The notes beneath the pieces are model-generated. The model saw only the letters and a list, made by a program, of their open reading frames with translations, was not told the DNA's origin and ran no database searches. This document shows, piece after piece, positions 1-64,000 of a stretch of DNA of 64,000 nt. The translations under genes and the position numbers were made by a program. Source of the stretch: Eledone cirrhosa. Taxonomy: Eukaryota. Position 1 is the stretch's first letter; each line of letters starts with the position of its first letter. The stretch is from NCBI GenBank assembly GCA_964016885.1, contig OZ024746.1, forward strand, positions 26,660,001-26,724,000, given 5' to 3'.

Positions 1-1255
<1,255 letters not shown>

Positions 1256-1314
1256 CCATAGTTTACTATTTAGATGAGAATAGATTTACTTTCAGTTGTA
1301 GAGACCGGCGTATC

Positions 1315-1322
1315 TATTTATA
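1315..1322 (-). promoter_or_regulatory. TATA box of gene copy A (equivalents at 13446-13453, 32889-32896, 45537-45544, 57442-57449)
   Basis: TATAAATA on the minus strand ~60 nt upstream of the exon-1 ATG, present in all five copies. Confidence 0.6.
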
Positions 1323-1586
1323 ATCCCAATTTTAGTAGGAGAGATAAAAGTAGAGGGGGAGAAAGACGGAGTGAGAGAATGGTGAAAGAAAAAAATAGAA
1401 AATTAAGTGAGAGGGAGAGGGGGAGAGAGAGGCGGCGGGAGAGAGTGAAAGTAATATGTAGGATGGAGGACGTGTGAGTGGAGGGAGGAGGAGAGAGTAG
1501 TTAATTGTAACAATGAATAACTATTTTTATCTTAATTTTAGGTCAAAAGTCTATTTTACTTTATTTCATTGATGGGAAACATTTAT

Positions 1587-1595
1587 TTCGTAGAA
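1587..1595. promoter_or_regulatory. STAT/GAS-type palindrome TTCGTAGAA upstream of the gene (also 13718-13726, 33162-33170, 45810-45818, 57715-57723)
   Basis: Matches TTC-N3-GAA, ~270 nt upstream of the TATA box. A short motif in AT-rich DNA, and the copies are not independent evidence. Confidence 0.3.
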
Positions 1596-2221
1596 GTGTC
1601 ATTTTAAACATTTAGAATCACACACAAACACAAATCTTGGTTTTATATATATTATGTTTCTCTCAGTGCCAAAACTTCCAACAAAGATTTTGATGCTAAG
1701 AAGTAAATGCTATTTATGTTAAAAGATTTGTGTTTTTCATATTGTAATATTTTCAATCTCTTCCATAACCTCCGCTGAGAAAATACCACAATTCTTGGAA
1801 TATGCAACACTTTCATTATGAAACATAAGACGGAAGTGTTACAATACATGTGACCTCCTACACAGCATCACACTGTCATAGTAATAGTAAAATATATGTC
1901 AGTTTCCATAAACGCTGAAACATAACCGAAAGTAAACAATTATCATTTAGTAAATATAGAATATTAAAGAGGTTATATTTTATATTACGTGCATGTGGTT
2001 AGAATGTCTGAAGAATGAATCAATGGACAGATTTGACGGACAAAACCAACTGGCAGGGTACCCTGGGTGCAACCCGAGTAAGACGGTAGGGTAAAATACA
2101 TGAGATCGGCTGGTCTAAATTGAGTATCCAGCCAGATCAAATATTGATTAAATAGATCATCAATAGTTTTGGAGGATTGGGGGTCATCCTTCTCTCTCCG
2201 TATTACATGAGTTATAATTTA

Positions 2222-2685
2222 TAGGTCTGTTAATTTTCTCCAGTGTATAGGTGTGGTGATTTTCTCCAGTCTATAGGTGTGGTGATTTTCTCCTGTCTAT
2301 AGGTATGGTGATTTTCTCCAGTCTATAGGTGTGGTGATCTTCTCCAGTCTATAGGTGTGGTGATTTTCTCCAGTCTATAGGTGTGGAGATTTTCTCCTGT
2401 CTATAGGTATGGTGATTTTCTCCAGTCTATATGTGTGGTGATCTTCTCCAGTCTATAGGTGTGGTGATTTTCTCCAGTCTATAGGTGTGGTGATTTTCTC
2501 CAGTCTCTAGGTGTCGGGGATTTTCTCCTGTCTATAGGTGTGGTGATTTTCTCCAGTCTATAGGTGTGGTTATTTTCTCCTGTCTATAGGTATGGTGATT
2601 TTCTCCAGTCTATAGGTGTGGTTATTTTCTCCTGTCTATAGGTGTGGTGATTTTCTCCAGTCTATAGGTGTCGGGGATTTTCTTC
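2222..2685. repeat. 26-bp minisatellite GGTGTGGTGATTTTCTCCAGTCTATA (~18 copies)
   Basis: Direct tandem repeats with variant units. Confidence 0.95.
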
Positions 2686-3135
2686 AAGATTTGTAAGCCG
2701 TATATTTAGTTTGACTTAGTACAATATTTCTATGAGTGAACTACTTGAGTGTCTGGTTGATGTGTTAATGTTACTACAATAGAAATAATTACCTATAGGA
2801 AAATAATAATAGTATGCACAGTTCATTACTGGTATCTTTGGATCAACACATCTATCAACAAATCTACCAACTAATCTATCAGATGTCACGATAAATCTCT
2901 GGTCAAAATATTTACCATTAATCACTTGTTTGTACACTTCTCTTTTATTTTAAACCTATTCATCGTGTTGGAGTTCTTCAGGTTGGTTCCTTCCAATCCT
3001 TTGGAACACATAATAATTGATTGTGTACACCTGTCTTCAGAGAATCTTGCAACAATTTAGTAATCAAAATTCAATATATATATATATATAGTGACGAAAC
3101 ATAAGTCAATTGCATGAACTCATAATCCTTTATTT

Positions 3136-3191
3136 ACTGCTATATATATTTCGATGATAGCCATTGAATGGCTATGACCTCATCGGGCAGT
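3136..3191 (-). ncRNA. Type I hammerhead ribozyme, family A, core variant CCGATGA (probably impaired)
   Basis: ACTGC-CCGATGA-GGTCATAGCCATTCAATGGCTATCATC-GAAA-TATATA-TA-GCAGT; element ~3091-3255 between (TA)n tracts. Confidence 0.7.
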
Positions 3192-4374
3192 TAGTCAGTT
3201 CTTAGATATGCCAGCTCTGTGTTTATAGTGTTGATGGTATCAGAGCCTTGGGACATATATATATATATGGTAGGGGGGGTGTAGGCATGATTCTCATGTT
3301 GAATACAGAAAATATTTATGCATCAGTCATGTAATAAGAAATGATACTAATAATTACTCCTGACAGAAATCTAAGAGAAAACATTCAAGGAAAAAAGGTG
3401 TAGCTAATCAAAATGACTTCAGTACATCACAGGTGTTATTTTATTGATTTTCGATGATTTGAAATCAAACCTTAATGACATAACTAATTAACGTGAATCT
3501 AACATCTAACCTAATGATAATTGTTTATATTAATATCATTTTTTGCATAGACACAATAGCACAAAGCATAATCTATTATATCTATTTTGGTACAATATGC
3601 TATATTATCTATTATATCTACTTTGGTACAGTATGCTATATTATGTTCTCGTCATTATTATTGTTTGTGTCATGGCTTCAGTTTATGGTTTCTATGGCTT
3701 TAGTTTATGTTTTTTTTCATCAGAATCCGGCATATTTGGGGACAAATCAGTGTCAACCAGGACACATTAATAAGCCGGATGGAATAACGTGACTGATCAT
3801 ACAAACTGAGGTAATCCCGGTCACAACAGGAAATACAGTCTGTCTATCCACATACATTTATACATATAAACTGATCTCCATTCCTTTTACTGTAACACAA
3901 CTAATATGTGGCTGGGTACTAATGTTAAACATTACTATTATTATTCGGATCCGGCTATCAGCTGAGTTTATCATAAAGACTGCCCCACCGCCCTTTTTAA
4001 CCAGGAACGGTAGGCAGTTTTTATCTGCCTAGTGGCCATGGTGATAGAGATCATATGTTTTTAGGATTCACTTGAAAAGGAAAATCAGGGTGGAGAGGGA
4101 AGTGCTGATTTCCAGCCAGTTTATTGAAAGATGGGTGAGAGATGTAATAATGGCCCGTGTGAATGTGTCTGCCCTGAGCGTGTGCCTGTATTACTGAAGG
4201 AAGACAATGCTTGCCTTAACAGTCTGGGTGACCTTGGCTTATGTAGGCTTTCTCCACATGTACCCATTGGAGTCTCCTCGCCTTTGGGGATTTATGTTTG
4301 TTGTTTTAAATGTTTATTGCGTTAATATCTGTTATAAATATTATTTTACACAAAAAAATCTACAAGAAAGCATT

Positions 4375-4480
4375 TGGGAGTACCGGTAGAGCGTAGAGTT
4401 AAGTCCCTTTACATTCTGAGTTCAAATCCCGCCGCGGTTAACTTTGCCTTTCTTCCTTACGGGGTCGATAAAATAAAGCA
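4375..4480 (+). mobile_element. tRNA-derived SINE fragment, octopus-type (also ~16772-16876, 36115-36220, 48502-48606, 60668-60772)
   Basis: B-box-like GAGTTCAAATCCC followed by GCCGCGGTTAACTTTGCCTTTCTTCCTTACGGGGTCGATAAAATAAAG, resembling the abundant cephalopod SINE as recalled. Confidence 0.7.
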
Positions 4481-5273
4481 GCAATTTAAACATTCATACC
4501 TGATATACATAAACAAAATATTATCTTGCTTCACACCCACCCGCACACACACATACACATATGTGTGTGTGTGTCTGTCTGTGTGTGTGTAAATAAACAA
4601 CCAGGATTAAATTAAATCATTTAATATTTTACGAATGATACATAAAAGAAAAGAATGAAACTAAATGTAGTTGAAATAGATGTTGATAAATGTAAAAGTT
4701 TGTGTTTACAAATGTTTAATTGTTCTTTTCAAGTGGCTTGGGAAATACACTATTGAGGCAATAATTTCTTCGTTATTTTGATAGATAGATTTATTTATTT
4801 ATTTTGATAGATAGTAACCGGATACTACTAATAAACTTACATTAATATATTGCCATTTATACATAATCAATCATTAATTAATACACATTGCCTTCAATTA
4901 ACAAAGTATTTATGACAAACTTATAAAATATGCAATATTTGAAAATATCGGATTGAAAATATGTAAAAATATAGCCCCGACATAAAATTTTATGAGGAAC
5001 ATCAAATTAAGCCCTGTACTTAATCAGCCATTAAATTTATTCTTCTCAATATTTTACTAAACTTTTAGACACATTCAATTTTTTCCAAACATCAGTTGTT
5101 AAAATGTTACCCAAACACACATGGTACTGTTTCGAAAATTACTTTTGAATTATATTTGTATACACAGATAATTAAGACTTTACAAAATGAAGTGTTCAAA
5201 AACTATTTTTTTTTTACTTTCTCTCTCTCATACTCTCACTCTCGACACAAACACATACATTCATGCAGACACA

Positions 5274-5384
<111 letters not shown>

Positions 5385-5416
5385 TAAGATCAAAAGATGG
5401 TTAAATGTGTTCCATG

Positions 5417-5487
5417 TATTTTATTATGCGCATTTCAAAGACAAATATCATCATGCAATAACATTTGTGTTTTCATCAGATAAAATA
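5417..5487 (-). ncRNA. Type I hammerhead ribozyme, family B
   Basis: Minus strand TATTTTAT-CTGATGA-AAACACAAATGTTATTGCATGATGATATTTGTCTTT-GAAA-TGCGCA-TA-ATAAAATA. 8-bp stem I, long stem II, palindromic stem III ATGCGCAT. Element ~5386-5567 between (TA)n tracts. Confidence 0.8.
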
Positions 5488-5564
5488 GGAGGACATGATA
5501 TGCAGGTTAAAAACACTTGTGGATAGTGCAGTTTTAATATCGTACTACAATAAAACTCACCTCC

Positions 5565-5613
<49 letters not shown>

Positions 5614-6087
5614 TTACATATATATATTTATATATATATACATTTACATATATATATATATATATATATATGGTAAAACCCAGATAGACCATAACCCACC
5701 AGAGTACTTGATATTTGGGGTAGTAGAGTGGGTAACATGAAAAGATTCAGGACCCCGACGGCTGAACTCCGGCCGTTTCGACAGCTAGATCAAAACTAAA
5801 GCGCCAGTAGTCGTGATTAAGGAAGTGGTTTTTATACCGGCTCTCTCACATACCCACATATCTCCAGGATTCGTTTCTTGATATTGATTCAATGAAGAGA
5901 CCTCAGATCGTAAATTATCGCTGGGTTGATGCATTTTTGATCCTGCGGTCATGACTCCGATTATTTACAAGAACATTCAATTTACCAATTCATTTACTTC
6001 GGCACAGGTTGAAAGAGTTGTCCCTCCGGCCCACGAAACGTACGACTCTCGTATGGCGCCATTGTAGTAACAATAAATGTAGAAGAA

Positions 6088-6628
6088 TATTGTAGGAGAA
6101 ATTTTCACAGTTGGGGAGGTGACATTCAGTGTTCTACAATCATGTAGTTGCTGCTAAATGAGAGTTTACAATATTCTTTGTTTATTTTTGTAGTAATTGG
6201 GAAATTCCTACACTATAACCATATCTATAGTCAATTGCTCTCCATAACTGACCATCTCTTCATCAATTTAGCTATTATTTATCTTGAAATTCATTATGAA
6301 ATCTGTCTATAAATTTATTTACACAGTGGCGTATGATTTCGCGAAGATTTAGTTCCTGCTTCTGTGTAGAAATCCCCAATATACCTAATTTAAATATTTA
6401 TCACTGATCCAGAATGTAATTATTCTCTTAAAATATAATAAAATATTTCTGGTTTTAATTACTGATGAAGTTTAAATATTTCCTTGTTTAATTAATAGAA
6501 TCTTTAAACCTTTTTTTCTCCTCCAGATTGGCAATATACATTGGTTTTATACATCTCAACATGGATGACATTGATATATATTCTTTTATTTTCAGATATT
6601 CCAGTTGTTTTCAAAAGTCCAAAACAAG
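6088..6628 (+). pseudogene. Inverted, internally deleted fragment of the cytokine-like gene (also ~25631-26170, 37973-38658, 50161-50700, 62487-63172)
   Basis: 6088-6575 is the diverged reverse complement of ~62-530 (intron 1 and start of exon 2). 6572-6628 is the reverse complement of ~10808-10863 (intron 4 acceptor and start of exon 5). Confidence 0.85.
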
Positions 6629-6795
6629 TAATACCCTCAGCGCTCCCAATCCTATTTCCAGAGAGACCTGCCTACACGCAAGTTGTAAATAATATATAAC
6701 AAATAAAATAGTTAATTTTTATATAATAAAATAATGTAATATATTCTATGTATAAATAAATATTATATATTTTTTATTTTACTATATTGATATAT

Positions 6796-7665
6796 ATTGT
6801 TATACTTGGGGAGGGTCATATTTGTGTAATATTGCCAGAATTAATAATAGAACACACTTACTGTTGGGTTGGTTTTCGCTTTTCACTTCTGTGTCTTTTA
6901 TATCGGTAATTTAATTTATTCGGTCCTCGATGTTGCCATTCACTGACCAACAGTCAAAAATAATACAGATACAATATAGACACAAACACATATATATAGT
7001 TTATCAAAGTTCTTTCGTTGTACATCTTTAACATCGTCAGTGGTGCTATTGTTTCCTCCCGTTACATTCTATTTTCTACGCCATCTTCATTTAGTCTGTT
7101 TATATATTTATTTATTTGTTTATTTTATTTTGACTTCTTTGCGCATGCGTTTGCGTGTGTGTATAGTGTTTTGTTTGATGTGTGTTCGTGATTGGGTTAC
7201 TGTGTATTGGTTAATGTATTCTATCTTTACTAGTGTGTGTTTATATGTGTTTGTTGTTATTGTGCTTGTGTATGTATTTATTTATTTATTTATCTATTTA
7301 TTTAATTATTTATACTTCTCTTAGGTCAGTGTTGTTTGTTTGGGTGTTGTTATTCCATTCATTCTTTCTGTTTAGCCTCGGCCTTCTAAGATCTATTTCA
7401 CTGGCCTCTCTGATTTGCCTATCTGCTGGGTCATTTCTATGTTTAGATATTATTCTAATTTCTATGTTGTCTATGTTACCGTCGTGTTATCTGGCATGTT
7501 CGTATAGTACTGACCCGTTTTTTCGTCCTTTTAGTTCCCCCCAGTGTTGGTCTATCCTTTCACCTGTGCTACGAGCTGTCTCGCCTATGTATGTTGCTGT
7601 CATGTTTCTGCAAGTACCCTCTGTACATCTTATGCAATAGACTACGTTTCTAGTTTTACAATTTA
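6796..7665 (-). mobile_element. Old 3' fragment (GIY-YIG end + 3' UTR) of the same Penelope-like family (also ~26341-27010, 38826-39695, 50867-51535, 63343-64000)
   Basis: Aligns by eye to 18181-19065 with many substitutions. The copies at 26341 and 50867 share a ~200-bp internal deletion. Confidence 0.9.
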
Positions 7666-7716
7666 TCCGTATAAATTTTATATTTTATATTTTATATACT
7701 ATTATATCATCTCAAT

Positions 7717-8690
7717 CGTCCCCTTAGGCCGAAGCACCCCAGGACCTTCTCAACGCTCCCGGGGTGGGGGCGTTAGCGTCCACTTTAAGAACCTTTGGTT
7801 TATGCGGTGGCATTTTTCCTCTGGTCAGTTCCCCATAAAATAACCGTTTAGGAAGCCCTTCATCTTCCATCCTGCTCAAGTCACCAGCCCAATGCATCTA
7901 GCTCATTATAATCCTTATCTCAATACTGGTGCTACCCGCTTTTCCGGTACAGCAGTATCAGATGTGTAAGAGGACCACTTGATGTTCAGTAAGCGTGGGA
8001 TACAAGATAAATCACAACGAGTGGATTGATGATAATGATGTTGCAATCACCAAGCCTAGTGAAGAGAAAAATAACTTGTATTGAAGTGTCTTGTTGCAGA
8101 TGGTCCAGTGATGATCACTTTTGAGAAGACCTTCAAAGAAAAAAAGTCAAAACTGCCATATAAATTTCTAAGAATGAAGAATAAATTATGGTCTGAAGTT
8201 TCAGCCGAGATTCAGAAAGATTATAACTGCAGAGAATTACAGCACAATAAGTTAAGCTTTTGGCTCAGCGCACTAAAACATGGCACCATTGAAGTAAAGA
8301 GATGGGAAAGCCCTCATCAAAGAGATGGACACAATGAAACTCTAGATTTTGATGGAATACCTGTTGAGCTGATCCGCTTTCGAGGTGACAATGTTGCTAT
8401 GGCCATTCATAGACTAGTCTCAACAGTTTGGGATTGTGAGCCTATCCCGCAAGGCTGGGTAGATGCAAAGTATTTGTGACCTTTATCAAAGCCTTTGATA
8501 CTGTTAATCGTAGTACATTGTGAATCATATTGGGGAAATTTGGATGACGTCACGAATTTGTTGGAATATGCAAAAAATTCCATCAAAATATGAAAACAAA
8601 AGTGAACTTCAACGGGACACTTTCAGAGCCAATTTCAATGGCAAACGGTGTCTAGCAAGGTGGCATTCCTGCACCCACTCTGTTTACCAT
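7717..8690. mobile_element. Decayed RTE-clade LINE fragments in head-to-head orientation (also ~27100-28305, 39762-40967, 51636-52841)
   Basis: Plus strand ~7975-8690 reads DGIPVELIR..IPQGWVDA..(YRSISLL..SKVLLNRL in units 2-4)..KAFDTVNR..ANGV*QGGIPAPTLF. Minus strand ~7717-7970 reads HWAGDLSRMEDEGLPKRLFYGEL, an RTE C-terminus. Contains stops and frameshifts; unit 1 has an additional ~230-bp deletion at ~8468. Confidence 0.8.
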
Positions 8691-9720
8691 CAATGACCAT
8701 ATCTTTCTTAATCGGGTGAAATATTCTCTGGTTACGCGTTCCTTGTCACCGATACCATCATAGGATATATTCTCATCTATCCCTAGGTATCTGTAGCAGT
8801 TCTTGTCACATATCGGTGAAACAATTAAGCTATTGATAAAAATGTTGCTAGATTGGCTTGTAGTTTTTCCCCGTTTTACAATCACATATGAACATTTAGG
8901 ATAAATTCCATTCCTATATCCTTTGAGAATGCCGTGACCAGGTCAAGATTTTTCTTCATCTCATTTATCTTTTTGGCATAGAGTTTCAGGTCATCCACAA
9001 AGAAATTATCGGTTAGGTTCCTATTTCTCTCCTCCTGGGAACCAATGATGTATCCTTCACATTTCTTGAGCAGAAAGGACAAGGGGTTTAATGACAGAAT
9101 AAATAGTAACACAGAGAGAATATACTCCTGTGATATTATATTTCATCCTTCTCCTCTGTTTTTAACTTTAGGATGGTAGCCCAAGAAGAAGATAGGTTCT
9201 CTATGGCTCTGATAATAGTATCTGGGACTATCATCCAAGAGTGGGGAACAGAACTTTCCTGTAGTCCAGCCAGACTGTAACCACATTCTTGCTAAGTTGT
9301 TGCATCTCTCATTCCAGCTGCTTGCTCATCTGTTATGATGTTATTATTGTCGCAGTGATTTTGGAGAAATAGGTTCAAGCAGGCTGCATACATTTTATAC
9401 ATTAGATTCTGGCATGCAACGTGTGGGTAGTTATTTTTTTAATTATAAATGGGTGTCTTTGGGGACCAATATTGTTTGTGTTAATGTCAACACCCCTGGT
9501 ATATGTGCATCTCCCAGGAGGGCTTTCTGGTAGAGGTTGATCATATACATCCGATAGAATGTCAGTTTTTTGTACAAGTAGCTAATAATCAAGTCTCTTC
9601 CTGCTGTTTTATTAGCTTGGAGGTTTCCTATCACAGTCTGAAGGGTATCATCATTTAATCTGTATGGATTTGTTGCAGTGTAGGGGCAGTAGTTCTTTTA
9701 CATTTATAGGTGGAACTAGG
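8690..9720 (-). mobile_element. Decayed R4/Dong-like non-LTR retrotransposon RT fragment (also ~28305-29335, 40967-42000, 52841-53885)
   Basis: NKTAGRDLI..TILVPKD, WLDYRK, LLFILSLNPLSFLL, FFVDDLKLYAK, YRYLGI..EYFTRLRKIWS across broken frames. Confidence 0.75.
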
Positions 9721-10146
9721 ACCAATACAACCGAATTAAGCTGAGGTAATGGTAATTCAAACAATTTAATTTTAATGATACTTCCAAAACTGGCTCCTTG
9801 TCTCATTAGAATTAAAACTGCTAGATCAGCAGTAGGAAATATTTTTATGCCGGTATACACACTTAGAAATTAACTGACATTCAATGAAGCCACAATTTGA
9901 AAAACATATAGTCCCGCTAAAGTTCAAGCCTTTGGAAATATATAATTTCGAATGTAGTTGTTACTTTTCGTAACAATCATAATAAATTGAACAGATTAAC
10001 GTTCAATATAATGAAATCAGCAAGAACGTTCTGCTTCTTTCAGTTGGCAGTAAATATTATTTTGGAAAGTTCGATATAAATATCTCAACCCTGTGTCAGA
10101 GTTTTTTCATGTTTGCCAGACCATAACCAATATTGTTATAGCGAAG

Positions 10147-10152
10147 TTTATT
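10147..10152 (-). terminator. Candidate polyadenylation signal for gene copy B
   Basis: AATAAA on the minus strand ~520 nt after the stop codon; conserved in the other units. Confidence 0.3.
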
Positions 10153-10671
10153 GTGAAATAAACCTTCAATCATATACTGTATATGATATACATTTCAAAG
10201 TATATTATATATATAATATGAATACATTACACATTATAATAAATTATAAACAAACGAAAGTAAGGTTTAAAAAAGTCGAACGTAATATAAATTCAATATC
10301 TTTAATGTTTCAATTAAAAAAATATAAATATAAAAAGTTTATATAACAAATAATTATCTAAAATATAGATATATATTTTACAGTTCCAGTTTGGTGTTAT
10401 CAATAATACCATTTCAGTAGGATTATAAATTTAAAGAAATGATACATAATATTACATAGGATATAAATGTAGAGTTCTCTGTTATATATCAAGCATTACA
10501 GAGAAATTAGATAAAATATTCATATTTCTTAGAAAATATATTTACAAAATTACAACAGTATTTTGAGAATTGAAGCTGAAACACTTCTACATATTTATAA
10601 CGATACACTTGTATCTGAGTGTCTAACTGACAGGGGTACCAAGGAATATTATAGATTGAGCATTAGATATT

Positions 10672-13386
<2,715 letters not shown>

Positions 13387-14439
13387 CCATAGTTTACTAT
13401 TTGGATGAGAATAGATTTACTTTCAGTTGTAGAGACCGGCGTATCTATTTATAATCCCAATTTTAGTAGGAGAGATAAAAGTAGAGGGAGAGAAGGACGG
13501 GGTGAGAGGACGGGAGAGAAAAAAGAGAAAGTTAAGTGAGAGAGAGAGGGGGAGAGGGAGAGGGGGAGGGAGGGAGTGAAAGTAATATGTAGGATGGAGG
13601 ACGTGTGAATGGAGGGAGAAGGAGAGAGTAGTTAAGTGTAACAATGAATAACTACTTTTATCTTAATTTTAGGTCAAAAGTCTATTTTACTTTATTTCAT
13701 TGATGGGAAACATTTATTTCGTAGAAGTGTCATTTTAAACGTTTAGAATCACACACAAACACAAATCTTGGTTTTATATATATTATGTTTCTCTCAGAGC
13801 CAAAACTTCCAACAAAGATTTTGATGCTAAGAAGTAAAGGCTATTTATGTTAAAATATTTGTGTTTTTCATATTGTAATATTTTCAATTTCTTCTGATAA
13901 AGAAATTCGCGTTTAATTTATTGTGTATTGTTTTGTTTTTCTGTTTGTTTTATTGTTTTTTTTTCTTTTATTTTCGATATTCCATAACCTCCGCTGAGAA
14001 AATACCACAATTCTTGGGTTATTTCACACTTTTATTTTGAAACATAAGACGGAAGTGTTACAATACATGTGACCTCCTACACAGCATCACACTGTCATAG
14101 TAATAGTAAAATATATGTCAGTTTCCATAAACGCTGAAACATAACTGAAAGTAAACAATTATCATTTAGTAAATATAGAATATTAAAGAGGTTATATTTT
14201 ATATTACGTGCATGTGGTTAAAATGTCTGAAGAATGAATCAATGGACAGATTTGACGGACAAAACCAACTGGCAGGGTACCCTGGGTGCAACCCGAGTAA
14301 GACGGTAGGGTAAAATACATGAGATCGGCTGGTCTAAATTGAGTATCCAGCCAGATCAAATATTGATTAAATAGATCATCAATAGTTTTGGAGGATTGGG
14401 GGTCATCCTTCTCTCTCCGTATTACATGAGTTATAATTT

Positions 14440-15115
14440 ATAGGTCTGTTAATTTTCTCCAGTGTATAGGTGTGGTGATCTTCTCCAGTCTACAGGTGTG
14501 GTGATTTTCTCCAGTCTATAGGTGTGGTGATTTTCTCCAGTCTATAGGTGTGGTGATTTTCTCCAGTCTATATGTGTGGGGATTTTCTCCAGTCTATAGG
14601 TGTGGTGATTTTCTCCAGTCTATAGGTGTGGTGATTTTCTCCAGTCTATAGGTGTGGTGATTTTCTCCAGTCTATAGGTGTGGTGATTTTCTCCAGTCTA
14701 TAGGTGTGGTGATTTTCTCCAGGCTATAGGTGTGGGGATTTTCTCCAGTCTCTAGATGTCGGTGATTTTCTCCAATCTATAGGTGTGGTGATTTTCTCCT
14801 GTCTATAGGTGTGGTGATTTTCTCCAGTGTATAGGTGTGGTGATCTTCTCCAGTCTATAGGTGTGGTGATTTTCTCCAGTCTATAGGTGTGGTTATTTTC
14901 TCCTGTCTATAGGTGTGGTGATTTTCTCCAGTCTATAGGTGTCGGGGATTTTCTCCTGTCTATAGGTGTGGTGATTTTCTCCAGTCTCTAGGTGTCGGGG
15001 ATTTTCTCCTGTCTATAGGTGTGGTGATTTTCTCCAGTCTATAGGTGTGGTTATTTTCTCCTGTCTATAGGTGTGGTGATTTTCTCCAGTCTATAGGTGT
15101 CGGGGATTTTCTTCA
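14440..15115. repeat. 26-bp minisatellite (~26 copies)
   Basis: Same repeat unit as 2222-2685. Confidence 0.95.
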
Positions 15116-15567
15116 AGATTTGTAAGCCGTATATTTAGTTTGACTTAGTACAATATTTCTATGAGTGAACTACTTGAGTGTCTGGTTGATGTGTTAATGT
15201 TACTACAATAGAAATAATTACCTATAGGAAAATAATAATAGTATGGCACAGTTCATTACTGGTATCTTTGGATCAACACATCTATCAACAAATCTACCAA
15301 CTAATCTATCAGATGTCACGATAAATCTCTGGTCAAAATATTTACCATTAATCACTTGTTTGTACACTTCTCTTTTATTTTAAACCTATTCATCGTGTTG
15401 GAGTTCTTCAGGTTGGTTCCTTCCAATCCTTTGGAACACATAATAATTGATTGTGTACACCTGTCTTCAGAGAATCTTGCAACAATTTAGTAATCACAAT
15501 TCAATATATATATATATATATAGTGACGAAACATAAGTCAATTGCATGAACTCATAATCCTTTATTT

Positions 15568-15623
15568 ACTGCTATATATATTTCGATGATAGCCATTGAA
15601 TGGCTATGACCTCATCGGGCAGT
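15568..15623 (-). ncRNA. Type I hammerhead ribozyme, family A, core variant CCGATGA
   Basis: Same as 3136-3191. Confidence 0.7.
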
Positions 15624-16971
15624 TAGTCAGTTCTTAGATATGCCAGCTCTGTGTTTATAGTGTTGATGGTATCAGAGCCTTGTGACATATATATATATGG
15701 TAGGGGGGTGTAGGCATGATTCTCATGTTGAATACAGAAAATATTTATGCATCAGTCCTGACAGAAATCTAAGAGAAAACATTCAAGGAAAAAAGGTGTA
15801 GCTAATCAAAATGACTTCAGTACATCACAGGTGTTATTTTATTGATTTTCGATGATTTGAAATCAAACCTTAATGACATAACTAATTAACGTGAATCTAA
15901 CATCTAACCTAATGATAATTGTTTATATTAATATCATTTTTTGCATAGACACAATAGCACAAAGCATAATCTATTATATCTATTTTGGTACAATATGCTA
16001 TATTATCTATTATATCTATTTTGGTACAGTATGCTATATTATGTTCTCGTCATTATTATTGTTTGTGTCATGGCTTCAGTTTATGGTTTCTATGGCTTTA
16101 GTTTATGTTTTTTTTCATCAGAATCCGGCATATTTGGGGAGAAAACAGTGTCAACCAGGACACATTAATAAGCCGGATGGAATAATGTGACTGATCATAC
16201 AAACTGAGGTAATCCCGGCCACAACAGGAAATACAGTCTGTCTATCCACATACATTTATACATATAAACTGATCTCCATTCCTTTTACTGTAACACAACT
16301 AATATGTGGCTGGGTACTAATGTTAAACATTACTATTATTATTCGGATCCGGCTATCAGCTGAGTTTATCATAAAGACTGCCCCACCGCCCTTTTTAACC
16401 AGGAACGGTAGGCAGTTTTTATCTGCCTAGTGGCCATGGTGATAGAGATCATATGTTTTTAGGATTCACTTGAAAAGGAAAATCGGGGTGGAGAGGGAAG
16501 TGCTGATTTCCAGCCAGTTTATTGAAAGATGGGTGAGAGATGTAATAATGACCCGTGTGAATGTGTCTGCCCTGAGCGTGTGCCTGTAGTACTGAAGGAA
16601 GACAATGCTTGCCTTAACAGTCTGGGTGACCTTGGCTTATGTAGGCTTTCTCCACATGTAACCATAGGAGTCTCCTCGCCTTTGGGGATTTATGTTTGTT
16701 GTTTTAAATGTTTATTGCTTTAATATCTGTTATAAATATTATTTTACACAAAAAATCTACAAGAAAGCATTTGGGAGTACCGGTAGAGCGTAGAGTTAAG
16801 TCCCTTTACATTCTGAGTTCATATCCCACCGCGGTTAACTTTGCCTTTCTTCCTTACGGGGTCGCTAAAATAAAGCAGCAATTTAAACATTCATACCTGA
16901 TATACATAAACAGAACATTATCTTGCTTCACACCCACCCAGCCGCACACACACGTATATGTGTGTGCGTGT

Positions 16972-17062
<91 letters not shown>

Positions 17063-17756
17063 TGTCTGTGTGTGTGTAAATAAACAACCAGGATTAAATT
17101 AAATCATTTAATATTTTACGAATGATACATAAAAGAAAAGAATGAAACTAAATGTAGTTAAAATAGATGTTGATAAACGTAAAAGTTGGTGTTTACAAAT
17201 GTTTAATTGTTCTTTTCAAGTGGCTTGGGAAATACACTATTGAGGCAATAATTTCTTCGTATTTTGATAGATAGATTTATTTATTTTGATAGATAGTAAC
17301 CGGATACTACTAATAAACTTACATTAATATATTGCCATTTATACATAATCAATCATTAATTAATACACATTGTCTTCAATTAACAAAGTATTTATGACAA
17401 ACTTATAAAATATGCAATATTTGAAAATATCAGATTGAAAATATGTAAAAATATAGCCCCGACATAAAATTTTATGAGGAACATCAAATTAAGCCCTGTA
17501 CTTAATCAGCCATTAAATTTATTCTTCTCAATATTTTACTAAACTTTTAGACACATTCAATTTTTTCCAAACATCAGTTGTTAAAATGTTACCCAAACAC
17601 ACATGGTACTGTTTCGAAAATTACTTTTGAATTATATTTGTATACACAGATAATTAAGACTTTACAAAATAAAGTGATCAAAAACTATTTTTTTTTTTAC
17701 TTTCTCTCTCTCATACTCTCACTCTCGACACAAACACATACATTCATGCAGACACA

Positions 17757-17879
<123 letters not shown>

Positions 17880-17959
17880 GTAGGAGGTGAGTTTTATTGT
17901 AGTACGATATTAAAACTGCACTATCCACAAGTGTTTTTAACCTGCATATCATGTCCTCC

Positions 17960-18030
17960 TATTTTATCTGATGAAAACACAAATGTTATTGCATGATGAT
18001 ATTTGTCTTTGAAATGCGCATAATAAAATA
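17960..18030 (+). ncRNA. Type I hammerhead ribozyme, family B (inverted copy)
   Basis: Same motif on the plus strand; element ~17879-18061, inverted relative to units 1 and 4. Confidence 0.8.
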
Positions 18031-18062
18031 CATGAAACACATTTAAACATCTTTTGATCTTA

Positions 18063-18179
<117 letters not shown>

Positions 18180-18700
18180 TATTGTTATATTTGGGGAGGG
18201 TCATATTTGCGTAATATTGCCAGAATTAATAACAGAACACACTCACTGTTTGGTTGGTTTTCGCTTCTCGCTGTCTTTTATATATATATATCTGCGATCT
18301 AACTTACTCGGTCCTCAATGTTGCCATTGACTGACCGGCGGTCAAAAATAATACAGATACAATATAGACAAACACATATATATATAGTTTACATAAATCT
18401 TTCGTTGCACATCTGCAACATCGTCAGTGGTGTTATATTCATTGTTCCTCCTGTTGTGTTGTATGTCTACGCCATTTTTTTTTGTTCAGTCTGTCTATAT
18501 ATTTATTTATTTATTTGCTTGTTTGTTTATCTTATTTTATTTTGTCTTCTTTGCGCATGCGTTTGCGTGTGTGTATAGTGTTATGTGTGATGTGTGACTA
18601 GTGTGTATAGTGTTGTGTCTGCTGGGTGACTAGTGTGTGTTTATGTGCTTGTGTATGTATTTATTTATCTTATTTTATTTAATTTAATTTACTTATTTAT

Positions 18701-21700
18701 TTATACTTCTCTTAGGTCAGTGTTGTTTGTTTGGGTGTTGTTGTTGTTCCACTCATTCTTTCTGTTTAGCTTTGGTCTTCTAATTTCTATTTCACTGGCC
18801 TCTCTGATTTGCCTATCTGCTGGGTCATTCCTATGTTTAGATATTATTCTAATTTCTATGTTGTCTATGTTACCGTCATGATGTTGTCTAGCATGTTCAT
18901 ATAGTACTGACCCGTTTTTTCGTCCTTTTAGTTCCCCCCAGTGTTGGTCTATCCTTTCACCTATGCTACGAGCTGTCTCACCTATGTATGTTGTTGTCGT
19001 GTTTCTGCAAGTACCCTCTGTACATCTTATGCTATAGACTACGTTTCTAGTTTTACAGTTTATCCGGGGGTTCACCTTACATATGATACATTTCCTATTG
19101 GTACAGTGGGTTTTCTTAAAAGGGTAGGTTTTGCTGATCAGGGATTTTATGGTGGTTCCTGGCTTTTCTACCACCTTTATTTTTAAGTGGGTCTTTCTCA
19201 GGGCCTTTCTACACTGGTTAGCTAATTTCCCTCCAGGGGTGGCGTCCACAAACATGACACTCTGATATCTCTGGTTGTCGTACCATGATGTGGCCTTCCC
19301 TATCTTATGTCTAGCCCTATCTAAGCTATTCCATGATTTGCTCCTGTATAGTGGGCAAATTCCTTTCATGTCCAGTTCTATGAGGGTCTTATACTTTTCC
19401 ATGGCTCCTTCGTATACTCTGACTCTGTCTCTTTGGTTGTAGCCAGAGAACTGCATGCGGTTGATGAAGTGTTGGATGTGTCCTTCCATTTCTGTTGGGT
19501 CGCACATGCTGGACACATTCTTCATCACTCGTACCAAATCTGCGATCAGAATATTAAACTTAGCACTACTGGACATTGCTGAGTTTTTGAGTATCAGGTA
19601 TTTGGAGGCCATGGGTTTAGCATAGTGTGAGTGGAGAATTTGGGCTCTCTCGTCTATAGTGTTGATCCAGAGTTCTGTGTCTAATACAGGTAGTCTATTG
19701 TTAGGGTGTTTGGAAGGGAAGTCTATAGTTACAGTTATACTCTGGTGTATGGAATTAGCTATCTGCTGGATGCTTTCCATCGTGCTACGTTCTAAATCAA
19801 ACTTGTTAGTGCTCTCTAGTGGGGGTGTTCTTATAACTATATTGATATCGTCTACATAACGAGAGTACATGATGAGGTCTATGGAGCTTTCATTAAGGAG
19901 ATCTTTAAGTCTCCTTTCCCACCATACCATGAAAAGGTTGGCAACATCGCCAGCTATGCTGACGCCGATGGCTGCTCCCTCATTTTGGGTGTAGATTTTC
20001 TCATTGAACTTAAATATGTGGCCCTTTAGGGTAGTTTTGATACTAGCCCCTATTGCATGTGCGACCATTTTTCTTACCTGATCAGTGTTTTGGGGGGTCC
20101 GTATAGCTTTGGTCCACCCAATCCACCTTCCTATGGGAGTCTTTTTAGCCATTGAGGTTATGGTGGGGGGTCTACCTCTTATAGGTCTACTAGGGCAGAA
20201 ACATCTAAGGTCATGGCTGTCTAGGTAGTCAGTGTCGTAGGTAAGTCTAAGTAGGAGGCCCAGTTCGTCTGTGTCGACGTCGCAGAACTCCACCTCACTC
20301 TCAATGATCATCTCCACACATCTTTTCACAGCAAAATCAATGTTAATGGATGGGTACAGTGACACCACATCCATGCTGCCTATTATGCAGTTGGATAGGC
20401 TCCTGTTTTTGTTGCACTCACTGATTCTGCTGAGGAGGTCCTCTGTACTTTCACATACATCTGGGGACATCTTGATTATGGGGCGTATAACCATTGAGAG
20501 GAAGTAGGAGATCCTGTAGTTGCTAGCTATATTAGCTCCGCATACAGGTCTTGTTGGTGGTCCTATTGTCGGGTCGTCGACAGTCTTGTGGTCTTTGCGG
20601 AGCCCATACAAGGGTGGTATGCCATTGTTAGACGCCTGGAAGTTGTTGGCAGTGCGTCTGCTTGGCTTTAGGATGTCAGTCCACATCATCATGTGAGCGT
20701 TGAGGATTTTTTCTCTCCCATCGTGTGTTAGTTGTGCAACTTCGCTCGTGTTGGTGATGTGGGGTTGCATTGCCTCGATGTAGTTCGGCATGCTATCTAT
20801 TGACATCCTACCAGACTTATCTGTGGGTAGACACACTACCTCACCATCCCTTGTGCGCTGCTTGAGGCTAACCAAGCCTTCTACAGGTTTTATCCCAAGT
20901 TGTTGGGCCTCTGGTCTGCTCTGTCTCATAGTGTACCTGTCTACTACTTGTCTAATCTTATTTCTAGCTATGGTGAACTGTGCCTCCGTCTCGTCATCTA
21001 TTTGTTGTGGTATGCAAACTCTTTTATTAAAGGGTAACCTCGTAGAATAGATATTACCCATCTTATATGTTTTGTCAGCTGGGTTGAAAAATAGTTTCTC
21101 TAAGGGGTTGTCGTTATTTCTATCGTCATAGTTGTGTGTGTTGCTATTATTGTTATCATGGTGGTTGTTGTTGTTTCTATCCTTAGCATTAATATTATTA
21201 TTGTTATGATTGCTAGATGTATTGTTGTTTACTTCACCGTTATTGTTGTTGTTGTTACTGCTATTTCTACCATTGTGGTTGTTACTATTATTATGTTTCT
21301 TGTTTTTGTTGATGTTGCTACATGTACTATTTCCATTATTACCACTGTGGTTATTGTTGTTGTTGTTGTTCGTATTGTTACCGTTATTACTACTGTGGTC
21401 ACTGTTGCTGTGTCTGTGGTTAACGTTTCTATTATTATTATTATTGTGGTTGTTGTTGTTCTGTCTATCGCTAGTATTATTACCATTATCACTATTTCTC
21501 ACTTTCCTGCCATTGTTATGGTTATGGCTGTTATTTCTATACCCAGAGTTATTGTTTATATTACTACTACCGTTATTATTGTTGTTGTTGTTTACCTTTG
21601 CATTCCAACGTATTTTTGTGAAACACTTTTCCAGCTCCGTTTTGCATTCCATAGGATTAATCTTTTTGTAGATGGCAAATTTTGGTGGTAACTTTAGGAT

Positions 21701-21790
21701 TTGTTGTTCTTGTTCACTGATTAAAGTGTTCCCATAGATATTTACTGTGTGGTCATTGGTAAATTCTTCCGGTAGTTTTACATCACTCAT
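18701..21790 (-). CDS. Penelope-like element polyprotein: reverse transcriptase + C-terminal GIY-YIG endonuclease (left arm, probably 5'-truncated)
   Basis: Motifs TDKSGR, LYGLRKDHK, RPVC, SMDVVSLYPS, GAAIG, RYVDD, LPVLD, HYAKPMAS; Cys-rich linker CTNRKCIIC; VVYSIRC...YIGETARSIGERIDQH. The first ~28 codons of the listed ORF (to 21892) read through the inversion junction, so Met at 21790 is used here. Confidence 0.95.
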   Translation of the reverse strand: MSDVKLPEEFTNDHTVNIYGNTLISEQEQQILKLPPKFAIYKKINPMECKTELEKCFTKIRWNAKVNNNNNNNGSSNINNNSGYRNNSHNHNNGRKVRNSDNGNNTSDRQNNNNHNNNNNRNVNHRHSNSDHSSNNGNNTNNNNNNNHSGNNGNSTCSNINKNKKHNNSNNHNGRNSSNNNNNNGEVNNNTSSNHNNNNINAKDRNNNNHHDNNNSNTHNYDDRNNDNPLEKLFFNPADKTYKMGNIYSTRLPFNKRVCIPQQIDDETEAQFTIARNKIRQVVDRYTMRQSRPEAQQLGIKPVEGLVSLKQRTRDGEVVCLPTDKSGRMSIDSMPNYIEAMQPHITNTSEVAQLTHDGREKILNAHMMMWTDILKPSRRTANNFQASNNGIPPLYGLRKDHKTVDDPTIGPPTRPVCGANIASNYRISYFLSMVIRPIIKMSPDVCESTEDLLSRISECNKNRSLSNCIIGSMDVVSLYPSINIDFAVKRCVEMIIESEVEFCDVDTDELGLLLRLTYDTDYLDSHDLRCFCPSRPIRGRPPTITSMAKKTPIGRWIGWTKAIRTPQNTDQVRKMVAHAIGASIKTTLKGHIFKFNEKIYTQNEGAAIGVSIAGDVANLFMVWWERRLKDLLNESSIDLIMYSRYVDDINIVIRTPPLESTNKFDLERSTMESIQQIANSIHQSITVTIDFPSKHPNNRLPVLDTELWINTIDERAQILHSHYAKPMASKYLILKNSAMSSSAKFNILIADLVRVMKNVSSMCDPTEMEGHIQHFINRMQFSGYNQRDRVRVYEGAMEKYKTLIELDMKGICPLYRSKSWNSLDRARHKIGKATSWYDNQRYQSVMFVDATPGGKLANQCRKALRKTHLKIKVVEKPGTTIKSLISKTYPFKKTHCTNRKCIICKVNPRINCKTRNVVYSIRCTEGTCRNTTTTYIGETARSIGERIDQHWGELKGRKNGSVLYEHARQHHDGNIDNIEIRIISKHRNDPADRQIREASEIEIRRPKLNRKNEWNNNNTQTNNTDLREV

Positions 21791-22152
21791 ACGGATGTTG
21801 TCGATGCAACAGTGACCACAGTAGTAATAACGGTAACAATACGAACAACAACAACAACAATAACCACAGTGGTAATAATCGAAATAGTACATGTAGCAAC
21901 ATCAACAAAAACAAGAAACATAATAATAGTAACAACCACAATGGTAGAAATAGCAGTAACAACAACAACAATAACGGTGAAGTAAACAACAATACATCTA
22001 GCAATCATAACAATAATAATATTAATGCTAAGGATAGAAACAACAACAACCACCATGATAACAATAATAGCAACACACACAACTATGACGATAGAAATAA
22101 CGACAACCCCTTAGAGAAACTATTTTTCAACCCAGCTGACAAAACATATAAG

Positions 22153-24513
22153 ATGGGTAATATCTATCCTACGAGGTTACCCTTTAATAAAAGAGTTTGC
22201 ATACCACAACAAATAGATGACGAGACGGAGGCACAGTTCACCATAGCTAGAAATAAGATTAGACAAGTAGTAGACAGGTACACTATGAGACAGAGCAGAC
22301 CAGAGGCCCAACAACTTGGGATAAAACCTGTAGAAGGCTTGGTTAGCCTCAAGCAGCGCACAAGGGATGGTGAGGTAGTGTGTCTACCCACAGATAAGTC
22401 TGGTAGGATGTCAATAGATAGCATGCCGAACTACATCGAGGCAATGCAACCCCACATCACCAACACGAGCGAAGTTGCACAACTAACACACGATGGGAGA
22501 GAAAAAATCCTCAACGCTCACATGATGATGTGGACTGACATCCTAAAGCCAAGCAGACGCACTGCCAACAACTTCCAGGCGTCTAACAATGGCATACCAC
22601 CCTTGTATGGGCTCCGCAAAGACCACAAGACTGTCGACGACCCGACAATAGGACCACCAACAAGACCTGTATGCGGAGCTAATATAGCTAGCAACTACAG
22701 GATCTCCTACTTCCTCTCAATGGTTATACGCCCCATAATCAAGATGTCCCCAGATGTATGTGAAAGTACAGAGGACCTCCTCAGCAGAATCAGTGAGTGC
22801 AACAAAAACAGGAGCCTATCCAACTGCATAATAGGCAGCATGGATGTGGTGTCACTGTACCCATCCATTAACATTGATTTTGCTGTGAAAAGATGTGTGG
22901 AGATGATCATTGAGAGTGAGGTGGAGTTCTGCGACGTCGACACAGACGAACTGGGCCTCCTACTTAGACTTACCTACGACACTGACTACCTAGACAGCCA
23001 TGACCTTAGATGTTTCTGCCCTAGTAGACCTATAAGAGGTAGACCCCCCACCATAACCTCAATGGCTAAAAAGACTCCCATAGGAAGGTGGATTGGGTGG
23101 ACCAAAGCTATACGGACCCCCCAAAACACTGATCAGGTAAGAAAAATGGTCGCACATGCAATAGGGGCTAGTATCAAAACTACCCTAAAGGGCCACATAT
23201 TTAAGTTCAATGAGAAAATCTACACCCAAAATGAGGGAGCAGCCATCGGCGTCAGCATAGCTGGCGATGTTGCCAACCTTTTCATGGTATGGTGGGAAAG
23301 GAGACTTAAAGATCTCCTTAATGAAAGCTCCATAGACCTCATCATGTACTCTCGTTATGTAGACGATATCAATATAGTTATAAGAACACCCCCACTAGAG
23401 AGCACTAACAAGTTTGATTTAGAACGTAGCACGATGGAAAGCATCCAGCAGATAGCTAATTCCATACACCAGAGTATAACTGTAACTATAGACTTCCCTT
23501 CCAAACACCCTAACAATAGACTACCTGTATTAGACACAGAACTCTGGATCAACACTATAGACGAGAGAGCCCAAATTCTCCACTCACACTATGCTAAACC
23601 CATGGCCTCCAAATACCTGATACTCAAAAACTCAGCAATGTCCAGTAGTGCTAAGTTTAATATTCTGATCGCAGATTTGGTACGAGTGATGAAGAATGTG
23701 TCCAGCATGTGCGACCCAACAGAAATGGAAGGACACATCCAACACTTCATCAACCGCATGCAGTTCTCTGGCTACAACCAAAGAGACAGAGTCAGAGTAT
23801 ACGAAGGAGCCATGGAAAAGTATAAGACCCTCATAGAACTGGACATGAAAGGAATTTGCCCACTATACAGGAGCAAATCATGGAATAGCTTAGATAGGGC
23901 TAGACATAAGATAGGGAAGGCCACATCATGGTACGACAACCAGAGATATCAGAGTGTCATGTTTGTGGACGCCACCCCTGGAGGGAAATTAGCTAACCAG
24001 TGTAGAAAGGCCCTGAGAAAGACCCACTTAAAAATAAAGGTGGTAGAAAAGCCAGGAACCACCATAAAATCCCTGATCAGCAAAACCTACCCTTTTAAGA
24101 AAACCCACTGTACCAATAGGAAATGTATCATATGTAAGGTGAACCCCCGGATAAACTGTAAAACTAGAAACGTAGTCTATAGCATAAGATGTACAGAGGG
24201 TACTTGCAGAAACACGACAACAACATACATAGGTGAGACAGCTCGTAGCATAGGTGAAAGGATAGACCAACACTGGGGGGAACTAAAAGGACGAAAAAAC
24301 GGGTCAGTACTATATGAACATGCTAGACAACATCATGACGGTAACATAGACAACATAGAAATTAGAATAATATCTAAACATAGGAATGACCCAGCAGATA
24401 GGCAAATCAGAGAGGCCAGTGAAAGAGAAATTAGAAGACCAAAGCTAAACAGAAAGAATGAGTGGAACAACAACAACACCCAAACAAACAACACTGACCT
24501 AAGAGAAGTATAA
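22153..24513 (+). CDS. Penelope-like element polyprotein RT + GIY-YIG (right arm, 5'-truncated; frame open from ~21806)
   Basis: Same protein as the left arm except S/P and I/R substitutions, plus G/R upstream of the Met at 21880. YVDD and VVY..YIG motifs intact. Confidence 0.95.
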   Translation: MGNIYPTRLPFNKRVCIPQQIDDETEAQFTIARNKIRQVVDRYTMRQSRPEAQQLGIKPVEGLVSLKQRTRDGEVVCLPTDKSGRMSIDSMPNYIEAMQPHITNTSEVAQLTHDGREKILNAHMMMWTDILKPSRRTANNFQASNNGIPPLYGLRKDHKTVDDPTIGPPTRPVCGANIASNYRISYFLSMVIRPIIKMSPDVCESTEDLLSRISECNKNRSLSNCIIGSMDVVSLYPSINIDFAVKRCVEMIIESEVEFCDVDTDELGLLLRLTYDTDYLDSHDLRCFCPSRPIRGRPPTITSMAKKTPIGRWIGWTKAIRTPQNTDQVRKMVAHAIGASIKTTLKGHIFKFNEKIYTQNEGAAIGVSIAGDVANLFMVWWERRLKDLLNESSIDLIMYSRYVDDINIVIRTPPLESTNKFDLERSTMESIQQIANSIHQSITVTIDFPSKHPNNRLPVLDTELWINTIDERAQILHSHYAKPMASKYLILKNSAMSSSAKFNILIADLVRVMKNVSSMCDPTEMEGHIQHFINRMQFSGYNQRDRVRVYEGAMEKYKTLIELDMKGICPLYRSKSWNSLDRARHKIGKATSWYDNQRYQSVMFVDATPGGKLANQCRKALRKTHLKIKVVEKPGTTIKSLISKTYPFKKTHCTNRKCIICKVNPRINCKTRNVVYSIRCTEGTCRNTTTTYIGETARSIGERIDQHWGELKGRKNGSVLYEHARQHHDGNIDNIEIRIISKHRNDPADRQIREASEREIRRPKLNRKNEWNNNNTQTNNTDLREV

Positions 24514-25089
24514 ATAAATAAGTAAATTAAATTAAATAAAATAAGATAAATAAATACATACACAAGCACATAAACACACACTAGTCACCCAGCAGACACA
24601 ACACTATACACACTAGTCACACATCACACATAACACTATACACACACGCAAACGCATGCGCAAAGAAGACAAAATAAAATAAGATAAACAAACAAGCAAA
24701 TAAATAAATAAATATATAGACAGACTGAACAAAAAAAAATGGCGTAGACATACAACACAACAGGAGGAACAATGAATATAACACCACTGACGATGTTGCA
24801 GATGTGCAACGAAAGATTTATGTAAACTATATATATATGTGTTTGTCTATATTGTATCTGTATTATTTTTGACCGCCGGTCAGTCAATGGCAACATTGAG
24901 GACCGAGTAAGTTAGATCGCAGATATATATATATAAAAGACAGCGAGAAGCGAAAACCAACCAAACAGTGAGTGTGTTCTGTTATTAATTCTGGCAATAT
25001 TACGCAAATATGACCCTCCCCAAATATAACAATATCTGTTTCGACACACGATTTCATATAAAAAACCTCGCAAAACTAATTCATCGCCG

Positions 25090-25121
<32 letters not shown>

Positions 25122-25152
25122 TTACATATATATATTTATATATATATACATT

Positions 25153-25215
<63 letters not shown>

Positions 25216-28200
25216 TAAAACCCAGATAGACCATAACCCACCAGAGTACTTGATATTTGGGGTAGTAGAGTGGGTAACATGAAAAGATTCAGGACCCCGA
25301 CGGCTGAACTCCGGCCGTTTCGACAGCTAGATCAAAACTAAAGCGCCAGTAGTCGTGATTAAGGAAGTGGTTTTTATATCGGCTCTCTCACATACCCACA
25401 TATCTCCAGGATTCGTTTCTTGATATTGATTCAATGAAGAGACATCAGATCGTAAATTATCGCTGGGTTGATGCATTTTTGATCCTGCGGTCATGACTAC
25501 CATTATTTACAAGAACATCCAATTTACCAATTCATTTACTTCGGCACAGGTTGAAAGAGTTGTCCCTCCGGCCCACGAAACGTACGACTCTCGTATGGCG
25601 CCATTGTAGTAACAATAAATGTAGAAGAACATTGTAGGAGAAATTTTCACAGTTGGGGAGGTGACATTCAGTGTTCTACAATCATGTAGTTGCTGCTAAA
25701 TGAGAGTTTACAATATTCTTTGTTTATTTTTGTAGTAATTGGGACATTCCTACACTATAACCATATCTATAGTCTAATGCTCTCCATAACTGACCATCTC
25801 TTCATCAATTTAGCTATTATTTATCTTGAAATTCATTATGAAATCTGTCTATAAATTTATTTACACAGTGGCGTATGATTTCGCGAAGATTTAGTTCCTG
25901 CTTCTGTGTAGAAATCCCCAATATACCTAATTTAAATATTTATCACTGATCCAGAATGTAATTATTCTCTTAAAATATAATAAAATATTTCTGGTTTTAA
26001 TTACTGATGAAGTTTAAATATTTCCTTGTTTAATTAATAGAATCTTTAAACCTTTTTTTCTCCTCCAGATTGGCAATATACATTGGTTTTATACATCTCA
26101 ACATGGATGACATTGATATATATTCTTTTATTTTCAGATATTCCAGTTGTTTTCAAAAGTCCAAAACAAGTAATACCCTCAGCGCCCCCAATCCTATTTC
26201 CAGAGAGACCTGCCTACACGCAAGTTGTAAATAATATATAACAAATAAAATAGTTAATTTTTATATAATAAAATAATGTAATATATTCTATGTATAAATA
26301 AATATTATATATTTTATATTTTACTATATTGATATATAATATTGTTATACTTGGGGAGGGTCATATTTGTGTAATATTGCCAGAATTAATAATAGAACAC
26401 ACTTACTGTTGGGTTGGTTTTCGCTTTTCACTTCTGTGTCTTTTATATCGGTAATCTAATTTATTCGGTCCTCAATGTTGCCATTCACTGCCCAACGGTC
26501 AAAAATAATACAGATACAATATAGACACAAACACATATATATAGTTTATCAAAGTTCTTTCGTTGTACATCTTTAACATCGTCAGTGGTGCTATTGTTTC
26601 CTCCCGTTACATTCTATTTTCTACGCCATCTTCATTTAGTCTGTTTATATATTTATTTATTTGTTTATTTTATTTTGACTTCTTTGCGCATGCGTTTGCG
26701 TGTGTGTATAGTGTTTTGTTTGATGTGTGTTCGTGATTGGGTGACTGTGTATTGGTTAATGTATTCTATCTTTACTAGTGTGTGTTTATATGTGTTTGTT
26801 GTTATTGTTGTCTATGTTACCGTCGTGTTGTCTGGCATGTTCGTATAGTACTGACCCGTTTTTTCGTCCTTTTAGTTCCCCCAGTGTTGGTCTATCCTTT
26901 CACCTGTGCTACGAGCTGTCTCTCCTATGTATGTTGCTGTCATGTTTCTGCAAGTACCCTCTGTACATCTTATGCTATAGACTACGTTTCTAGTTTTACA
27001 ATTTATCCGTATAAATTTTATATTTTATATTTTATATTTTATATTTTATATTTTATATTTTATATTTTATATTTAATATACTATTATATCATCTCTATCG
27101 TCCCCTTAGGCTGAAGCACCCCATGACCTTCTCAACGCTCCCGGGGTGGGGGCGTTAGCGTCCACTTTAAGAACCTTTGGTTTATGCGGTGGCATTTTTC
27201 CTCTGGTCAGTTCCCCATAAAATAACCGTTTAGGAAGCCCTTCATCTTCCATCCTGCCCAAATAACCAGCCCAATGCATCTAGCTCATTATAATCCTTAT
27301 CTCAATACTGGTGCTACCCGCTTTTACGGTACAGCAGTATCAGATGTGTAAGAGGACCACTTGATGTTCAGTAAGCGTGGGATACAAGATAAATCACAAT
27401 GAGTGGATTGATGATAATGATGTTGCAATCACCAAGCCTAGTGAAGAGAAAAATAACTTGTATTGAAGTGTCTTGTTGCAGATGGTCCAGTGATGATCAC
27501 TTTTGAGAAGACCTTCAAAGAAACAAAGTCAAAACTGCCATATAAATTTCTAAGAATGAAGAATAAATTATGGTCTGAAGTTTCAGCCGAGATTCAGAAA
27601 GATTATAACTGCAGAGAATTACAGCACAATAAGTTAAGCTTTTGGCTCAGCGCACTAAAACATGGCACCATTGAAGTAAAGAGATGGGAAAGCCCTCATC
27701 AAAGAAATGGACACAATGAAACTCTAGATTTTGATGGAATACCTGTTGAGCTGATCCGCTTTCGAGGTGACAATGTTGCTATGGCCATTCATAGACTAGT
27801 CTCATCAGTTTGGGATTGTGAGCCTATCCCGCAAGGCTGGGTAGATGCAATTTTGCTCTTGATTTACAATGGCAAGAGCTCCAAGTTTAAATGCGGTGGA
27901 TATCGTAGTATAAGTCTGCTCGATTCGGAAGGGAATGTTGTATCCAAGGTCTTGCTGAATCGTCTAAATGGATCTGTCCTGGGGCCATCCCTGATAGCCA
28001 GGAACTAGGCGGAGTACTGTGGACAGGATTTTTGCAGTCCATCAGCTTATGGAGTGCGTTGAGCAGCAAGTGTCACTGTACAAAGTATTTGTGAACTTTA
28101 TCAAAGCCTTTGATACTGTTAATCGTAGTACATTGTGAATCATATTGGGGAAATTTGGATGACGTCATGAATTTGTTGGAATATGCAAAAAATTCCATCA

Positions 28201-30286
28201 AAATATGAAAACAAAAGTGAACTTCAACGGGACACTTTCAGAGCCAATTTCAATGGCAAACGGTGTCTAGCAAGGTGGCATTCCTGCACCCACTCTGTTT
28301 ACCATCAATGACCATATCTTTCTTAATCGGGTGAAATATTCTCTGGTTACGCGTTCCTTGTCACCGATACCATCATAGGATATATTCTCATCTATCCCTA
28401 GGTATCTGTAGCAGTTCTTGTCACATATCGGTGAAACAATTAAGCTATTGATAAAAATGTTGCTAGATTGGCTTGTAGTTTTTCCCCGTTTTACAATCAC
28501 ATATGAACATTTAGGCTAAATTCCATTCCTATATCCTTTGAGAATGCCGTGACCAGGTCAAGATTTTTCTTCATCTCATTTATCTTTTTGGCATAGAGTT
28601 TCAGGTCATCCACAAAGAAATTATCGGTTAGGTTCCTATTTCTCTCCTCCTGGGAACCAATTATGTATCCTTCACATTTCTTGAGCAGAAAGGACAAGGG
28701 GTTTAATGACAGAATAAATAGTAACACAGAGAGAATATACTCCTGTGATATTATATTTCATCCTTCTCCTCTGTTTTTAACTTTAGGATGGTAGCCCAAG
28801 AAGAAGATAGGTTCTCTATGGCTCTGATAATAGTATCTGGGACTATCATCCAAGAGTGGGGAACAGAACTTTCCTGTAGTCCAGCCAGACTGTAACCACA
28901 TTCTTGCTAAGTTGTTGCATCTCTCATTCCAGCTGCTTGCTCATCTGTTATGATGTTATTATTGTCGCAGTGATTTTGGAGAAATAGGTTCAAGCAGGCT
29001 GCATACATTTGATACATTAGATTCTGGCATGCAACGTGTGGGTAGTTATTTTTTTAATTATAAATGGGTGTCTTTGGGGACCAATATTGTTTGTGTTAAT
29101 GTCAACACCCCTGGTATATGTGCATCTCCCAGGAGGGCTTTCTGGTAGAGGTTGATCATATACATCCGATAGAATGTCAGTTTTTTGTACAAGTAGCCAA
29201 TAATCAAGTCTCTTCCTTCTGTTTTATTAGCTTGGAGGTTTCCTATCACAGTCTGAAGGGTATCATCATTTAATCTGTATGGATTTGTTGTAGTGTAGGG
29301 GCAGTAGTTCTTTTACATTTATAGGTGGAACTAGGACCAATACAACCGAATTAAGCTGAGGTAATGGTAATTCAAACAATTTAATTTTAATGATACTTCC
29401 AAAACTGGCTCCTTGTCTCATTAGAATTAAAACTGCTAGATCAGCAGTAGGAAATATTTTTATGCCGGTATACACGCTTAGAAATTAACTGACATTCAAT
29501 GAAGCCACAATTTGAAAAACATATAGTCCCGCTAAAGTTCAAGCCTTTGGAAATATATAATTTCGAATGTAGTTGTTACTTTTCGTAACAATCATAATAA
29601 ATTGAACAGATTAACGTTCAATATAATGAAATCAGCAAGAACGTTCTGCTTCTTTCAGTTGGCAGTAAATATTATTTTGGAAAGTTCGATATAAATATCT
29701 CAACCCTGTGTCAGAGTTTTTTCATGTTTGCCAGACCATCACCAATATTGTTATAGCGAAGTTTATTGTGAAATAAACCTTCAATCATATACTGTATATG
29801 ATATACATTTCAAAGTATATTATATATATAATATGAATACATTACACATTATAATAAATTGTAAACAAACGAAAGTAAGGTTTAAAAAAGTCAAACGTAA
29901 TATAAATTCAATATCTTTAATGTTTCAATAAAAAAAATATAAATATAAAAAGTTTATATAACAAATAATTATCTAAAATATAGATATATATTTTACAGTT
30001 CCAGTTTGGTGTTATCAATAATACCATTTCATTAGGATTATAAATTTAAAGAAATGATACATAATATTACATAGGATATAAATGTAGAGTTCTCTGTTAT
30101 ATATCAAGCATTACAGAGAAATTAGATAAAATATTCATATTTTTAGAAAATATATTTACAAAATTACAACAGTATTGTTGAGAATTGAAGCTGAAACACT
30201 TCTACATATTTATAACGATACACTTGTATCTGGGTGTCTAACTGACAGGGGTACCAAGGAATATTATAGATTGAGCATTAGATATT

Positions 30287-31419
30287 TCACATGTATGATT
30301 TAAGTATTTGTTGAATATGGTTTATATGTTCAAGAAGAGTATGTAGTGTAACCATGGTAAACCATCGATGTTCAATGATTGGAATATCTGTTGGTACAAA
30401 GAGACTCTCATTCACATCCTCATTGTTTTGGACTTTCGAAGACAACTGAAATATCTGAAAATAAAAGGATATATATCAGGTTAAAATATACTCATATAAT
30501 CTTACATATATATGTATATACAGATATGCTATTAACGCTCTTACGTTAGTTTGAGCTTTATATTTTATACATATGTATTATCAAAGAATTTGCATTACTT
30601 AAATGTTGGTAGTATAACTCCTATATAAAGTATCTACTGTAGAATCTTCATTTCATTATAGGAAATATCAAATCAATTAACAATGGATATATTATATTAT
30701 CAATACTTACTGGTAAACTTAGTAGAATTTTCAGATCAAATAAGTAATAAACAGTCTGTCTTAGATAACAATAGAATATAGCATCTGATGTTCGTGTGAG
30801 TTTAGAACAAGCAGCTGGGTAGTAACACTGTGCTCCTATACGTGTGGCAGGAGCACACAGATTGTCATATTCTCTCTTCACCTGATTCTTCATCACAACA
30901 ACATATTTATTAAGGGTTGTAGACATGTTGAACAGAGACATCTGTAATGAAGAATTGTGAGAAATTATATATTTCAGAATCACTGTCATTTCTATAAAAT
31001 GTATTATGAGTTCATGAGACAATAAACATAAGATGTTCAAAGTTAATATATTGTTTTGTCTTAATTTTATGATATTGTGCTAATGATAGAAATATATATA
31101 TACAAACCTTTAATAAATCAATGTTGTTGACGGTGATATTGTCCTGAATATTCATCTGTGGAAATTTAACATCCATATTGTGGAGTAACTTGTTTATAAA
31201 TTGTGGACAGCTTTTAGCAAACAGCAATGGAGCATTATTACACTGTAGAAAAATATATAACACTTTATGAGATAGGATGGAGAGTCTGACACATGATATA
31301 TGGAACAAATTATTTTAATTTAGATTATACTAATATATCTATTATAAATATTCATCTGAGTGAGAAAGTCAGAGTGATAGAGACAGAGAGAGTGAGAGAC
31401 AGAGAGAGAGAGAGAGAGG

Positions 31420-31489
<70 letters not shown>

Positions 31490-32443
31490 AATTGATAAAG
31501 ATAGAAAAATAAAGAGAGAAAGAGAGAGAGTAAGAGAGAGATAGTAAGAAAAGATTGGGAAAAGTAATGAATTCTTAACTTACATAATTAATCAAAGTAT
31601 TGTTTACGGCTGCTGTGGTTCTTTTTGCTAACGTCAATGCCGTATCTATTTCAGTTTTTATATCAGATATATCAGATAATTCAGTTGTTGTTGTTGTAGA
31701 TTGTATAGGTAATCCATGGATCAATGTCATCCATGTTGAGAGACTTAAAACCAATGTATATTGCCAATCTGGAGGAGAAAAAAAGGTATAAAGATTTTAT
31801 TAATTAAACAAGGAAATATTTAAACTTTATCAGTAATTAATACGAGAAATATTTTATTATATTTTAAGAGAAGAATTAGATTCTGGAACATTGATGAATA
31901 TTTAAATTAGGAATATTGGGGATTTCTACACAGAAGCAGGAACTAAATCTTCGCGAAATCATACCCCACTGTGTAAACAAAATTATAGACAGATTTCATA
32001 ATGAATTTCAAGATAATCAATAACTAAATTGATGACGAGATGCTTAGTTATGGAGAGCCTTAGACTATAGTATGGTTGTAGTGTACGACAAAAATAAACA
32101 AACAATATTATAAACTCTCATTTAGCAGCAACTATATGGTTGTAGAACACTGAATGTCACCTCCCCAACTGTGAACATTCCTCCTACAACACACATAGAT
32201 AGATAAAATAGAATAATTAAAAGAAAAGAAAGAGAAGATACTCAAGAATAATCATTGGATAAATGGGAAAGTATGTGAAGAAAGACATCTTACGATTAAA
32301 CACACGATCACATAACTGATGGGGAATGGGTCATTTACCTGAGATATATATATATATATATATATATAATTAATACATTAACTGAGAAAGGCTTAAGCGA
32401 TACTCTGACCAACTCCATCTCACTCAACAAACATTAGGATATA

Positions 32444-32521
<78 letters not shown>

Positions 32522-32531
32522 TGTGTGTGTG

Positions 32532-32570
<39 letters not shown>

Positions 32571-32829
32571 CAACTCAAACAGCAATATTACAGTGACTAT
32601 AACATAGAATATTCTACTTACACATGTTGATCTTTTATAAATTTGTTAGAGGAAATATAAGTTAATGTGAGACGTCAGTAAATTTGCTTTGTACTCTTTT
32701 GAATACAATTAATAAATGATAGTCAATAGAATTATAATGTGACTTTATATACTTACCAGTGAAATTTATATATTTGGAAATACCGTTGATATATATATTG
32801 AAGATGGAGAATTTGAAAGTTCCCAACAT
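30287..32829 (-). CDS. Intact 5-exon gene, 263-aa putative secreted four-helix (IL-6-family-like) cytokine, copy C
   Basis: Exons on the minus strand: 32829-32757 (ATG, 73 nt), 31768-31584 (185), 31242-31108 (135), 30941-30711 (231), 30454-30287 (168, ends TGA). All introns are GT..AG with pyrimidine-rich acceptors; phases 1,0,0,0; continuous frame. Protein: MLGTFKFSIFNIYINGISKYINFT/DWQYTLVLSLSTWMTLIHGLPIQSTTTTTELSDISDIKTEIDTALTLAKRTTAAVNNTLINY/CNNAPLLFAKSCPQFINKLLHNMDVKFPQMNIQDNITVNNIDLLK/MSLFNMSTTLNKYVVVMKNQVKREYDNLCAPATRIGAQCYYPAACSKLTRTSDAIFYCYLRQTVYYLFDLKILLSLP/IFQLSSKVQNNEDVNESLFVPTDIPIIEHRWFTMVTLHTLLEHINHIQQILKSYM. The gene model is well supported; cytokine identity is inference. Confidence 0.85.
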
Positions 32830-33881
32830 CCATAGTTTACTATTTGGATGAGAATAGATTTACTTTCAGTTGTAGAGACCGGCGTATCTATTTATAATCC
32901 CAATTTTAGTAGGAGAGATAAAAGTAGAGGGAGAGAAGGACGGGGTGAGAGGATGGTGAGAGAAAAAAGAGAAAGTTAAGTGAGAGAGAGAGGGGGAGAG
33001 GGAGAGGGGTAGGGAGGGAGTGAAAGTAATATGTAGGATGGAGGACGTGTGAATGGAGGGAGAAGAAGAGAGTAGTTAAGTGTAACAATGAATAACTACT
33101 TTTATCTTAACTTTAGGTCAAACGTCTATTTTACTTTATTTCATTGATGGGAAACATTTATTTCGTAGAAGTGTCATTTTAAACGTTTAGAATCACACAC
33201 AAACACAAATCTTGGTTTTATATATATTATGTTTCTCTCAGTGCCAAAACTTCCAACAAAGATTTTGATGCTAAGAAGTAAATGCTATTTATGTTAAAAT
33301 ATTTGTTTTTCATATTGTAATATTTTCAATTTCTTCTGATAAAGAAATTCGCGTTTAATTTATTGTGTATTGTTTTGTTTGTCTGTTTGTTTTGTTGTTT
33401 TTTTTTCTTTTATTTTCGATATTCCATAACCTCCGCTGAGAAAATACCACAATTCTTGGGATATTCCACACTTTCATTATGAAACATAAGACGGAAGTGT
33501 TACAATACATGTGACCTCCTACACAGCATCACACTGTCATAGTAATAGTAAAATATATGTCAGTTTCCATAAACGCTGAAACATAACTGAAAGTAAACAA
33601 TTATCATTTAGTAAATATAGAATATTAAAGAGGTTATATTTTATATTACGTGCATGTGGTTAAAATGTCTGAAGAATGAATCAATGGACAGATTTGACGG
33701 ACAAAACCAACTGGCAGGGTACCCTGGGTGCAACTCGAGTAAGACGGTAGGGTAAAATACATGAGATCGGCTGGTCTAAATTGAGTATCCAGCCAGATCA
33801 AATATTGATTAAATAGATCATCAATAGTTTTGGAGGATTGGGGGTCATCCTTCTCTCTCCGTATTACATGAGTTATAATTT

Positions 33882-34400
33882 ATAGGTCTGTTAATTTTCT
33901 CCAGTGTATAGGTGTGGTGATTTTCTCCATTCTATAGGTGTGGGGATTTTCTCCATTCTATAGGTGTGGTGATTTTCTCCATTCTATAGGTGTGGGGATT
34001 TTCTCCAGTCTATAGGTGTGGTGATTTTCTCCAGTCTATAGGTGTGGTGATCTTCTCCAGTCTATAGGTGTGGTGATTTTCTCCATTCTATAGGTGTGGG
34101 GATTTTCTCCAGTCTATAGGTGTGGTGATTTTCTCCAGTCTATAGGTGTGGTGATCTTCTCCAGTCTATAGGTGTGGTGATTTTCTCCATTCTATAGGTG
34201 TGGTGATTTTCTCCAGTCTATAGGTGTGGTGGTGATTTTCTCCAGTCTATAGGTGTGGTGATTTTCTCCAGTCTCTAGGTGTCGGGGATTTTCTCCTGTC
34301 TATAGGTGTGGTGATTTTCTCCAGTCTATAGGTGTGGTTATTTTCTCCTGTCTATAGGTATGGTGATTTTCTCCATTCTATAGGTGTCGGGGATTTTCTT
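33882..34400. repeat. 26-bp minisatellite (~20 copies)
   Basis: Same repeat unit as 2222-2685. Confidence 0.95.
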
Positions 34401-34870
34401 CAAGATTTGTAAGTCGTATATTTAGTTTGACTTAGTACAATATTTCTATGAGTGAACTACTTGAGTGTCTGGTTGATGTGTTAATGTTACTACAATAGAA
34501 ATAATTACCTATAGGAAAATAATAATAGTATGCACAGTTCATTACTGGTATCTTTGGATCAACACATCTATCAACAAATCTACCAACTAATCTATCAGAT
34601 GTCACGATAAATCTCTGGTCAAAATATTTACCATTAATCACTTGTTTGTACACTTCTCTTTTATTTTAAACCTATTCATATAACTATGTGGTCTTGTCAT
34701 CGTGTTGGAGTTCTTCAGATTGGTTCCTTCCAATCCTTTGGAACACATAATAACTGCTTGTGTACACCTGTCTTCGGAGAATCCTGCAACAATTTAATAA
34801 TCAAAATTCAATATATATATATATAGTGACGAAACATAAGTCAATTGCATGAACTCATAATCCTTTATTT

Positions 34871-34926
34871 ACTGCTATATATATTTCGATGATAGTCATT
34901 GAATGACTATGACCTCATCAGGCAGT
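34871..34926 (-). ncRNA. Type I hammerhead ribozyme, family A, intact core
   Basis: Minus strand ACTGC-CTGATGA-GGTCATAGTCATTCAATGACTATCATC-GAAA-TATATA-TA-GCAGT. Stem I ACTGC/GCAGT, long stem II, palindromic stem III. Lies in a ~165-bp element (34826-34990) flanked by (TA)n. Confidence 0.85.
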
Positions 34927-37056
34927 TAGTCATTTCTTAGATATGCCAGCTCTGTGTTTATAGTGTTGATGGTATCAGAGCCTTGGGACATATATATATA
35001 TATATATATGGTAGGGAGGTGTAGGCATGATTCTCATGCTGAATACAGGAAATATTTATGCATCAGTCATGTAATAAGAAATGATACTAATAATTACTCC
35101 TGACAGAAATCTAAGAGAAAACATTCAAGGAAAAAAGGTGTATCTAATCAAAATGACTTCAGTACATCACAGGTGTTATTTTATTGATTTTCGATGATTT
35201 GAAATCAAACCTTAATGACATAACTAATTAACGTGAATCTAACATCTAACCTAATGATAATTGTTTATATTAATATCATTTTTTGCATAGACACAATAGC
35301 ACAAAGCATAATCTATTATATCTATTTTGGTACAATATGCTATATTATCTATTATATCTATTTTGGTACAGTATGCTATATTATGTTCTCGTCATTATTA
35401 TTGTTTGTGTCATGGCTTCAGTTTATGGTTTCTATGGCTTTAGTTTATGTTTTTTTTCATCAGAATCCGGCATATTTGGGGAGAAAACAGTGTCAACCAG
35501 GACACATTAATAAGCCGGATGGAATAATGTGACTGATCATACAAACTGAGGTAATCCCGGCCACAACAGGAAATACAGTCTGTCTATCCACATACATTTA
35601 TACATATAAACTGATCTCCATTCCTTTTACTGTAACACAACTAATATGTGGCTGGGTACTAATGTTAAACATTACTATTATTATTCGGATCCGGCTATCA
35701 GCTGAGTTTATCATAAAGGCTGCCCCACCGCCCTTTTTAACCAGGAACGGTAGGCAGTTTTTATCTGCCTAGTGGCCATGGTGATAGAGATCATATGTTT
35801 TTAGGATTCACTTGAAAAGGAAAATCGGGGTGGAGAGGGAAGTGCTGATTTCCAGCCAGTTTATTGAAAGATGGGTGAGAGATGTAATAATGGCCCGTGT
35901 GAATGTGTCTGCCCTGAGCGTGTGCCTGTATTACTGAAGGAAGACAATGCTTGCCTTAACAGTCTGGGTGACCTTGGCTTATGTAGGCTTTCTCCACATG
36001 TAACCATTAGAGTCTCCTAGCCTTTGGGGATTTATGTTTGTTGTATTAAATGTTTATTGCGTTAATATCTGTTATAAATATTATTTTACACAAAAAAATC
36101 TACAAGAAAGCATTTGGGAGTACCGGTAGAGCGTAGAGTTAAGTCCCTTTACATTCTGAGTTCAAATCCCGCCGCGGTTAACTTTGCCTTTCTTCCTTAC
36201 GGGGTCGATAAAATAAAGCAGCAATTTAAACATTCATACCTGATATACATAAACAGAACATTATCTTGCTTCACACCCACCCACCCGCACACACACGTAT
36301 GTGTGTGTGCGGGTGGGTGTGTGTGTGGGTGTCTGTGTGTGTGTGTGTGTGTGTGTGTCTGTGTGTGTGTGAATAAACAACCAGGATTAAATTAAATCAT
36401 TTAATATTTTACGAATGATACATAAAAGAAAAGAATGAAAATAAATGTAGTTAAAATAGATGTTGATAAATGTAAAAGTTGGTGTTTACAAATGTTTAAT
36501 TGTTCTTTTCAAGTGGCTTGGGAAATACACTATTGAGGCAATAATTTCTTCGTTATTTTGATACATAGATTTATTTATTTATTTTGATAGATAGTAACCG
36601 TATACTACGAATAAACTTACATTAATATATTGCCATTTATACATAATCAATCATTAATTAATACACATTGTCTTCAATTAACAAAGTATTTTTGACAAAT
36701 TTATAAAAGATGCAATATTTGAAAAAATCGGATTGAAAATATGTAAAAATATAGCCCTGACATAAAATTTTATGAGCAACATCAAATTAAGCCCTGTACT
36801 TAACCAGCCATTAAATTGATTCTTCTCAATATTTTACTAAACTTTTAGACACATTCAATTTTTTCCAAATATCAGTTGTTAAAATGTTACCCAAACACAC
36901 ATCGTACTGTTTCGAAAATTACTTTTGAATTATATTTGTATACACAGATAATTAAGACTTTACAAAATAAAGTGTTCAAAAACTATTTTTTTTTTACCTT
37001 CTCTCTCTCTAACTCTCACTCTCGACACACACACATACATTCATGCAGACACACAA

Positions 37057-37127
<71 letters not shown>

Positions 37128-37159
37128 TTTACATATATATATTTATATATATATACATT

Positions 37160-37190
<31 letters not shown>

Positions 37191-37801
37191 GGTAAAACCC
37201 AGATAGACCATAACCCACCAGAGTACTTGATATTTGGGGTAGTAGAGTGGGTAACATGAAAAGATTCAGGACCCCGACGGCTGAACTCCGGCCGTTTCGA
37301 CAGCTAGATCAAAACTAAAGCGCCAGTAGTCGTGATTGAGGAAGTGGTTTTTATACCGGCTCTCTCACATACCCACATATCTCCAGGATTCGTTTCTTGA
37401 TATTGATTCAATGAAGAGACCTCAGATCGTAAATTATCGCTGGGTTGATGCATTTTTGATCCTGCGGTCATGACTCCGATTATTTACAAGAACATCCAAT
37501 TTACCAATTCATTTACTTCGGCACAGGTTGAAAGAGTTGTCCCTCCGGCCCACGAAACGTACGACTCTCGTATGGCGCCATTGTAGTAACAATAAATGTA
37601 GAAGAACAGATGTAGGCTTCAATAGATTTTGCTTTTGATATTTATACGGAAATATATTTAATGAAATAAGTCGACCGAATTCAACTTAACCACAGTGACA
37701 AATACCAAAATATAGAGACCTGCAAAATTCTCATAAACATTTTCTCAAAATAAAATAGTTTCAAAGTTCAATTTACCTGCCATAGCTTCTCACACACACA
37801 C

Positions 37802-37975
<174 letters not shown>

Positions 37976-40900
37976 CAGGTAAATGACCCATTCCCGATCG
38001 TGTACTCATTTAATTGTAAGATGTCTTTCTTCACATATTTTCCCATTTATCCAATGATTATTCTTCAGTATCTTCTCTTTCTTTTCTTTTAATTATTCTA
38101 TTTTAACTATCTATGTGTATTGTAGGAGAAATTTTCACAGTTGGGGAGGTGACATTCAGTGTTCTACAATCATGTAGTTGCTGCTAAATGAGAGTTTACA
38201 ATATTCTTTGTTTATTTTTGTAGTAATTGGGACATTCCTACACTATAACCATATCTATTGTCTAATGCTCTCCATAACTGACCATCTCTTCATCAATTTA
38301 GCTATTATTTATCTTGAAATTCATTATGAAATCTGTCTATAAATTTATTTACACAGTGGCGTATGATTTCGCGAAGATTTAGTTCCTGCTTCTGTGTAGA
38401 AATCCCCAATATACCTAATTTAAATATTTATCACTGATCCAGAATGTAATTATTCTCTTAAAATATAATAAAATATTTCTGGTTTTAATTACTGATGAAG
38501 TTTAAATATTTCCTTGTTTAATTAATAGAATCTTTAAACCTTTTTTTCTCCTCCAGATTGGCAATATACATTGGTTTTATACATCTCAACATGGATGACA
38601 TTGATATATATTCTTTTATTTTCAGATATTCCAGTTGTTTTCAAAAGTCCAAAACAAGTAATACCCTCAGCGCCCCCAATCCTATTTCCAGAGAGACCTG
38701 CCTACACGCAAGTTGTAAATAATATATAACAAATAAAATAGTTAATTTTTATATAATAAAATAATGTAATATATTCTATGTATAAATAAATATTATATAT
38801 TTTTTATTTTACTATATTGATATATATTGTTATACTTGGGGAGGGTCATATTTGTGTAATATTGCCAGAATTAATAATAGAACACACTTACTGTTGGGTT
38901 GGTTTTCGCTTTTCACTTCTGTGTCTTTTATATCGGTAATCTAATTTATTCGGTCCTCGATGTTGCCATTCACTGACCAACAGTCAAAAATAATACAGAT
39001 ACAATATAGACACAAACACATATATATAGTTTATCAAAGTTCTTTCGTTGTACATCTTTAACATCGTCAGTGGTGCTATTGTTTCCTCCCCTTACATTGT
39101 ATTTTCTACGCCATCTTAATTTAGTCTGTTTATATATTTATTTATTTGTTTATTTTATTTTGACTTCTTTGCGCATGCGTTTGCGTGTGTGTATAGTGTT
39201 TTGTTTGATGTGTGTTCGTGATTGGGTGACTGTGTATTGGTTAATGTATTCTATCTTTACTAGTGTGTGTTTATATGTGTTTGTTGTTATTGTGCTTGTG
39301 TATGTATTTATTTATTTATTTATCTATTTATTTATTTATTTATACTTCTCTTAGGTCAGTGTTGTTTGTTTGGGTGTTGTTATTCCATTCATTCTTTCTG
39401 TTTAGCCTTGGCCTTCTAAGATCTATTTCACTGGCCTCTCTGATTTGCCTATCTGCTGGGTCATTTCTATGTTTAGATATTATTCTAATTTCTATGTTGT
39501 CTATGTTACCGTCGTGTTATCTGGCATGTTCGTATAGTACTGACCCGTTTTTTCGTCCTTTTAGTTCCCCCCAGTGTTGGTCTATCCTTTCACCTGTGCT
39601 ACAAGCTGTCTCGCCTATGTATGTTGCTGTCATGTTTCTGCAAGTACCCTCTGTACATCTTATGCTATAGACTACGTTTCTAGTTTTACAATTTATCCGT
39701 ATAAATTTTATATTTTTTATTTTTTATTTTATATTTTATATACTATTATATCATCTCTATCGTCCCCTTAGGCCGAAGCACCCCAGGACCTTCTCAACGC
39801 TCCCGGGGTGGGGGCGTTAGTGTCCACTTTAAGAACCTTTGGTTTATGCGGTGGCATTTTTCCTCTGGTCAGTTCCCCATAAAATAACCGTTTAGGAAGC
39901 CCTTCATCTTCCATCCTGCTCAAGTCACCAGCCCAATGCATCTAGCTCATTATAATCCTTATCTCAATACTGGTGCTACCCGCTTTTACGGTACAGCAGT
40001 ATCAGATGTGTAAGAGGACCACTTGATGTTCAGTAAGCGTGGGATACAAGATAAATCACAATGAGTGGATTGATGATAATGATGTTGCAATCACCAAGCC
40101 TAGTGAAGAGAAAAATAACTTGTATTGAAGTGTCTTGTTGCAGATGGTCCAGTGATGATCACTTTTGAGAAGACCTTCAAAGAAACAAAGTCAAAACTGC
40201 CATATAAATTTCTAAGAATGAAGAATAAATTATGGTCTGAAGTTTCAGCCGAGATTCAGAAAGATTATAACTGCAGAGAATTACAGCACAATAAGTTAAG
40301 CTTTTGGCTCAGCGCACTAAAACATGGCACCATTGAAGTAAAGAGATGGGAAAGCCCTCATCAAAGAGATGGACACAATGAAACTCTAGATTTTGATGGA
40401 ATACCTGTTGAGCTGATCCGCTTTCGATGTGACAATGTTGCTATGGCCATTCATAGACTAGTCTCATCAGTTTGGCATTGTGAGCCTATCCCGCAAGGCT
40501 GGGTAGATGCAATTTTGCTCTTGATTTACAATGGCAAGAGCTCCAAGTTTAAATGCGGTGGTTATCGTAGTATAAGTCTGTTCGATTCGGAAGGGAATGT
40601 TGTATCCAAGGTCTTGCTGAATCGTCTAAATGGATCTGTCCTGGGGCCATCCCTGATAGCCAGGAACTAGGCGGAGTACTGTGGACAGGATTTTTGCAGT
40701 CCATCAGCTTATGGAGTGCGTTGAGCAGCAAGTGTCACTGTACAAAGTATTTGTGAACTTTATCAAAGCCTTTGATACTGTTAATCGTAGTACATTGTGA
40801 ATCATATTGGGGAAATTTGGATGCCGTCATGAATTTGTTGGAATATGCAAAAAATTCCATCAAAATATGAAAACAAAAGTGAACTTCAACGGGACACTTT

Positions 40901-42948
40901 CAGAGCCAATTTCAATGGCAAACGGTGTCTAGCAAGGTGGCATTCCTGCACCCACTCTGTTTACCATCAATGACCATATCTTTCTTAATCGGGTGAAATA
41001 TTCCCTGGTTACGCGTTCCTTGTCACCGATACCATCATAGGATATATTCTCATCTATCCCTAGGTATCTGTAGCAGTTCTTGTCACATATCGGTGAAACA
41101 ATTAAGCTATTGATAAAAATGTTGCTAGATTGGCTTGTAGTTTTTCCCCGTTTTACAATCACATATGAACATTTAGGCTAAATTCCATTCCTATATCCTT
41201 TGAGAATGCCGTAACCAGGTCAAGATTTTTCTTCATCTCATTTATCTTTTTGGCATAGAGTTTCAGGTCATCCACAAAGAAATTATCGGTTAGGTTCCTA
41301 TTTCTCTCCTCCTGGGAACCAATTATGTATCCTTCACATTTCTTGAGCAGAAAGGACAAGGGGTTTAATGACAGAATAAATAGTAACACAGAGAGAATAT
41401 ACTCCTGTGATATTATATTTCATCCTTCTCCTCTGTTTTTAACTTTAGGATGGTAGCCCAAGAAGAAGATAGGTTCTCTATGGCTCTGATAATAGTATCT
41501 GGGACTATCATCCAAGAGTGGGGAACAGAACTTTCCTGTAGTCCAGCCAGACTGTAACCACATTCTTGCTAAGTTGTTGCATCTCTCATTCCAGCTGCTT
41601 GCTCATCTGTTATGATGTTATTATTGTCGCAGTGATTTTGGAGAAATAGGTTCAAGCAGGCTGCATACATTTTATACATTAGATTCTGGCATGCAACGTG
41701 TGGGTAGTTATTTTTTTAATTATAAATGGGTGTCTTTGGGGACCAATATTGTTTGTGTTAATGTCAACACCCCTGGTATATGTGCATCTCCCAGGAGGGC
41801 TTTCTGGTAGAGGTTGATCATATACATCCGATAGAATGTCAGTTTTTTGTACAAGTAGCTAATAATCAAGTCTCTTCCTGCTGTTTTATTAGCTTGGAGG
41901 TTTCCTATCACAGTCTGAAGGGTATCATCATTTAATCTGTATGGATTTGTTGCAGTGTAGGGGCAGTAGTTCTTTTGCATTTATAGGTGGAACTAGGACC
42001 AATACAACCGAATTAAGCTGAGGTAATGGTAATTCAAACAATTTAATTTTAATGATACTTCCAAAACTGGCTCCTTGTCTCATTAGAATTAAAACTGCTA
42101 GATCAGCAGTAGGAAATATTTTTATGCCGGTATACACACTTAGAAATTAACTGACATTCAATGAAGCCACAATTTGAAAAACATATAGTCCCGCTAAAGT
42201 TCAAGCCTTTGGAAATATATAATTACGTATGTAGGTGTTACTTTTCGTAACAAACATAATAAATTGAACAGATTAACGTTCAATATAATGAAATCAGCAA
42301 GAACGTTCTGCTTCTTTCAGTTGGCAGTAAATATTATTTTGGAAAGTTCGATATAAATATCTCAACCCTGTGTCAGAGTTTTTTCATGTTTGCCAGACCA
42401 TAACCAATATTGTTATAGCGAAGTTTATTGTGAAATAAACCTTCAATCATATACTGTATATGATATACATTTCAAAGTATATTATATATATAATATGAAT
42501 ACATTACACATTATAATAAATTGTAAACAAACGAAAGTAAGGTTTAAAAAAGTCGAACGTAATATAAATTCAATATCTTTAATGTTTCAATTAAAAAAAT
42601 ATAAATATAAAAAGTTTATATAACAAATAATTATCTAAAATATAGATATATATTTTACAGTTCCAGTTTGGTGTTATCAATAATACCATTTTAGTAGGAT
42701 TATAAATTTAAAGAAATGATACATAATATTACATAGGATATAAATGTAGAGTTCTCTGTTATATATCAAGCATTACAGAGAAATTAGATAAAATATTCAT
42801 AATTTTAGAAAATATATTTACAAAATTACAACAGTATTGTTGAGAATTGAAGCTGAAACACTTCTACATATTTATAACGATACACTTGTATCTGGGTGTC
42901 TAACTGACAGGGGTACCAAGGAATATTATAGATTGAGCATTAGATATT

Positions 42949-44077
42949 TCACATGTATGATTTAAGTATTTGTTGAATATGGTTTATATGTTCAAGAAGA
43001 GTATGTAGTGTAACCATGGTAAACCATCGATGTTCAATGATTGGAATATCTGTTGGTACAAAGAGACTCTCATTCACATCCTCATTGTTTTGGACTTTCG
43101 AAGACAACTGAAATATCTGAAAATAAAAGGATATATATCAGGTTAAAATATACTCATATAATCTTACATATATATGTATATACAGATATGCTATTAACGC
43201 TCTTACGTTAGTTTGAGCTTTATACTTTATACATATGTATTATCAAAGAATTTGCATTACTTAAATGTTAGTAGTATAACTCCTATATAAAGTATCTACT
43301 GTAGAAACTTCATTTCATTATAGGAAATATCAAATCAATTAACAATGGATATATTATATTATCAATACTTACTGGTAAACTTAGTAGAATTTTCAGATCA
43401 AACAAGTAATAAACAGTCTGTCTTAGATAACAATAGAATATAGCATCTGATGTTCGTGTGAGTTTAGAACAAGCAGCTGGGTAGTAACACTGTGCCCCTA
43501 TACGTGTGGCAGGAGCACACAGATTGTCATATTCTCTCTTCACCTGATTCTTCATCACAACAACATATTTATTAAGAGTTGTAGACATGTTGAACAGAGA
43601 CATCTGTAATGAAGAATTGTGAGAAATTATATATTTCAGAATCACTGTCATTTCTATAAAATGTATTATGAGTTCATGAGACAATAAACATAAGATGTTC
43701 AAAGCTAATATATTGTTTTGTCTTAATTTTATGATATTGTGCTAATGATAGAAATATATATATACAAACCTTTAATAAATCAATGTTGTTGACGGTGATA
43801 TTGTCCTGAATATTCATCTGTGGAAATTTAACATCCATATTGTGGAGTAACTTGTTTATAAATTGTGGACAGCTTTTAGCAAACAGCAATGGAGTATTGT
43901 TACACTGTAGAAAAATATATAACACTTTATGAGATAGGATGGAGAGTCTGACACATGATATATGGAACACATTATTTCAATTTAGATTATACTAATATAT
44001 CTATTATAAATATTCATCTGAGTGAGAAAGTCAGAGTGATAGAGACAGAGAGAGTGAGAGACAGAGAGAGAGAGAGA

Positions 44078-44163
<86 letters not shown>

Positions 44164-45017
44164 AATTGATAAAGATAGAAAAATAAAGAGAGAAAGAGAG
44201 AGAGTAAGAGAGAGATAGTAAGAAAAGATTGGGAAAAGTAATGAATTCTTAACTTACATAATTAATCAAAGTATTGTTTACGGCTGCTGTGGTTCTTTTT
44301 GTTAACGTCAATGCCGTATCTATTTCAGTTTTTATATCAGATATATCAGATAATTCAGTTGTTGTTGTTGTAGATTGTATAGGTAATCCATGGATCAATG
44401 TCATCCATGTTGAGAGACATAAAACCAATGTATATTGCCAATCTGGAGGAGAAAAAAAGGTATAAAGATTTTATTAATTAAACAAGGAAATATTTAAACT
44501 TTATCAGTAATTAATACGAGAAATATTTTATTATATTTTAAGAGAAGAATTAGATTCTGGAACATTGATGAATATTTAAATTAGGAATATTGGGGATTTC
44601 TACACAGAAGCAGGAACTAAATCTTCGCGAAATCATACCCCACTGTGTAAACAAAATTATAGACAGATTTCATAATGAATTTCAAGATAATCAATAACTA
44701 AATTGATGACGAGATGCTTAGTTATGGAGAGCCTTAGACTATAGTATGGTTGTAGTGTACTACAAAAATAAACAAACAATATTATAAACTCTCATTTAGC
44801 AGCAACTATATGGTTGTAGAACACTGAATGTCACCTCCCCAACTGTGAACATTCCTCCTACAACACACATAGATAGATAAAATAGAATAATTATAAGAAA
44901 AGAAAGAGAAGATACTGAAGAATAATCATTGGATAAATGGGAAAGTATGTGAAGAAAGACATCTTACGATTAAACACACGATCACATAACTGATGGGGAA
45001 TGGGTCATTTACCTGAG

Positions 45018-45049
<32 letters not shown>

Positions 45050-45122
45050 TACATTAACTGAGAAAGGCTTAAGCGATACTCTGACCAACTCCATCTCACT
45101 CAACAAACATTAGGATATACCA

Positions 45123-45218
<96 letters not shown>

Positions 45219-45477
45219 CAACTCAAACAGTAATATTACAGTGACTATAACATAGAATATTCTACTTACACATGTTGATCTTTTATAAATTTGTTAGAGG
45301 AAATATAAGTTAATGTGAGACGTCAGTAAATTTGCTTTGTACTCTTTTGAATACAATTAATAAATGATAGTCAATAGAATTATAATGTGACTTTATATAC
45401 TTACCAGTGAAATTTATATATTTGGAAATACCGTTGATATATATATTGAAGATGGAGAATTTGAAAGTTCCCAACAT
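42949..45477 (-). CDS. Intact 5-exon putative helical cytokine gene, copy D (263 aa)
   Basis: Exons 45477-45405, 44442-44258, 43904-43770, 43603-43373, 43116-42949. Same exon sizes and GT-AG sites as copy C; open frame. Confidence 0.85.
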
Positions 45478-46532
45478 CCATAGTTTACTATTTGGATGAG
45501 ATTAGATTTACTTTAAGTTGTAGAGACCGGCGTATCTATTTATAATCCCAATTTTAGTAGGAGAGATAAAAGTAGAGGGAGAGAAGGACGGGGTGAGAGG
45601 ATGGTGAGAGAAAAAAGAGAAAGTTAAGTGAGAGAGAGAGGGGGAGAGGGAGAGGGGTAGGGAGGGAGTGAAAGTAATATGTAGGATGGAGGACGTGTGA
45701 ATGGAGGGAGAAGAAGAGAGTAGTTAAGTGTAACAATGAATAACTACTTTTATCTTAACTTTAGGTCAAAAGTCTATTTTACTTTATTTCATTGATGGGA
45801 AACATTTATTTCGTAGAAGTGTCATTTTAAACGTTTAGAATCACACACAAACACAAATCTTGGTTTTATATATATTATGTTTCTCTCAGTGCCAAAACTT
45901 CCAACAAAGATTTTGATGCTAAGAAGTAAATGCTATTTATGTTAAAATATTTGTGTTTTTCATATTGTAATATTTTCAATTTCTTCTGATAAAGAAATTC
46001 GCGTTTAATTTATTGTGTATTGTTTTGTTTGTCTGTTTGTTTTGTTGTTTTTTTTTTATTTTATTTTCGATATTCCATAACCTCCGCTGAGAAAATACCA
46101 CAATTCTTGGGTTATTTCACACTTTCATTATGAAACATAAGACGGAAGTGTTACAATACATGTGACCTCCTACACAGCATCACACTGTCATAGTAATAGT
46201 AAAATATATGTCAGTTTCCATAAACGCTGAAACATAACTGAAAGTAAACAATTATCATTTAGTAAATATAGAATATTAAAGAGGTTATATTTTATATTAC
46301 GTGCATGTGGTTAAAATGTCTGAAGAATGAATCAATGGACAGATTTGACGGACAAAACCAACTGGCAGGGTACCCTGGGTGCAACCCGAGTAAGACGGTA
46401 GGGTAAAATACATGAGATCGGCTGGTCTAAATTGAGTATCCAGCCAGATCAAATATTGATTAAACAGATCATCAATAGTTTTGGAGGATTGGGGGTCATC
46501 CTTCTCTCTCCGTATTACATGAGTTATAATTT

Positions 46533-46815
46533 ATAGGTCTGTTAATTTTCTCCAGTGTATAGGTGTGGTGATCTTCTCCAGTCTATAGGTGTGGTGATTT
46601 TCTCCATTCTATAGGTGTGGGGATTTTCTCCAGTCTATAGGTGTGGTGGTGATTTTCTCCAGTCTATAGGTCTGTTAATTTTCTCCAGTCTATAGGTGTG
46701 GTGATTTTCTCCTGTCTATAGGTGTGGTGATTTTCTCCAGTCTATAGGTGTGGTGATTTTCTCCTGTCTATAGGTATGGTGATTTTCTCCAGGCTATAGG
46801 TCTCGGGGATTTTAT
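46533..46815. repeat. 26-bp minisatellite (~11 copies)
   Basis: Same repeat unit as 2222-2685. Confidence 0.95.
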
Positions 46816-47266
46816 TCAAGATTTGTAAGCCGTATATTTAGTTTGACTTAGTACAATATTTCTATGAGTGAACTACTTGAGTGTCTGGTTGATGTGTTAA
46901 TGTTACTACAATAGAAATAATTACCTATAGGAAAATAATAATAGTATGGCACAGTTCATTACTGGTATCTTTGGATCAACACATCTATCAACAAATCTAC
47001 CAACTAATCTATCAGATGTCACGATAAATCTCTGGTCAAAATATTTACCATTAATCACTTGTTTGTACACTTCTCTTTTATTTTAAACCTATTCATCGTG
47101 TTGGAGTTCTTCAGGTTGGTTCCTTCCAATCCTTTGGAACACATAATAATTGATTGTGTACACCTGTCTTCAGAGAATCTTGCAACAATTTAGTAATCAC
47201 AATTCAATATATATATATATAGTGACGAAACATAAGTCAATTGCATGAACTCATAATCCTTTATTT

Positions 47267-47322
47267 ACTGCTATATATATTTCGATGATAGCCATTGAAT
47301 GGCTATGACCTCATCGGGCAGT
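47267..47322 (-). ncRNA. Type I hammerhead ribozyme, family A, core variant CCGATGA
   Basis: Same as 3136-3191. Confidence 0.7.
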
Positions 47323-49402
47323 TAGTCAGTTCTTAGATATGCCAGCTCTGTGTTTATAGTGTTGATGGTATCAGAGCCTTGGGACATATATATATATGGT
47401 AGGGGGGTGTAGGCATGATTCTCATGTTGAATACAGAAAATATGTATGCATCAGTCATGTAATAAGAAATGATACTAATAATTACTCCTGACAGAAATCT
47501 AAGAGAAAACATTCAAGGAAAAAAGGTGTAGCTAATCAAAATGACTTCAGTACATCACAGGTGTTATTTTATTGATTTTCGATGATTTGAAATCAAACCT
47601 TAATGACATAACTAATTAACGTGAATCTAACATCTAACCTAATGATAATTGTTTATATTAATATCATTTTTTGCATAGACACAATAGCACAAAGCATAAT
47701 CTATTATATCTATTTTGGTACAATATGCTATATTATCTATTATATCTATTTTGGTACAGTATGCTATATTATGTTCTCGTCATTATTATTGTTTGTGTCA
47801 TGGCTTCAGTTTATGGTTTCTATGGCTTTAGTTTATGGTTTTTTTCATCAGAATCCGGCATATTTGGGGACAAATCAGTGTCAACCAGGACACATTAATA
47901 AGCCGGATGGAATAACGTGACTGATCATACAAACTGAGGTAATCCCGGCCACAACAGGAAATACAGTCTGTCTATCCACATACATTTATACATATAAACT
48001 GATCTCCATTCCTTTTACTGTAACACAACTAATATGTGGCTGGGTACTAATGTTAAACATTACTATTATTATTCGGATCCGGCTATCAGCTGAGTTTATC
48101 ATAAAGACTGCCCCACCGCCCTTTTTAACCAGGAACGGTAGGCAGTTTTTATCTGCCTAGTGGCCATGGTGATAGAGATCATATGTTTTTAGGATTCACT
48201 TGAAAAGGAAAATCGGGGTGGAGAGGGAAGTGCTGATTTCCAGCCAGTTTATTGAAAGATGGGTGAGAGATGTAATAATGGCCCGTGTGAATGTGTCTGC
48301 CCTGAGCGTGTGCCTGTATTACTGAAGGAAGACAATGCTTGCCTTAACAGTCTGGGTGACCTTGGCTTATGTAGGCTTTCTCCACATGTACCCATTGGAG
48401 TCTCCTCGCCTTTGGGGATTTATGTTTGTTGTTTTAAATGTTTATTGCGTTAATATCTGTTATAAATATTATTTTACACAAAAAATCTACAAGAAAGCAT
48501 TTGGGAGTACCGGTAGAGCGTAGAGTTAAGTCCCTTTACATTATGAGTTCAAATCCCGCCGCGGTTAACTTTGCCTTTCTTCCTTACGGGGTCGATAAAA
48601 TAAAGCAGCAATTTAAACATTCATACCTGATATACATAAACAAAATATTATCTTGCTTCACACCCACCCGCACACACACATACACATATGTGTGTGTGTG
48701 TCTGTCTGTGTGTGTGTAAATAAACAACCAGGATTAAATTAAATCATTTAATATTTTACGAATGATACATAAAAGAAAAGAATGAAACTAAATGTAGTTG
48801 AAATAGATGTTGATAAATGTAAAATTTGTGTTTACAAATGTTTAATTGTTCTTTTCAAGTGGCTTGGGAAATACACTATTGAGGCAATAATTTCTTCGTT
48901 ATTTTGATAGATAGATTTATTTATTTATTTTGATAGATAGTAACCGGATACTACTAATAAACTTACATTAATATATTGCCATTTATACATAATCAATCAT
49001 TAATTAATACACATTGCCTTCAATTAACAAAGTATTTATGACAAATTTATAAAAGATGCAATATTTGAAAATATCGGATTGAAAATATGTAAAAATATAG
49101 CCCCGACATAAAATTTTATGAGGAACATCAAATTAAGCCCTGTACTTAATCAGCCATTAAATTTATTCTTCTCAATATTTTACTAAACTTTTAGACACAT
49201 TCAATTTTTTCCAAACATCAGTTGTTAAAATGTTACCCAAACACACATGCTACTGTTTCGAAAATTACTTTTGAATTATATTTGTATACACAGATAATTA
49301 AGACTTTACAAAATAAAGTGTTCAAAAACTATTTTTTTTTTACTTTCTCTCTCTCATACTCTCACTCTCGACACAAACACATACATTCATGCAGACAGAC
49401 AA

Positions 49403-49517
<115 letters not shown>

Positions 49518-49571
49518 ATATATATATATATAATATATATAAGATCAAAAGATGGTTAAATGTGTTCCATG

Positions 49572-49642
49572 TATTTTATTATGCGCATTTCAAAGACAAA
49601 AATCATCATGCAATAACATTTGTGTTTTCATCAGATAAAATA
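49572..49642 (-). ncRNA. Type I hammerhead ribozyme, family B
   Basis: Same motif with one extra stem II mismatch; element ~49541-49722. Confidence 0.78.
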
Positions 49643-52600
49643 GGAGGACATGATATGAAGGTTAAAAACACTTGTGGATAGTGCAGTTTTAATATCGTAC
49701 TACAATAAAACTCACCTCCTACATATATATATATATATATATATACATTTACATATATATATTTATATATATATACATTTACATATATATATATATATAT
49801 ATATATATGGTAAAACCCAGATAGACCATAACCCACCAGAGTACTTGATATTTGGGGTAGTAGAGTGGGTAACATGAAAAGATTCAGGACCCCGACGGCT
49901 GAACTCCGGCCGTTTCGACAGCTAGATCAAAACTAAAGCGCCAGTAGTCGTGATTAAGGAAGTGGTTTTTATACCGGCTCTCTCACATACCCACATATCT
50001 CCAGGATTCGTTTCTTGATATTGATTCAATGAAGAGACCTCAGATCGTAAATTATCGCAATTCATTTACTTCGGCACAGGTTGAAAGAGTTGTCCCTCCG
50101 GCCCACGAAACGTACGACTCTCGTATGGCGCCATTGTAGTAACAATAAATGTAGAAGAACATTGTAGGAGAAATTTTCACAGTTGGGGAGGTGACATTCA
50201 GTGTTCTACAATCATGTAGTTGCTGCTAAATGAGAGTTTACAATATTCTTTGTTTATCTTTTTAGTAATTGGGAAATTCCTACACTATAACCATATCTAT
50301 AGTCTAATGCTCTCCATAACTGACCATCTCTTCATCAATTTAGCTATTATTTATCTTGAAATTCATTATGAAATCTGTTTATAAATTTATTTACACAGTG
50401 GCGTATGATTTCGCGAATATTTAGTTCTTGCTTCTGTGTAGAAATCCCCAATATACCTAATTTAAATATTTATCACTGATCCAGAATGTAATTATTCTCT
50501 TAAAATATAATAAAATATTTCTGGTTTTAATTACTGATGAAGTTTAAATATTTCCTTGTTTAATTAATAGAATCTTTAAACCTTTTTTTCTCCTCCAGAT
50601 TGGCAATATACATTGGTTTTATACATCTCAACATGGATGACATTGATATATATTCTTTTATTTTCAGATATTCCAGTTGTTTTCAAAAGTCCAAAACAAG
50701 TAATACCCTCATCGCCCCAATCCTATTTCCAGAGAGACCTGCCTACACGCAAGTTGTAAATAATATATAACAAATAAAATAGTTAATTTTTATATAATAA
50801 AATAATGTAATATATTCTATGTATAAATAAATATTATATATTTTTTATTTTACTATATTGATATATATTGTTATACTTGGGGAGGGTCATATTTGTGTAA
50901 TATTGCCAGAATTAATAATAGAACACACTTACTGTTGAGTTGGTTTTCGCTTTTCATTTCTGTGTCTTTTATATCGGTAATCTAATTTATTCGGTCCTCA
51001 ATGTTGCCATTCACTGACCAACGGTCAAAAATAATACAGATACAATATAGACACAAACACATATATATATAGTTTATCAACGTTCTTTCGTTGTACATCT
51101 GCAACATCGTCAGTGGTGCTATTGTTTCCTCCCGTTACATTGTATTTTCTACGCCATCTTCATTTAGTCTGTTTATATATTTATTTATTTGTTTATTTTA
51201 TTTTGACTTCTTTGCGCATGCGTTTGCGTGTGTGTATAGTGTTTTGTTTGATGTGTGTTCGTGATTGGGTGACTGTGTATTGGTTAATGTATTCTATCTT
51301 TACTAGTGTGTGTTTATATGTGTTTGTTGTTATTGTTGTCTATGTTACCGTCGTGTTGTCTGGCATGTTCGTATAGTACTGATCCGTTTTTTCGTCCTTT
51401 TAGTTCCCCCCAGTGTTGGTCTATCCTTTCACCTGTGCTACGAGCTGTCTCGCCTATGTATGTTGCTGTCATGTTTCTGCAAGTACCCTCTGTACATCTT
51501 ATGCTATAGACTACGTTTCTAGCTTTACAATTTATCCGTATAAATTTTATATTTTATATTTTATATTTTATATTTCATATTTTATATTTTATATTTTATA
51601 TTTTATATTTTATATACTATTATATCATTTCTATCGTCCCCTTAGGCCGAAGCACCCCAGGACCTTCTCAACGCTCTCGGGGTGGGGGCGTTAGCGTCCA
51701 CTTTAAGAACCTTTGGTTTATGCGGTGGCATTTTTCCTCTGGTCAGTTCCCCATAAAATAACCGTTTAGGAAGCCCTTCATCTTCCATCCTGCTCAAGTC
51801 ACCTGCCCAATGCATCTAGCTCATTATAATCCTTATCTCAATACTAGTGCTACCCGCTTTTACGGTACAGCAGTATCAGATGTGTAAGAGGACCACTTGA
51901 TGTTCAGTAAGCGTGGGATACAAGATAAATCACAATGAGTGGATTGATGATAATGATGTTGCAATCACCAAGCCTAGTGAAGAGAAAAATAACTTGTATT
52001 GAAGTGTCTTGTTGCAGATGGTCCAGTGATGATCACTTTTGAGAAGACCTTCAAAGAAACAAAGTCAAAACTGCCATATAAATTTCTAAGAATGAAGAAT
52101 AAATTATGGTCTGAAGTTTCAGCCGAGATTCAGAAAGATTATAACTGCAGAGAATTACAGCACAATAAGTTAAGCTTTTGGCTCAGCGCACTAAAACATG
52201 GCACCATTGAAGTAAAGAGATGGGAAAGCCCTCATCAAAGAGATGGACACAATGAAACTCTAGATTTTGATGGAATACCTGTTGAGCTGATCCGCTTTCG
52301 AGGTGACAATGTTGCTATGGCCATTCATAGACTAGTCTCATCAGTTTGGCATTGTGGGCCTATCCCGCAAGGCTGGGTAGATGCAATTTTGCTCTTGATT
52401 TACAATGGCAAGAGCTCCAAGTTTAAATGCGGTGGTTATCGTAGTATAAGTCTGCTCGATTCGGAAGGGAATGTTGTATCCAAGGTCTTGCTGAATCGTC
52501 TAAATGGATCTGTCCTGGGGCCATCCCTGATAGCCAGGAACTAGGCGGAGTACTGTGGACAGGATTTTTGCAGTCCATCAGCTTCTGGAGTGCGTTGAGC

Positions 52601-54837
52601 AGCAAGTGTCACTGTACAAAGTATTTGTGAACTTTATCAAAGCCTTTGATACTGTTAATCGTAGTACATTGTGAATCATATTGGGGAAATTTGGATGACG
52701 TCATGAATTTGTTGGAATATGCAAAAAATTCCATCAAAATATGAAAACAAAAGTGAACTTCAACGGGACACTTTCAGAGCCAATTTCAATGGCAAACGGT
52801 GTCTAGCAAGGTGGCATTCCTGCACCCACTCTGTTTACCATCAATGACCATATCTTTCTTAATCGGGTGAAATATTCTCTGGTTACGCGTTCCTTGTCAC
52901 CGATACCATCATAGGATATATTCTCATCTATCCCTAGGTATCTGTAGCAGTTCTTGTCAGATATCGGTGAAACAATTAAGCTATTGATAAAAATGTTGCT
53001 AGATTGGCTTGTAGTTTTTCCCCGTTTTACAATCACATATGAACATTTAGGCTAAATTCCATTCCTATATCCTTTGAGAATGCCGTGACCAGGTCAAGAT
53101 TTTTCTTCATCTCATTTATCTTTTTGGCATAGAGTTTCAGGTCATCCACAAAGAAATTATCGGTTAGGTTCCTATTTCTCTCCTCCTGGGAACCAATTAT
53201 GTATCCTTCACATTTCTTGAGCAGAAAGAACAAGGGGTTTAATGACAGAATAAATAGTAACACAGAGAGAATATACTCCTGTGATATTATATTTCATCAG
53301 TGAAAATAGCATCCTTCTCCTCTGTTTTTAACTTTAGGATAGTAGCCCAAGAAGAAGATAGGTTCTCTATGGCTCTGATAATAGTATCTGGGACTATCAT
53401 CCAAGAGTGGGGAACAGAACTTTCCTGTAGTCCAGCCAGACTGTAACCACATTCTTGCTAAGTTGTTGCATCTCTCATTCCAGCTGCTTGCTCATCTGTT
53501 ATGATGTTATTATTGTCGCAGGGATTTTGGAGAAATAGGTTCAAGCAGGCTGCATACATTTTATACATTAGATTCTGGCATGCAACGTGTGGGTAGTTAT
53601 TTTTTTAATTATAAATGGGTGTCTTTGGGGACCAATATTGTTTGTGTTAATGTCAACACCCCTGGTATATGTGCATCTCCCAGGAGGGCTTTCTGGTAGA
53701 GGTTGATCATATACATCCGATAGAATGTCAGTTTTTTTTACAAGTAGCCAATAATCAAGTCTCTTCCTGCTGTTTTATTAGCTTGGAGGTTTCCTATCAC
53801 AGTCTGAAGGGTATCATCATTTAATCTGTATGGATTTGTTGCAGTGTAGGGGCAGTAGTTCTTTTACACTTATAGGTGAAACTAGGACCAATACAACCGA
53901 ATTAAGCTGAGGTAATGGTAATTCAAACAATTTAATTTTAATGATACTTCCAAAACTGGCTCCTTGTCTCATTAGAATTAAAACTGCTAGATCAGCAGTA
54001 GGAAATATTTTTATGCCGGTATACACACTTAGAAATTAACTGACATTCAATGAAGCCACAATTTGAAAAACATATAGTCCCGCTAAAGTTCAAGCCTTTG
54101 GAAATATATAATTTCGAATGTAGTTGTTACTTTTCGTAACAATCATAATAAATTGAACAGATTAACGTTCAATATAATGAAATCAGCAAGAACGTTCTGC
54201 TTCTTTCAGTTGGCAGTAAATATTATTTTGGAAAGTTCGATATAAATATCTCAACCCTGTGTCAGAGTTTTTTCATGTTTGCCAGACCATCACCAATATT
54301 GTTATAGCGAAGTTTATTGTGAAATAAACCTTCAATCATATACTGTATATGATATACATTTCAAAGTATATTATATATATAATATGAATACATTACACAT
54401 TATAATAAATTGTAAACAAACGAAAGTAAGGTTTAAAAAAGTCGAACGTAATATAAATTCAATATCTTTAATGTTTCAATAAAAAAAATATAAATATAAA
54501 AAGTTTATATAACAAATAATTATCTAAAATATAGATATATATTTTACAGTTCCAGTTTGGTGTTATCAATAATACCATTTCAGTAGGATTATAAATTTAA
54601 AGAAATGATACATAATTTTACATAGGATATAAATGTAGAGTTCTCTGTTATATATCAAGCATTACAGAGAAATTAGATAAAATATTCATATTTTTAGAAA
54701 ATATATTTACAAAATTACAACAGTATTGTTGAGAATTGAAGCTGAAACACTTCTACATATTTATAACGATACACTTGTATCTGGGTGTCTAACTGACAGG
54801 GGTACCAAGGAATATTATAGATTGAGCATTAGATATT

Positions 54838-55970
54838 TCACATGTATGATTTAAGTATTTGTTGAATATGGTTTATATGTTCAAGAAGAGTATGTAGTGT
54901 AACCATGGTAAACCATCGATGTTCAATGATTGGAATATCTGTTGGTACAAAGAGACTCTCATTCACATCCTCATTGTTTTGGACTTTCGAAGACAACTGA
55001 AATATCTGAAAATAAAAGGATATATATCAGGTTAAAATATACTCATATAATCTTACATATATATGTATATACAGATATGCTATTAACGCTCTTACGTTAG
55101 TTTGAGCTTTATACTTTATACATATGTATTATCAAAGAATTTGCATTACTTAAATGTTAGTAGTATAACTCCTATATAAAGTATCTACTGTAGAAACTTC
55201 ATTTCATTATAGGAAATATCAAATCAATTAACAATGGATATATTATATCATCAATACTTACTGGTAAACTTAGTAGAATTTTCAGATCAAATAAGTAATA
55301 AACAGTCTGTCTTAGATAACAATAGAATATAGCATCTGATGTTCGTGTGAGTTTAGAACAAGCAGCTGGGTAGTAACACTGTGCCCCTATACGTGTGGCA
55401 GGAGCACACAGATTGTCATATTCTCTCTTCACCTGATTCTTCATCACAACAACATATTTATTAAGGGTTGTAGACATGTTGAACAGAGACATCTGTAATG
55501 AAGAATTGTGAGAAATTATATATTTCAGAATCACTGTCATTTCTATAAAATGTATTATGAGTTCATGAGACAATAAACATAAGATGTTCAAAGTTAATAT
55601 ATTGTTTTGTCTTAATTTTATGATATTGTGCTAATGATAGAAATATATATATACAAACCTTTAATAAATCAATGTTGTTGACGGTGATATTGTCCTGAAT
55701 ATTCATCTGTGGAAATTTAACATCCATATTGTGGAGTAACTTGTTTATAAATTGTGGACAGCTTTTAGCAAACAGCAATGGAGCATTATTACACTGTAGA
55801 AAAATATATAACACTTTATGAGATAGGATGGAGAGTCTGACACATGATATATGGAACAAATTATTTTAATTTAGATTATACTAATATATCTATTATAAAT
55901 ATTCATCTGAGTGAGAAAGTCAGAGTGATAGAGACAGAGAGAGTGAGAGACAGAGAGAGAGAGAGAGAGG

Positions 55971-56046
<76 letters not shown>

Positions 56047-57000
56047 AATTGATAAAGATAGAAAAATAAAGAGAGAAAGAGAGAGAGTAAGAGAGAGATA
56101 GTAAGAAAAGATTGGGAAAAGTAATGAATTCTTAACTTACATAATTAATCAAAGTATTGTTTACGGCTGCTGTGGTTCTTTTTGTTAACGTCAATGCCGT
56201 ATCTATTTCAGTTTTTATATCAGATATATCAGATAATTCAGTTGTTGTTGTTGTAGATTGTATAGGTAATCCATGGATCAATGTCATCCATGTTGAGAGA
56301 CTTAAAACCAATGTATATTGCCAATCTGGAGGAGAAAAAAAGGTATAAAGATTTTATTAATTAAACAAGGAAATATTTAAACTTTATCAGTAATTAATAC
56401 GAGAAATATTTTATTATATTTTAAGAGAAGAATTAGATTCTGGAACATTGATGAATATTTAAATTAGGAATATTGGGGATTTCTACACAGAAGCAGGAAC
56501 TAAATCTTCGCGAAATCATACCCCACTGTGTAAACAAAATTATAGACAGATTTCATAATGAATTTCAAGATAATCAATAACTAAATTGATGACGAGATGC
56601 TTAGTTATGGAGAGCCTTAGACTATAGTATGGTTGTAGTGTACGACAAAAATAAACAAACAATATTATAAACTCTCATTTAGCAGCAACTATATGGTTGT
56701 AGAACACTGAATGTCACCTCCCCAACTGTGAACATTCCTCCTACAACACACATAGATAGATAAAATAGAATAATTAAAAGAAAAGAAAGAGAAGATACTC
56801 AAGAATAATCATTGGATAAATGGGAAAGTATGTGAAGAAAGACATCTTACGATTAAACACACGATCACATAACTGATGGGGAATGGGTCATTTACCTGAG
56901 ATATATATATATATATATATATATAATTAATACATTAACTGAGAAAGGCTTAAGCGATACTCTGACCAACTCCATCTCACTCAACAAACATTAGGATATA

Positions 57001-57080
<80 letters not shown>

Positions 57081-57090
57081 TGTGTGTGTG

Positions 57091-57124
<34 letters not shown>

Positions 57125-57382
57125 ACAACTCAAACAGCAATATTACAGTGACTATAACAAAATATTCTACTTACACATGTTGATCTTTTATAAATTTGTT
57201 AGAGGAAATATAAGTTAATGTGAGACGTCAGTAAATTTGCTTTGTACTCTTTTGAATACAATTAATAAATGATAGTCAATAGAATTATAATGTGACTTTA
57301 TATACTTACCAGTGAAATTTATATATTTGGAAATACCGTTGATATATATATTGAAGATGGAGAATTTGAAAGTTCCCAACAT
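54838..57382 (-). CDS. Intact 5-exon putative helical cytokine gene, copy E (263 aa)
   Basis: Exons 57382-57310, 56325-56141, 55793-55659, 55492-55262, 55005-54838. Same exon sizes and GT-AG sites as copy C; open frame. Confidence 0.85.
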
Positions 57383-58434
57383 CCATAGTTTACTATTTGG
57401 ATGAGAATAGATTTACTTTCAGTTGTAGAGACCGGCGTATCTATTTATAATCCCAATTTTAGTAGGAGAGATAAAAGTAGAGGGAGAGAAGGACGGGGTG
57501 AGAGGATGGTGAGAGAAAAAAGAGAAAGTTAAGTGAGAGAGAGAGGGGGAGAGGGAGAGGGGTAGGGAGCGAGTGAAAGTAATATGTAGGATGGAGGACG
57601 TGTGAATGGAGGGAGAAGAAGAGAGTAGTTAAGTGTAACAATGAATAACTACTTTTATCTTAACTTTAGGTCAAACGTCTATTTTACTTTATTTCATTGA
57701 TGGGAAACATTTATTTCGTAGAAGTGTCATTTTAAACGTTTAGAATCACACACAAACACAAATCTTGGTTTTATATATATTATGTTTCTCTCAGTGCCAA
57801 AACTTCCAACAAAGGTTTTGATGCTAAGAAGTAAATGCTATTTATGTTAAAATATTTGTTTTTCATATTGTAATATTTTCAATTTCTTCTGATAAAGAAA
57901 TTCGCGTTTAATTTATTGTGTATTGTTTTGTTTGTCTGTTTGTTTTGTTGTTTTTTTTTCTTTTATTTTCGATATTCCATAACCTCCGCTGAGAAAATAC
58001 CACAATTCTTGGGATATTCCACACTTTCATTATGAAACATAAGACGGAAGTGTTACAATACATGTGACCTCCTACACAGCATCACACTGTCATAGTAATA
58101 GTAAAATATATGTCAGTTTCCATAAACGCTGAAACATAACTGAAAGTAAACAATTATCATTTAGTAAATATAGAATATTAAAGAGGTTATATTTTATATT
58201 ACGTGCATGTGGTTAAAATGTCTGAAGAATGAATCAATGGACAGATTTGACGGACAAAACCAACTGGCAGGGTACCCTGGGTGCAACCCGAGTAAGACGG
58301 TAGGGTAAAATACATGAGATCGGCTGGTCTAAATTGAGTATCCAGCCAGATCAAATATTGATTAAATAGATCATCAATAGTTTTGGAGGATTGGGGGTCA
58401 TCCTTCTCTCTCCGTATTACATGAGTTATAATTT

Positions 58435-58955
58435 ATAGGTCTGTTAATTTTCTCCAGTGTATAGGTGTGGTGATTTTCTCCATTCTATAGGTGTGGGGAT
58501 TTTCTCCATTCTATAGGTGTGGTGATTTTCTCCATTCTATAGGTGTGGGGATTTTCTCCAGTCTATAGGTGTGGTGATTTTATCCAGTCTATAGGTGTGG
58601 CGATCTTCTCCAGTCTATAGGTGTGGTGATTTTCTCCATTCTATAGGTGTGGGGATTTTCTCCAGTCTATAGGTGTGGTGATTTTCTCCAGTCTATAGGT
58701 GTGGTGATCTTCTCCAGTCTATAGGTGTGGTGATTTTCTCCATTCTATAGGTGTGGTGATTTTCTCCAGTCTATAGGTGTGGTGGTGATTTTCTCCAGTC
58801 TATAGGTGTGGTGATTTTCTCCAGTCTCTAGGTGTCGGGGATTTTCTCCTGTCTATAGGTGTGGTGATTTTCTCCAGTCTATAGGTGTGGTTATTTTCTC
58901 CTGTCTATAGGTATGGTGATTTTCTCCATTCTATAGGTGTCGGGGATTTTCTTCA
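58435..58955. repeat. 26-bp minisatellite (~20 copies)
   Basis: Same repeat unit; the order of variants nearly matches 33882-34400. Confidence 0.95.
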
Positions 58956-59423
58956 AGATTTGTAAGTCGTATATTTAGTTTGACTTAGTACAATATTTCT
59001 ATGAGTGAACTACTTGAGTGTCTGGTTGATGTGTTAATGTTACTACAATAGAAATAATTACCTATAGGAAAATAATAATAGTATGCACAGTTCATTACTG
59101 GTATCTTTGGATCAACACATCTATCAACAAATCTACCAACTAATCTATCAGATGTCACGATAAATCTCTGGTCAAAATATTTACCATTAATCACTTGTTT
59201 GTACACTTCTCTTTTATTTTAAACCTATTCATATAACTATGTGGTCTTGTCATCGTGTTGGAGTTCTTCAGATTGGTTCCTTCCAATCCTTTGGAACACA
59301 TAATAACTGCTTGTGTACACCTGTCTTCGGAGAATCCTGCAACAATTTAATAATCAAAATTCAATATATATATATATAGTGACGAAACATAAGTCAATTG
59401 CATGAACTCATAATCCTTTATTT

Positions 59424-59479
59424 ACTGCTATATATATTTCGATGATAGTCATTGAATGACTATGACCTCATCAGGCAGT
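59424..59479 (-). ncRNA. Type I hammerhead ribozyme, family A, intact core
   Basis: Identical to 34871-34926; element ~59379-59543. Confidence 0.85.
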
Positions 59480-60881
59480 TAGTCATTTCTTAGATATGCC
59501 AGCTCTGTGTTTATAGTGTTGATGGTATCAGAGCCTTGGGACATATATATATATATATATATGGTAGGGAGGTGTAGGCATGATTCTCATGCTGAATACA
59601 GGAAATATTTATGCATCAGTCATGTAATAAGAAATGATACTAATAATTACTCCTGACAGAAATCTAAGAGAAAACATTCAAGGAAAAAAGGTGTATCTAA
59701 TCAAAATGACTTCAGTACATCACAGGTGTTATTTTATTGATTTTCGATGATTTGAAATCAAACCTTAATGACATAACTAATTAACGTGAATCTAACATCT
59801 AACCTAATGATAATTGTTTATATTAATATCATTTTTTGCATAGACACAATAGCACAAAGCATAATCTATTATATCTATTTTGGTACAATATGCTATATTA
59901 TCTATTATATCTATTTTGGTACAGTATGCTATATTATGTTCTCGTCATTATTATTGTTTGTGTCATGGCTTCAGTTTATGGTTTCTATGGCTTTAGTTTA
60001 TGTTTTTTTTCATCAGAATCCGGCATATTTGGGGAGAAAACAGTGTCAACCAGGACACATTAATAAGCCGGATGGAATAATGTGACTGATCATACAAACT
60101 GAGGTAATCCCGGCCACAACAGGAAATACAGTCTGTCTATCCACATACATTTATACATATAAACTGATCTCCATTCCTTTTACTGTAACACAACTAATAT
60201 GTGGCTGGGTACTAATGTTAAACATTACTATTATTATTCGGATCCGGCTATCAGCTGAGTTTATCATAAAGGCTGCCCCACCGCCCTTTTTAACCAGGAA
60301 CGGTAGGCAGTTTTTATCTGCCTAGTGGCCATGGTGATAGAGATCATATGTTTTTAGGATTCACTTGAAAAGGAAAATCGGGGTGGAGAGGGAAGTGCTG
60401 ATTTCCAGCCAGTTTATTGAAAGATGGGTGAGAGATGTAATAATGGCCCGTGTGAATGTGTCTGCCCTGAGCGTGTGCCTGTATTACTGAAGGAAGACAA
60501 TGCTTGCCTTAACAGTCTGGGTGACCTTGGCTTATGTAGGCTTTCTCCACATGTAACCATTAGAGTCTCCTAGCCTTTGGGGATTTATGTTTGTTGTATT
60601 AAATGTTTATTGCGTTAATATCTGTTATAAATATTATTTTACACAAAAAAATCTACAAGAAAGCATTTGGGAGTACCGGTAGAGCGTAGAGTTAAGTCCC
60701 TTTACATTCTGAGTTCAAATCCCGCCGCGGTTAACTTTGCCTTTCTTCCTTACGGGGTCGATAAAATAAAGCAGCAATTTAAACATTCATACCTGATATA
60801 CATAAACAGAACATTATCTTGCTTCACACCCACCCACCCGCACACACACGTATGTGTGTGTGCGGGTGGGTGTGTGTGTGT

Positions 60882-60913
<32 letters not shown>

Positions 60914-61611
60914 CTGTGTGTGTGTGAATAAACAACCAGGATTAAATTAAATCATTTAATATTTTACGAATGATACATAAAAGAAAAGAATGAAAATAAA
61001 TGTAGTTAAAATAGATGTTGATAAATGTAAAAGTTGGTGTTTACAAATGTTTAATTGTTCTTTTCAAGTGGCTTGGGAAATACACTATTGAGGCAATAAT
61101 TTCTTCGTTATTTTGATACATAGATTTATTTATTTATTTTGATAGATAGTAACCGTATACTACGAATAAACTTACATTAATATATTGCCATTTATACATA
61201 ATCAATCATTAATTAATACACATTGTCTTCAATTAACAAAGTATTTTTGACAAATTTATAAAAGATGCAATATTTGAAAAAATCGGATTGAAAATATGTA
61301 AAAATATAGCCCTGACATAAAATTTTATGAGCAACATCAAATTAAGCCCTGTACTTAACCAGCCATTAAATTGATTCTTCTCAATATTTTACTAAACTTT
61401 TAGACACATTCAATTTTTTCCAAATATCAGTTGTTAAAATGTTACCCAAACATACATCGTACTGTTTCGAAAATTACTTTTGAATTATATTTGTATACAC
61501 AGATAATTAAGACTTTACAAAATAAAGTGTTCAAAAACTATTTTTTTTTTACCTTCTCTCTCTCTAACTCTCACTCTCGACACACACACATACATTCATG
61601 CAGACACACAA

Positions 61612-61680
<69 letters not shown>

Positions 61681-61712
61681 TTTACATATATATATTTATA
61701 TATATATACATT

Positions 61713-61749
<37 letters not shown>

Positions 61750-62358
61750 TAAAACCCAGATAGACCATAACCCACCAGAGTACTTGATATTTGGGGTAGT
61801 AGAGTGGGTAACATGAAAAGATTCAGGACCCCGACGGCTGAACTCCGGCCGTTTCGACAGCTAGATCAAAACTAAAGCGCCAGTAGTCGTGATTGAGGAA
61901 GTGGTTTTTATACCGGCTCTCTCACATACCCACATATCTCCAGGATTCGTTTCTTGATATTGATTCAATGAAGAGACCTCAGATCGTAAATTATCGCTGG
62001 GTTGATGCATTTTTGATCCTGCGGTCATGACTCCGATTATTTACAAGAACATCCAATTTACCAATTCATTTACTTCGGCACAGGTTGAAAGAGTTGTCCC
62101 TCCGGCCCACGAAACGTACGACTCTCGTATGGCGCCATTGTAGTAACAATAAATGTAGAAGAACAGATGTAGGCTTCAATAGATTTTGCTTTTGATATTT
62201 ATACGGAAATATATTTAATGAAATAAGTCGACCGAATTCAACTTAACCACAGTGACAAATACCAAAATATAGAGACCTGCAAAATTCTCATAAACATTTT
62301 CTCAAAATAAAATAGTTTCAAAGTTCAATTTACCTGCCATAGCTTCTCACACACACAC

Positions 62359-62489
<131 letters not shown>

Positions 62490-64000
62490 CAGGTAAATGA
62501 CCCATTCCCGATCGTGTACTCATTTAATTGTAAGATGTCTTTCTTCACATATTTTCCCATTTATCCAATGATTATTCTTCAGTATCTTCTCTTTCTTTTC
62601 TTTTAATTATTCTATTTTAACTATCTATGTGTATTGTAGGAGAAATTTTCACAGTTGGGGAGGTGACATTCAGTGTTCTACAATCATGTAGTTGCTGCTA
62701 AATGAGAGTTTACAATATTCTTTGTTTATTTTTGTAGTAATTGGGACATTCCTACACTATAACCATATCTATTGTCTAATGCTCTCCATAACTGACCATC
62801 TCTTCATCAATTTAGCTATTATTTATCTTGAAATTCATTATGAAATCTGTCTATAAATTTATTTACACAGTGGCGTATGATTTCGCGAAGATTTAGTTCC
62901 TGCTTCTGTGTAGAAATCCCCAATATACCTAATTTAAATATTTATCACTGATCCAGAATGTAATTATTCTCTTAAAATATAATAAAATATTTCTGGTTTT
63001 AATTACTGATGAAGTTTAAATATTTCCTTGTTTAATTAATAGAATCTTTAAACCTTTTTTTCTCCTCCAGATTGGCAATATACATTGGTTTTATACATCT
63101 CAACATGGATGACATTGATATATATTCTTTTATTTTCAGATATTCCAGTTGTTTTCAAAAGTCCAAAACAAGTAATACCCTCAGCGCCCCCAATCCTATT
63201 TCCAGAGAGACCTGCCTACACGCAAGTTGTAAATAATATATAACAAATAAAATAGTTAATTTTTATATAATAAAATAATGTAATATATTCTATGTATAAA
63301 TAAATATTATATATTTTTTATTTTACTATATTGATATATATTGTTATACTTGGGGAGGGTCATATTTGTGTAATATTGCCAGAATTAATAATAGAACACA
63401 CTTACTGTTGGGTTGGTTTTCGCTTTTCACTTCTGTGTCTTTTATATCGGTAATCTAATTTATTCGGTCCTCGATGTTGCCATTCACTGACCAACAGTCA
63501 AAAATAATAGAGATACAATATAGACACAAACACATATATATAGTTTATCAAAGTTCTTTCGTTGTACATCTTTAACATCGTCAGTGGTGCTATTGTTTCC
63601 TCCCCTTACATTGTATTTTCTACGCCATCTTAATTTAGTCTGTTTATATATTTATTTATTTGTTTATTTTATTTTGACTTCTTTGCGCATGCGTTTGCGT
63701 GTGTGTATAGTGTTTTGTTTGATGTGTGTTCGTGATTGGGTGACTGTGTATTGGTTAATGTATTCTATCTTTACTAGTGTGTGTTTATATGTGTTTGTTG
63801 TTATTGTGCTTGTGTATGTATTTATTTATTTATTTATCTATTTATTTATTTATTTATACTTCTCTTAGGTCAGTGTTGTTTGTTGGGTGTTGTTATTCCA
63901 TTCATTCTTTCTGTTTAGCCTTGGCCTTCTAAGATCTATTTCACTGGCCTCTCTGATTTGCCTATCTGCTGGGTCATTTCTATGTTTAGATATTATTCTA

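Follow-up and report, generated by a model that had tools for sequence, protein, structure and literature searches.

A five-exon gene on the minus strand of a 64,000-nt stretch of the Eledone cirrhosa genome (here called the window) probably encodes a secreted, N-glycosylated long-chain class I cytokine of the IL-6/IL-11/LIF/CNTF/IL-12p35 group, which would bind a gp130/Domeless-type receptor and signal through JAK-STAT. The family to which it belongs is real and uncharacterised, occurs in a lineage where the JAK/STAT ligand is an open question, and is present here as an unusual array. The gene is predicted to work like a gp130-family cytokine, and its precursor length, modelled fold and exon structure are those by which lamprey IL-6 was recognised. 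It is to be classed with the long-chain class I cytokines, as a cephalopod member, and not as an IL-6 orthologue, because its cysteine layout, Pfam searches and position relative to TOMM7 all depart from IL-6.

The gene model (Table 1) was recomputed from the sequence and proved identical to that of an earlier, sequence-only reading: five exons with GT-AG introns throughout and intron phases 1,0,0,0 splice into an ORF of 792 nt (263 aa). The six Cys noted at the time in the predicted mature part are conserved across the family, and the several N-x-S/T sequons amount to five, four of them in the mature part. When four sequencing runs were aligned to positions 30100-33000, a 775-nt contig of run X4 skipped precisely the introns of 341, 166 and 256 nt, joining 31584/31242, 31108/30941 and 30711/30454 and extending 55 nt into the 3' UTR; runs X1-X3, from one sample, were unspliced over the same interval. 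Spliced reads had been proposed as a check at four junctions, and the contig supplies them at junctions 2, 3 and 4 but not at junction 1. X4 is a run of unrecorded kind, treated as RNA solely because its contig is spliced, and the evidence consists of one contig with a depth of about 5, a poor measure. This contig represents transcription and splicing of some array copy and says nothing on level or tissue. The gene is not a chance arrangement of open frames, since 51%-identical paralogues of exons 2-5 have the same layout and database homologues match at E 1e-95. Exon 4 is its best conserved exon. The 3' UTR contains eight ATTTA motifs in ~790 nt, but the region is very AT-rich.

Translation had been proposed to start in a 73-nt first exon, giving the 263-aa product. 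That frame is open in this copy, but a 2-nt deletion breaks it in 10 of the 19 array copies that could be read there (11 of 30 could not), and a short ATG exon fits the relatives better. Both forms, with and without the deletion, are also present in DNA runs. Exons 2-5 are free of frameshifts and stops in all 30 copies. Paralogues L032 and L041 have no in-frame ATG at the place homologous to the proposed exon. A short ATG exon of 4 or 10 nt (10 nt in the paralogues), followed by a GTAAG donor and lying 46-126 nt downstream of a TATA-like box, occurs in the window, L032/L033, L041 and L042; it was looked for in L040 and L043 and not located. Within the array the ATG and donor of the 32625-32622 exon are found in 29 of 30 copies, the remaining one being unreadable, and the N-termini of database homologues lie only 3-4 residues ahead of exon-2 sequence. 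Because of the frameshifted copies, the short-exon paralogues and these N-termini, the coding start is probably at 32625-32622, with a product of 240 aa rather than 263 and a predicted signal peptide of ~20 residues. The X4 contig opens at exon 2, where its first base, a G, suits the 32757 donor or an unspliced intron and not the short exon, although this is a single base at a contig end. The GTAAG just ahead of the TATA-like box is what was read as the donor of exon 1. A strict kappaB consensus scan gave no match in the promoter; the degenerate element listed in Table 1 is termed kappaB-like by comparison with the consensus, and its function is presumed.

Table 1. Features of the gene and of the other array copies in the window.
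Feature	Position	Strand	Basis
Exon 1 as first proposed (73 nt); probably promoter, at most an alternative exon	32757..32829	-	Open in this copy
Degenerate kappaB-like element, ~25 nt upstream of TATA-like box	32776..32784	-	Similar element at same position in L032/L033 and L041 promoters
TATA-like box	32743..32751	-	77-126 nt upstream of short ATG exon in window, L032 and L041; 5/5 window copies
Probable true first coding exon, ATG + 1 nt, phase 1 (4 nt)	32622..32625	-	Array copies, paralogues, database N-termini
Exon 2 (185 nt): predicted signal peptide and helix A	31584..31768	-	ORF model, X4 contig, homologue fold
Exon 3 (135 nt): long AB loop with Cys64, Cys75 and mini-helix, to start of helix B	31108..31242	-	ORF model, X4 contig, homologue fold
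Exon 4 (231 nt): helix B, Cys-rich BC loop (Cys137, 147, 153, 166), helix C	30711..30941	-	ORF model, X4 contig, homologue fold
Exon 5 (168 nt coding incl. stop): CD loop and helix D	30287..30454	-	ORF model, X4 contig, homologue fold
Complete array copy	10672..13185	-	Sequence comparison within window
Complete array copy	42949..45273	-	Sequence comparison within window
Complete array copy	54838..57178	-	Sequence comparison within window
5' part of fifth copy (L021), running on beyond window	1..1053	-	Sequence comparison

By hydropathy, the 240-aa model and all nine full-length homologues examined carry an N-terminal hydrophobic stretch. It is a modest one, with a mean of 1.65 over 11 residues; in the mature parts of the same proteins no window of 19 residues exceeds 1.32, so none has a long hydrophobic stretch there. 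With 240 aa, or 263 with the exon first proposed, the precursor lies inside the 150-280 aa range that serves as a cytokine criterion (bioRxiv 10.64898/2026.04.02.716188).

The fold is that of AF2 models of two homologues, P0002 and P0006, to which the 240-aa model is 57% and 54% identical; family alignments were the input, and the models stand in for the window protein. P0002 (pLDDT 79.2, pTM 0.75, with two of its five models near pLDDT 60) is predicted to form helices at residues 27-63, 101-139, 157-183 and 205-231 and a mini-helix inside the long AB loop, and P0006 (pLDDT 82.5, pTM 0.78) has similar helices. The four helix-like stretches recognised by the sequence-only reading coincide with helices A-D of the homologue model. 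In both models the four helices are long, as are the AB and CD loops, and the whole domain aligns with IL-11, IL-6 and LIF. In searches of 48,161 solved chains, rows 1-27 were helical cytokines for either model, and the first non-cytokine had Z 7.6. The leading rows were IL-11 (Z 15.0, rmsd 2.6, 153 aligned), LIF (14.7), IL-6 (14.5, rmsd 2.9, 148 aligned), CLCF1 (14.4) and CNTF (14.0) for P0002, and IL-11 (15.4), CLCF1 (15.0), LIF (14.8) and IL-6 (14.7) for P0006, scores to be read with the caveat that helical bundles may reach Z 13-14 with this aligner through arrangement alone. As these rows are tied, no single cytokine is closest. The long-chain four-helix fold claimed at the outset thus agrees with the homologue models, for which the IL-6/gp130 family is the nearest group. 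Foldseek, proposed as a check, returned no match at E <= 0.001, the best being 0.032 (prolactin), with cytokines making up 38 of the 44 matches listed. The Atlas model of a distant paralogue, P0013 (33% identical), aligned with a cardiotrophin-1 cluster at TM 0.70. Among the language-model feature neighbours of P0006, which scored 0.90-0.92, are clusters of IL6, GH, IL12 and LIF, one arthropod cluster without a name and a mollusc cluster of 114 members (11% PF00489); these neighbours are support and not proof, since shuffled proteins attain a score of 0.9 in 4-10% of cases.

Mapped on the homologue model, introns 2 and 4 mark the ends of helices A and C, the former just ahead of the first Cys; intron 1 falls in the predicted signal peptide and intron 3 five residues inside helix B. 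IL-6 has its introns at these helix boundaries too, in phases 1,0,0,0, so the claim of an IL-6-type five-exon layout holds, the first exon being short and ending in phase 1 under either start. The cysteines are arranged differently. Two stand at the start of the AB loop and four between the end of helix B and helix C, whereas IL-6 canonically has four Cys in two disulfides (two Cys in hagfish and some fish). In IL-11 the first intron follows 7 bp after the start (PMC3271213). The exon structure by which IL-6 was recognised in lamprey is likewise present. TOMM7 is not beside the array, the sole Tom7 match lying on C11 and the array on C6, but this weighs little because the linkage is reported to be lost in lamprey too (bioRxiv 10.64898/2026.04.02.716188). 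Interferons are described as having five helices and intron phases 0-0-0-0 (bioRxiv 10.64898/2026.05.30.728932); an assignment to them or to class II cytokines disagrees with the phase-1 intron 1 found under either exon-1 model, and interferons scored Z 8.5-10.3, far lower than the gp130 family.

Six database proteins matched exon 4, their sources being Octopus vulgaris, O. sinensis and Argonauta, and 18 matches at E <= 0.001 were found among 1.84 billion representative proteins. Ten of these were looked up: eight are named cephalopod proteins, with O. bimaculoides and the cuttlefish Sepia pharaonis among the species; another, without a name, is almost identical to the cuttlefish protein, and the last is a repetitive chance match. 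Every named relative is annotated as uncharacterised or hypothetical. The gene had been attributed to an invertebrate, probably a cephalopod, and its octopus, argonaut and cuttlefish relatives agree with this, pointing to an octopod-like cephalopod; a profile search added no protein beyond these relatives. A tree of 22 rows resolves at least two paralogue groups common to octopod species, plus species-specific duplicates, and leaves the basal branches unsorted. Three Octopus vulgaris gene models, P0001, P0009 and P0010, have repeated exon 3-4 units, and are probably fused predictions across another tandem cluster of the family. The likeness to IL-6 once drawn by eye is not statistically detectable: the Pfam IL6 profile (PF00489), suggested as a check, matched none of the 22 family members at E <= 1 and none of four exons, and identity in the IL-6 structural alignments is 13-15%. 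Neither Hormone_1 nor IL12 matched any of the 22, Pfam searches with five homologues gave chance rows only and no cytokine match, and searches of PDB sequences with two profiles gave zero rows and one chance row.

With a 151-nt probe, 30 gene copies of 97-100% identity were located at C6:26.45-26.85 Mb (~400 kb), in units of ~12 kb, together with one partial copy containing exons 4-5 only. Three outer copies are inverted, and the window takes in four whole copies and part of a fifth. The 30 copies encode 19 distinct proteins at a mean coding distance of 0.9% (over the 29 copies that have the same length). The distinct changes comprise 14 synonymous ones on ~152 sites and 23 non-synonymous ones on ~562. 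An assembly artefact is unlikely in view of the 19 distinct proteins, the differing spacers and a copy-specific retroelement. No further family members occur in the ~100 kb flanks on either side. Older paralogues form an inverted pair at C6:12.42 and 12.43 Mb, with 51% identity, a dN/dS of 0.46 and no difference in the length of exons 3 and 4, and others lie at C6:12.445, C6:10.51 and C4:128.16-128.22 Mb (four matches, two read). The family is under purifying selection. The matches at C4:128.16-128.22 Mb, which include L040 and L041, stand ~20 kb apart as a second small array, and L040 and L041 both stop three codons before the end of the window gene. L031:4798-6095 (C2:270.97 Mb) is a decayed copy in which exons 2 and 3 are frameshifted and exons 4-5 are missing from the 9.9 kb that were read, and L044:4666-5867 (C19:9.92 Mb) consists of five tandem repeats of ~270 nt, each with the first half of exon 4.

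The array units carry further elements. An inverted gene fragment, ~90% identical, is present in each (6090-6575, 25632-26117, 37949-38605, 50162-50647 and 62462-63119), in which intron 1 plus 49 nt from the start of exon 2 are fused to the end of intron 4 and the start of exon 5. The fusion is also seen in DNA runs, and the fragments may be a source of long hairpin or antisense RNA. At 18061-25172 two inverted retroelement copies, 98.8% identical, are inserted in one unit; their ORFs at 18701-21901 (-) and 21763-24513 (+) encode 1066 and 916 aa with a weak RVT_1 match, and from a C-terminal GIY-YIG-like motif they are presumably of Penelope type. A decayed LINE-like fragment has been amplified with the unit (8075-8479, 27457-28008, 40119-40670 and 51993-52544), and a Pfam scan of one copy gave no match.

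The receptor was sought in the same genome. Profile searches with PF09240 and PF06328 gave no match, and PF09067 gave one, full of stops. A PF25552 match, L046 (E 0.18), was rejected as chance, as splice sites were not evident and 120 kb of sequence showed no FN3-like neighbour. A WSxWS-type pattern matched 57 times vs 42 for its control; of the 30 loci that were read, none was receptor-like. These blanks are uninformative on absence, since a control search with STAT_bind likewise found no match and the genome search is thus too insensitive. The fn3 search was dominated by one giant gene. At C10:12.89-13.03 Mb (L110-L139) there is a compact gene or cluster whose FN3 matches number well over 100, all on one strand and for the most part with a single match in each exon.

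In the favoured reading, the mature protein, of ~220 aa and 25 kDa before glycans, belongs to a coleoid cephalopod family and would be secreted, with four N-glycan sites and three disulfides. Induced through the kappaB-like/TATA promoter, it would bind a gp130/Domeless-type receptor and activate JAK-STAT in immune, wound or blood-forming tissue, and a recent array expansion would raise its dose. The same fold and receptor class could instead serve an endocrine or growth role like that of GH, prolactin or leptin, in growth, maturation or regeneration and not in inflammation. The bundle is indeed common to GH/prolactin-type hormones (Z 10-13; placental lactogen 12.8-13.0, GH 10.2-10.9, leptin 10.1-10.5), their genes have a similar five-exon layout, prolactin heads the non-significant Foldseek rows, and a cluster with 24% Hormone_1 ranks third among Atlas neighbours. 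However, GH and prolactin occupy ranks 8-14 in the search of 48,161 chains, gp130-family cytokines score ~2 Z higher with lower rmsd, and Hormone_1 is absent as stated. The kappaB-like element is conserved at the promoter, and rapid divergence with repeated lineage-specific duplication is more typical of immune genes; a hormone is thus unlikely.

The copy number raises a different question, as 30 copies are unusual for a ligand acting at low concentration. Thirty intact copies at 0.9% mean coding distance would suit a gene co-opted for bulk output of a gland secretion (saliva, egg coat, spermatophore or mucus) and not for signalling. This is quite improbable: the fold, cysteines and promoter context are common to low-copy paralogues, and the X4 transcript contig has a depth of only ~5, a poor measure from a run whose tissue is unrecorded. 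That a secreted four-helix bundle became cytokine-like by convergence, with no class I receptor partner, would account for the 8-17% identity in structural alignments and for a sequence-level link confined to cephalopods, but it is very hard to reconcile with cytokines in 27 of the 27 top rows and a gap to other bundles, or with the length of the AB and CD loops, the predicted signal peptide and the intron layout, all of which agree with IL-6-type genes. The long-chain cytokine reading may be carried further, and here the balance is even: the family would descend from a bilaterian IL-6/IL-11-type ancestor, keeping its intron layout and kappaB-TATA promoter, and would be the missing ligand set of the cephalopod gp130/Dome-like receptor, in a multi-ligand JAK/STAT network built independently of vertebrates and with one ligand amplified to 30 working copies.

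A 2026 BLAST survey at >= 30% identity, with two Octopus species in its species list, reports IL6 in vertebrates only, and describes molluscs as having an IL6R, JAK and STAT module with no known ligand (PMC13203501). The receptors have been traced back to molluscs (PMC8226699; PMC12162339). The available text of PMC9756803 lists an oyster IFN-like protein and does not contain the terms IL-6 and IL-12, and the same structure-plus-intron route is described for IL-1 (PMC13736523). A literature search, mostly outside subscription journals, found no description of a cephalopod long-chain cytokine family and no papers for six LOC identifiers. The present family supplies candidate ligands, with accessions, in the surveyed Octopus species, where databases file them as uncharacterised, and thereby makes the mollusc JAK/STAT ligand question directly testable. 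If the reading is true, the IL-6-type gene layout predates the protostome-deuterostome split, and the family gives a way into the study of inflammation, regeneration and blood formation in cephalopods. This significance is tempered by prior art, the oyster IL-12p35 homologue and insect Unpaired, and by a receptor partner that is so far a proposed one.

Among known systems, GH, prolactin and placental lactogen (1a22_A, 1f6f_A, 2q98) share the long-chain bundle but have lower Z, rmsd 4.0-4.9 and another Cys pattern; GH/prolactin genes have five exons and tandem expansions. IL-27p28, IL-23p19 and IL-12p35 belong to the same fold group (Z 11.7-13.5), and the cephalopod gene has no IL12 Pfam match. 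For a molluscan long-chain cytokine, an oyster IL-12p35 homologue reportedly described by Xin et al. in 2021 is prior art. Drosophila Unpaired 1-3, named in PMC13203501, are comparable as protostome JAK/STAT ligands of a gp130-like receptor, but no sequence link to the cephalopod family was found. Lamprey and hagfish IL-6, also invisible to BLAST, were recognised by length, by a signal peptide and a predicted bundle, by structural similarity and by exon layout; unlike the cephalopod gene, they are described with synteny, the IL-6 Cys pattern and STAT5 assays (bioRxiv 10.64898/2026.04.02.716188). From the gp130-family members IL-11, LIF, IL-6, CLCF1 and CNTF (8qy4_A, 7n0a_C, 1alu_A, 8d7h_D, 1cnt_1) the gene differs in its 9-15% identity with no Pfam match, in a BC region that is enlarged and holds four further Cys, in not being linked to TOMM7 and in its 30-copy array. 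It resembles them in predicted fold (Z 13.6-15.4, with rmsd 2.6-3.7 over 137-164 residues), in size and probable signal peptide, in having five exons of which the first is short and ends in phase 1, and in a Cys pair at the start of the AB loop.
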